The notes: generated by a model not told the origin, from the sequence alone. 64,000 nt of DNA from Octopus sinensis (GCF_006345805.1 NC_043000.1:126542001-126606000), one strand, 5' to 3'; shown: positions 1 to 64,000, counted from the first letter of the stretch. Numbers and translations are program-made.

Positions 1-310
1 GCATGTGTCTGGAGGGGAGAAAATCAGGTGTAGTGTTGGTGAATCTCAGGAAGCATGGAAGTTCTGAAGGATGCTGTGCTCCAACAACTAACAACAGATG
101 CTGGCAGTTTGTTCCATACTTCCACAACTCTTAGTGCGAAAAAATATTTCCGAAAGTCATGGTAGCTGTGCTGTTTTCTGACTTTGTAAACATGTCCATA
201 GGTGTTAGACAGGCGGAGTTTGGAAAGGTGCTCAGAGTTATTGTTTGTAAGATGGTTAATAATTTTATGGGTGTCTGCCAAGTCAGCTACCAGACGTCGG
301 AGTGATTTAT
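1..310 (-). mobile_element. CR1-clade LINE 3' fragment
   Basis: NTYGHVYKVRK...FRKYFFALRVVEVWNKLPASVVS matches the CR1/L2 TRGHxxK...FFxxRVxxxWNxLP terminus. Confidence 0.85.
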
Positions 311-1241
311 GCCAAAAATCACTGATGCTCTCAAAAGATTGTACTGAAGTACTTCTACAAACTATTGTAAATTTCCCTAAGATGTTTATATCAAAACTGT
401 ATCTGAATCAAGATATAAATGCAAACTTCACCTGTCACTCGTTGCTATGCATGTGAAAGATAAGCTGAAGAATTTTAGAAAGTTTAGTTACTTTTGTGCT
501 GAGATTTTCATAAAGCAAAACAAAAGTCTGTGAATTTTAACATGTTAATTGCCTCATGTAGCACCAGTGGTTCATTGCAAACTTCACACAACTGCCATAT
601 GCACCACATGTAGTTGGTAAATTTTCATGATTTGAGAAAATATTTTATTCTGTATCCACGGTGATATGGTTTTGAGGATATTTAAATAATACAAGTGCTA
701 AATATTAAAGTTTAATTGTGAAATATTGTAAAAATGTGAAAAAAAAGAAAAAACAATATATTTCCTTGTAATTAAATAGTACGCAGTATAACCAGAAACA
801 TGTGGCACCACTGGTCATTTCAAGTAACAGGCTATGACAGTTAACATGTTAAATATTGTCCTTAATTGTTTTGTAGCTCTTAAAAAATGGCTCCATGTTT
901 TGTACATGGCTACATTGTTAGTCTTCATCTAAGTGTTCTAGCCATGACCATTCCATCTTATTTTCCAGACAGTGTATCAAAGACTATATTGTCCAATGTA
1001 TTATTATTACTATTATTATCAGAAAGTTGTGACATGATGAAAATTTGGCTGTATAGTTTTCTGGCAACTACCTCAAACATTTTATCTTACTCTGATTTTT
1101 TTGTTCAACAAATATTTATTTTTTTGTGTGTGTGTGTGTGTGTGGGGGGGATAAATCTTTTTAGAAGCAAAATATTAAATAACTATAAAAATTTAAGTAT
1201 AACTAATTACTTATATGTTTTGTTCTACTTTGTATTTATAG

Positions 1242-1374
1242 AAAGAATCAACTTGCAAAACAGCACCAGGGGCTTATTTCCAGACCCGTAGTAATACTTT
1301 AATTGTGGAACTTAACAAACTAACAAGTTCAAATACTGTTTACCGATTCTCTATATTAACAGCTACAAATCATG
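1242..1374 (+). CDS. Internal exon of an unnamed convergent gene: KESTCKTAPGAYFQTRSNTLIVELNKLTSSNTVYRFSILTATNH(G); CUB-like C-terminal half
   Basis: Pyrimidine-rich tract ending tatag, 133-nt stop-free frame, ATG|GTAAGT donor at 1375; CUB resemblance is by eye only. Confidence 0.68.
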
Positions 1375-1937
1375 GTAAGTCTGATATTTTCCCTTTTATG
1401 TTAGGCATATGGTTTATTGGTTGAGGGTGTTACACTCAAAAACATAAGATCATAATTTCGATTCCAAGATCAGTCTATGTTTTGTATTCTTGAGCAAAAC
1501 ACTTCATTTCATGTTGCACCAGTCCACTCACCACGCAAAATGAATTCCAGCAATAACTGGGAAGTTAATCCTGTGACAGACTAATGTCCCATTCAATGGC
1601 GGAGGGGGAGTGTTGTGAACGCAGTCACTTATTTACAATGGAAACCAGGCTTGTCTCTAGTTTTATAAGTCCTAGAGCTCTTGGATAAAAAAGGTCTATA
1701 CCATTTTAGTTTATGATGTCAAAGTCTGCATATGTTACATGACAAGTGGCACACTGGATTTTAAATAAATTGTGTACAGGGGTATGGTTTGCATGAAAAC
1801 ATTGGTTGCTGGAACTTAGCATTATTGTGTAACTATTGACTGATTTAAGCTTTTTGAAACAATTTGGTAAGTCATCATCATCACTTATTGTTAGTTTTCC
1901 ATGCTGGCATGGGTTGGATGTAATCTTCAAATTTTAA

Positions 1938-2155
1938 CCCATTCGTTACCAACCCAGCTAAAACCGGCTCTGGCTCTGTAGTACAAATGTCTTGTTTTCA
2001 TAAGTTTTGAATTAAAATCTTCCACCAAACCTTAGTCACAATTTATGTTCCTAACACTAACTGAATGATAACTAAGTTATTTTACTAAATTCTTTATATT
2101 TAAAGTAATTGAAAGAAACACAGAGCATCTCAAAATATATACAATAACGAAAAGG
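1938..2155. mobile_element. piggyBac-type MITE (family P1)
   Basis: TTAA|CCCATTCGTTAC...TAACGAAAAGG|TTAA; inverted copy at 15719-15930. Confidence 0.8.
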
Positions 2156-2964
2156 TTAATTTTGATAAAATGGCCATTGGAAGTGCAAAAGATACTTTGT
2201 TTAACAGTCTGTAGGCTGTCTTGGAGGTCAGCTGAAACTGGGTTTTCCTATCGCATAAGAAAAGGGTTCCATACTAGATGAAATCTTCTTTTCAATTCTG
2301 CTCAATGATCAATGCTCTTACAGTTGCTAGTTTTATCTGCAACCCTTCCTTCTACACACATGCAACATAACTATCCAAACTATTCTCACCACTACAAAAA
2401 CATACGAGTGTCTCAATTCATCAACTTCTGTTTCATTGACGTCCAGAATGGTCCATTTCATCTTTCTTTCTTTGTAGTTTATTCTGTCACAAGGCTATTC
2501 TGCAACGTTGCCTTTATTGATCTTTATAAAAGATAACTAATCTTTTTAAATAACAAATCAAAAAAGTATACATCACCTCACATAATATTGGCTTCAAATT
2601 TTGGCACAAGGCCAGCAAGTTTAGAGAGGGAGTGAGTCAATCACATTGACCACAGTGTTCAACTGGTATTTATTTGACTGACCCTGAAAGGATGAAAGGC
2701 AAAGTCAACTGTGGCAGAATTTAAACTCAGAACTTGAAGATGGATGAAATGCCTGGTGGCATTTCATCTACCAGCTTGCTGCATTCACTACCTCACATAA
2801 TATTAACCATGCTACTTTGTTTTATCAATATATAAAATATTTCATATTTAGTTTTTCTTTAAACAAATAATACTTTTAATTACAGTTTATAAATTTTACA
2901 CTCCTACCTCTTCAGCTATTGTTAGATATCTATCTATATCATCTTTGTCATTTTGCATTCATTT

Positions 2965-3600
2965 GTCCATGCTGGACAAGATGAGGTGCTGCACCAGACT
3001 CCAGTCTGATTTGGCATGGCTTCTACAGCTGGATGCCCTTCCTAATGCCAACCACCCCAAGAGTGTAATAGGTGCTTTTACGTGCCACTGGTATGGGTGC
3101 CAGCTACGTGACACCAGTATCTGCCACAGCTATGATTTCACTTGGCTTGATGGCTCTTCCTTCTCAAGCACAGCATATTGCCAAAGGTCTCTGTCGTTTC
3201 TCATTGCCTCCATGAGGCCCAATGCTCAAAAGGTGCTTTTTACATGCCACCAACAACAGCCACAACTATGATCTGTCTTGTCTTGATGGGTCATCTCAAA
3301 CATGGCATATCGCCAAAGGTCTCAGTCACTAGTCATTGTCTCTGTGGGGCCCAACATTCAAAGATCATACTTCATCACCTCATCCCATGTCTTCCTGGGT
3401 CTCCCTCTTCCACAGCTTCCTTTCATTGGTAGAAATCGGCACTTCTTCAAACTGCTGTCCACATCCATACACATCACATAACCATACCAATGCAGCCGTC
3501 TCTCTTGCGCACCACATCTGATGCCTCTTATGCCCAGCTTTTCTCTCAAGACATTTACACTCTGTTATGTATGCACACTGACAATGCACATCCAGCAAAG
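2965..3600 (-). mobile_element. RTE LINE family D 3' fragment (RT C-terminus plus 3'UTR; ORF end duplicated)
   Basis: ORFs give REKLGIRGIRCGAQERRLHWYGYV...GRGRPRKTWDEV; continues into the GGCACGTAAAAGCACC...GGAAGGGCATCCAGC 3'UTR. Confidence 0.85.
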
Positions 3601-3607
3601 GACGCTA

Positions 3608-4002
3608 GCTTATATATATATATATGAAGCTGAAGTTGTCTGTGTATGGCAGGTTTGGTAGCCTTCAACTAACACTATCTCTTCCGAGACCCTGCGGCGC
3701 AAGTTGACCAAAATTAAGAGTATGATAGAAGGCTTGCACTTCTTTCCGTAGAAGAAAAAATTCAAATCGGACCATGTTAACACCAAAAATTATTTACGTC
3801 AAAAAGGTGCTTTTTTTCTATGAAAATCCCTATTTTTTACGATTTTTTTACTGCTGTGTTGCCATTTTACGGTGTATTTCAACCAGAAAAATGTTCACTT
3901 AAAGAGAATAACAAGCTACATAATGCAAAATTTTTACTTTTAAAAAAATTCCAATTCTAAAGGGTCGAAACAAACCCAAGCAACGCCGAGCGATACTGCT
4001 AG
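3608..4002 (+). mobile_element. Non-autonomous Helitron (same 3' end as 23022-23400, different interior)
   Basis: AAACCCAAGCAACGCCGAGCGATACTGCTAG|T; 5' end in a TA run followed by gaagctgaagttg. Confidence 0.7.
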
Positions 4003-4058
4003 TATATATATATCACTATGTAAAAAGTCTTATATTGTTTTTATTTTTTTTAATTCAG

Positions 4059-4156
4059 GTCCAAAGATTCACAGATTAAGTGGTAGTCCAAGCTTGAAGA
4101 CTTACTCCATATCAAGGATATTTATTCTAATACTAGTTTGCGTCAGCCTACACTGA
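4059..4156 (+). CDS. Terminal exon of the convergent gene: (G)PKIHRLSGSPSLKTYSISRIFILILVCVSLH*; GPI-anchor-signal-like
   Basis: ttttttttaattcag acceptor; phase 1 matches exon 1242-1374; SGS small-residue site, polar spacer, hydrophobic tail, TGA 4154-4156; AATAAA at 4344 and 4404. Confidence 0.66.
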
Positions 4157-5399
4157 CAAATTCACAAAAAAAAGGAAATAAATATTAAATTAAATATTCT
4201 TCTTCTTCGAAATTTCAGACATCCATAAATTATTTATGAAATTACTGATTAACTTCTGAAATTATCGCTTCATTTTCTGCATGAGAGGGTTAAATGCTGG
4301 ATGATTTAAATTCATGAAAAATACCATGTTTGCCATGCAGGAAAATAAAAAAAAGAATGAAGTTCACACTTGAAATTTAATGCTGAAATTATCGTATTCC
4401 AGCAATAAATATTTACTCACTAATATGACGCCACAATTTTAGAGGAACGGACTTAGACATTCATTTTTTCTAAAAATGTGAGACTAAATAACTACAGCTC
4501 ATTGCCATTATGGTGACACCCATTGCTTACATTAACTTTTAAGTGACTATTCAATGTTTAGATGCTTTGATATGAAGTTAAGACGCTGAACTACAAGCCA
4601 TAGTTCAAATCTTGTGCCCCTTAGTAAAGCACACTGGTGCATGGCTAAACAAAGAACAAGCTCCACTATTTTCTTCACAGGTGAATAATAGCAGTAAGAA
4701 GAATATCTTGGCTCTAGACATAAGTCTACAGTAAATATAACAACTTAACCAATGCAAGCATAGAAAAATGATATAAAGACGTACGAAGTAAATAAAATAA
4801 AATAAAAACTTCTGCATGACTAACAGTTACTGTAGAAATCAAATAATTCAGCAATATATATGATTGATCTCTTGCTGTATTTAATACATCTAAATAATAT
4901 ACAAATATTTATATTATTTTTCTTTTTAGTCTGTATAAACTTATTGTATTGAAACCAAATTAAAACAACTCCATAAAGCTTTTTTTTTCAATTTTACAGG
5001 TATATTTGTTATTATTATTATATTGCATTTCATTATTACCATTATTGTCATAAAAAATCTCTACAGCTTAACCTGACATCTTGGGAAAGTCATTGCCTAG
5101 ATCGATCTGCATGGCGTAAGATGTGTCATGATGCATCCAAACAATTTGAGTTGAAGAAAAAGAACAATAGGAGAACTATAAGCTACAATCAACAGACACC
5201 TTTACCAAATCCCAGGCAAAATCAAAATCATCAATTTCCCAATTGCAACTTCATAGCAAAAACCCATCCTTGAACTGAAATTACATTCACACATCCATTG
5301 CAAATGGATGCTGCTTCTTAGATTTTTTTTTTGTTCTTTGTTTCCATTACACTCTTTAAGTCCTCTCCTCCAAATAGGAGTGACCATCATTATTATTAT

Positions 5400-7530
5400 T
5401 ATTGAGCTGGCAGAATTGTTAGCACACTGGACAAAATGCTTAGTGATATTTCATCTGTCTTTATGTTCTGAATTCAAATGCCGCCAAGGTTGACTTTGCT
5501 TTTCATCCTTTTGGGGTCAATAAAATAAGTACCTGTCAAGTACTGAGGTCAATGTAATCTACTATCCTTGCTTCCCCAAAATATCAGGCGTTGTGCCTAT
5601 AGTAAAAAAGATTATTATTAACCCCTTGATGCCGGTATTACCTGAAGCATGCGAGACACTGCTCTGGTTTTTTTTTTTATCTAATGAGACCACACAAACA
5701 CACAAGTGCCAACGAGCTCGCGTCTATTTACGTTCACCGTTACAATAACATAGCGTCGTACATTTACATCTACCGGTTTATGAAAACGAACTATGTGAAG
5801 CTATTTATCATAATATGATATGCAAGAGTTATTTTGCTCAAGTTCAAAAAGTAGCTTGCGTGTGGTACAACTCAAAACATGGTATTATGCATGTAAAGTA
5901 TCTGCATGTCATTGGTCTACTGCTAGTCTCATGACTTGAACGTAACCTAAAATAGCTAAGATAATGCACGGGACAGTGAGTGCGCGCACCTCAAGAGACA
6001 AAGTACACAACAGCGAACATAAACAGTCAGCCGCTAAAAAGTCCGTGATAGATGCAGGCCAGCTCTACATCGTATATTTACGTTAACCGCGGGTAGGCAA
6101 GCAAAAGTGTGATCGCATATTTGCGTCAACTGTTGTGACGCAAACTGTTAAGGCAGTGAGCTAGCAGAATTGTTAGTGTCACACAAAATACTTAGTGACT
6201 TTTTTCTGGTTTTACACAGAGTTTAAATATTGCTGAGGTTGACTTTGCCTTTCAACCTTTCATGGTCAATAAAATAAGTACCAGTCAAATACTGGGGTTG
6301 CTGTACCATATTTTCCGGCATACAAGTGAACATAGCATATATAGTATAAACATATAGTGTTAATATTCACACACTGTTACTATCTTTCCAAATCCTTTTG
6401 CATTTCATGTAGAATTTTTGATTCTCCAAAGTTGTTTTGATGTACAAAAATACAGTAATTTCCTCACTCAGAGACAGAGTTCAACAGCACCCAAAGCACA
6501 AGTGTTTAGCTCTAAATATTATTATTATTAGCATGCCAGACAAAATACTTAGCATATTTTATCCATCTTTATGTTTTGAGTTCAAATTCCACTGAGGCTG
6601 ACTTTGCCTTTCGTCTTTTTGGAGCTGATAAAATAAAATACCAGTTGATTACTAGAGTCCATATAATCATCTAGCTTCCTCCTCTAAAATTGCTGGCCCT
6701 ATGCCAAAATTTGAAACCGTTATTATTATCATTATTATTATTGAGTGAGAGAGCAGTGCATGCCATCAAAGTTGACACTGGGGTAAAATATATGAAGCCT
6801 AGTATACCCATCATGACTACACGTCTGATAAGGGTACACCAGGAACATGTATCACAACCAAATGTGCGTGATATGATGATCTCATATCAAGATAAACAGC
6901 ACATGACCTTGCAGGTGGGGCCCAGTTAGAATATTCTTCTGGTCGAGTAACCCATCCCGCTCAAAAGGTCCCTGAATAAGGGTTGTTTAAGGATGTTGAA
7001 CGAAACTCCCATGTTTCCAGAGGTAAATTATTCAAACCCTGAAGAATCCCTCTCAATACATGGCTATGATGCTCCCCCACTACTTCTGCATGTGATCAGA
7101 GATGCACATATCGTCAGCCACTAAGGGACATGCTCAACTGGTTAAGGTCAAACAACTGACAAGCAAATCTGTAGTATTGAGCAGAATATTTGCTGTAGCC
7201 CATCTTTTATACTAAGACATAACAATGTACATGATAACACTTCCAATCAGTTAAGATCAGAAGCCATGAGAGCCACTGCCTGGTAATGCATCAGGGGTGC
7301 TACTGCTACTACTATTATTATTATTAAGGTAGCGAGCTGGCAGAATTGTTAGCACACTTAGCAGTATTTTATCCATCTTTATGTTCTGACTTCAGATTCT
7401 ACTGAGGCTGACCTTGCTTTTCCTCTTTTCAGGGTTGATAAGTACCAGCTGAGCACTGGGGTTGATGTCATCAACTATTCTCTTATCCCAACATTTCAGG
7501 TCTTGTGCCTACTGTAGAAAGGATCATTAT
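5400..7530 (+). mobile_element. Region with four degenerate SINE family B copies (about 5400-5615, 6150-6300, 6530-6720, 7325-7530)
   Basis: Core motif gactttgc(c/t)tttcatc recurs in each. Confidence 0.65.
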
Positions 7531-7544
7531 TATATATATATCAT

Positions 7545-7960
7545 CATCATAATCATCGTTTAACGTCCGATTTCCATGCTAGCATGGGTTGGATGGTTCG
7601 ACCGGGGTCTGGGAAGCCAAGAGGTTGTACCAGGCTCCAGTCTGATCTGGCAGTGTTTCTACAGCTAGATGTCCTTCCTAGCGCCAACCACTCCGTGAGT
7701 GTAGTGGGTGCTTTTTATGTGTCACCGGCACAGATGCCAGGGGAGGCTGGCAACGGCCACGACTGGTTGGTGCCTTTTACGTGCCACCGGCATGGAAACC
7801 TGTCAAGGTGGCGCTGGCATCGGTCATGTTCGGATGGTGCTTTTTACGTGCCACTGGCACAGGTATCACAACTACAATTTCCATTTGACTTTTTGATGTT
7901 GATGTACTTGACTCAATAGGTCTCCTCAAGCACAGCAGGTTGCCCTACAATCCAAGGTAA
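7545..7960 (-). mobile_element. RTE family D 3'UTR with 3 internal repeat units and (GAT)n tail
   Basis: catcatc gtttaacgtcc...ctggatgcccttcc motif; near-identical structure at 11615-11985. Confidence 0.85.
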
Positions 7961-7978
7961 GCACAGCAGGCCATCCTG

Positions 7979-8017
<39 letters not shown>

Positions 8018-8104
8018 TTTTTACTTGAGTGGCTGCAATTCTCAAACAGATTTAGAAATTTTTAATTTTATATAAAATTATACAAGAAATCAAAATGAAT
8101 AAAT

Positions 8105-8110
8105 TTTATT
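8105..8110 (-). terminator. Candidate AATAAA polyadenylation signal for TMTC4
   Basis: AATAAA on minus strand about 160 nt after the stop codon; the motif is common in AT-rich DNA. Confidence 0.45.
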
Positions 8111-8271
8111 TGTAAACTCTGGACATTCACATATGCTATAACAAGTGAAATAATATATGTCTTGTAAAAATATAAGTTCTATCAGATTTTGGATGTGAGA
8201 TGCAATGATACAGAAATGAACCACCTCAAGAGACAATGTTAAGATAATTGGGTTTTTTTTCCTGAATTTAG

Positions 8272-8408
8272 CTAGCTGCCTTGCTTCAATTTCTTTTGCA
8301 CGGTCTGTAAATATTCCTGGGCATTTTTTAGTGATGGATTTAGAAGAAGTGTTTTTTCATATGCTGCCTCAGCTTTCTCATATTTTCCCCATCGGTGGTA
8401 AAGTATAC
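8272..8408 (-). CDS. TMTC4: TMTC4 terminal coding exon: (G)ILYHRWGKYEKAEAAYEKTLLLNPSLKNAQEYLQTVQKKLKQGS*
   Basis: ttgcag acceptor, TAG at 8274-8272; human VLYHRWGHLDLAKKHYE. Confidence 0.94.
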
Positions 8409-8564
8409 CTGCAATCAGTAAAAAACAAAATAAAATAATGATTAATTTTAATATGCTGATTGTATACAATACTGAGAAACAGTCAATATAAGTTCGTTGT
8501 TATTTTCTGATTAAATATGTAAGAAAGGAATGCAAGTAATAAACAAATAATTAATTTTAATGTG

Positions 8565-8810
8565 CCCTTTTAAAGCCTAGCCAGGCTCATGGGCCCGGTT
8601 TCCTGGTTTCAATGGCGTATGTGTTCCCCACCTGGATGGGACGCCAGTCCATTGCAGCGTTACTCATTTTTGCCAGCTGAGTGGACTGGAGCAATGTGAA
8701 ATGAAGTGTTTTGCTCAAGAACACAATGCGTCACCTGATCCAGAAATTGAAACCACAATCTTACGATCATGATGCTGACACCCTAACCACTTGAGCCACA
8801 TGCCTCCACA
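8565..8810 (-). mobile_element. SINE family C (tRNA-like head, TGTGTTCTTGAGCAAAACACTT CORE/V-like domain)
   Basis: Same repeat at 1405-1690(+), 29400-29665(-), 42370-42700(+), 48275-48590(-), 49170-49420(-), 49450-49685(-). Confidence 0.8.
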
Positions 8811-8874
8811 ATAAACAAATAACATTCGTTAGTTTTAAACTTCAAGAATATTTGCCTTATTTGTTTCACAAAGG

Positions 8875-9275
8875 CGATGGCAATGACGAGTGACTGAGAC
8901 CTTTGGAGATATGCTGTGCTTGAGAAGACCCAGCAAGCCAAGTGAGACCATAACCATGTCCTATGCCAGTACAGCATAACTTCAACCATTGGGCAACAAA
9001 CTGCGCTTGTGAAGATCTGTTGAGTCAAGTGAAGTTATGGTCATGGCCGATGCCAGTGCCAGCTGACTGGTTCCTGTGCCAGTGGCACGTAAAAAGCACC
9101 CACTACACTCTCAGAGTGGCTGGCATTAGGAAGGGCATCCAACTGTAGAAACCTTGCCAGATCAGATTGGTGCCTGGTACAGCCTTTGGACTTGCCAGTC
9201 CTCTGCCAAACCGTCCAACCCATGCCAGCATGGAAAGCAGACATTAAACAATAACGATGATGATGATGATGATGA
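8875..9275 (+). mobile_element. RTE family D 3' end
   Basis: ORF end gacctttggagatatgctgtgcttgagaagac plus 3'UTR plus (GAT)n. Confidence 0.85.
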
Positions 9276-10601
9276 AGAACCAGTTTGAGATGGATTCTAG
9301 TTTTATTACCCAAAATGGTTAGTCAATAAAAAGATTTTGATATACCCGCTAAATTACATTTTCATTTGTATCATACTTCATGTATGTACACTGTCAATAG
9401 GCCAGTTACTGCAGTAATAACATCTCTTATAGATTTGCTGTGTTGAAAACAATAAATATCAGAGAGAGAGATGAAAATTCATGCCAGCAACAGTTAGCCA
9501 GAGCACCAAGGGTTGAAATGCATCAGGTGCTTTTGCTGGCCACAGTTACAATGAACTCTCTCTAATACTTGTGTTTTTAAAACAGCAAATCCATTAGAAA
9601 TATCATCAGAAGACAAATACTCCCTCAATTGAGTATACTGGATACTTTTCCATGATTTTAAAAATCTGTTTTAATGTTTCATTCATCTGCCATCGTACGT
9701 TTTGTCAGATGAATTCATCAAATGTCAAATAATTCTTTTTTATTTCTATGTGTCAGAATTAGCTATACACAACATATTATGGTCGGTGACACAAAACAAA
9801 CACTGCTATAAAACAAGAAATCTTGCAGAGAGCTCGAAAATAAAAGAATAATAAAATCTAGTAAAGTCACTACAACATTAGAACAGACAATACTATCCAC
9901 ATAATTATATATCATTATCATCCATTTTAATGTCAACTTTACCCTGCTTGCTTGGGTTAGACAAGAATATGCAGGGGTAGAGTTTTCTACAAATAGATGA
10001 CCTTCCTGTCATCAACAATCCCATTTGTTTGCAAAGAGATAATAATCTTCCAGTCTATCAAACAATAAAAGGTCCAGATATGTTTATGTTGAGAATTGGA
10101 AACAAATGACACAAGATGAATGAATCTTTTGTTTATACTGTGTAACATGCCAAAAAGGCCTAGATGTGCTTTTGTGGTGGATTGCAAAACAAATGGCAGT
10201 GCTTGTGAAGCCATTGTTAGCAACCAGCCCCCCTAAAAAAGCATGTAGGTGAGGAAATATGAACTCAATCACACAAACACACACAAAATTTCATATTTCA
10301 TACTTAAAAAAAAACAAGTATGTGTGTATATGCATATATATGTACATATGTGAATGCATATGCATAAATGTAAATGTATGTTTGTGTATGTGTGTGTATA
10401 TATATGTGTGTGTGTGTTTTATAATAATTACTGGTATCCTTATATATTACTATATTTTATATCTTATATGTAAAGCATAATATGTTATACATGTATGTAT
10501 ATTATTGTAATTATCAGTTTAGTAAATAAATAAATAAGTTAACATTATATAATGTCTAAAAGTTGATGAACCACCTATTGATCTCCTCCATTTTCTTATT
10601 G

Positions 10602-10640
<39 letters not shown>

Positions 10641-10709
10641 AATATCTATGGAATACTCAGCCACTTCAAGTCATTCTGCCTACATTTTGTTAGTCTGTAG
10701 AAGGTCTAT

Positions 10710-11100
10710 GCTGAGATACCATGTTCTGAGATATAGTGTACAAGTGCTGTTTGCAGTGTGAGAGTTGACAATGGATTTAGTGAAGAATTTGAAGTACAGC
10801 TTGGTGTACCTCTGAGCTTAGTTCTAAGCTCTCTTCTGCTTATTATGATCCTCAAGACTGTAACAGAGGAATCTGGGAGTTGTTGTCTGTGGAAGTTCCT
10901 GCAGTTTAATGATCTAGTTCTCATGACTGAACAGATCAATTATTTGGAGAAAAAGTTCTGAATTAGGAAAGAAAGCTTTGAATCAAGAGGCCGAACAAGG
11001 ATAAAGATTTTAGTTAGAAGGAAGTGGGATTGGAGCTTGTTGCCTTTGGGAAAAAGGCCATGCATGATATTAAGGAAGTGGGGTATTTGAGTTCCATATG
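10710..11100 (+). mobile_element. Degenerate RTE reverse-transcriptase core fragment
   Basis: VRVDNGFSEEFEVQLGV...VLSSLL...LWKFLQFNDLVL is a decayed QGSVLSP / YADD region. Confidence 0.75.
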
Positions 11101-11209
11101 GTGTGTTCATTATAAACCATATATATATATGTCCTGTACTCATGTATAATTATTTATATATGCATGTATATATACATGTAGATGTAGGTACGTACATATA
11201 TGTCTGTAT

Positions 11210-11546
11210 CATCATCATCATCATCATCATCATCGTTTAACGTCCGTTCTCCATGCTAGCATGGGTTGGACGGTTCGACTGGGGATCTGGTAAGCCAGAA
11301 GGCTGCACCAGGCTCCAGTCTTATCTGGCAGTGTTTCTACAGCTGGATGCCCTTCCTAACGCCAATAGTATGTATGCATATATTTTTATTTATCACATAT
11401 ATATATATATATATATTATATGTAGAAAAATACAAACTGGGACAAGAACGTAAAACATTTAGAAGACGATACAAAAAACACGGACGGGACATTCGAAGCC
11501 TTCAATCTTCAGTCAAGAGCCGGATCATCCTAGCAATTTCGGCTGA

Positions 11547-11613
<67 letters not shown>

Positions 11614-11985
11614 ATCATCATCGTTTAATGTCTGTTTTCCATGCTAGCATGGGTTGGACAGTTCGACCGGGATCTGGGAAGTCAGAGGCTGCACCAGGCA
11701 CCAGTCTGATCTGGCAGTGTTTCTACAGCTGGATGTCCTTCCTAACACCAACCACTCCATGAGTGTAGTGGGTGCCTTTTACGTGCCAGGAGAGGCTGGC
11801 AACAGCCACGATCGGTTGATGCTTTTTACGTGCCACCAGCACGGAAGCCAGTCAAGGCGGCACTGGTATCGGCCATGTTTGGATGGTGCTCTTTACGTGC
11901 CACGGGCACAGGTATCACAACTACAATTTCCATCTGATTTTTTATTTTGATGTTAATGTACTTGACTCAATAGGTCTCATATATA
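11210..11985 (-). mobile_element. Two RTE family D 3' ends separated by (TA)n and an unrelated 130-bp insert
   Basis: Tails at 11210-11365 and 11615-11985. Confidence 0.8.
11552..11612. repeat. (TA)n microsatellite, one of many (also about 7980, 10605, 34735, 38845, 53890, 56470)
   Basis: Direct. Confidence 0.95.
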
Positions 11986-12279
11986 TATATATATACATAT
12001 ATAAAAAAGATGTGTTGTATAAAACAGGTAGGCTGAGAGGGAGAGTGACCTTCATGTGTGACAGATGCACCAGGTGTTGGTTGTGAGCGTGCAAATGATA
12101 AAGTATTTTGAGGCCTTCTTAGAAGTGGTTGAAGGCTTCTATACCTTTGTAACCTGTTTGGTAATGGAGGAAGCTGTTCTGAAGGAATAGTTGCTGAAGT
12201 AGGAATAGAGTGGGAAAGTTCAGGGAGTTACTGTCTCTATTAGTAACAATATTCCCAGACTGAAGTCTCAGATTGAGTG

Positions 12280-12480
12280 ATACTTGCGGACAGAGCATGG
12301 TGCTTTATAGTTATGAGACATGCACTTTGAAACCAGAGGATTTGTGAAGGTTTAGAGAGGTGAGGCAAGCATGGTCTGATAGATGTGTAATGTTGGTGTG
12401 CATGAGTAACACAGTGCAGATGAGCTGAACAAGAGGAGCTAGATATGGAAAGAAGTGAATGTGGTGTGCAAGAGAGAGGA
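12280..12480 (+). mobile_element. Degenerate RTE RT C-terminal fragment
   Basis: SMVLYSYETCTLKPEDL...EASMV like RTE MLHGSETW...EASML; frameshifted. Confidence 0.55.
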
Positions 12481-12484
12481 TTCA

Positions 12485-12930
12485 TCATCATCATCATCAT
12501 CGTTTAAGATCCACTTTCCATGCTAGCAAGGGTTGGACGATTTGACTGAGGACTGGTGAACTAGATGGCTGCACCAGGCTCCAATCTTGATCTGGCAGAG
12601 TTTCTATAGCTGGATGCTCCGAGAGTATAGTGGGTGCTTTTACGTGCCGCCAGCACGAGGACCAGTCAGGCGGTACTGGCAACGGCCATGCTGGAATGGT
12701 GTTTTTTACATGCTACCTGCACAGGAGCCAGTCCAGTGGCACTGGCAACGATCTCGCTCGGATGCTTTTTCCCGTGCCACCGGCACAAGGGGTGACACTG
12801 GTGGCGATCACGCTCGAATGGTGCTTTTTATGTGCCACCAGCATGGAAGCCAGTTAACTACTCTGACAACGACCATGCTCGGATGGTGTTTTTAGCACTC
12901 CACTAGCACAGATGCCAGTCACCGAACTGT
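12485..12930 (-). mobile_element. RTE family D 3'UTR with 5 internal repeat units
   Basis: Same ordered units as 26450-27050. Confidence 0.85.
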
Positions 12931-13954
12931 CATTTTAACGAGATTTTTTACTTATTTATCACCCAAGATACGTTCACACCACCGGATGCTCCTGTACAAG
13001 TTTTTGTGTGTCCCACAAGAGGAGTCAATGCTGGATGTGTCGAAACAATTGTTGTGATTAATAATATATTCTCGTATATTCCATTTTCAGTCTTTTATTT
13101 GTTATTTATATATATATATGTTTATATATCCACATTTATATACTTGTAACACAGACAAACAAGAAAATACAACTCAAAGCATGAATGTGTGTATGTGCAC
13201 GCGCACACACACACACAACAAATGGAAAAAACATCTATTCTCTCACTTCACTTCTCTATCTGCTCAGTTTTTATATAAATGTTTATACATACATATATGC
13301 ATATATAAATTATATAGATATATATATATATTTAATTTGCAGAAGTTACTAATGCTGATTAAAAAAAAAAATGTATACATTTATATAATTTTTGAAGTTG
13401 TAATTTCAACATTTTTGTTGATTTTTTCAAGTATTTTCCCCAGCTGTGTTGATAAACTAAAAATGTAACATAGTGAAGTTTCAATGCAATTAATATTTTC
13501 AAATATTTATATTGATTAGTTTAATTTCATTTTCCCCCACTCCCAATACAAAGCAAACAAGAAAAAGCTTGATTTTAATCAATATCTTTTGAAGACATGG
13601 TTCACAGAGAGAAGTATGGATAGTCATTTACATTACATGCCAGAGCGGTTAACTAGCACCTGTGCCGGTGGCACGTGTAAAAAGATTCAAGGTCATTGCC
13701 AGTACCGCCTGACTAGCCCCCGTGTTGGTGGCACGTAAAAGCATCCACTACACTCTTGGAGTGGTTGGTGTTAGGAAGGGCATCCAGCTGTAGAAGCTCC
13801 ACCAGATCAAGATTGGAGCTTGGTGCAGCCATCTGGTTCGCCAGCCCTCAGTCAAATCGTCCAACCCATGCTAGCATGGAAAGCAGACATCAAACAATGA
13901 TGATGATTAACAAATAATATTAATGGAACTTCTTAAAAAAATACACAATAGACA

Positions 13955-14235
13955 CAGGTATGGTTGTGTGGCACCTTGGGCAAGTGTTTCTATGACCAAA
14001 GCCTTGTAAATGGATTTGGTAGATAAAAACTGAAAGAAGCCTATCATGTGTGTGCATGTTTGTCTCTACAAGTGTTGGTGTGTTTACGTCCCTGTAACTT
14101 AGTAGTTCAGCAAAAGAAACTGATAAAATAAGTATCAGGTTTAACAAAAAAATAAGTACTGGGATTGATTCATTCAACTGAAAATTCTTCAAGACTATGC
14201 CCCAGCATGGCCACAGTCAAATGACTGAAACAAGT
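13955..14235 (+). mobile_element. SINE family A, degenerate
   Basis: Similarity to other copies. Confidence 0.7.
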
Positions 14236-14564
14236 AATAAATAAAAGATAATCAAATTGAGTGAATGACTGACCACCCTCATGGCTGAGTGTCAGAGAAA
14301 TAACAACCATTCCTTGCTACATCCTATGGTATTGTGCTGCAGCTATGCACTCCACCAGGGTCCTCTCCATCCAGTCCTTGATGTCATTATTCTATTTTTG
14401 TCTTTGTCACACACAAGCCTGTTTTCCATTCACCCAAACCCTTAAGATGTGCATGCAGAAGTTCTGAACCCTGATAACTTGTCCAAAATATTGCAGTTTT
14501 CACTGTCTGATTATTGAAATCAATCTCTGTTCCATTCCCATCTTCTCCTGGACTTGAATGGTTC

Positions 14565-14823
14565 ATAATAATGAAATTATTGTATACAGTGCTCAGGTGC
14601 ACCACAACTTGTCAAAAGTGCATATAAAGAATATGCAGTAATGTACAAATGTCTGGAAAGTGAATAGTGTATGAGTCAGATACATGCTTGCATGTGTATG
14701 GAGGGGAGAAAATCAGGTGTAGTGTTGGCGAATCTCAGGAAGCATGGAAGTTTTGAAGGATGCAGTGCTCCAACAACTAACAACTGATGCCGGCAGTTTG
14801 TTCCATACTTCAGCAACTCTTAG
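14565..14823 (-). mobile_element. CR1-clade LINE 3' end
   Basis: Same family as 1-310; gtgcacctgagcactgtatacaat tail. Confidence 0.85.
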
Positions 14824-15486
14824 GCTGCACAACTGATCTGCCATATTCACTCATGATTATGAGCAATGCTGGTAATATGATAGGGTTGTCAGTGAATAAA
14901 CCAATTCTTCCGCACTTGACTGGTAATGAGGGTTACTAGAAACTCTGTAGGACAAACAAAATAGCTGTCAAAAAAAAAAAAACCAGTGAACCTAACATGG
15001 AATCAATGACTATCTAGCAACAGAAATTCCAAGATAGTGTCCAGTAGGTCTAGCATGCTGCAAAATCACTGAGAATAAAGTACTTTTATAGTTTTTGTTA
15101 AAGCATGTCTCTACATTGGCAGTGTAACTGGGTTGGTAATCTGGTCTCGGTAGCCTGGGAATGGAGGCAGACTAGAAGAAAGCTAACTGAGTATAAACAC
15201 TCAGTGTCTGTGAGCGCAAGCAGAGATGCAAAGGAAAAGGGAGTCAACCCTGACAATCAGATTAAAAGAGAACTTGAGACTCAAACCTAATCATCCTGAA
15301 GCGAATATAGACACAAGTCCTGTTTAATGTCTGTTTTCCTTGCTTGCATGGGTTGGATTGGTTTGACAGGAGCCCGTGAGAGAGAGGACTGTGCCAAGCT
15401 CCAATGTCTGCTTTGGCATCGTTTTTACAGCTGGAGGCCTTTCCTAAACCTAACCACTTCACAAATGGATGATAAAATTCACCTAC

Positions 15487-15669
15487 CTAAGTTTAGATAA
15501 TACCGGGCTGTGTCTGGCTTCAATTTGATTGCAGTGAGAAAGTTACGCTCACTTTCTTTATATCGACCCAGTTTCCCAAGTATACTTGCTAGATGAAGAT
15601 ACAAAATAGATTCTCCTGGAAGGTGGCGCAGAGCCACATTGCACACAGTTTCAGCAGCTGTTAGGTTTC
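15487..15669 (-). CDS. TMTC4: TMTC4 exon 13 (TPR): (G)NLTAAETVCNVALRHLPGESILYLHLASILGKLGRYKESERNFLTAIKLKPDTARYYLNL(G)
   Basis: atttcag acceptor, GTAGGT donor, 183 nt, phase 1-1. Confidence 0.94.
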
Positions 15670-15718
15670 CTGAAATATAAACAAGAATAACAGAAAATTA
15701 TGATTTTTTTTTATTTAA

Positions 15719-15930
15719 CCCTTTCGTTACTGTATTTATTTTGAGATGCTCTTTGTTTTTCTCAATTATTTTAGATATAGCAAAGAATTTAGTAAAATAA
15801 CTTAGTTATCATTAAGCTAGTGTCAGAGACCATTAATTGTGACTAAGGTTTGGTGGAAGATTTTACTTCAAAATTTATGAAAACAAGACATTTGTACTAC
15901 AGAGCCAGAGCCGGTTTTGTAACAAAAGGG
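15719..15930. mobile_element. piggyBac-type MITE (family P1)
   Basis: TTAA|CCCTTTCGTTAC...GTAACAAAAGGG|TTAA; 49 bp from the exon 13 acceptor. Confidence 0.85.
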
Positions 15931-16203
15931 TTAAATCCCTCCCAGCATGGTAATGTCAGCAAGCATCAACTTTATCACTGGGTGTTTATCTATATTTTTG
16001 TGAAGAATTTTTCCATCAAGAACTAATAAATTTTCAGGCTGTACTGTTCAAACTGGTGCTCCATCAGTTACAACGAGGGTTCCAGTTGATCTGATCAACA
16101 GAACAGCCTTCTCATGAAATCATTGTGCAAGTGGCTGAGCATTCCTCAGACATGCGTACCTTTAACATAGTTCTCAGGGAAATTCAGTTTGACAAAGGCT
16201 GGC

Positions 16204-16796
16204 GGATCTTTACCTTTTGACCGACAGATTTAAAAAATAATTTTTTGTAACTAAACACTTTCAAACTTCGGACAATGGTAGAATGTGTCATATAAAACAT
16301 GTTTTACTCTTAGCATTTTTGAGAAAAACTTATATTTACAAAGTTGTTTCACATTAAAGTAGTCGTATTTTGGTAATTTCAACCAATCAATGATGTGTAT
16401 TCAACTGAATAACATTACTGCTGTTGTTTGTCAACAACTATCGGCAGTGAATTTTTCGTTTGTCACTGTTATTTATGACATCATTCATGCTTTTGTACAG
16501 GTTTTAGGGTTAGGATTGTCATAAAAAACGGTGACAAACGAAATATACACTGCCGGAAGTTCTTGTTAACAAACAACAGCAGTAATTTTATTCAGCTGAA
16601 TACACATCATTGATTAATTGAAATTACTGAAATAGGACAACTTTAACGTGAAATAACTTCATAAATATAAGTTTTTCTCAAACATGCTAAGAGTAAAACG
16701 TGTTTTATATGACACATTCTACCAGTGTCCGAAGTATGAAAGTGTTTAGTTACAAAAAATTATTTTTTAAATCTGTCGGTCAAAAGGTAAAGATCC
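16204..16796. mobile_element. 593-bp foldback non-autonomous DNA transposon, Merlin-like
   Basis: Arms 16204-16480 and 16517-16796 are near-perfect inverted repeats with termini GGATCTTTACC...GGTAAAGATCC; 8-bp TSD AGGCTGGC at 16196-16203 and 16797-16804. Confidence 0.85.
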
Positions 16797-17151
16797 AGGC
16801 TGGCCTTTTAAGTTACGGGTGCAACTTATTTTGGCCAGTTGAGTAGACTGAAGAAATGTGAAATAAAGTGTCTCAAGGACTTTAACTGGAAAATGTTAAA
16901 TAGATTCAAACCAGTGAAAGACATATCAGAGCAGCGAATAACAATAGAATCTGAAGAGCAGAAAAAAATTAATCCAAACACTTCCATAATTGCTCAACAG
17001 TGACCCCGACCACTCGATATTGCACTACATGTGAATCAAGTACTCACTAGTAGCCTCCAAACTAATCATAGAGCTGCCTATAAAGGGCAAAAGTCACAAA
17101 AAAACCCCTAAAAGATGTTGTAAAATGAAATATTTAATGAAGTTTACTTAC

Positions 17152-17266
17152 CCATGTTATCAAGAAGAATTACCATGTTACTCCAAGAACTTAGATGTGT
17201 AGATTTTAACAAGGTTGCATTTTGCCAAGCAAGTAGGGCCAGTTGATATTGTTTTGTCTCCAAGAA
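17152..17266 (-). CDS. TMTC4: TMTC4 exon 12 (TPR): FLETKQYQLALLAWQNATLLKSTHLSSWSNMVILLDNM(G)
   Basis: ttcctag acceptor, GTAAGT donor, 115 nt; human AWRNATVLKPEHSLAWNNMIILLDN. Confidence 0.94.
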
Positions 17267-17691
17267 CTAGGAAATATAATATTTTTTTAAAAATGTAATA
17301 TAAACTTTTATAATAACAATGGAAGAAAATTTATATTTCAAAGATGATGATGATCATTTCATTAAATTGAAAGAAAAGTAGAGTTACAATTAATACCACA
17401 GTATTTAAAAATGGCTAGGTGTGGTGATCCTTAAATTAGAAAAATATCCAACATTTCATTGTTGGGCATCTTTAGTAAAGTTCAACCTCTTTCAAACATT
17501 TACACCAAACCTTTGGTTCTGTTGTCATCTACATTTTTTTTCTGCAGATGTTCAGGCTGAGCATCAACCTCAAAAGTCTTGAAGACCAAGAGAGAGCACA
17601 GACACTGCACCTCTTCCTTTGGTTAACACACACACACACACCACACACACAGACATATGGATGCATATACATTTTATATAAAACGAATACT

Positions 17692-17924
17692 CTTTACTCT
17701 TTTACTTTGTTTCAGTTATTTTGACTGTTGCCATGCTGGAGCACAGCTTTTAGTCGAGCAAATCGACCCCAGGACTTATTCTTTGGAAGTCTAGTACTTA
17801 TTCTATCGGTCTATTTTGCCGAACTGCTAAGTTACGTGGATGTAAACACACCAGCATCGGTTGTCAAGCGATGTTGGGGGGGACAAACACAGATGTAAAA
17901 ACATATACACACACATACGTACAT
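17692..17924 (-). mobile_element. SINE family A, tail half (split by RTE insertion)
   Basis: Same tail as other family A copies. Confidence 0.85.
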
Positions 17925-18486
17925 ATCTCTCTATCCACTCAGTCGAAGTCGACTCTCGGTCACTCGTTGGATCAGTGTCCTCCAGTCAGTTCTATCCTGG
18001 GCCGCTTCTTTCAGATTGGCTATGTCCATTCTGGTATCACTCTTGATGGTGTCAAGCCAGCGGGTTCTTGGTCGGCCTCTTCCTCTCTTGCCACTGACCA
18101 TTCCGAGCATGATGTCCTTCTCCAGGGATTTTCTCCGCATAATATGACTGAAATATGCCAATCTATGCTTGGTGATCCTAGCTTCTAGCGACATTTTTGG
18201 CCTTATCTGCTTAAGAACTTCTCCATTGGTGAGCCTCGCTGTCCATGGAATCCGTAAAAGTCTTCTCCAACACCAAAGCTCGAATGCATTAATTCTTTTC
18301 TGGTCAGCTTTCTTTAGTGTCCAGGTCTCGCATCCATATGTTGCTATTGGGAAGACAATTGCATTCACCAATCTGCATTTGGTAGCGAGTCTGATGTCTC
18401 TACTCTTCCAGACCCTGCTCATGCTGACCATTGCCTCTCTGCCTAGTACTATCCGCTGTCTTATTTCTGGAGTGCAGTCACCTTCT
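17925..18486 (-). mobile_element. 5'-truncated BovB/RTE-clade LINE, intact RT C-terminal ORF (about 185 aa)
   Basis: DCTPEIRQRI...FPIATYGCETWTLKKADQKRINAFELWCWRRLLRIPWTAR...KRGRGRPRTRWLD closely parallels the BovB ORF C-terminus; short (AG)n tail after stop at 17931. Confidence 0.9.
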
Positions 18487-18560
18487 CGACAATGGGTTTC
18501 TTTCAGTTTCCGTCTACCAAATCCACTCACAAGGCTTTGGTCGGCCCAAGGCTATAGTAT
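18487..18560 (-). mobile_element. SINE family A, head-side fragment (split by RTE insertion)
   Basis: gggtttctttcagtttccgtctaccaaatccactcacaaggctttggtcggcc. Confidence 0.85.
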
Positions 18561-18989
18561 AGAATACTGTAACACTACCTCTTCAATGCTTTAACAACTC
18601 AGTATCATCCTTGCCATTGTTTTTAACATTCATGTTTCCATGCTGGCATGAATCAGACAGAGTTCCTTGAGGCAGATTTTACAATGGCTGGATGCCCTTC
18701 CTGTCACCAATCCTTGCCTGTTTCCAAGTAAAGTAATGTTTCCTCATGATCAGACATGGTTTCGTGGAAGAATGGAAATGAAGGACAGTGCTTCAATAAT
18801 GAAGCTGATCGTTGTGTAATGTTAGGACAAAGAGATACACAAACGTACGTATATGTGTGGGTTTATTTCAGCATCTGTCTACCAAATCTGTTCACAAGGC
18901 TCATTGTGTGGGATTGAACCTGAAACTATGTAGTTGGGAAGCAAATATCTTAAACATAGTCATGCCTGTACCTATATATTCTTTTCAAT

Positions 18990-19402
18990 TCTGGCAGCTG
19001 ACTTGGCAGACACCCATAAAATTATTAACCATCTTACTAACAATAACTCTGAGCACCTTTTCAAACTTCACCTGTCTAACACCTGTGGACATATTTACAA
19101 AGTCAGAAAACAGCACAGTTCCCATGACTTTCGGAAACGTTTTTTTCATGCTAAGAGTTGCTGAAGTATGGAACAAACTGCCGGCATCAGTTGTTAGTTG
19201 TCAGAGCACTGCATCCTTCAAAACTTCCATGCTTCCTGAGATTCACCAACACTACACCTGATTTTCTCCCCTCCAGACACACGCAAGCACGTATCTGCCT
19301 CATACACTGTTCACTTTCCAGACATTTTGTACATCACTGCATATGCTTTATACGCACTTTTGACAAGTTGTGGTGCACCTGAGCACTGTATACAATAATT
19401 TC

Positions 19403-19437
<35 letters not shown>

Positions 19438-19455
19438 TTCATTATTATTATTATT
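18990..19455 (+). mobile_element. CR1-clade LINE 3' end with (AAT)n tail
   Basis: ADLADTHKIINHL...FFMLRVAEVWNKLP...EIHQHYT* then 3'UTR and (AAT)n. Confidence 0.88.
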
Positions 19456-20008
19456 ATAAACAAAGGGTGGATGAGAAATACAGAGACATTGCTAGACAGG
19501 CAGACACAAATGAAATTATTATTATTATACTAAGACAAAGTTCATCTTTAATATACTTAATTTTCGTTCGTCTGTTATGAACCATTTTCAAATAGATAAC
19601 CAGGGAAAGTATTGATTAAAGAAGTTAATGCTAATGCATAGAGTTTTAAAAAAATACAATACAATAAAACAAGCAAAGCGTTAAAAAACAATCACCATTG
19701 ATTTCATTTTTCCAGCAAGTATGGGAGACAACTCGTGATATTTTTTTTAAAATTTGGGCCTTGTTCTAACGTCTGCAGAACACACCCAACACGAATTTGC
19801 CAAAATAGTAATGAAAACAAAAGCAAAAACAGGCAAATGTGCAAGATTATGCATTTGGGGAAGACAGGAAAATAGAATTGTGTAGAGATTAACTATTTAG
19901 AGATGAACTCTTTGCATGAACACCCTCCCTGTACATAACTCCTTGTCCCCCTACATGGCCTTGCTTTTGGCTTTTTGAGCCAAAATATTAACTTACTATT
20001 TCAAAGAC

Positions 20009-20131
20009 ATCAACGGCATCTTTAAAAAAAAAAAAATCAACTGGTTCTCATCTGATCACCGAAGTTAAGCAACGTTGAGCCTAATCAGTACTTAGATGGG
20101 TGACCACTTGGGAAACCTAGGAGCTGTAAGC
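20009..20131 (+). pseudogene. 5S rRNA pseudogene (near full length, poly-A disruption in 5' part)
   Basis: CTCATCTGATCACCGAAGTTAAGCAACGTTGAGCCTAATCAGTACTTAGATGGGTGACCACTTGGGAA...GCTGTAAGC follows the invertebrate 5S consensus including box A and box C. Confidence 0.85.
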
Positions 20132-20152
20132 ATTCTATTACTATCCTTTGTA

Positions 20153-20545
20153 GGCGTAGGAGTGGCTGTGTGGTAAGTAGCTTACTTACAAACCACATGG
20201 TTCCGGGTTCAGTCTCACTGTGTGGTACCTTGGCAAGTGTCTTCTACTATAGCCTCGGGCAGACCAAAGCCTTGTAAGTGGATTTGGTAGACGGAAACTG
20301 AAAGAAGCCCATCGTATATATGTATGTGTATGTGTATACGTTTGTGCGTCTGTGTTTGTCCCCCCAACATCGCTTGACAACCAATGCTGGTGTGTTTACA
20401 TCCCCGTAATTTAGCAGTTCGGCAGGTGAGACCAATAGAATAAGTACTAGGCCTACAAAGAATAAGTCCTGGGGTCGATTTGCTTGACTAGAGGCGGTGC
20501 TCCAGCATGGTTACAATCAAATGACTGAAACAAGTAAAAGAGTAT
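20153..20545 (+). mobile_element. SINE family A (tRNA-like head, CORE-like CCTTGGGCAAG domain, internal TA/CA microsatellite, AAAGAGTA-type tail)
   Basis: Full-length copy of a roughly 390-bp repeat present more than 15 times in the window; A/B-box-like TGTGTGGTAAG and GGTTCAGTCCC. Confidence 0.85.
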
Positions 20546-20760
20546 AGGTTTCAAATTTTGGTACAAGGCCAGCAATTTCAGGGAAAGGGTAAGTCAATTA
20601 CATTGACTCCAGGGCTCAAGTGGTACTTATTTTATCGACCCTGGAAGGATGAAAGGCAAAGTCAACCCTGGTGGAATTTGAACTCAGAACATAAAAATGG
20701 ACAAAATGCTGCTAAGCATTTTGCCTGGCGTGCTAACTATTCTGCCAGTTCACCATTTTA
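20546..20760 (-). mobile_element. SINE family B
   Basis: Reverse-complement core ggtacttattttatcgaccctggaaggatgaaaggcaaagtc. Confidence 0.75.
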
Positions 20761-21199
20761 AGTTAAGCTCATATTTTTTAACATTCTATGCATTAAATGT
20801 AACTCACATTAAATATTTTGTGAAATAAAAAATATTAATTTAATGAGTAATATTCATTTTCAGAATTTATTAAATTTCTTTTTTGCCAGCCATTATGGAA
20901 GACAATTTGAAGTTCTAAGCTAAAATGTTCTCAAAAGAGAATCCAGTGAAAAACTATCTCTTATTGCTTAGCACCAGAACAACAGGAATAAGGTTTTGTT
21001 CACCATCACAACTCTTGGAATTAAAAAGAAGGAATACAGACATGGAGGTGTGTTAAGAAGCTTGCACCCCTAACCATCTGACTTTGAGTTCAGGTGGTTG
21101 GGATGCAAGTGTGCCACCTTGGGTAAGTGTCCAAATACAGACCCAGGCTGACCAATGCCTCATGAATGAATTTAGTAGATAGAAACCGAAAGAGGCAGC

Positions 21200-21430
21200 A
21201 AGCTGGCAGAAACGTTAGGACATCAGGCGAAGTGCTTAGTGGTATTTCGTCTGTCTTTATGTTCTGAGTTCAAATTCCGCCGAGGTAAACTTTGTCTTTC
21301 ATCCTTTCGGGGGTCAATTAAATAAGTACCAGTTACGCACTGGGGTCAATATAATCGACTTAATCCGTTTGTCTGTACTTGTTTGTCCCATCTATGTTTA
21401 GCTCCTTGTGGGCAATAAAGAAATAAGAAA
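21200..21430 (+). mobile_element. SINE family B
   Basis: gctggcagaaacgttag...ttctgagttcaaattccgccgagg...gggcaataaagaaataagaa. Confidence 0.8.
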
Positions 21431-22014
21431 CTGAAAGAGGCCCATACTACATACATATGAGTGTGTGTATGTATGTGAGCATGTTACTATCTCCTTGCCT
21501 CGATACTGTGTGGTAGTTGTAAACAAGGTAGTAAAGCAAGTGATGACCATTTTTAATCTTGCACAAAAACTGGTTTGGCTATGAGAAAATATGATCTTAC
21601 TTGAAAACAGGTGAGGATTGGGTGACAAGAAGGGCATCCACTTGTAGCAAATCTGCCTCAACAAATTCTGACAGAGTCATGTAAGCATGGATAAGTCATC
21701 ATCATCATCATCATCATTGTTTAACGTCTGCTTTCCATGCTGGCATGGGTTGGACAGTTTGATAGGAGCTAGCCAGGCAGGAATCTGCACCAGACTTCTG
21801 TGTCTGTTTTGGCAGGGATTTTACAGTTGGATGCCCTTCCAAATGCCAATAACTTTACGGTGAGGACTGGATGTTTTTTACATGGCATCAGCATTGGCAG
21901 GGTCATCAAGTAACTTACAAGACAAAAATCCTTTTATAAGGGAGGGGGCATTGGAGGAAGTGATCTTGTGTCAGATGATGAAAGTTTATAGTGAGACAGA
22001 AACAGGTGTCTTGC

Positions 22015-22440
22015 TAAGGTGGCGAGCTGGCAGAAATGTTAGTACACCGGATGAAATGCTTAGCAGTATTTCGTCTGCTGCTACGTTCTGAGTTCAAATT
22101 CTGCCGAGGTCGACTTTGCCTTTCATCCTTTTGGGGTTGATAAATTAAGTACCAATTATGCACTGGGGTCAATATAATCGACTTAATTCGTTTGTCTGTC
22201 CTTGCTTGTCCCTTCTGTGTTTCGCCCCTTGTGGGTAGTAAAGAAATGGGTATTTCGTCTGCCGCTACGTTCTGAGTTCAAATTCCGCCGAAGGCCGACT
22301 TCGCCTTTCATCCTTTCGAGGTTGATAAATTAAGTACCAGTTACATACTGGGGGTTGATCTAATCGACTTAATCCCTTTGTCTGTCCTTGTTTGTCCCCT
22401 CTATGTTTAGCCCCTTGTGGGCAATCAAGAAATAAGAAAC
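22015..22440 (+). mobile_element. Two tandem SINE family B copies inserted in an RTE-tail remnant
   Basis: Host sequence gaaacaggtgtcttgct resumes on both sides. Confidence 0.75.
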
Positions 22441-22711
22441 AGGTGTCTTGCTGTAGAAGAGGTACAAGGTTATCCAGTGAGAGAGAGAGAGAGAATGAGG
22501 ACAGAAACATGTGTGCTGCTGTAAAGGAGATACATGGTTACCCAGCCTGAGGGAAGAGCAGGAGAAGGGGAGAAAGAGTGGGAGACAACAAGAGTACAAG
22601 AAAGAGCAGGAGAGAGATGGTGGATGTTAAAAACAATGATGATGATGATAACTTCACAAGTAGAAATGATGAAGGTAAAAAAAAAAGTTTCTGTGAAATG
22701 AATACACTTAC

Positions 22712-22853
22712 ACAGTTTCCCATATTATAATAACAGTCTGGATAGTTCCGCCGGTGCTGAATAGCTGTGCGATAACTAGATAAAGCTTCTTCATATTTTT
22801 TCTGAGATGCCTTAACTATGCCAAGATTCATCCAGGCTGTGGAAAACGAAGGT
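22712..22853 (-). CDS. TMTC4: TMTC4 exon 11 (TPR): (R)PSFSTAWMNLGIVKASQKKYEEALSSYRTAIQHRRNYPDCYYNMGNC
   Basis: gtcag acceptor, GTAAGT donor, 142 nt. Confidence 0.94.
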
Positions 22854-23021
22854 CTGACATTGCATAAAAAAAAAAAGAGAAAAGAAATCATTAATATTAA
22901 ACAACAATAAAGTTAGGTATGAAAATTGTAAACCTATTTTGGAAAACAGAAATGTAAAAAGACATAATTCAATAGGAAATACTTAGAATACAAACATTAT
23001 TGGAATGGAGTCAACTGTCAA

Positions 23022-23400
23022 TCTATATATATAAAACTGTAGTTGTGTGAGTGTCTGTCCCCTTCGATTTAGATTCCTAACTACTCCCACATTTTGCGGT
23101 GCAGTTTAACCAAAACCGGGTATCTTATAGTCGTGATTCATATCAAGCCCTTCTGGGTATTAGCGCGAGTCTACGATTTTAAAAATAATTTACCATCATT
23201 TTTTTCCATTTTAACACATATTTTTTTAAATATAAGGGAAGTAACTCTCTAAAAATATCTACGATGAGTCAAAGATTTAAAAAAAAAATTACTATAATTT
23301 TTTTCCCATTTTTAATGCATTTTTTTGGCTATAACTCTCTAAAAATGCTTATATAGTTATTTCCCTTACAAACCCGAGCAACGCCAGGCGATACTGCTAG
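23022..23400 (+). mobile_element. Non-autonomous Helitron
   Basis: A|TCTATATATATAAAA 5' end, subterminal CCCGAGCAACGCCAGG hairpin, CTAG|T 3' end, no TSD. Confidence 0.75.
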
Positions 23401-23484
23401 TAACTAATAAATTAATCAACAGGATGTGCTTAAATAGTTGTGTGGCTGGTTCAATTATCGTTTTCATTTTCATTGTTATCACTT

Positions 23485-24085
23485 GTAAGGTGGCGAGCTG
23501 GCAGAATTGTTAGGACACTGGATGAAATGCTTAGTGGAATTTCGCCCGTCGCTATGTTCTGAGTTCAAATTCTGCTGAGGTCGACTTCGCCTTTTATCCT
23601 TTCGGGGTTGATAAATTAAGTACCAGTGGAAAACTGGGGTTGATGTAATTGACTCAAGTCCTTTCCCACCAAAATTTCAGGCCTTGTGCCTATAGTAAAA
23701 GGATTATTATTATATGTGCGAAGGCAACAAATTGGCAGAATTGTTAACATGCTAACAAAAGACGACAAGCTGGTAGAAATGTTAGCACGCCGGGCAAAAT
23801 GCTTAGCGGTATTTCGTCTGCCGTTACGTTCTGAGTTCAAATTCCGCCAAAGTTGACTTTGCCTTTCATCCTTTCGGAGTCGATAAATTAAGTACCAATT
23901 ACGCACTGTGGTTGATGTAATCGACTTAATCCCTTTGTCCCCTCTGTGTTTAGCCCCTTGTGGGCAATAAGGAAATAAGAATTGTTAGCATGCTGGACAA
24001 AATGCTTAGCAGGATTTCTTTCAGTATTTTTTTTTTCATGTTTTGATTTCAAATACTGTCAAGGTTGACTTTGCCTTTCATCCTC
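23485..24085 (+). mobile_element. Three SINE family B copies in tandem
   Basis: Repeated head and core at about 23485, 23765 and 23980. Confidence 0.75.
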
Positions 24086-25077
24086 TCACCTCAAAATTTT
24101 GGTGAAAATTGTGTGAAACCATCATAATTACGTGTATTTATCTATACATATGAATTTGACATGGGCGATTCTTTGTTGTCTTGGGATTCACAGTCAAATG
24201 GCTGAGTGGAACTGCGCGAAAAATTACACAGATGTGTAGAATGATCCGGTGGTGTTGCTGGGCTTTGTATTTTTTCATAGCTCCCATGGTTACCGAGATA
24301 ATCTACTATAATAATAATACTCTTATGTTTATGAAAGAGAAAGGAAGGGATGATAGAGGAATAAGGAAGGAAGGGGTGATGTCATACTTGGTAGTTGGAT
24401 GATGAAAACTGTATGCTGAAAAAATAAATCAAACAGCATTTCAACTCTGATGAATATATGTGTGTGTATGTGAAAGGAGGGATATGTGAATGTGTGTGTG
24501 TGTGTGCAATGGAAGTGGGATGGTTCCTCTTTATTCGTTTAGTATTTCGGTTTATTTTTTGATTTGGTTGAATCTTGGTTGTTTTTTTTTGTTGGTCAGT
24601 TATTTTTAATGTTTTGACAGAAAAATGTCATTCTAAAATTGTTCTTCAACATACACGTGCCCAAACAAGTCGAATGCTAACACAGAGCAGGTTTTACAGC
24701 CACATCATCCAAACCAACTGGGTGAAACTGGGCTTAGCTGCTAGTATGCTGAATAAAGTTAGTGCAACTATAATTAAATCTTCTGTAATAAACTCATCAT
24801 CATTTAACGTCCACTTTCCATGCTGGCATGGGTTAGACAGTTTGACTGGAACTGTTAAACCAGAGAGCTGCACCAAGTTCCAGTCTGATTGGGCGTGGTT
24901 TATATGGTTGCAGGCCCTTCCTAACACCAACCACTCCAAAAGTGTAGCGGGTGCTTTTTATGTGCCACCAGCACAGGTGCCATTTACATGACACTGGCAA
25001 TGGCCATGACTATGGTTTCACTTGGCTTGATGAGTCTTCTTAAGCACATCATATCACCAAAAAAACAAAAAAGCATA

Positions 25078-25572
25078 CTGTAAATCCTCAAGTATAATCT
25101 GCATTTTTTCCCTAAAATTTAAAGGTCAAAATCCCTAGTGCGTACTATATACGAGGTTAAAAATGAAAAATACTTTTTAAGCAATGTCCGAGTCTCTATT
25201 TGCTGTCTGGCACTTTGTGGTGTTGGGAGCGAAAATACCTTAAGCTAAGCCTGAAAGCAATGAAGTCATAAAAGAATCATCCCTAACTTGCAGTAAGCAA
25301 CATTTATTAAACGTTATTACTGTTATTTCTTTATTGTCTGTAAACAAAATGCACAAAAAAAGCTACACGTTTGCATTATGTTATATATACAATAATAATA
25401 AAGGACGTTACCATATACATTTTTACAAACCAAAGACGTTATATAGACCTCCTTGACTCAAGTTAGAGAGGGGTGCGTATTATACACAAGGTTTAGCTTT
25501 TACAGAGGTACAGCCCCCTAAAAATCACTTGCAGGTTATACTCAAAGGTGGACTATACTTGAGGGTTTACGG
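25078..25572. mobile_element. Tc2/pogo-type MITE
   Basis: TA|CTGTAAATCCTCAAGTATAATC...GACTATACTTGAGGGTTTACGG|TA, about 22-bp TIRs. Confidence 0.8.
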
Positions 25573-25578
25573 TATGAA

Positions 25579-25798
25579 CTCTTTAGTATTTAAACTGGCC
25601 ATATCCAGCCTAAATATTCTACCAGTTTTTATGCTCAAACTATCCAGATGCAGACTTTCACACACACCCTACAGTATTATTCTAAAGATAAACAATCACA
25701 TCATCAAATCTTGAAGCTATAAGATAACGCATAATTAATACAAAACAATGTGAATAAATAAGCATTATATTTGACAGAGTAATCTGAATGCTAAAAGG
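25579..25798. mobile_element. piggyBac-type MITE (family P2)
   Basis: ctctttagtatttaaac...gaatgctaaaagg|TTAA. Confidence 0.75.
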
Positions 25799-26449
25799 TT
25801 AAAATAATTAGACTATGTCTAGAAATATCTATAAAATGGTTTTGTGTCATAAATCTGCTTGAGTGAACAAGGTTGAGTCAGCAGCACTACATAAAAGAGA
25901 GTTGCCAATGATGAAAGGAGAGAAATCAATGCTAAATAAATGACAGTAAGTAGACAATACTGATTGTTATTTTTACTTTTATAGTAAGGAGGAGGAAGAG
26001 GCAGTGTCCATGACTTCTGCATGTTGTCCTAGGTTGGTCAGATTTAAGTTCAGTTTGAACATCTGTAGATCAGGGTCCTTAAAAAAGCACGGGGAGACAA
26101 GAAATTCCAGGAGGCTTCAGTTTAAAAGATAATTTTTTTTATTTACTTGCTGAGTTTTAAAGGGTTTAGTGCTAACGATTTTTGTATGTCCTTCAAAACC
26201 AGTGATCTCAGTGGCGTTAATACTCCTTTTAAACTGTTGCAGATCAACACCTGCAGGAAAAGAATAGCACTGGAAGATTCCAGAGAACTGATGTCACGAG
26301 AAGGAAGAACCAGACATAGTGAAAGAGCAGGTGGTGGTAGTGGTAAAGGTTGGAGGTAACAAGCGTGTCAAAAAATAGAGACAAGTGAGTTGGTAGTGCT
26401 TGAATTGGGGAGATAGCAAGACCAGCTAGCTTTGAGGAACAGAGACCCT

Positions 26450-27050
26450 TATCATCATCATTTAACGTCTGCTTTCCTGGCTAGCATGGGTTGGACGATT
26501 TGACTGAGGACTGGCAAACCAGATGGCTGCGCCAGGCTCCAATCTGATCTGGCAGAGTTTCTACAGTTGGATGCCCTTCCTAGCGCCAACCACTTCAAGA
26601 GTGTAGTGGGTGCTTTTAAAGTGCCACTGGCACGAGGGCCAGTCAGGCGGTACTAGCAACAGCCACGCTCAAATGGTGTTTTTTACATGCCATCTGCACA
26701 GGAGTCAGTCCAGCAGCACTGGCAACGACCTCGCTCAAATGTTTTGTTCACGAGCCACCGGCACAAGTGCCTGTAAGGCGACGATCACGCTCAAATGGTG
26801 CTTTTTACGTGCCACCGGCACAAAAGCCAGACAGCTGCTCTGACAGTGATCCTGCTTGGATGGAGCTATTAGCACTCCACTGGCAAGGGTGCCAGTCACC
26901 GAATTTGGTTCAATTTCGATTTCACTTGCCCCAACAGATCTTCGCAAGCAGAGTTTAGTGTCCAATGAAGGGAGGTTGGCCAGTCGTCGAATTTGGTTCA
27001 ATTTCAATTTTAATTTCGAATTTGGTTCGATTTCAAATTCAAATTATAGT
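26450..27050 (-). mobile_element. RTE family D 3' end with 5 internal repeat units
   Basis: As above; preceded by an AATTTGGTTC(A/G)ATTTC repeated segment. Confidence 0.85.
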
Positions 27051-27377
27051 AGTAATAAAAGAGACAGAGAGAAGAGTGTACACCAGTGGACCAGAGGCTG
27101 GGGTATATCTGTTCATGATTTAATAGCAATCAGTTAAATCTTCCTCAAATCAGAATTGGTGAAGTAGTCGGTGCTGAGAGGCCAGGAGATTTAAGTAAAT
27201 AACTTGTTCAAGGGAACAGATGCCACTGATGTAGAAGAGAAGAGAAACAGTGAAGGGAACATGATTGAAACTTTGCTCATCAGTAAAGAGTACAGACAGA
27301 AAATATATTTAGTTCAACAGCAACTTACTTTAATTACTGCATTTGATATTGAAATACTTGAAAGATCTTAAATTTAC

Positions 27378-27485
27378 CTGATTTGAATTGCTTTTGTTAA
27401 TAAATTTTCAGCAGCTTCTTCCTGTCCCTGATCTTTTAAGATATTAGCAAGGTTATTCATAGCTTGGTCATATTCTGGGTTTAAT
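27378..27485 (-). CDS. TMTC4: TMTC4 exon 10 (TPR): (R)LNPEYDQAMNNLANILKDQGQEEAAENLLTKAIQI(R)
   Basis: ttctag acceptor, GTAAAT donor, 108 nt, phase 2-2. Confidence 0.94.
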
Positions 27486-27529
27486 CTAGAACAAAAATAA
27501 ATAAATAAATATTTTGAATTCCATATGTC

Positions 27530-27715
27530 TAATACTTGTGTACATGCTTACAAAATCAAATAACAACACAGCACCTATGAGTTTTGGGAACATTTTTTTC
27601 ATGCTCAGAATTGTTGAAGCATGGAATAAACTACCTGCATCAGTTGTTAGCTGTCGGGACACTGCATCCTTCAAAACTCCATGCTTCCTAAAATTCATCA
27701 ACAGTACACCTGTTG
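27530..27715 (+). mobile_element. CR1-clade LINE fragment
   Basis: FFMLRIVEAWNKLPASVVSC. Confidence 0.75.
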
Positions 27716-27747
27716 GTCAATTTCCCCCTTTTTTAATGACTTATTCA

Positions 27748-28125
27748 CTCTCTTTTACTAGTTTCAATCATTTGACTGTGGCCATGCTGGAGCACCGCCT
27801 TTAGTCAAACAAATCGACCCCAGGACTTATTCTTTGTAAGCCTAGTACTTATTCTATTGGTCTCTTTTGCTGAACCGCTAAGTTACAGGGACGTAAACAC
27901 ACCATCATTGGTCGTCAAGTGATGTTGGAGTGACAAACACACACACACAAACAAATACACACACACACATTTATATATATATATATATACATATATACGA
28001 CAGGCTTCTTTCAGTTTCTGTCTACCAAGTCCACTCACAAGGCTTTGGTCAGTCTGAGGCTATAATAGAAGACACTTGCCCAAGATGCCATGCAGTGGGA
28101 CTGAACCCGGAACCATGTGGTTCGA
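27748..28125 (-). mobile_element. SINE family A
   Basis: Similarity to other copies; head end interrupted. Confidence 0.8.
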
Positions 28126-28144
28126 TAATGATGATAATAATAAT

Positions 28145-28375
28145 AATAATAATAATAATAATCTTTTCTACTATAGGCACAAGGCCTGAAATTTTGGGGT
28201 GAGGGATAGTTGATTACATCGACTCCAGTGCACAACTGGTACTTATTTTATTGACCCCGAAAGGATGAAAGGTAAAGTCAACCTTGGTGGAATTTGAACT
28301 CAGAATGTGAAGATGGATGAAATACCACTAAGTATTTCACCCAGCATGCTAACAATTCTGCCAGTTTGGTGCCTT
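28145..28375 (-). mobile_element. SINE family B
   Basis: Reverse-complement core; lies about 30 nt from the exon 9 donor. Confidence 0.75.
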
Positions 28376-28402
28376 GATAATAATAATTAACCAACAACTG
28401 AC

Positions 28403-28482
28403 CTTATTGCTTCATAGTATTTGTCAATTGCCATCTGTACTTGGCCAGCATCTCCAAGAACTTTACCGATGTTGTAATGTAT
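28403..28482 (-). CDS. TMTC4: TMTC4 exon 9 (TPR): IHYNIGKVLGDAGQVQMAIDKYYEAI(R)
   Basis: tttaag acceptor, GTCAGT donor, 80 nt, ends phase 2. Confidence 0.93.
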
Positions 28483-28566
28483 CTTAAATAAAAATAAAAG
28501 AAAAAAGTTGGAATATATATTTAATTCAATTTGCAGCTTATATCTATATGCCATTTTAAAAAAGTA

Positions 28567-28762
28567 CAATATTTAATGGCATAAAAGATGCACGGGTATA
28601 TTAGACACACCCCAAATTCAGAAGTGCTTATTTAAGTAAAAATAGTCTTTTAAGTACATTAAAGCTTCGGAGAAGCTCAGCTTCACGTTTAGGACCTGGA
28701 GTTTATTTTCAAAGACATTTTTTCAAGGTAAAAAAAGTGTTTTATAATGCCATCAAATACGG
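28567..28762. mobile_element. Tc2/pogo-type MITE (degenerate)
   Basis: TA|CAATATTTAATGGCAT...ATGCCATCAAATACGG|TA. Confidence 0.6.
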
Positions 28763-29066
28763 TAGGTATTTGTAGAAGGTACACTGACCTGATGATTTCA
28801 TTTAAATGTATAGACATGAGGTAGGCATAAGTGTGTGTGTGTGTGTGTGTGCACGTTTATGTATGAGAAATAGAGAAAGCATATGCAGGATTTTTTTGTT
28901 TGTTTTTCTTTTGGTGAATATTTGTTGTTAATTGTTACAAATGCGACATTTTAATGTGCCATTTGCTAAATAATTTAAACAACCATATTTTCTAGCATTA
29001 CGTAAAATGAAATGAAAGATTTAAGAGAACTCTTAATAAAAATGCTATAAAAGAGAAGAAGCTTAC

Positions 29067-29138
29067 TTTAGCATTTAATGGACAGACTTTTGCACCTGAA
29101 GTAAATAACTGAAATTCTGTTTGCCATTCTGAACTCCT
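29067..29138 (-). CDS. TMTC4: TMTC4 exon 8: RSSEWQTEFQLFTSGAKVCPLNAK
   Basis: poly-T-cag acceptor, GTAAGC donor, 72 nt; human RSGEWRSEEQLFRSALSVCPLNAK. Confidence 0.95.
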
Positions 29139-29912
29139 CTGAAAAAAAAAAAAAAAATTGAAGTTTTATAAATATAAATATGTGGCCTGTGTGTGAGTTA
29201 ATATACATAATCTTAATATATCTTCTCCAAACAAACATGTGTCATAAGCAGTTCGTCAAACATCTGGGTATCATCTACAAAACCCAGTTCTTCAGATATG
29301 TCAGGAGATAAGAAATGTGCTAGCATGCAAACATAAATAATATAACATGTGAGTGAAATGTGGTACTTTGGGGCTTTTCTTATATAATTATGGAGCTCTG
29401 TAGCAGAGACAGATAGGATAAAGAACCTTTCTGAGTCACATAGACTCATATTCAGTTTCCTGGTTTCCATGGCGCATATATTCCTCCTAGATGGGATGCC
29501 AGTCCATTTCAAGATTACTAATTTTTGTCAGCTGATTGGACTGGAGCAACATGAAATGAAGGGTTTTGCTCAAGATCACAACACATCACCCAGTTCAAGA
29601 ACTGAAACAACAATCTTATGATCATGAGACCAACATCCCTAACCACTAAGCCATGTACCTCCACAGTTCTGTAGTGAACATAGAAGACAGAGGTTATTGT
29701 CATTGTTTGTCATCATTTTAACAACCATTACACTATGCTAGCATAAGCTGGATGGAATACGTTGAAACTGATTTTCTATGGCTGGGTGCACTACCTGTGG
29801 CCAACCTGTTTCCCCAGAAGACTGAAAATGAAGAACTCTTTATTTACAACAATCAGGTCATGTCAAGACAAGACACCTCACCACACAAACACAAACATAC
29901 ACAAACTCACAT

Positions 29913-29948
<36 letters not shown>

Positions 29949-29949
<1 letters not shown>

Positions 29950-30340
29950 GGCATAGGAGTGGCTGTGTTGTAAGTAGCTTGCTTACCAACCATATGGTTC
30001 CAGGTTCAGTCCCAATGTGTGGCACCTTGGGCAAGTCTCTTCTACTATAGCCTCAGGCCGACCAAAGCCTTGTGAGCGGATTTGGTAGATGGAAACTGAA
30101 AGAAGCCCGTCGTATATATGTATATATATATGTACGTGTATGTATATGTTTGTCCCCTCAACATCGCTTGACAACCGATGCTGGTGTGTTTACGTCACCG
30201 TAACTTAGCGGTTCAGCAAAAGAGACCAATAGAATAAGTACTAGGCTTACAAAAAAACAAGTCCTGGGAACAATTTGCTCGACTAAAGTGGGTGCTCCAG
30301 CATGGCCACAGTCAAATGACTGAAACAAGGAAAAAAGTAA
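29949..30340 (+). mobile_element. SINE family A
   Basis: Full-length copy. Confidence 0.85.
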
Positions 30341-31127
30341 AAAAAAAAGATATATATATATATATATATATATGATGAGCTTCTTTCAGTTTCTATCTTT
30401 TAAATCCATTCACAATGCTTTGGTCAGCCTGTGTCCGGGTCCGATTGCAGGAAAGATCTATAGTATTCAGGATCTGTCCATTTTATCTCAAGGTACAGCT
30501 TGATGTCATCTGCATATTTCAGCACTGTGGCATTTTTTAAGTTGGCATCTATGTCATTAATGTATGCAACAAACAAAAGGGGACCAAGAACAGATCCCCG
30601 TGGTATAAGGGATCAATTGATCCTGGACAAGAGAAGACATTTGCCCAAGGTGCCCATCTATGTAGTTGGGAAGCAACACATGACACGCATAGGTCTACAC
30701 TTATATATTTTCTATCACTATTGGTGATCATTATCATTGCTGTTTATAAGGCAGAGAGCTGATAGAATCATTAGTACACCAGGCAAAATAGTTAGAGGCA
30801 TTTTGTCCATTTTTATGTTCTGAGTTCAAATTCTGCTGAGGTTGACTTTTTCTTTCATCTTTTTGGAGTCAATAAAATGAGTACCAGTTGAGCACTGGTA
30901 TACCTCACTTGAACTTGCTGGCCTTGTGCCAAAATTTGAAACCAATATCATTGCTGTTTATAGGTTTCCAGTGAACCAATCAGTGGTTCACTGCCTATTT
31001 GACTGTGAGAGTGACAAGTATGTAACTTGGAGTAAATGAAATACCATTCTATGATCACCAATTTTTTTTCAGATTTTTTTCTAACTGATGTTTATCTCTT
31101 GGTGATATACACACTGGCAAAAAATAT

Positions 31128-31300
31128 ATAGCAATGCCTCGATATACAAGTTAATTTGTTCCCAGAGACCGCTCATAAAGAAAAACTCGTAAAGCAGAGC
31201 AATAATTTCCCGCAGGAGCAATGTTATAAATCGTAATTCATTCCCAGAAAAATATTTTAGCAATAAAATTTATAATACTCATAAATAAATGGCAATAAAA
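31128..31300. mobile_element. Tigger/pogo-like left-end fragment
   Basis: TATAGCAATGCCTCGATATACAAGTTAATTTGTTCC resembles pogo TIRs; no right end found. Confidence 0.4.
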
Positions 31301-31789
31301 CAACAGTAGAATGTAAAGAATATTTTGCGTAAAGTAAAAAGTATGTCAAGATCATTTATAATAAAAAATATTATTATTATTGTTTTGTGAATCACTCGCA
31401 CAAGACTCATGCACAACATCACTTGTAGACACGATCGCCAATTCACTAACACTCATAGACAGAAATGTAGATTCCTTTTCCAAAAAACAAGTCTAGAGTT
31501 ATTTGCTTAGAAGTTTTTTTTTGCTCTCTATAAATTTATCAGTAACATGCAGAAGCATTTTTATGGTAGTAGAAATTTTAGCACTTCATTCAAAATATGG
31601 ATTTGTGCTTGAAAATTTTATTATAAACTAAAACTCATAAACTCAGGATCTTGCAAAGCAGGTCCTCATAAAGTGAAGCATAACTGTATATACATATACA
31701 AGCTTCTGCATAGTTTCCATTTACCAAATTACACTCAAAAGCTATTGGCCAACTCATGATGTCATAAGCAGGGGCTCTCTTCTCTTATT

Positions 31790-32172
31790 TCTTTTACTTG
31801 TTTCAGTCATTTGACTGTGGCCATGCTGGAGCACCACCTTTAGTCAAGCAAATCGACCCCAGGACTTATTCTTTGTAAGCCTAGTACTTATTCTATCAGT
31901 CTCTTTTGCTGAACCGCTAAGTTACGGGGACATAAACACACCACCATCGGTTGTCAAGCGATGTTGGGTGAACAAACACAGACACACAAACATACACACA
32001 CACATATATATATGACGGGCTTCTTTCAGTTTCCGTCTACCAAATCCAATTACAAGGCTTTGGTCAGCCCAAGTCTATAATAGAAGACACTTGCCCAAGG
32101 TGCCATGCAGTGGGAATGAACCCAGAACCATGTGGTTGGTAAGCAAGCTACTTACCACACAGCTACTCCTGC
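31790..32172 (-). mobile_element. SINE family A
   Basis: Full-length copy. Confidence 0.85.
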
Positions 32173-32667
32173 TCTGGATTTTTTTCTCTCTTTTCTTTTA
32201 TTTTATTTGGAAGGGCCCTGTCAGATATTTACATGCTCCTCTTTGGCTCTCCAGACCTCAGACCAATATACTGACTGAACCCTATTCTAATAAGCCTTGA
32301 CTATGAGTGGTACTGAACTTGGAACAATATTGTGAAGAGGACTCCTTAATCACACAATCATGCTCCTTCTTATCCCCTTTTTGTTTAGGTACAAACTTAT
32401 ATTCTTAGTTTAGTTAAAAGAAAGTTTTAAAGACAAAAGTTGGTGACATTTCTTAAAAAGCAATAGAAGTGGATTGTTGAGTTACTGGTCAACAACAACT
32501 TGAAATAAATGTCATCATTTGTTTCATAGTTTAATTTTGAATGAAATATAACAGAACAGATGGTTATTCATTTATTACTAAGTTATTATTTATTTATTTT
32601 CCTATCATTGCTGCTTAAATATTATAAGGTTATTGTAGTGTAGGAGGAAAGATTAGACCAAGACTAT

Positions 32668-32930
32668 TTAAGAGTTGCTGAAGTATGGAACAAACTGCTG
32701 GCATCAGTTGTTAGTTGTCGGAACACTGCATCCTTCAAAACTTCCATGCTTCTTGGGATTTGCCAACACTACACTTGATTTTCTCCCCTCCATACACATG
32801 CAAGCATGTATCTGACTCATACACTGTTCACTTCCCAGACATTTGTACATTACTGCATATGCTTTATATGCACTTTTGACAAGTTGTGGTGCACCTGAGC
32901 ACTGTATACAATTTCATTATTATTATTATT
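32668..32930 (+). mobile_element. CR1-clade LINE 3' end
   Basis: Same family, (ATT)n tail. Confidence 0.85.
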
Positions 32931-33946
32931 CTATTCCCTACAACTACTACTATTAGCTACTACTCCAACAGGTAGTAGAACAGCAGGTCCTTTGAAACAA
33001 ACACTTAGATGTGTTCTTTCATTCATTTACTTGTTTCTGTCATTAGCTGGAGGCCATGCTGGGGCCAAGAGTTTAGTCAAATAAATCAGCCTCAGAACCT
33101 ATTCCTTTTTTTAAAGTCTGGTACTTTTTCTATAGATTTATTAGGCTGAGCTGTTAAGTTACAAGGTTGGAAACAAACCAACACCAGTTATCAGGTGTGA
33201 GACAAATGCATGCACACACACACACACACACATTTTGGAGGTGTAGTAGAACTACGTCAGTGACCAGGTTGCAATTCCTCAATTCATGTGACAAAATTTT
33301 GACACCAAATGAAAAATGTCTAAGTGAAGTTATCAATCTTTGTGTGTTTTTGAATGGTTAATATGTCTTCCATACTGTAATTCTCTCTTTCTCTCTGTAC
33401 ACACACATCAACATAGGAAAGGATTCCATAGTTTCCATCAATCAAATCCATTTAAAAGGCTATTGTAGAAGACACCCCAGGTACCGTGAGGTGGGACCAA
33501 ACCTGAAACATGTGGTTATGAAACAAACTTTGTAACTACACTGCTTTGCCGTTCACCCTTTGCTAATTACATTTCAAACAAAATACCTGATATTAACTAA
33601 ATTTGAAAAATTTGAAAAACAAGACTTTGAAATAATTTAGTGAAATAATTAACTTTATATCGTTTAGTTAGTATTTGCAACATAATTAAAGATAACAACA
33701 TAAAACTGCGACTGAAGTTTTAATTAAAATATGAACATTTTAAACAAACAGTTTAGAACATGAGACAGTCACAGGTGGGTCTGTCACAAAGGGGTTAAAT
33801 AATTTGTATTGTAAGAGAAGAATCTTCAGAAACACCTGCTGTTAATCCCTTCATTATGTTATTAACGTATAGAGCGTAAGTTGTCATGCACCTGAGCATT
33901 GTATTCAAGAAGCTCATTATTATAAATATAAAGCAAAAGGTTTTAC

Positions 33947-34003
33947 CTGCACTGATCTGTATATGTTTATAACAACCAAAAATATTAACAATGAAGTCAC
34001 AAC
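33947..34003 (-). CDS. TMTC4: TMTC4 exon 7: VVTSLLIFLVVINIYRSVQ (last TM helix)
   Basis: ctttcag acceptor, GTAAAA donor, 57 nt, phase 0-0; aligns with human ILFINTLRCVL. Confidence 0.85.
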
Positions 34004-34099
34004 CTGAAAGATAAAGAAATGATTGTTTGGATAAACTACGGCTGAACTGTGAATGTGTGTTTATCAGTTTTAGATTTCATAAAGGATATTTAAAATTTC

Positions 34100-34582
34100 A
34101 TACCTACACACACATACAAACGTATACATTCACAAACACATGCAAACAAACATGCACAGTCATATATACACACACATGTACATACACACTTGTTCATACA
34201 TGTATATACACATATACATCTACATACATGCATACACTCTTGTACACACACATGTACATACACACATACATATGCAGTCACATATTTGGACACATATATG
34301 TACATTCATAGACACATACACACATGTACTTCCATATATATATCATCATCATCATCATCATCATCATCGTTTATATATATATATATATACGTACATGCTT
34401 GTGTGTGTTTGTTTGTTTAGTACCTGTTGTCACTTTCATTCCACAATTTCTCACTTGTGATATGCAGATATTTAGTCACAGAGATCCTCAGCAAAATTGG
34501 TGCAGTATCTGAGGAAAGAAAAGATAACCTTCTCTTTTGCTTCTTCAGACACCATTGTAAAACCTTCATGCATGTGTAACAG

Positions 34583-34614
<32 letters not shown>

Positions 34615-34739
34615 ATATATATATATATGTATGTATATATATATATATATGGTTTTTGTTAGTCAGCATTGATTTTTACAATTCTGTAAATAATAATAAT
34701 AGTATTTTATAAGCTTTAGCTTAAATACTATTATATATA

Positions 34740-34797
<58 letters not shown>

Positions 34798-34900
34798 TTT
34801 TACTGCAAAGGTTTTTGTTAAGCAGCATTGGTTTTTTATAATTTTGTAAATAATAATAATATTTTATAAGCTTTAAGCTTATAAAATACTATTATATATA
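34100..34900. repeat. Compound CA/TA/CAT microsatellite block plus a 90-bp direct repeat (34651-34740 and 34809-34900)
   Basis: Visible periodicity; duplicated ggtttttgtta...aagcttt...aatactattatatat. Confidence 0.85.
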
Positions 34901-36670
34901 TATGTGAGATTCTTAAAGTCAATATTGTGTCCTTTTGTGTTAGCAGTGTGTTGCTTTCATTTTTTTATTTTTGTGTATCTCTACAGATTTTTTATGGAAT
35001 TTAGAGCCAGTACTGCATTAGTTACATAGATGTATTCATACACAAAATGTCGTAACTGTTAGTGGTAGCTTTAAATTCTATAGAAAATCTGTAGAGATAC
35101 ACTTAAAAAATGAAAGCAGTGTCTAACTGCTATTTTTGTGTTTTATTCCGTGTACTATGCATGTACTTTTGGCTTTCATTGCTCTCTCTCTTTACTTAGC
35201 TTAGTGCTGCTTTCTGTTCCTTGTTTAACCCTTTTCTGATGATTTGAGGTACATCTGCACACTATACAATAAACTCATTATTTTACTTTTAATTCAATTA
35301 TGTATCTAACAGGGGCAAATCTAAAACAGGCTGTATGTATTCTTATGGCCAGTACTTTATATATGTATCCTGTCATGTTAAATGTGGAGAGGAGTGGAGG
35401 AGGAGAAACTGGAGTAACCTCTACAACTGCCCCAGGCAACCTACAAGTGGTTATTATTAACTCATTAGCATTTAAACAGGCCATATCTGGCACAGATATT
35501 CTACCTGTTTTATGTCAAAACAGCCAGATTCAGCCTATCTGTGCTACAATGTCTTTGTAAAAATAAACAATCATATCATCAACATCTTGAAGCCAAAAGA
35601 TAAGGCATCATTCATTCAAAACAATGCACATTTTTCTGTCCTTGTTTTTGTATACATTTGTTGCTTTCTTCCAAGGAATCTAATGCTCTTAGCTGAGTTT
35701 TTCCTTGGGGTTGGCCAGATTGGAGCAATCTCAAGAATAATCAGCTGAAATTATGAGGATAATCTGGTGCTTGACTGAGGATAGAGAGCTTCAAATGACC
35801 TGTCCTTGTTTTCTTTGTATCGTCAATCTGGATGTTTTGTTGTCCCTTTTTGTATCACCTAGCTGTCCAGATGTTTTGCGTTCTTGACCCATTTTGAATT
35901 TTATGTATATATATAGCAGCGTACGTACACTTTGCTCTCTTAAATAAATAAGTGTTACATTTGATAAAGAGCAACATGAATGCTAAAGGGTTAAACAACA
36001 AAATATATTATAGATAGTGTCTCCTTGATGTAGTGGCTTATCACAGTTGCCTAGTTTCAATTCTCATTGGGGAATCTGTCCACCTTTATTGTTTAACGCC
36101 TTTGCATTCAGATTATTCTGTCAGAGGTTATGCTCATTCATTCACATTGTTTTAAATTAATCATGCATTATCTCATAGCTTCAATATTTCAGTGATATGA
36201 CTGTTTTATCAGAATGACATTGGAAAGATCAGATCTGGTCAGTTTGAACATAAAGCTGGTAGAATATTTTGGTTGGATATGGTTGAAGGCCACTATCACA
36301 TAGAAAATGCTTCTTCTCACCCAACCACTAGAATTTTAACCGTGTTTCGTGGTCTGCTACCAAAACAGCTCCTTTATAGGATCCAGTTAGCACAAGACAT
36401 CATCAGGAGGAACCACGTCCGGTTTCGGCCCCTACTCCTCTACTGGTTTGATGTGGTAGGACCCCACCTTTCAGAGGTGTCTTCAGCTCTGGTGTTGGGC
36501 ACATGTCTTCTTTTTTCTGTTCCCTGGCCTCTTCGATGTAGCGTCAACAAGTGTCAGCAGGCGACTGACTGTCTTGTGAAATTTCCCTTTCAAGTTAAAC
36601 AATGTCAAGCCCAGACAGTTCTTAGATAGATTACTGCTTCGGAAACTTAAGTGCTGTATCTTTCATTTTG

Positions 36671-36754
36671 TTTATGGCCATATCATGTCAAAAAACATCA
36701 AGCTTATTTAGTACTTAGATAGGTGATTGCTTGGGAAACTAAGGTACAGCAAGC
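36671..36754 (+). pseudogene. 5S rRNA pseudogene with internal deletion of about 35 nt
   Basis: 5' TTTATGGCCATATCATGTCAAAAAACATC joined directly to 3' TTAGTACTTAGATAGGTGATTGCTTGGGAAACTAAGGTACAGCAAGC; box A segment missing. Confidence 0.7.
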
Positions 36755-38680
36755 ATCTTTCATATTTTGTAAAGTGACTGCTGATAGAAAGGAAATACAA
36801 ATTAAACATACAAATTAGACATGGCCTTCTGGCCTATCTAAGAGTGCAGTAACTGAATAAAAACTCAGACCATGGCCTGTCCAACCCCAGTCTAGCATGG
36901 AAAGTGGATGTAAAATGAATATAATGATGATGATGAGCTTCTCTGCAATAACACATCTTTGGATTTAATACTTTACAGCTTTTTTTTTTCAGCCAATACG
37001 TAAAGAATATAAAAGCCAATTCATTAGTAACAAGCTCTTATAGAGTATTAGAATACTGTTTCAGACTCTGAGTTCTTCTAGAATTAATAAATTTCATTTC
37101 ATTGTTTCAACCATGAACAGTGTTGTTTTCAAAAATAAAATATCTGAGACTAAATTATTCAGTGTTCTTTTTTCTTTTTTTCAAAATGGTGGATGTAATT
37201 TGATGGAGATTTAGCTACTATATCTGCCATGTCAAATGGCCATGTAGAGTCTCACTTGTTAGGTCTTTATTCTAGTTTTCATCTGACAGTTTACATTCAA
37301 CTTGATAACTTCTTTTAATGATCCGTTCGAGCTTGTATAGATTTTGTTGCAACTTATCATTGAACTTCTTAAAATATCTAAAATGAACAACATCCTGTTG
37401 ATAATTAATGGAATCCTGAGAATTTGAATTTACTGAGGCTGCCTTGATCTGTTTTTGTTTTTATAGAAATATCAAAGACACTTCTCTCTCTCTCTCTCTC
37501 TCTGCTGAGCACTGAAAGCAATCTAGTGTTCTATGTTAAGTCTTTAAATGTCTCAATAACTACAACAGCAACAACAACAATTTTGCTTTGGTACATGTAA
37601 CTGCAATTAAATATTTTCTGAATACTCAATGAAGCTGACAGCTAAACCTTAAAAGCTTTATAAGATTAATGTCAGGTAGATGCTTTATAATACTTTTCTT
37701 TTATACAGTGTCAATCTGTAACTGACTTCAGTTTATTTATACAGTTTAAAAACAACCATCAAACTTCAAGTGCTTGTACACACACACACACACCACCACC
37801 ACCACTGCCGCCACTGCCACCGCCACCACCACCATCTGCATCCTCTCATATTCTCACCTAATACTTTGAGTGTTTGCTCTGGTGCTCCATCACTACCAAC
37901 TTTATTTCCTTCTCAGCTACTCCATCCATCTCATATAATGTGGGGTAGACATGTATCTCCTCTACAGTAAGACACAAGACCCCTGTATTTGTCTCTCTAT
38001 CATACTTTGGCCTCTCAACACCTAATATAAAGCCACCTTCCACTCTCAAATACCCCCACTGCTTGCCACTTGGTCAAAGGGGGCTTTTGATTCTTTTCGT
38101 TTTCCCCCCTGTTTTTTTTTTTTCTGTCTTGCAAGTAACTTGGCAACCACACTGGCGGTGGTGGCATGAAAAAGTACTCAAAACAATTTGTGAACTGGTT
38201 GGCATTAGGAAGAGCTTCTAAGCACAGGAACCATGCCAAAGCAGGCAAGGAGCTTGGTACAATCCTCTGACTCATCAGGTCTTATAAGCCACCCAATCCA
38301 TGCTAGCATGGAACACAGACAATAAATGATGGAGATGATCGCCTGGTTTGGCAATATTTCTTCTGAGGACCAATGTTTACAGATCAAATCTACCTTCTTC
38401 CACCCGAGTCTTCCATTGTCTGTTACAAGCATGATTACTTCCTACACCTATGCAGGAAATATGTATTTTCTTATCATAAACAGGTGTGCACAAAACAGCA
38501 TTTCAGCCATTGTCTATGCCGATATCTAACTAATCTTTATATAATAAATATTTTCAACATATCTTTTTATTAGCAATTAACCAGCTTATACAACAAATTA
38601 ATGTAATAATCCATGAAATTTAAATGGGGGCTAGCTGATTACATTGACACTAGCGCACAACTGGTACTTATTTCATCAAG

Positions 38681-38842
38681 GTGCAGGAGTGGCTGTGTGG
38701 TAAGTAGCTTGCTTACCAACCACATGGTTCTGGGTTCTGTCCCACTGTGTGGTACCTTGGGCATGTGTCTTCTATTATAGCCTCAGGCCGACCAAAGCCT
38801 TCTGAATGGATTTGGTAGACAGAAACTGAAAAGAAGCAAGTC

Positions 38843-38890
<48 letters not shown>

Positions 38891-39120
38891 GTGTGTCTGT
38901 GTGTGTGTGTCTGTGTTTGTCCCCCCAACATCGCTTGACAACTGATGCTGGTGTGTTTACATCCCCGTAACTTAGCGGTTCGGCAAAAGTGACAAATAGA
39001 ATAAGTACTAGGCTTACAAAGAATAAGTCCTGGGATCGATTTGCCCGACTAGAGGCGGTGTTTCAGCATGGCTACAGTTAAATGACTGAAACAAGTAAAA
39101 GAGTAAAAAAAGAGTAAAAA
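38681..39120 (+). mobile_element. SINE family A
   Basis: Full-length copy with AAAAGAGT tail repeats. Confidence 0.85.
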
Positions 39121-39164
39121 GGGAGAGTAACCCTGAAAGGATGAAAAGTAAAGATGACTTTGAT

Positions 39165-39480
39165 GGATCGTGGTTACAATTCCCAGACTGGGCGTTGTGA
39201 ATGATTATTGAGCGAAAACACCTAAAGCTCCACAAGGCTCCAGCAGGGGGTGGTGGCGAACCCTGCTGTACTCTTTCACTGCAACTTTCTCTCACTCTTT
39301 CTTCCTGTTTCTGTTGTACCTGTATTTCAAAGGGCCAGCCTTGTCATACTGTGTCATGCTGAATCTCCCCGAGAACTATGTTAAGGGTTCACGTGACTGT
39401 GGAGTGCTCAGCCACTTGCACATTAATTTCACGAGCATTCTGTTCCATTGATCGGATCAACTGGAACCCTCGTCGTCATA
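39165..39480 (+). mobile_element. SINE family F (uninterrupted paralog of the element hosting the Merlin-like foldback)
   Basis: 39300-39475 is the reverse complement of 16065-16203 plus 16805-16830, with a single AGGCTGGC at 39334-39341. Confidence 0.75.
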
Positions 39481-39735
39481 ACCAATGGAGTGTCACAACA
39501 TATATATTAAGGGCTTCTTTTCAGTTTCTGTCTACTAAATCCACTCACATGGTTTTGGTTGGTCCGAGGCTATAGAACATAGACACTTACCCAAGGTGTC
39601 ATGTAGTGGGACAGAACCTGAAACCAAATGGTTAGGAAGCAAACTTCTTACCACACAGCCATGCCTAATGCTTGTATGCAAAAAAATTTTTTAAAAGGAA
39701 ATAAAAATGTAAAAGATTTTGAGTGACATATTTAC

Positions 39736-39913
39736 CTTTTTAGAAAAGACATTGTGCTGACAAAACTGCTGGAGCCCAATCACAAATAACATACAGTAGC
39801 CAACACTGGGCAAGTACAGGATGCGTTCAGCTATTACAAAACCAACACGAAAGAACAGATTACTGGCCGGAAGGAATGGTATGAGTAGAAATGCAATGGA
39901 TAAAAGAAGCAGC
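39736..39913 (-). CDS. TMTC4: TMTC4 exon 6: (R)LLLLSIAFLLIPFLPASNLFFRVGFVIAERILYLPSVGYC...FSKK
   Basis: ggcag acceptor, GTAAAT donor, 178 nt; TMTC signature PFLPASNLFFRVGFVxAERxLYLPS. Confidence 0.95.
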
Positions 39914-40046
39914 CTGCCAATGAAATAGAAATGAGAGAAAGAGTTAAAAATAAAATGTAAATAAATAAACGAATGATGATAAACAAAGGGGAGATGAACA
40001 AAGCAGTCTTTTGGTACAGTGAAACTTATAAATACATGCAAATATA

Positions 40047-40415
40047 GGTGTGGCTGTGTGGTAAAATTTGCTTCCCAGCCACATGGCTCTTGGTTCAGTC
40101 CCGCTGAATGGCATCTCAAGCTGACCAAAGCTTTGGGAATGGATTTGGAAGATGGAAACTGAAAGAAGCCTATCATATGTATAATGTGTGTGTGTGTGTG
40201 TGTGTGTTGTGTGTGTGTTTGTTCTCCCACTGCTTGATAATAACCCGTATTGGTGTGTTTATGTTCCCGCAACTTAGCGGTTTAGCAAAAGAGTCTAATA
40301 GAATAAGCAGCAGATTTTAAAAAACAAATAAGTACTGGGGTTGATTCGGTGGACTAAAATGTTTCAAGGCAGTGCTCCCGCATGGCCACAGTCTAATGAC
40401 TGAAATAAGTAAGAG
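40047..40415 (+). mobile_element. SINE family A (older variant)
   Basis: Head and tail similarity; lies just upstream of the exon 6 acceptor. Confidence 0.75.
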
Positions 40416-40457
40416 ATATACGATAAAAAAATGTATATATATGCATATATATATATA

Positions 40458-41001
40458 TGAGTTCCTTTCGAGTGTTGGGCCTCACGGATCAAGGCGGCTG
40501 AGTTCCTTTCAAGTGCTGGGCCACATGGAGGCAAGGTTGCTGAGTTCCTTTCGAGCACTGGGCCTCACGGAGGCAAATTGGCTGAGTTCCTTTCAAGCAC
40601 TGGACCTCATGGAAGCAAGGTGGCTGAGTTCCTTTCAAGTGTTGGTCCTCACAGAGGCAATGACTAAGACCTTTGGCATTATGTTGTGCTTGAGAAGAAG
40701 ACCCATCAAACCAAGCAAAATCGCAGTCATGACAGATACCAGCGTCATGCAAATTGACACCCTTGCTGATAGCATGTAAACACACCCTGGGGTCACACAA
40801 ATGGCACCCATGCTGGTGGCACGTAAAAGCACCCATTACACTGTTGGAGTGGTTGCCGTAAGGAAGGGCATCCAGCCATAGAAAACCATGCCAAATAAGA
40901 GTGGAATCTGGTACAGCCTTCCAGCCTGCCAGCAGAGTCAAACCAACCAACCCATGCCAGCATAGACAACATACATTAAATGGTGATGATGATGATGCTG
41001 A

Positions 41002-41005
<4 letters not shown>
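40458..41005 (+). mobile_element. RTE family D 3' end with five tandem 42-bp units at its 5' truncation point
   Basis: Units start at 40458, 40499, 40541, 40583, 40625 and run into LTEAMT...LCLRRR, the 3'UTR and (GAT)n. Confidence 0.85.
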
Positions 41006-41037
<32 letters not shown>

Positions 41038-41391
41038 ACTCATATATACATATACACACACACACATATATACATATGTGGAGAGAGAGAGAGTGACAAT
41101 TCCGGATTATGCATCACAGTATATAAACCCTGCTTCTACCTTGTCCAGTGGCCTGTACAGCAGGTAGCGCCAAGAGGGAAAGTGTTGTCTTAGTAACTGA
41201 ACTGTTACCACCTTTGTCTGATATATGATATTAATGAGAAACCCAGATTATGAAGGTGACAACCAAGGAAGTTGAGGTACAATGACACCTAAGAAAGCTG
41301 GGGCGGGGTGACAATCAGAAAAGTCACAGTGACAATCAGGAAAAATAGGTGACTAAGTACCATGAAATCAAATATATGTGTATATAACTTT

Positions 41392-41722
41392 TTTTACTCT
41401 TTTACGTGTTTCAGTCATTTGACTGTGGCCATGCTGGAGCACCGCCTTTAGCCAAGCAAATTGACCCCAAGACTTATTCTTTGTAAGCCTAATACTTATT
41501 CTATCGGTCTCTTTTGCTGAACCGCTAAGTTACAGGGATGTAAACACACCAGCATCGGTTGTCAAGCGATGTTAGGGGTGGGGGATACAGACTCACAAAC
41601 ATATATATATACAACAGGCTTCTTTCAGTTTCTATCTACCAAATCTACTGTGCCACGCAGTGGGACTGAACCCAGAACCATGTGGTTCGTAAGCAAGCTA
41701 CTTACCACACAGCCACTCCTAC
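41392..41722 (-). mobile_element. SINE family A with internal deletion
   Basis: Similarity to other copies. Confidence 0.8.
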
Positions 41723-42369
41723 ACCTATATATATACATATATACATTCTACAGACACATAATTCTAAAGGATGATGATGATGATGAAGATCACAACTACA
41801 TCAACCAATTATGTATAAGTGGGGCATCCTGAGGGACGACCTAGATAGATCAATAGATATATGTAAGCTTTCATATTTATGTACTATAATCACGACATAA
41901 AAGATTCTCCCCTCCCCCATTCTCTCTCATATCTATCTCTTGAATTATATCATCATCATCAGCAGCATCGTCTGGTTGAGCTTGCTTATTTATAGCGTCT
42001 TTTGATTGCTAATTTCTTGTCAATGGTTGCAGGTCCTATAGACAATTGCAGTGTCAGTCAAACTGCTTATTGAGTATCGCAGCTAACCTGTATATCTACA
42101 GCTCATTCCCCTATCCGCAAACTGGGGGCCTGATGAATAGGAGTTATCATCACCCCACCATCATATACATACAGGCATACATACCAACATATATATGTAT
42201 ATATTTAAAAGGTTGTTTGTTATGGCCAGTCAGAGGGTGACCACTGGTTTCGCACCCACAAAGCGCTTAGCTAAGTGTGATATCAATGGTCACTCTCTGA
42301 TTGGGATTAATAAACTACTTTCTAAATATGTTATTGCTCTAATGTTTTAGAGTGTGCTTCCTTTTGAGA

Positions 42370-42700
42370 TATACGGCTCAGTGGTTAGAGCGTTGGGCTC
42401 ACAATCATGAGGTAGTGAGTTCAATTCCTGGACAGGGCTCTGTGTTGTCTTCTTGAGTAAAACACTTTATCTCACGTTGCTCCAGTTCACTCAGCTGCAG
42501 AAATGAGTTGTGATATCACTGGTGCCAAGCTGTATCGGCCTTTGCTTTTCTCTTGGATAACTTTGGTGCTATGGAGAGAGGCTGGAATGCATGGGCGACT
42601 GCTGGTCTTCCATAAACAAACTTGCCCAGACTTGTGCCTCAGAGTGGAACTTTTTAGGTGCAATCCCATGGTCATTCATGACCAAAGGGAGTCTTTATAT
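42370..42700 (+). mobile_element. SINE family C
   Basis: ggctcagtggttagagcg...gagttcaattcctgg head plus tcttgagtaaaacacttt core. Confidence 0.8.
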
Positions 42701-42894
42701 ATATTCTATGGATAGGTTTTATGATTTGTGCCAGTTCATTTAGTGGTGATGTGTTGATGTAAGAACCAATTTGCATCAAGAGCCAAAATAAATTATGGAG
42801 AAGATAATGAAATGTTAAAAGAATATCTTGCATTTTTCAGTTTGTAACAAATGATAGATAAGTGAAAATATGAATAAGTTCAATAAATAATTAC

Positions 42895-43097
42895 CTCTTC
42901 TGGTGTCCTGGACTACAAGTAACAGAAACATGTAAGAATGCGCAAAATCCTACCCAAAAGAGTAAGACAAGAACACATCTTGGATCAAGGAAGGATTCGA
43001 TTGTAGGAATACATCCCATTGACCAATCAAAACAAAGCCACCATGGGTTTAACAATAACCATACATTGAGAGCATACAAGTAACTGTAGTTGATGGA
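42895..43097 (-). CDS. TMTC4: TMTC4 exon 5 (DUF1736): SINYSYLYALNVWLLLNPWWLCFDWSMGCIP...SPGHQK(R)
   Basis: ctttctag acceptor, GTAAT donor, 203 nt, ends phase 2. Confidence 0.95.
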
Positions 43098-43244
43098 CTA
43101 GAAAGGAAGAAAACAAAGAAATTGCTTGAGTATGTATGTATGTATATATATAATTATTATATTGTAATTAAAAAGACTGAACATTTTATTGTGCACATAA
43201 TTATTACATTACATAAATGTTTCATTACAAGGCATGCAAGCCAT

Positions 43245-43660
43245 AAAGAAAGAGATGCTGTCAGAAGATATGGTTTCAGTAAGGAATATAACATGCAGGT
43301 AGACGTCCACCAAGGCTCAGTTCTTAGTTCTCTCTAATATGTTATAGTTCTCCAGGTTGTAACAGAGTAGTTTAAGACTTGTTGCCAGTGGGAACGGCTG
43401 TATGTTGATGATTTAGTTCTCATAGGTGATTGCGCCAAAGAAATAGAAGAAATTCCAAACTAGGAAGCAACATCCAGAATTAAGAGGCCTCAAAGTAAAC
43501 TTAGGAAAGACAAAATTTTTAAGTAAAAGTTAAAAAGATAAGGTCCTGCTATAAATCAAAGAAGTGGCTTTGCTCAATATACAGAAAAGGAGTTGGTAGG
43601 AATTCTGTGCTGTGTACCAAATGTAAACAAAGGGTGGATAAGAAATACAGTGACATTACT
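43245..43660 (+). mobile_element. Degenerate RTE reverse-transcriptase core fragment
   Basis: VDVHQGSVLSSL*...CQWERLYVDDLVLI with in-frame stops. Confidence 0.8.
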
Positions 43661-43856
43661 AGACAGGCAGACACAAAAGAAAGATTTTGCCAGTAGCAGA
43701 GATACAAGAGTTGTTAGCATGGTGCTTGTTGTAATCTTTCATGCAATATATTATAGAGATTAAATATATCTCACGTATAATCACTTAATTTGTTGTGAAT
43801 TTCTAAAAGTATTAATTTTACAAATTGCCATTAGTTTATTTCAATGAATTTTCATA

Positions 43857-44700
43857 TGAGGTGCATTCCAGAAGTTTTGAGACTTTTTAGGAGAGACAGT
43901 TATAAATGTCCTAGCCCTTTACCATTCAGATTTTTCTGTCAAATGTAATGTGTATTCATTCACATTGTTTTGAATTAATGATGCATTACCTTGTAGTTTT
44001 GAGATCTAAATGATATGGTTGTTTATCATAAGAATAACATTGTAGGGCAGGTGTGAGAGGTCGAATTTATGTTCGAACATAAAACAAGTAAAATATTTGG
44101 GCCAGATATGGTGGATTTAAATTCTAAAGGGTTAAATTATTGTAATTTTAGTTTGTCATTTCTGTATACTTAATTAACTGACATGCCACCTTTTTTTTCT
44201 TTTTTTATTCCAGTTTGAAGGAGATGACAGCATTTTGAACACACTCTTCTAAACCCTGCTGGTCATAGCTAACTAGTTTGTACAATGCAGTCAGGGTATG
44301 AAGACAATTTAGAGGTTTACTCTGCAATAAAGTTTTCTGTTAACTGGGCAAAAATGCTTCATAAACATATGAAATGCTCCATACTGCTTATGAATTAACT
44401 TATGTGAGCCAAGCGTCTGTTTTTCACTGGCACAAGAGGTTCAAGAACAGTAGAGAGTGGGTAACAGATGATGTGATGCGTGTGAAGGACAATCAGAACA
44501 TCAGAGCTGGTTGAGAAAATTTGTAATTTTTTGGATGAAGACCATTGCGCGTTTATAAAGACAATAAGCATACACTTTCAAGTTGGTGTGGCGACTGTGC
44601 AGAGAATTAGTCATGAAGATCTGAATATGTGCCAAATTTGTGAAAAGTTTGTTCTCAGAATGCTCAGTGATGGACAGAAGGAAAGACACATTGGTGACAG
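43857..44700 (+). pseudogene. mariner transposase remnant (left TIR plus N-terminal HTH domains), interrupted by a piggyBac MITE
   Basis: TA|TGAGGTGCATTCCAGAAGTT TIR; AIKF..LGKNAS*TYEMLHTAY...SVFHWHKRFKNSRE and VQRISHEDLNMCQICEKFVLRMLSDGQKERH match mariner motifs; stops and frameshifts. Confidence 0.8.
43915..44131. mobile_element. piggyBac-type MITE (family P2)
   Basis: CCCTTTACCATTCAG...AATTCTAAAGGG|TTAA; paralogs at 25579-25798, 35460-35991 (split), 36097-36283 and 52330-52666 (split). Confidence 0.8.
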
Positions 44701-44814
44701 TATTTATGTCTGACTACTCTTAATGCTTTATCTTTCTGCTTCCAACCAAGCTCTGCATTCTTCTGAAGTTTCCTTTTGTCAGTTCTCTTGACTTCCTGAT
44801 TTGTTTACTGGTTA

Positions 44815-44817
<3 letters not shown>

Positions 44818-44862
<45 letters not shown>
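44818..44862. repeat. (CT)n microsatellite
   Basis: Direct. Confidence 0.95.
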
Positions 44863-44867
<5 letters not shown>

Positions 44868-46038
44868 CCCCTTAATAATAGTTTCTTTCTTCCATCTCAC
44901 TCAGCATAGCCACTGCTTTCTCATTCCATATTCATCTAGTGTGACAGACAGGAGGCAACAAATGATAAAAGAGAAATGTGACTTAGCATTTGATGTGTGT
45001 GTGTGTGTGTGTGTGTAGCATATTATATAAATATTTAATTTTATATAATCGTTGTATTATACAGACATCTGTATTATAAAGACAGATATATACAACTATT
45101 ATATTATTAGATATAATATTTTTATATCATAGAGATATTATACATACTTATGAATATTGTATGTATTTATGATATGATATATATTACTATGTTTATTCAT
45201 GTGTAACATAAACAGGGGAAGCATTTCCAAATTTCATTCAATTGACCTTTTGGTCAAATGTATAGATCAGCAGACTGAGAAAGAAAAAAACACACGCACA
45301 CACACACACACACACAGTAAATTCTGATCAGTGCATTTTCATGTGCTTATTGAAGTCAACCGTTATTTATCATACATCAAAGTGGGTCTTTTTTGAAATT
45401 CCTGACAAAGATCCTCCTGATCCATGATAAATGACTGTTGATTCAATGATCACATGAAGATGCAACAATCAGAATTTATAGTATTTAAATAACTTCTTTC
45501 TAATGTACAGTTGAACAAAGAGGCCAATTGAATTAAACCATGGATTGGCAATATAATCACTGTTTACCATAAAATAAACAAAAACTAAATATAAATACAT
45601 ATATATATATATATATTATTACACATAATTATATATTTATTATATGTAATATATACACAAATACACACACATATATATATATATAGATACATATTCATAT
45701 AATTACATAATATGTTATGCAGTGTAAATAGTAAAGGTTTTTATCTCTCTTCTCTCTCTATCTAAATATTTTATGCTTGTGGAGATAGGAAACTATATAT
45801 TTTTATTAGAACAATTATGGATGCACCTCTTACTCAGCCAGCCACAAAGTAGGAATGAAACCCATTTTTTATTCCAGTTCAATATTAAAGAGATGAATTA
45901 TGTACATTATTTACATTTGACGGATATTTTTTATTACTCAAACCAAACTTGAGCAAGTGATGTCTTGTGTTTCCCCCTACCTCTCACATAATGCAAACAG
46001 ATATATCCCCAGTGTATTAAATAGACATCTGTATCATA

Positions 46039-46049
<11 letters not shown>

Positions 46050-46083
<34 letters not shown>
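46050..46083. repeat. (CA)n microsatellite
   Basis: Direct. Confidence 0.95.
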
Positions 46084-46087
<4 letters not shown>

Positions 46088-46889
46088 AGGGAAAGAGAAA
46101 CATACATCTAATTATTTTCATCATTAAAAAAATAACATAAAGCACTTTTAGCACCCTGTTTGATTTGGTATTTATTCATCTATTTAATACTGTATAGCTA
46201 CAGCTGCAGTTCTTCAACAGCTGTGAAGGGTGTAGGAACATGCTATTAGAGAGGTCATAGAAATTTGCAGACATTTCAACAGATATTCTTTGAGATCCAG
46301 ATTTTAAATGGCAATCTCTGAAGCATAGATATTTATAAGGTTACCATTTTGGGAACCAATTACTGAGCTGGCTCTAAACGAAAAAAAAGAAAGAACAAAA
46401 ACAAAAGGTTTAAAGATCATTGGTTCAATGTATCAGACTCCATTCTATAGAGGTCATGAATTCAGTATTAAGGGTTTTCACACAAATAGTTATACAATCT
46501 GCTCATGAGCAAAGTACATAACTCCATAATCCCATTTGTAAATCTGTGTAGAAAGTAATAGAATTATGCTTTATTTGCCTTAGACTATCTGAATATCCAT
46601 CTACCTCACCGCTACACAAACACACATTATTATTCTTAAAGCTTTCTCTGCCTTTATAAGATTTCTCATTCTCTGCAACACGGAGACAACACTTCACAAG
46701 TTTATCAAGTTATTTAAAACTAGTTTTATTTATATGTCATACCGACGATCAGCTAATGTGATGTTCTCTACTTAGTTGTATTGACACATGAAAATTTATT
46801 GCAAACATACAACCGGTTTAAGTATAATCCTGTACCTACACACACACACGCATACATACATTTTGTATAGGTGATGTGACTATTTTTGT

Positions 46890-47091
46890 TGACATACTCT
46901 TTTACTTGTTTCAGTCATTTGACTGTGGCCATGCTGCAGCACCGCCTTTAATCGAACAAATCGACCCCAGGACTTATTTTTTATAAGCCTATTACTTATT
47001 CTATCGGTCTCTTTTGCTGAACTGCTAAGTAAACACACCCGCATCGGTTGTCAAGCTATGTTGGGGGACAAACACTGGCACACAAACATAT

Positions 47092-47122
<31 letters not shown>

Positions 47123-47292
47123 CACAAATATATACAACGGGCTTCTTTCAGTTTCCATCTACCAAATCCACTCACAAGGCTTTGGTCGGCCCAAAGCTAT
47201 AGTAGAAGACACCTGCCCAAAGTGCCACACAGTGGGACTGAACCTGGAACCATGTGGTTGGTAAGCAAGCTACTTACCACACATCCACTCCA
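46890..47292 (-). mobile_element. SINE family A
   Basis: Full-length copy. Confidence 0.85.
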
Positions 47293-47742
47293 GGGCCTAT
47301 ACATACATAGTTATGTACAATAACACAGAGTGTAGTTTATGCTTTTAAACATTTTATGTGTGCGCGTGTGTGTGTGTGTGAGTGTATCTCTGTCCCCACC
47401 ACCGCTAGATAACCAGTGTTGGTGTGTTTATGTCCCTATAACTTAGTGATTCAGTGGAAGAGGTTATTAGAATAAGTACCAGGCTTTAAAACAAGTAAGT
47501 GCTGAAGTCAATTCATTCAACTAGAATTCTTCAAATTGATGAACCACCTTGGCTGCAGTCTAATGATTGAAACAAGCAAAAGATAAAAGATTAAAGATCC
47601 AGGAGTTTTTTTTTTTCCTTAATACCCAGCATTGGTGCACTTTACTACCAGATTACATGCAAAAAAACAAAAAAAAGAAACAAAAGCAAAAACAAAAAAA
47701 AAAGGAAACTATAAATAAATTTGAGAATAAATTATGACTTAC

Positions 47743-47904
47743 TCTGAGGTAAAAACTTGAGACAAATGAATGTGGATTATCAACAATCTGAAACGTTGGA
47801 GGTTTGAATCCCATCAGCTTCCATCGAAGAGCCAATAACAGAATTCCAGAAACTATCAATATGAGGTGTCGTAGAAGTAAAGACTTCCCCCAACAAGGCA
47901 CTTT
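47743..47904 (-). CDS. TMTC4: TMTC4 exon 4: KVPCWGKSLLLRHLILIVSGILLLALRWKLMGFKPPTFQIVDNPHSFVSSFYLR
   Basis: tttcag acceptor, GTAAGT donor, 162 nt; RWxxMGxxPPxFxxVDNP motif. Confidence 0.94.
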
Positions 47905-49169
47905 CTGAAATTATATATTAATTAACACATATACAAATATATATATATATATATCTATATATATCAAAAGGTTCTAGACTAACAGACTCCTCTCCCGGAG
48001 TACTGACCTTAGATATCATATAATACTCTCTCAATAGCTACATTTTAATGACTAATATTGTTGGTCATTTCCCTTTTCATAGCTCAGCCTCAACAGACAC
48101 ACCTCTGCTGCATTCCTGGGATACCCTTCGTTCCGTAAAATTTACGTTCTCATCTGATGATTACAATCTTTTATAATGATGTCATGCTCTCATTTTTCAT
48201 TAAAAGTTATGTGAGAAACAGCTGTAATGAGTTGACACTTATCCATCGTGCATTTTTATTCATTTGATTTTATATATAGATCTATATAAGTAAAGACAAG
48301 CCTTGGTCATGAATGACCATGGGATTGCACTTAGAAAGTTACCCTCTGAGGCACAAGTCCAGGCAAGGTTGTTTATGGAAGACCAACAGTTGACCATGCA
48401 TACCAGCCTCCCCTCTCCGTGCCACCAAAAGAAAGGCTGATACAGCTTGGCACCAGTGATGTTGCAACTCATTTCTGCAGCTGAATGAACTGGAGCAATG
48501 TGAAATAAAGTGTCTTGCTCAAGAACACAACATAGCCCAGTCTGCGGATCAAACTCACTACCTCATGATTGTGGGCCTGAGGCATGCAACTTCACTATAT
48601 ACATATACCACTGAGCCATGCAATTTCACTATATACTTATATATTTGTTATTTATATATAAGTATTTTCCTGAAGTTGCTTAAATGCAAAAGTAACAATA
48701 ATTGACAGCTCATCATAATATATGGAGTAAAATCCCAATAACACAGTAAAAGCGGACAAAGTCACTCCCAGGAATCAAACCAGGAATCTGTTGTAGACCA
48801 AATAGCTATGATACAATGCCAGAGACACTCACCAACTTTTAACCATGAAATTAGAAGCTTACAAGCAATTTGTGTATATACACACAAATTTAACATTGTA
48901 ATGTGATGTGTATTCAAGACAAATAATTGATTTATGTATGTTATTAATAAAGTATTATGAATTAAGAACCAAATACAACGAAGGTGTTACTAAATGGTTT
49001 CATATTAATCTCCTGAATGAAAGAACAATTAAATAATCCCCAGACGCTTGTAAAGCTGTAATAATAATATACACAATGTATTACTTTATACTGAGGATGC
49101 TCATTTTCCAAACTTATAAACTACCTTCAGGCACACACACACACAAACAAAAGCACATACACATACATA

Positions 49170-49685
49170 CATGGTTAGTCCACATTACTCTTTAAGGAGC
49201 ATAGGACTAGTTTCGTTGATTTTCTGGTGTATATATTCCTCCCTGGACAAGACGCTGGCTTGTTGTAGTTTTACTCATTTTTACCAGCTGAGCAGACTGG
49301 AGCAGCATGAAATGAAATGTTTTGCTCAAGAACACAACACATCACCTGGTCTAGGAATTGAAACCACAATGTTATGGTCATAAGTCTAACACCCTAACCA
49401 CTAAGCAATGCACCTCCATTACATACATAAATAAAATTTAATAAATGCACCCTTTTAAAGCCTAGCCAGGCTCATGGGCCCGGTTTCTATGGCGTATGTG
49501 TTCCCCAGCTGGATGGCATGCCAGTCCATCACAGCGTTACTCATTTCTGCGGCTGAGTGGACAGGAGCAACATGAAATGAAGTGCTTTGCTCAAGAACAC
49601 AACGCGTCGCCTGGTCCAGGAATCGAAACCACAATCTTACAATCATGATGCTAACACCCTAACCACTAAGTCACGTGCCTCTACC
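49170..49685 (-). mobile_element. Two tandem SINE family C copies
   Basis: gctgag(c/t)ggactggagca(g/a)catgaaatgaa repeated. Confidence 0.8.
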
Positions 49686-49854
49686 CATTACATACATACA
49701 TATATATTATTTGGTCTAAAACGTAAAACTTGAATCATACAAAGGCAGATACAGTCCTGTTTTCCAAAATAAGATATAAAATAAGTAGGAATGGTATAAA
49801 ACAAGATGTCTATAATTCAAAAATAAATCATATTCTCTGCTTTTAAAAACTTAC

Positions 49855-49944
49855 GTTTGGTATTTTCTGGTTCTTTATTAATGATATGAAATGTAGAGGA
49901 TCAATACGGCATACAATTATGATATCATAGGCACTGCAGATACC
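49855..49944 (-). CDS. TMTC4: TMTC4 exon 3: GICSAYDIIIVCRIDPLHFISLIKNQKIPN
   Basis: attcag acceptor, GTAAGT donor, 90 nt, phase 0-0; aligns with human GLNAVFDILVIGK. Confidence 0.88.
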
Positions 49945-51410
49945 CTGAATGCAAAAAAATAAGAGGAAACAAGTAATGAAAATGAAATCATCCAGCAATC
50001 AATAGATGGATGGTTGGGTCTGTAACAAAAACAGTTATGAAGTATAATATGGAGTCCATCTCTTTCTAGTTGCAAACACCGGATATAAGTACTAACAGTT
50101 TTCTGACCTTATTAGTTTAATAAATTTTGAAAATTATCATGAATTTGGAAGGAGTTAGTCAAATATAACTAACTTAGTCATTAAGCTATGGTTTGGAACA
50201 TGGCTTCATAAAACAAGTTCTTAGATGGAATTATGATAGGTTTTAAATTAATATGAACACTGTCAAATTAAAGGTTGTTTATCACAAAATCAGGTGATCC
50301 CAAGCACGTTGATATCAAAAGGGTTAAGGAAGGAGATGTAGCTTAACCAGGAATTAAACCTACATTGCAAACTTGCAAGGAACTTGATCATATTGCCATC
50401 TATAAATAAATGTTCTTTGACAAAATTTGATCGACAATACACACACACACACACAATGGGTGTCTTTCAGTTTCTGTCTACCCAATTCATTCAAAAGGTT
50501 TTGGTTAGCCTAGGGCTATAGGAGAAAACACCCACCCTAGTACCATGCAGTGGGACTGAACCCAAGACCACATGGTAGTGATTTTGTGTTCAGTCTCACT
50601 GTGCAGCACCTTGGGCAAGAATTTTCTACTATAGCCCCGGGCCAACCAATATGCCTTGTGAGCAAATCAGGTAAACAAAAGACTGCATGGAGGCCCGTCG
50701 TATATATACATATATATATATATATACCGCCCACTCACCTTTTGCAATCTTGCAAACTTACTCACCCACTCACGCTATCCAATTCTTGGTTCCACTTCAT
50801 TTATATACACCACCCTGTAACTTGAATGTACCCAGCCCCTGTCACATTTTCACTATCTCTCTCTTCTACTGAGGTAGCTACATATCTTACATATCTTCTT
50901 TACTGCAAGATGTCTATTTCTGTCCCTCTACTCATACACTAACCTTTCATCTGGCACAAAACCACCTTCCTCAATATTGCCCCCATCCCTTCCACTAAGT
51001 TGAGGGTGGGGTCTTGTCCTGTAAGTTATCTGGTAACCTCAATGCTGCTGGTGTCATGTAAAAAACACCCATTACACCCTGTAATGCGATTGATGTCAGG
51101 AAGAGCATCCAGTCATATAAACCATCCCAAAGCAGACAGTAGGGCTTGATACAGTCTTCTGATTTGCCAGTTCCTGTCAAACCATCCAACCCATACCAGA
51201 ATGAAAGACAGACATCAAATGATGACGACGACGACAATTATGTATCATGTATGTGTACGTGTATGTATGTGTGTGAATGTGCCTTTGTTTGTCTCCACCA
51301 CCCCCACTGCCTGACACCCAATGTTGGTTTGTTTTTGTCCCTATGACATAGCTGTCTGGCAAAAGGGTTTGATACAATAAGTATCAGACTTAAAAAGTTA
51401 AACATATAGG

Positions 51411-51815
51411 TGCAGGAGTGGCTGTGTGGTAAGTAGCTTGCTTACCAACCACATGGTTCTGGGTTCAGTCCCACTGTGTGGCACCTTGGGCAAGTGTCTT
51501 CTACTATAGCCTCGGGCCGACCAAAGCCTTGTGAGTGGATTTGATAGATGGAAACTGAAAGAAGCCCGTCGTATATGTATATATATATATATATATATAT
51601 AGGGGTGTGTGTGTGTGTGTGTGTGTGTGTTTGTCTCCCCAGCATCGCTTGACAACTGAATGCTGGTGTGTTTACATTCCCGTAACTTAGCAGTTCAGCA
51701 AAAGAGACCGATAGAATAAATACTAGGCTTACAAAGAACAAGACCTGGAGTCATTTGCTTGACTAAAGGCAGTGCTCCAGCATGGCCACAGCCAAATGAC
51801 AAACAAGTAAAAGAG
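51411..51815 (+). mobile_element. SINE family A
   Basis: Full-length copy. Confidence 0.85.
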
Positions 51816-53697
51816 ATAAGTTCTAGGATTGATTTCTTTGACTAAACCCTTCAAAGCCAGGCCCCAGTATGGGCTGGAGTTGAAACTGAGTTGTAGAAAA
51901 CTGTGCAACCCTATCAGATAAGTTAATTACACCAATAATTTGAAGACCCAGCTTCGTTACGTCAAGTTTGCATGAAAATTAGAAAAGCTTATAGAATGCT
52001 ACATTTTGGTTTAGCAATTTTATTTAACCCCCCTCACTGCAAAATTTCAAGATTATTCCAGTAATGATGTCAAATACTCTAAACAAAGAATTGGTAATTT
52101 TTGCAAGTCACACTTGAAATATCTCAATAAAAAAATTGTTCCAAAAACTTAGCATTTCTCAACAAGACAGATTGGTATCTGAAATTATTTTCTACAGTTA
52201 AGGATAATGAAATTTTGATTAGATATATCTGTTTTCCGCAGTCAAAAGGTTATTAGTCAAGTAATAATCAGTGATTTTTGCTTTCAGTTTGAACAGGCAT
52301 ATTTAAAAACAAACTTTTTTGCTATTATTTCTATTGTCAACAAACCATATCCAGCCCAAATATTCTACCTTTGGAGCCCTTACCAGTGAATGGCTTATTT
52401 TTCTCTATACCATAGCACCGCTCTATACTGTAGCACCGGTGGAGTGCCAGGTATATGGTCAAATAATGGTCAGGAGGTCAGGGCTTAAAAGGTTAATGTT
52501 CAAACCAGTCATCTGACCTCTCACACCTACTTCACAATGTCATTCTAAAAATAAACCATCAGATTATCAAAATCTCAAAGCTATGAGATAATGCATGATT
52601 AATTCAGAACAATGTGAATAAAGAAAGCATTACATTTGCCAGAGTAATCGGAATGCTAAAAGGTTGAGGTAGAACATTATGACTTACTGAAAAATAAGTT
52701 TCAAATTCTATTCTTAAAAGACAAATTAGTCGCATAAACTTTTTCTAGAGTTGAAAAATATTTCAATTGACTGCATTTTGTTAGAACCTTCTAATTAAAA
52801 TACCAAATAGATCACTTCCTTGACAATCACAGGAAAATGAAAATTTTAAGTTGAAAAAAAAAAAAAAAAGAGTATAAAAAACAAAGAAAGGAGGAAAAGT
52901 ATTTCATTGACATAATGAATATGTAGATGAAAAATCGTATAAATCTCAAATTATTCCCACATTATCTATGTCAAAAGCCAAGCTCTGTGACATTTTCGCT
53001 GTGCATCACTAGAGCAAAAAAAACTACAGTAAAAATCATTATACATTTCCGTCTGTAATTAACTGCTAAAATTCACCTAATTTTCTTCCTGGAGTGTATC
53101 CATAGTTACCTCCCTTGAAGACAAACCGAGTAAATTAGCTCACATTTTCCTACTTGAACAAATGATAATATTTATATAGCAGGGGTGTGTGGGGAGGTGA
53201 AGCACAAATGAGATAATTCTCTTGTCTAAGTTCAAATCTTTTAGAGGTCAATTTAACCTTGCTACCTTTTAGTTTGATACGATAAGCACTTCTGACATAT
53301 TAGGTTTGAGTTAATAGTTCTGTTTCCTTAAAACTTGACCTTATATTAAAAGAAAAATATTTATGGAACAAAGTTAATGTTTTTCTCCTTAATGTAGTGA
53401 AGCATAAAATATTTACTTAGAAATAATATGGCGAGGAAAAGTCTAATTCAATGATTGTAATTATTTAAATCATTTTAGCAAGCATGGAAGACAATTTGGA
53501 ACATGTTTTGGTCTTATTAAACCTCATCATACAAGAAGACTTTCTGCATTTACCAAAGCAGTAATGAAAGAATCACTAAGTAGATGTGAAATATTGTATA
53601 TGAGTAGGTATGAACAATTAGCATATTTCAAAAAACTATATTATTAAAGGTAATCACTCAGCAGCCATCTTCAAGAGAAAAAAAGAATATTAAAAAT

Positions 53698-53877
53698 ACT
53701 CTTTTACTTGTTTCAGTCATTTGACTGTAGCCATGCTGGAGCACCACCTTTAGTCAAGCAAATCGACCCCAGGACTTATTCTTTGTAAGCCTAGAACTTA
53801 TTCTATCGGTCTCTTTTGCCGAACTACTAAGTTACGCAGACGGAAACATACCAGTGATGTTGGGAGGACAAACACAG

Positions 53878-53931
<54 letters not shown>

Positions 53932-54092
53932 GAAGGCTTTTTTCAGTTTCTGTCTTCCAAATTCACTCACAAGGCTTTGGTCGGCCCAAGGCTATAGTAG
54001 AAGACACTTGCCCAAGGTGCCACGCACTGGAAATGAACCCAGAACCATCTGGTTGGTAAGCAAGCTACTTACCACACAGCCACTCCTGCACC
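53698..54092 (-). mobile_element. SINE family A
   Basis: Full-length copy. Confidence 0.85.
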
Positions 54093-54609
54093 TATACTGC
54101 TAACATATTTAATGACATGACGCTTATACTTCATTGAAGAGGTTTAATAATAACAGAACATGTCTAGAGTTGTCTTATGTACTTGTCAATTACAATAATA
54201 TTACTTATGAAACAAATGTTGTTTTCCATCATCATCATTATCATCATCATTGTTGTTTTAATATCCACTTTTCCATGCTTACATTGTTTGATCAAATTTA
54301 GAATCAAATCATTAGGATGATGGGTCCTCTTCTTTCTACTAGGTTGGAGTCTTTGGCTCGTTATCAAAGTGTATCTTCACTGTGTCTTTTCTATAAGTAT
54401 TTCCATGGTCATGACTGATGAATTAGTACCCTCTGCCAAAACCTTTAAATGTGTCGCCCTCTTCTCTTCTCAGGTGCATCATTTCTAAGTTGAAATTCTT
54501 GTTAGTCATAAGTCCTTTCAGTTGAAAGCCTCTTCCTCTGAATTGCTGCTCTCTGGAACTCACTACCATCATTTTGTTTTCCTCAGGTCTACGATATTCA
54601 TTCCCTTAA

Positions 54610-54850
54610 GCTTTCTTATTTCTTTATTGCCCACAAGGGGCTAAACATAGAGGAGACAAATAAGGACAGACAAAGGGATTAAGTCGATTATATCGACCCC
54701 AGTGCGTAACTGATACTTAATTTATCGACCCCGAAAGGATGAAAGGCAAAGTAATCCTTGGCGGAATTTGAACTCAGAACGCAACAGAAGATGAAATATC
54801 ACTAAGCATTTCGCCCGGCGTGCTAACGTTTCTGCCAGCTCACCACCTTG
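54610..54850 (-). mobile_element. SINE family B
   Basis: Low-divergence copy; a second copy at about 55362-55590. Confidence 0.8.
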
Positions 54851-56139
54851 AGCTTTTTGTCAATTGATATCTTTTCGATTTGTAGGCCCCTTCTTTTCTT
54901 TCTTTGTAGTCCATTATGCTACAGTGACTTCAAACCTTGTCTGGGATAGAATTGTATTAAAAAACAATAACACATGGATCAGTTGAGACTATCCTAGAGC
55001 AGCATTTCCTACAGTCAGATGTCTTTCTTGGATACCTGCTTCCAAGGAAGGTAATAAAAACCCAGTCTATCAAACTCCAAACAGTCCAGATGTGATTCAG
55101 TGGAGAACTGGAAACAAAAGCCTTACTATATGAACAATGAGGCTTTTGTTTACCATCAGTAAACACACATAAAGTTGAAGGCAAATGACAAACTTATACA
55201 AACACACACAATATCACTATCATCATTATCATCTACAACCGTTTTCTATGCTGGCATGGGTTGGCCAGTTTGACAGGACTTGACAAGCAGTACAGCTGCA
55301 TTGAGCTCCAGTGAGTGTATGTGTGTGTCTACACACATATACATGGTAGGCTTCTATAATTTCTTATTTCTTTATTGCCCACAAGGGGCTAAACATAGAG
55401 GGGATAAACAAGGACAAAGGGATTAAGTCGATAACATCAACCCCAGTGTGTAACTGGTATTAATTTATTGACCCCGAAAGGATGAAAGGCAAAGTCGACC
55501 TCGGCGGAATTTGAACTTAGAACATAATGGCAGACGAAATACCACTAAGCATCTCGCCTGGCATGCTAACATTTCTACCAGCTCGCTGCTGGTAGAAACG
55601 TTATAGGCTTCTATAATTTCTGTCTACCAATTTCACTCACATGATATTAGTTTTAGAACAGGACACCTCCCAACACCACCTTTGCAGTGGAACTGAACTC
55701 TTAACCACGTGGTTCTGAGGCAAACTTCTCAACTACACAACCAAGCCTGGAATATTTCTAATTAGACATTCCATGCTTATCACGTTAAATATGTTAACAT
55801 TAACTTAAAATATCATTTTTCATGCAGATGATATCTCTTGAGTACTTAACTTCAGTGATTTAATTAATAGAGTAAAGAGGCTGAGTGCCAATAAATTAAA
55901 GATAAGTTCCTGGTTAAACAAATTAATTACATAGTTTTGAAATTTTTAATAAAGATTAGTTTTAGGCTGAGGCATGGCTGTGTGGTTAGGAAGCTCATTT
56001 TGTAACCATGAGGTTTTCAGTTCAGTCCACTGTGCAGCCCACTGGGTGTCTTCTTACTATAGCTCTGGACCAACCAATGCTTTGTGAGTGAATTTGGTAG
56101 ACAGAAACTGTGCAGAAGCCCATCATTTATATACGTGTG

Positions 56140-56170
<31 letters not shown>

Positions 56171-56335
56171 GCACAACAGGCTTCTACACAATTTCCATCT
56201 TCATATACTTACATATATATATATTCAGTAAAAGCAATTAAGATTCAAGTGAGTTCCAATGAATTCACATGAATGCGGTACTTAACTTAGAAATCTATAT
56301 GGTATTAACCATAAAATAATGTGGGGTGATTATAA

Positions 56336-56470
56336 ACAAGAAAAAAGCAACAAGAATGGATTAGTTTTTCAGTACAATTGTTTCATATGAAGTAAAGCTT
56401 TATTAAAAGCTGTTCTTCATATGAAACAATTGTACTGAAAAACTAATCCATTCTTGTTGCTTTTTTCTTG

Positions 56471-56471
<1 letters not shown>
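56336..56471. repeat. Perfect inverted repeat, 57-bp arms, 22-nt self-complementary spacer
   Basis: 56336-56392 is the exact reverse complement of 56415-56471. Confidence 0.95.
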
Positions 56472-56514
<43 letters not shown>

Positions 56515-56521
<7 letters not shown>

Positions 56522-56817
56522 CGTAAAAAGCACCATCCGTTCGTGTCCGTTGCCAGCCTCGTCTGGCCCTCGTGCCAGTGGCACATAAAAAGCACCATCC
56601 GTTCGTGGCCGTTTGCCAGCTCTGTCTGGCACCTGTACGGGTGGTACGTAAAAAGCACCCACTACACTCACGGAGTGGTTGGCGTTAGGAAGGGCATCCA
56701 GCCATAGAAACACTGCCAGATTTGACTGGGCCTGATGAAGCCTTCTGGCTTCACAGACCCCAGTAGAACCGTCCAACCCATGCTAGCATGGAAAACAGAC
56801 GCTAAACGATGATGATG

Positions 56818-56851
<34 letters not shown>

Positions 56852-57145
56852 GGTGGCACATGAAGGGCACCATTTGAGTGTGGTCATTGCTAGCGTCGCC
56901 TTACTGGCACGTGAAAAAACATTCAAGCAAGGTTGTTGCCCAGTGCCGCTGGACTGGCTCCTGTGCAGGTGGCACGTAAAAGCACCCACTACACTCTCGG
57001 AGTGGTTGGCATTAGGAAGGGCATCCAGCTGCAGAAACTCTGCCAGATCAGATTGGAGCCTGGTGCAGCCATCTGGTTTGCCAGACCTCAGTCAAATCGT
57101 TAAACCCATGCTAGCATGGAAAGCGGACGTTAAGCAATGATGATG
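56515..57145 (+). mobile_element. Two tandem RTE family D 3'UTR copies
   Basis: Tails ending gatgatgat at about 56820 and 57145. Confidence 0.85.
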
Positions 57146-58049
57146 AAAGACACACACACACACGTTTGTTTGTCTTTGTCCCATCACCACTACTCAAAAA
57201 CCTGTATTAGTTTGTTTATGTCCCGTAACTTAGCAGCTTGGCAAAAGAAACTGACAGAATGAGTACCAAGCTTTAAAAAATAAGAACAAGGGTTGACTGG
57301 TTGGCTAAACCCTTCAAGGTGGTGTCCCAGCATGACTGCAATCCAATGACTGGAACCAGATAAAAGATCTCATAAAAGCCACATATTTCATGACCTTTGG
57401 AAAAACATTGTCTCATTTTCTCATTTCTTCTCCCTCCATTAATTTAAATCTATTTTTATCTGTTTATACTTAATGAGTGAGCTCTTGATAGGCTGGACCA
57501 AAAAATTAGCTCAACACTTAGCTGGAACCATTTCTGTTGAATTATCTCTCTAATGTTCTGAAATAGGCATGAAGATTATAGCTTCCACCTATTCCTCACC
57601 CCCAACAATCTCAGGTCTTCCACTTCATTCTATAAATAAGACTACCTTTCATCCCTTCTTGGTTGATCAAATTAGTGTCATTCACACAGCAGGATTGATT
57701 CAGTTTTTTTGAATATGTGCCAAGAGAAAAATAATAATAAATAAATAAATTACTTCGCAATATTGTTTTGAATGTCAATAAGAGAGAGAAAGAGAATCAA
57801 TGTTACTCCTTGATATGCTAAAATTAGAATCCAAATCCCCAGCGTCTTTTAAAGATCAAGACGTAAAATATGCCGTCCTAAATAACTTTTACCAGAAAAG
57901 AATAAATAAATGTTTCTGTTCAGAATGATTTTGAAAATAATAGATCTATTTGGGCTAAATAATTTCTGGTATTTATTTGTTTGGAGAACAACAATGAACC
58001 TGTGAAGATTTAATTGACGCAGTAATCATAGGCATTCTAACATACTTAC

Positions 58050-58162
58050 TATAACGGTTATACCTTGCTCCTTGCACAACATTGACGATGCCATAAAGAT
58101 TATGCTTCCTGTAAACCAAAGCCAAGAAAAGTTGGCAGGAATTTCTGTTAAACAATTTTTAT
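58050..58162 (-). CDS. TMTC4: TMTC4 exon 2: (D)KNCLTEIPANFSWLWFTGSIIFMASSMLCKEQGITVI
   Basis: ttttcag acceptor, GTAAGT donor, 113 nt; conserved LCKEQGITV motif; not in ORF track. Confidence 0.93.
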
Positions 58163-58709
58163 CTGAAAAAGGAAAAAAAGAGCAATAAAATAGAGACATG
58201 AATCAGAAATATATAAGAAGGAACGAAACCATTAACACCTTCATGACTGTATTTGTGAAGAACATTGTGTTTGAATTCATTTTGAAAAATAATTAAGAAT
58301 TTGGAGGGATTTAATAAAATGACTATTTTTTTTTTTTTACTAGCTGACCACATGCCACCAATAATGGCAGCTAATTGTAATATTTTATATATAAATAAAT
58401 TACAAAATAAGTTACATAATAATCACACAATACAAACATTCGCATGCTTCCCTTGTACACAACTACACATATACTCAGAGTTGAAACGCTGAGTTTTTTT
58501 TCACCCCTTCCTTTCTCTCATTGCTATTACTTTCTCTCACTCTCTCTCAGTCAGGGCTATTACTCTCACTACTTCTCCTTCACTGAATTATTATTTTCTC
58601 TCCTCCTCTGCATCTAGCATGATTCTGGACAAATATATATATACACACACAAATATATAAAAACATTATGCTCATTATTATATTAGGAGATTATTATTAT
58701 TATTATTAA

Positions 58710-59860
58710 TGTAGCTAGCTGGCAGAATCGTTAGCACACTGGGCAAAATGCTTAGCAGCATTTTGCCTGCCCTTACATTCAGAGTTCATATTCCACTGAG
58801 GCTGACTTTGTCTTTGTCCTTTTGGAGTCAATAAATTAAGTACCAATAAAACACTGGGGTTGATGTAACTGACTATCCCCCTCCCCCAAATTTCAGGCCT
58901 TTTACCTTTAATACAAAGTATTATTATTATTATTGTTAAGGCAGTAATCTGGCAGAATCGTTAGCACACTGGGCAAAATGCTTACTGGCAGTCTGTCTGT
59001 CCTTACATTCTGAGTTCAAATTCCAGCAAGGTCAACTTTGCCTTTCATTCTTTCAGGGTTGATAAAATGAGTACCAGTGAAACACTAGGGTTGATGTAAT
59101 CAACTAGTCCCCTCCCCAAAAATTTCAGGCCATGTGCCTTCAAGTAGAAATGATTATCAAGGCAGAATTTTTAGCACACTGAGCAAAAAGCCTAGCAATA
59201 TTTCATCTGTCTTTATGTCCTGAGTTCAAATACTGTTGGGGTTGACATTGCTTTTTATCCTTTTGGGGTCAATAAAATAAGAACAAGTTGAGTACTGGGT
59301 TCAATTTAATTGACTTGGCTCCTCCTCCAAAATTGCTGGCCTTGTGCCAAAAGTTGAAATTACTATTGTCGTTGTTGGTGGTGAGTTGAGAGAATCATTA
59401 GCAGAGTGGACAAAATTCTTAGTGGCATTCTGTTTGTCTTTATATTCTGAGTTCAAATTCCACCCAGGTTAACTTCACCTTTCATCCTTTCAGGGGCGAT
59501 AAAATAAGTCCCCGTGGAACACTGAGGTCAATGAAGCTGACGTACCCCTTCTCCTAAAATTGTTGGCCTTGTACCAAAATTTGAAACCATCCCCACATGA
59601 CAACCACCACCATCATCATTTAATCATTATTATTTAAGGCAGTGAACTGACAAAATTGCTAGCAAGCCAGGCAAAATGCTTAACGGCATTTTGTCTGTCT
59701 TTATGTCCTGAGTTCAAATTATGCTGAGGTCGACTTTACCTTTCATCCTTTCGGGGGTTGATAAACTAAGAACCAATCAAGTACTGGGGTCAATGTAATC
59801 AACTATTACCCTCCCCATAAATTCTAGGCCTTGTGTCTATAGTAGAGAAGATTATTATTA
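58710..59860 (+). mobile_element. Five tandem copies of SINE family B (tRNA-like head, GACTTTGCCTTTCATCCTTTCGGGGTCGATAAAATAAGTACC core, probably Meta/MESC domain)
   Basis: Heads at about 58715, 58935, 59160, 59380 and 59635, separated by (ATT)n or short spacers; core assignment from memory. Confidence 0.8.
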
Positions 59861-59896
59861 CTATTATTATTATTAAGGTGGTGTTTGGAACATATT

Positions 59897-60362
59897 CTTA
59901 TATTTGTTTCAGTCATTTGACTGCGGCCATGCTGGAGCACCGCCTTTAGTCAAGCAAATCGACCCCAGGACTTATTCTTTGTAAGCCTAGTACTTATTCT
60001 ATCAGTCTCTTTTGCTGAACCACTAAATGACGGGGACGTGAACACACTAGCATCGGTTGTCAAGCGATGTTGCGGGGATAAACACAGACACACAAACATA
60101 CACACACACATATTTGATTTTGATTTTTCCAGTTTCAGCTAATGAGCTGTGGCCATGCTGGGGCACCGCCATATATATATATGTATTATCATAAGAGATA
60201 TATATATACACGATGGGCTTCTTTCAGTTTCTGTCTACCAAATCCACTCACAAGGCTTTGGTCGGCCTGAAGCTATAGTAGAAGGTGCCACACAGTGGGA
60301 CTGAACCCAGAACCATGTGGTTGGTAAGCTAGCTACTTACCACACAGCCACTCCTACGCCTA
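59897..60362 (-). mobile_element. SINE family A with an extra tail fragment in its internal microsatellite
   Basis: Second tgtggccatgctggggcaccgcc segment at about 60140-60170. Confidence 0.8.
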
Positions 60363-61252
60363 TATTAAAAAGATATTTCAAAAAATTATTATGGCAGGTT
60401 TTGATTTAATGAACACTTTACAATGGACGCAGAACCAGAACACAGGTGTGTTGGTATCAAAGGGTTAGCATAAGAACTGCAATGTCCTGAAGACGTATCC
60501 AACACAAAAGACAAAAATTACTGACATATTCCTTTGTTGTCTTCTTTCTAAGTTACTTTTCTCTGCCCTCTACAGCTGTAACCAGCCTAAAGCACATTTC
60601 CTCTCTGACACCATCCTACATTTATTTTCACCTTCCTATTCAGACTGTTGAAGCTATCTCACCTACATACAATCTCTGATGAGAAATCACTTCTTCACTT
60701 TGCTTGTATTATTACTTTCAGGTTACAATTTTATATTTCATATATAATTTCACACCTGCCTTATTCTTTTCCAATCTCTTCAAACACTATACAGGCAAAA
60801 AAACACTTATAGATTAGAAATATGTACTTTTAGAAAACTATAAAACAATTGGTCTTGGAACTAATACTTATACATCATCAGTATCATCAATTAACGTCCA
60901 CTTTCTATGCTAGCATTGCATAGATGGTTTGACAGGAGCTGGCAAGCTTCAGGACTTATATATTGTTTGCTTGTTTTGTTTTTTTTTGGCTTATTTTTTT
61001 TATAATATAAACAATTTTACACTAAACTGAAGAATTACTCAATACTTCTTGTAGAGTAATTGTTTATTATACTTTTACAAGAAGGGTGGCCTGTTGGTCT
61101 TCATTGGATTATTGGATGCATACATATATGCGTCCAGCAGCTATAAGGGTTTTTAACTCTTATTTCGTGCAATGTAGGTGCTACCCTACCCCGTCAAGTC
61201 ACTATTAGTGACAAGTGACTTTTTCCTTTTTGGTTTTATATTGCAGATTCTT

Positions 61253-62098
61253 TTTTACTCTTTTACTTGTTTCAGTCAATTGACTGTGGCCATGCTGGAG
61301 CACCACCTTTAGTCGAACAAATTGACCTCAGAACTTATTGTTTGTAAGCCTACTACGTATGCTATCAGTCTCTTTTACCGAACTAAGTTACGGGGACATA
61401 AACACACCAACATCGGTTGGGGGGACAAACACAGAAACACAAACATATATATATATGTGCACCTGAGCACTGTACACAATTATTATTATTATTATTATAT
61501 ATAAATATATATATATATACTCTTTTACTTGTTTCAGTCATTTGACTGCGGCCATGCTGGAGCACCGCCTTTAGTCGAGCAAATCGACCCCGGGACTTAT
61601 TCTTTGTAAGCCCAGTACTTATTCTATCGGTCTCTTTTTGCCGAACCGCTAAGTGACGGGGACGTAAACACACCAGCATTGGTTGTCAAGCGATGTTGGT
61701 GGGGGGGACAAACACAGACACACAAACACTCACATATATATATATACATATATACGACAGGCTTCTTTCAGTTTCCATCTACCAAATCCACTCACAAGGC
61801 ATTGGTCGGCCCGGGGCTATAGCAGAAGACACTTGCCCAAGATGCCACGCAGTGGGACTGAACCCGCAACCATGTGGTTGGTTAGCAAGCTACTTACCAC
61901 ACAGCCACTCCTGCATATATATACACATATATACTATGGGCTTCTTTCAGTTTCTGTCTACCAAATCCACTCACATGGCTTTGGTCGGCCCGAGGCTATA
62001 GTAGAAGACACTTGCCCAAGGTGACACACAGTGGGTCTGAACCCGGAACCATGTGGTTGGTAAGCAAGCTACTTACCACACAGCCACTCCTGTACCTA
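61253..62098 (-). mobile_element. Cluster of SINE family A pieces (tail 61253-61445, full copy 61518-61915, extra head 61930-62098)
   Basis: Tandem same-orientation copies; a short CR1 tail (61457-61500) sits between them. Confidence 0.85.
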
Positions 62099-62819
62099 TA
62101 GATAGCTGCTTTTGTTATGTTACACACACACAGAGTTTTGATGAGAGCCAATATATGAAACTCTCAGTCCTTGAGTCACTTTCTAACTTTAGCTGATTGA
62201 ATAATAATTACTATTGCTGTGTGAGAGTCTGGTCAGGAAGTCTGGCTTAAATATTTCCAGAGTGAACTCTTTTAAACCTCCCCAACTAGGTGGTTGTTGT
62301 CAAACTTGGGAGTGTGTTAAGATGGCCATTCTTGTTTTAAAAGAACTAAAACAGAATTCAAAAGTTATCCGGATTTTAGTCTACAGGGCCAAACTACAGA
62401 CAAAAAAAAACCTGATGGGTAATTACCAAATATTATTGTCAGGGATATGGTACAAGTGAATCCTAAGACCCAGTTTTTGGTGATGAAACAATTCCAGTAG
62501 CTGCAATATATGAACATGGGACGTCTTGAGCAAATGGATACAGCATAAAGTAATGAGAACTATTTAGTCTCATGAGCCTAAAGGTAACCTTACAAATGTT
62601 GGTGACATGATGAAATGTAAACTCTGTAATTAATGTTATCAGTAATTAGTGAACAAAGAGAGAGAGGGAGAGAGAGAGAGAGAGAGAGAGAATATAGGGC
62701 TGGGAAGACTGTTTAACCTCGTCAAGGACATGATAACCTCTCACATGCTTTTGCTATGATAAAATGTGCCTACTACACTCACTAAAGTGAATAGTGTTAG
62801 AAAGGGTATCCATCATAGG

Positions 62820-63185
62820 CACTAAGTCAAAAATGAATGCATAAATCAGACATGGCCCTCCTGGTTGGCAGGGCTGATTCAAGGTATGGGCAACTCGGCG
62901 GTTACCAGGGGTGCCAAGGAGGACATAACAAATACAAGGAAATTTCCATGACTGTCAGCTTGCCCAGGGTGCCAGCAACCCTAGGGTTGGCCCTGCTGGT
63001 GGGCAGTAACTCCAAATAAGGACACAAACCATCACAACTCATCTGACACATGCTACCATGGAAAGTGGACATAAAATTATGATGACAACAATGATGATGA
63101 TAGTGATGGTGATGATGATGATGATAATGATGATGATAGTGATGGTGATAATGATGATGATGATAGTGATGGTAATAATGATGAA
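62820..63185 (+). mobile_element. Degenerate RTE family D 3' end with a long imperfect (GAT)n tail abutting the TMTC4 donor
   Basis: catgctaccatggaaagtggacat followed by about 110 nt of (GAT/GGT/AAT)n ending 6-7 nt from the donor GT. Confidence 0.7.
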
Positions 63186-63192
63186 GACTTAC

Positions 63193-63280
63193 CTGTATTG
63201 CAAGCCTTGATGTAAGATAATATAGATAACGTAACAAGTAAAGCACAAAGTAAATCTGCACGTCCAACAACACCAGCAAC
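63193..63280 (-). CDS. TMTC4: TMTC4 exon (1st in window): [29 protein letters not shown](G)
   Basis: ttccag acceptor, GTAAGT donor, 88 nt, ends phase 1. Confidence 0.95.
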
Positions 63281-63857
63281 CTGGAATAGAATAAATAACA
63301 CTGGCAGGTTGATGGAGGCCTCAAAGAATTTCTATTTGAATGAAAAATCACTGCATATATGCACCGTTATGAAATTTTGGCTCTAGTTATATAGATAAAA
63401 TCTGAAAAGCCATATTAATGTTTGTATAGTTTCAAATAATCTAATAGGAAAATGATATGGTAACCATTGGCACCATCAGCCTTATATGTAATTCAATCTA
63501 TTTTTCTTATATAAACTACTGTCCACATTAAATATATATGAGAAAATATTTATAGCATTGCTCTAAACTAACTTAAGGATCTTAACCAATGGATCACAAT
63601 TTTAACGTAATTGAGTTTTATTTAACTTTGGATGAAAGATTTTGAAATTGCATTTTTGAGCAAAGCTAGAAATAAATTGTTATATAAAATCAGTTTATTC
63701 ATATGCTCTGCAATGTGTTTATATAATATAAGTATTCACAGATTGTTAAATTGGTTTTGCCATAGCTGTCCCTATTTGCAGTCATCTCCTTTCTTACTCC
63801 ATCTTTATTCTTTTCTCCGTGAAATTATTATATTATTGTTGCAACAATGATATGGTT

Positions 63858-64000
63858 AAGTACAGGAGTGGCTGTGTATGGTTAAGATGCTTACTTCCTA
63901 ACCATGCGGTCTTGGGTTCAGTCCCACTGTGTGGCACTTTGGGCAAGTGTCTTCTACTATAGACCCAGGATGACTAAAGCTTTGTGAGTGGAATTAGCAA
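63858..64000 (+). mobile_element. SINE family A head (runs off window)
   Basis: aggagtggctgtgt...cactttgggcaagtgtcttctactatag. Confidence 0.8.

What the first reader, a model, noticed from the sequence alone, without database searches (positions are those of the whole stretch)
1242..4156. Hidden convergent gene invisible to the ORF track: CUB-like segment plus GPI-anchor-like tail
Seen: an exon with a strong acceptor and a GTAAGT donor (1242-1374) splices in phase to a terminal exon (4059-4156). The joined frame reads ...TCKTAPGAYFQTRSNTLIVEL...YRFSILTATNHGPKIHRLSGSPSLKTYSISRIFILILVCVSLH*. Known: GPI signals have a small-residue omega site about 20-30 aa from the C-terminus, then a polar spacer and a hydrophobic tail; S-G-S sits 24 residues from the end. 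Inference: this is the 3' end of a cell-surface, probably CUB-domain protein, lying tail-to-tail with TMTC4 about 4 kb away.
Basis: partly seen in the sequence, partly recalled or inferred. Interest (0 to 1): 0.7.

Follow-up and report, generated by a model that had tools for sequence, protein, structure and literature searches.

The report
Last exons of octopus CUB gene

Summary
Exon 1242-1374 (AG acceptor, GTAAGT donor) and exon 4059-4156 (T-rich tract, CAG acceptor, TGA stop) join in frame to a 76-residue peptide. That peptide is 100% identical to residues 108-183 of XP_029635579.1, "uncharacterized protein LOC115210930 isoform X1" of Octopus sinensis. The first 14,156 bases of the window are identical to that species' chromosome record CM016862.1.

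The gene has four coding exons. Exons 1 and 2 lie just left of the window. The same gene, followed by the same convergent TMTC-family gene, is annotated in O. vulgaris and O. bimaculoides. Cuttlefish RNA-seq contigs carry the orthologue uninterrupted across the homologous junction.

The Pfam CUB model does not match. A structure model of the O. vulgaris orthologue, however, finds solved CUB domains as its best matches, and four cysteines are conserved at CUB-like spacing.

The C-terminus fits the layout of a GPI attachment signal (S-G-S, ten-residue spacer, hydrophobic end with no cytoplasmic tail). I checked this only by rule of thumb, because no GPI predictor was available.

The protein evolves fast (dN/dS 0.6-0.9 between close species), yet its reading frame is preserved. 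Verdict: a correct reading of an already annotated gene of unknown function. Interest is low.

The parts
1242..1374 (+). Coding exon 3 of 4 of LOC115210930. It encodes residues 108-151 and the first base of Gly152: the C-terminal third of the CUB-like domain, including conserved Cys112.
   Evidence: Acceptor AG at 1240-1241 and donor GTAAGT at 1375-1380. Equals L011 17785-17917 in the only GT-AG model that reproduces XP_029635579.1. Strands 106-110, 119-121, 126-132 and 141-149 of the model fall here.
1375..4058 (+). Intron 3 (2,684 nt), filled with interspersed repeats.
   Evidence: GT...AG borders. Repeat copies at 1872-1920, 2582-2750 and 2990-3079 recur elsewhere in the window. Aligned parts are 86-88% identical to O. 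bimaculoides and carry many indels.
4059..4156 (+). Coding part of the terminal exon 4. It encodes residues 152-183 (linker plus C-terminal hydrophobic propeptide) and the TGA stop at 4154-4156.
   Evidence: Pyrimidine tract plus CAG acceptor at 4056-4058. Equals L011 20602-20699. The peptide is identical to the C-terminus of XP_029635579.1.
4079..4087 (+). Codons for Ser159-Gly160-Ser161, the best candidate omega / omega+1 / omega+2 site for GPI attachment.
   Evidence: This is the only small-x-small triplet with a 5-10 residue spacer before the hydrophobic tail (rule-of-thumb scan). It is conserved in all three octopus species, and G-T-S lies close by in the alignment in Sepia. Inference, not a predictor result.
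4118..4153 (+). Codons for IFILILVCVSLH, the hydrophobic C-terminal end with no cytoplasmic tail.
   Evidence: Kyte-Doolittle 9-residue windows above 1.6 start at residues 168-175. Orthologues end in 17-residue hydrophobic stretches.
8272..8499 (-). Last coding exon and stop of the convergent TMTC-family gene (756-aa product). It is a neighbour, not part of the gene.
   Evidence: A called gene at L011 24815-30699 (-) carries PF08409 TMTC_DUF1736 and TPR domains. L011 24815 corresponds to window 8272. There is a TPR_1 hit on 8275-8499 (-).

Best explanation
Positions 1242-4156 hold the last two coding exons and the intervening intron of Octopus sinensis gene LOC115210930. Its first two coding exons lie just beyond the left edge of the window. 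The gene encodes a 183-residue precursor with four parts: an N-terminal signal peptide (exon 1), one divergent CUB domain of about 120 residues with four conserved cysteines (exons 2-3), a short Ser/Gly/Pro linker, and a C-terminal hydrophobic propeptide (exon 4). Shown: the gene structure, its identity to the annotated protein, conserved synteny, and the CUB fold of a predicted model. Inferred: the protein enters the ER; the GPI transamidase cuts at about Ser159 and replaces the last 24 residues with a GPI lipid anchor; the mature, roughly 134-residue CUB module then sits on the outer face of the plasma membrane as a binding module (co-receptor, auxiliary subunit or recognition molecule) rather than an enzyme. 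Its fast sequence evolution suggests a partner that also changes quickly. The confidence given is for the whole statement; by part it is about 0.97 for gene identity and structure, about 0.85 for the CUB fold, about 0.65 for the GPI anchor, and low for any specific function.
For: The joined peptide equals residues 108-183 of XP_029635579.1. Window 1-14156 is 100% identical to CM016862.1 from position 126,542,001. One GT-AG four-exon model reproduces the annotated protein in each of three octopus genomes, with a convergent TMTC gene downstream in all three. The orthologue P0003 (39-40% identity) sits as an uninterrupted 540-nt CDS on seven 0.9-2.0 kb contigs; three of the runs are Sepia esculenta RNA-seq. 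Its cDNA reads AAT AAA GGT CCT AAA where octopus has AAT CAT G|GT CCA AAG. The structure model (built for the O. vulgaris orthologue, 181 of 183 residues identical to the O. sinensis protein) has pLDDT 78 and pTM 0.70 and is all-beta between residues 26 and 149. Foldseek gives 86 PDB matches at E<=0.001, led by CUB domains (1spp_B E 2.6e-6, TM 0.79 normalised to the target, rmsd 2.9; also 1sfp, Neto2, TSG-6, PCPE-1, neuropilin, C1r). C36, C66, C90 and C112 are invariant in six sequences. The tail is S-G-S, then a 10-residue spacer, then 12 hydrophobic residues to the end; decapodiform orthologues have 17-residue hydrophobic ends. This compares with the published layout of a 5-10 residue spacer plus a 15-20 residue hydrophobic stretch (PMC9997660). 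There is no indel in 552 coding nt between O. sinensis and O. bimaculoides, against 9.4 gap openings per kb in the flanks (Poisson P=0.006).
Against: The Pfam CUB model gives no hit even at E<=10, on the fragment or on full-length orthologues. A profile search of PDB sequences gives only noise (IL-33, E about 0.8). The octopus hydrophobic tail (11-12 residues) is shorter than the textbook 15-20. No GPI or signal-peptide predictor was available. No octopus transcript was seen: the protein collections returned only genome-derived octopus entries, so the octopus splice rests on gene models plus cuttlefish cDNA. dN/dS is 0.87 for O. sinensis versus O. bimaculoides (29 substitutions) and 0.62 for a close sepiid pair, which means weak constraint over short times. 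The proposed function is inferred from domain type only.
Confidence: 0.65

Rival explanations
1. The gene and the CUB domain are real, but the C-terminal hydrophobic stretch is not a GPI signal. The protein is then either a tail-less single-pass membrane protein or a secreted, spermadhesin-like soluble CUB protein.
For: No predictor was run, and the octopus tail is only 11-12 hydrophobic residues with an Arg just before it. The best structural matches are soluble single-CUB spermadhesins. The omega-region sequence is poorly conserved between octopus and decapodiforms.
Against: Eleven or twelve residues are too short to span a bilayer. All orthologues end exactly at the hydrophobic stretch with no cytoplasmic residues, and all have small-x-small triplets 20-28 residues from the end. 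That layout is typical of GPI signals (PMC9997660). The apparent longer-tailed isoform (P0005/P0012) is a gene-caller artefact: TGA was read as Trp on a contig identical to the normal one.
Confidence: 0.25
2. In octopuses the locus is drifting towards a pseudogene or is barely expressed. The gene models are then homology or ab initio predictions of a relic.
For: dN/dS is 0.87 between O. sinensis and O. bimaculoides. The exon substitution rate (52.5 per kb) is close to that of the flanks (62.7 per kb). No octopus transcript-derived protein was found in the collections.
Against: The frame, all splice sites, all four cysteines and the exon lengths (85, 236, 133, 98 nt) are intact in three species. 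Coding sequence has no indels where about 5 are expected (P=0.006). dN/dS falls to 0.28 over the deeper decapodiform comparison, and the family persists across the octopod-decapodiform split. RefSeq lists two isoforms.
Confidence: 0.07
3. The two 'exons' are a chance pairing of splice-like sites and open frames in AT-rich DNA.
For: Short open frames and AG/GT dinucleotides are common in 35% G+C sequence, and AATAAA hexamers are frequent (166 in the window).
Against: The peptide is identical to an annotated protein. It is 84% identical to O. bimaculoides and 31% identical to a cuttlefish transcript product across both exons (E 7e-32 and 2.6e-4 against 1.84 billion representatives). The structure model places it in a folded domain.
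Confidence: 0.01

Closest known systems
Octopus sinensis LOC115210930 (XP_029635579.1 isoform X1, XP_036358355.1 isoform X2); orthologues O. vulgaris CAI9720890.1 and O. bimaculoides LOC106881363
   Same: It is the same gene. The window peptide is identical to residues 108-183 of isoform X1. It is 75/76 identical to O. vulgaris and 84% identical to O. bimaculoides. All three share the four-exon structure and the convergent TMTC neighbour.
   Different: Nothing differs in sequence. The public entries say only 'uncharacterized' or 'hypothetical'; UniRef names it 'CUB domain-containing protein'. No paper in the searched library mentions these identifiers.
Spermadhesins (PSP-I/PSP-II, aSFP; PDB 1spp, 1sfp)
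   Same: They are small proteins made of one CUB domain and nothing else, and they are the best structural matches (E 2.6e-6 to 2.4e-5, TM 0.73-0.79 normalised to the target). By general knowledge they are also fast-evolving.
   Different: Spermadhesins are soluble seminal-plasma proteins of ungulates without a C-terminal hydrophobic signal. Sequence identity is only 11-14%. No homology is detectable by sequence.
Neto1/Neto2 (and, by general knowledge, nematode SOL-1/LEV-10): CUB-domain auxiliary subunits of ionotropic receptors
   Same: They also hold CUB modules at the cell surface. Neto2 CUB domains in GluK2 complexes rank 3rd, 5th and 8th among structural matches.
   Different: Those proteins have two or more CUB domains, an LDLa domain, a true transmembrane helix and a cytoplasmic tail. 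This protein has one CUB domain and a probable lipid anchor. No functional link was tested.

Membership tests
LOC115210930 of Octopus sinensis (gene identity) | Genomic sequence and encoded peptide identical to the annotated record | tested here: met
   Window 1-14156 is 100% identical to CM016862.1 (L011 16544-30699). The peptide equals residues 108-183 of XP_029635579.1.
CUB domain (Pfam PF00431) | Match to the family profile above its gathering score | tested here: not met
   No Pfam hit at E<=10 for the 76-aa peptide, for exon A alone, or for the full-length orthologues P0001 and P0003.
CUB domain (fold) | Beta-sandwich of about 110 residues that superposes on solved CUB domains | tested here: met
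   Model of the O. vulgaris orthologue: pLDDT 78, pTM 0.70, with blocks covering residues 41-160 at pLDDT 74-94. Top PDB matches are CUB domains: 1spp_B TM 0.79 (normalised to the target) and rmsd 2.9, 2wno 0.69, 6gh8_A 0.67, 6f1d 0.64. Caveat: this is a predicted model built from a three-sequence alignment.
CUB domain | Four conserved cysteines spaced as two neighbouring pairs (C1-C2, C3-C4) | tested here: met
   C36, C66, C90 and C112 are invariant in six cephalopod sequences, spaced 30 and 22 residues apart. Actual disulfide bonding cannot be tested here.
Calcium-binding CUB subset | Conserved Tyr/Glu/Asp/Asp calcium-site residues | not tested
   No residue-level structural alignment was available. 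By eye, the Asp two residues after the third cysteine is Val in all six sequences (C-G-V), which suggests the site is incomplete. This is a lead only.
GPI-anchored proteins | N-terminal signal peptide | tested here: inconclusive
   Hydrophobic windows start at residues 9-16 of the full-length protein, followed by ...HCCNA|ER. No SignalP-type predictor was available, and exon 1 lies outside the window.
GPI-anchored proteins | C-terminal hydrophobic stretch that runs to the end with no cytoplasmic tail | tested here: met
   IFILILVCVSLH ends the octopus protein. FFTLTTLYVALLSYWLI and LTITALCTILLITWLVI end the decapodiform orthologues. The apparent tail extension is an artefact.
GPI-anchored proteins | Small omega and omega+2 residues followed by a 5-10 residue polar spacer | tested here: inconclusive
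   A rule-of-thumb scan finds S159-G-S161 with a 10-residue spacer, and G-T-S with an 8-residue spacer in Sepia. The layout matches PMC9997660. The scan is not a validated predictor, and the octopus tail is shorter than 15-20 residues.
GPI-anchored proteins | Release by PI-PLC / dependence on the GPI transamidase | not testable with these tools
   This needs a bench experiment.
TMTC family (neighbouring gene) | TMTC_DUF1736 domain plus C-terminal TPR repeats | tested here: met
   Precomputed PF08409 and TPR hits on the 756-aa product. TPR hits on window exons 8275-8499, 15482-15697 and 22541-22912 (-). Assignment to paralogue TMTC4 was not tested.

The most novel reading that the evidence does not exclude
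The gene belongs to a small, fast-evolving family of single-CUB, GPI-anchored surface proteins that may be restricted to coleoid cephalopods. It is too divergent for the Pfam CUB model, and no natural counterpart (a lone CUB module on a lipid anchor) turned up in the literature searched. Such a protein could be a lineage-specific co-receptor or recognition molecule.
Probability: 0.3. Interest if true: 0.35.

Novelty: already known. Interest (0 to 1): 0.15.

Why it matters
As a check on the scan, it matters that a reader working from raw sequence recovered a real two-exon gene end, its domain type and its likely membrane anchor. No ORF list would show this gene end. Biologically the gain is small: the gene model is already public in three octopus genomes. 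Three points may interest cephalopod biologists. First, the protein is an uncharacterised single CUB domain on a probable GPI anchor. Second, it was detected only in octopus and decapodiform sequences in the searches run here. Third, it evolves quickly (dN/dS 0.6-0.9 between close species). These features make it a cheap candidate for expression mapping, because many CUB-domain surface proteins organise receptors or mediate recognition.

Tried and rejected
- Pfam on the joined peptide, on exon A and on full-length orthologues gave nothing at E<=10, apart from a bMG3 hit at E 0.13, which is noise.
- The word-indexed protein search with the 76-aa peptide found no candidates, because its length window (42-133 aa) excludes the 183-aa protein.
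- A profile search of PDB sequences returned only interleukin-33 at E about 0.8, rejected as noise.
- P0002, the second phmmer hit (498 aa, E 3.5e-5, five stretches), is a tandem YNRITANNADIK repeat protein and was rejected as a low-complexity match.
- P0005 and P0012 looked like isoforms with a 23-residue tail after the hydrophobic segment, which would have argued for a transmembrane form. The contig is 100% identical to the one encoding P0011, and the 'extension' comes from reading TGA as Trp.
- A literature search for the gene and protein identifiers found no paper.
- A search for natural GPI-anchored single-CUB proteins found only an engineered construct, a GPI-anchored ADGRB3 CUB domain.
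- The remaining run accessions (SRR8281680 series, SRR27666067 series, SRR24189490, ERR3431203) could not be traced to a species; ERR12374249 (P0010) was not looked up.
- The AATAAA at 4177-4182, 21 nt after the stop, is not evidence of a poly(A) site, because the hexamer occurs 166 times in the window.
- A sub-threshold Pfam LT-IIB hit on the repeat ORF 27-407 (-) scored 18.6 bits against a cut-off of 25. I treat it as chance and did not pursue it.

Full report
**Observation**

The sequence is as described.
- Exon A, 1242-1374, follows a pyrimidine-rich tract ending in AG and is followed by GTAAGT.
- Exon B, 4059-4156, follows a long T-run and CAG and ends in TGA.
- The mechanical ORF list shows exon A only as a 39-aa GTG ORF and omits exon B.

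**Identity**

- A full HMMER scan of 1.84 billion representative proteins with the joined peptide gave three hits. The best was a 183-aa protein matching residues 108-183 at 84% identity (E 7e-32). It is O. bimaculoides LOC106881363.
- Its 90% cluster relatives include O. vulgaris CAI9720890.1 (75/76 identical) and O. sinensis XP_029635579.1, LOC115210930 isoform X1.
- The last 76 residues of XP_029635579.1 are exactly the window peptide.
- The O. sinensis locus (L011; CM016862.1 126,525,458-126,556,156) is 100% identical to window 1-14156, starting at L011 position 16544.
- The window therefore begins at CM016862.1 position 126,542,001.

**Gene structure**

- For each of the three octopus genomes I searched for chains of GT-AG exons that translate to the annotated protein. 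Exactly one model was found per genome.
- In O. sinensis the exons are L011 10001-10085, 16107-16342, 17785-17917 and 20602-20699. The last two are window 1242-1374 and 4059-4156.
- Exon 2 ends 201 nt before the window starts, so the window holds only the last two coding exons.
- In all three species a 756-aa TMTC-family gene (PF08409 plus TPR repeats) lies convergent downstream.
- In the window the TMTC coding end is at about 8272, 4.1 kb from the TGA at 4156. Its TPR exons are confirmed. I did not test whether it is paralogue 4.

**Transcript evidence**

- I could not query octopus RNA-seq. The protein collections held only genome-derived octopus entries.
- An orthologue (P0003, 179 aa, 39-40% identical) is encoded as an uninterrupted 540-nt CDS on seven contigs of 0.9-2.0 kb.
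- Three of those runs are Sepia esculenta larval RNA-seq (PMC10571815, PMC10141105).
- The cuttlefish cDNA reads ...AAT AAA GGT CCT AAA... where octopus has ...AAT CAT G|GT CCA AAG.... The motif TN(K/H)GPK therefore spans the junction and is conserved.
- Another decapodiform orthologue (P0011, 189 aa) is on 13 contigs.

**Domain**

- Pfam finds no CUB, or any other domain, even at E<=10. A profile search of PDB sequences gives only noise.
- An AlphaFold2 model of the O. vulgaris orthologue, which is 181 of 183 residues identical to the O. sinensis protein, has mean pLDDT 78 and pTM 0.70. It shows an N-terminal helix (the signal peptide), an all-beta core at residues 26-149 and a low-confidence C-terminal helix.
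- Foldseek against the PDB gives 86 matches at E<=0.001. CUB domains lead the list: spermadhesins 1spp/1sfp (TM up to 0.79 normalised to the target, rmsd 2.9 Å), Neto2, TSG-6, PCPE-1, neuropilin-2, enteropeptidase, TMPRSS6, Kremen and C1r.
- Four cysteines (C36, C66, C90, C112) are invariant in six cephalopod sequences at CUB-like spacing.
- Exon A encodes the fourth cysteine and the last strands of this domain.
- I therefore accept 'CUB-like' as a fold assignment and note that the family-profile criterion is not met.

**C-terminus**

- Exon B encodes G-PKIHRL-SGS-PSLKTYSISR-IFILILVCVSLH.
- A rule-of-thumb scan (small omega, small omega+2, no Pro at omega+1) leaves S159-G-S161 as the only candidate with a 5-10 residue spacer. 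The spacer is 10 residues and the hydrophobic end is 12 residues.
- The decapodiform orthologues have G-T-S or N-x-S/G triplets and 17-residue hydrophobic ends. None has any residue after the hydrophobic stretch.
- The published layout is a 5-10 residue hydrophilic spacer and 15-20 hydrophobic residues (PMC9997660). The decapodiform tails fit it well; the octopus tail is short.
- An apparent isoform with a 23-residue tail proved to be a gene-caller artefact, TGA read as Trp.
- I rate GPI anchoring about 0.65 likely. No predictor was available.

**Selection**

- Between O. sinensis and O. bimaculoides the CDS has 6.5 synonymous and 22.5 non-synonymous differences, giving dN/dS 0.87.
- A close sepiid pair gives 0.62, and a deeper decapodiform pair gives 0.28.
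- Exon substitution density (52.5 per kb) is barely below that of the flanks (62.7 per kb). The coding sequence has no indel where the flanks have 9.4 gap openings per kb (expected 5.2, P=0.006).
- The frame is thus preserved while the residues change quickly.

**Mechanism (inferred)**

- The precursor is a secretory protein. The signal peptide is removed, and GPI transamidation near Ser159 leaves a roughly 134-residue CUB module on the outer leaflet.
- It most likely acts as a binding module.
- No partner, tissue or phenotype is known, and no paper in the searched library mentions the gene.

**Novelty**

The gene model is already public, so the finding is 'already known'. The residual novelty is that this family (a lone divergent CUB domain on a probable lipid anchor, detected here only in cephalopods) is uncharacterised. 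The literature search turned up no natural GPI-anchored single-CUB protein, only an engineered one.

Noticed in passing
window 27-407 (-); also 18809-19258 (+) and 27505-27801 (+): A 127-aa open frame ending ...FALRVVEVWNKLPASVVSC.STASFKTSMLPEIHQHYT recurs three times in the window. From general knowledge it looks like the C-terminal tail of a non-LTR retrotransposon ORF. Its only Pfam hit (LT-IIB, 18.6 bits, cut-off 25) is below threshold and probably chance.
   Followed up: partly
window 17934-18551 (-): A 206-aa open frame (...YGCETWTLKK...WCWRRLLRIPW...GRGRPRTRWLD...) resembles, from general knowledge, the end of an RTE-type LINE reverse transcriptase. It has no Pfam hit at E<=0.01. It lies inside an intron of the TMTC gene.
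   Followed up: partly
window 1872-1920, 2582-2750, 2990-3079 and copies at 5447-5567, 6219-6316, 6555-6726, 7365-7441, 7547-7715: Intron 3 of the CUB gene and the intergenic/3' UTR region share several families of short interspersed repeats at 73-86% identity, in both orientations. The same elements produce many of the long spurious open frames elsewhere in the window.
   Followed up: no
L011 1-10990 (-) versus L011 10001-10085 (+) (outside the window, upstream): In O. sinensis the called span of an Rpr2-domain gene (185 aa, minus strand) overlaps exon 1 of LOC115210930. The two genes therefore appear to be head-to-head and overlapping.
   Followed up: no
whole CDS of LOC115210930 and orthologues (L011, L012, L002, L017, L013): dN/dS is high between close species (0.87 for the octopus pair, 0.62 for a sepiid pair) and 0.28 at greater distance. 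The two O. sinensis versus O. vulgaris differences (P13L, R157K) are both non-synonymous, with no synonymous change.
   Followed up: partly
L009 versus L013 (Logan contigs): Proteins P0005 (212 aa) and P0012 (248 aa) in the protein collection are translations of a normal transcript with TGA read as Trp. The 23-residue C-terminal extension they share (WEEILIHKNW...) is not real.
   Followed up: yes
P0007 = XP_036358355.1 (isoform X2, 153 aa); P0009 (153 aa, Logan): A shorter annotated isoform starts at Met31 (MESYDC...) and so lacks the signal peptide. A matching 153-aa product exists among the cuttlefish-cluster contigs. Whether this is a real alternative 5' end or a truncated model is unknown.
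   Followed up: no
window 8272-63331 (-): Coding exons of the convergent TMTC-family gene are spread over more than 55 kb. Exons are seen at 8275-8499, 15482-15697 and 22541-22912, with candidate coding stretches inside the open frames 39694-40281, 47656-47910 and 63080-63331. Its 5' end probably lies beyond the right edge of the window.
   Followed up: partly
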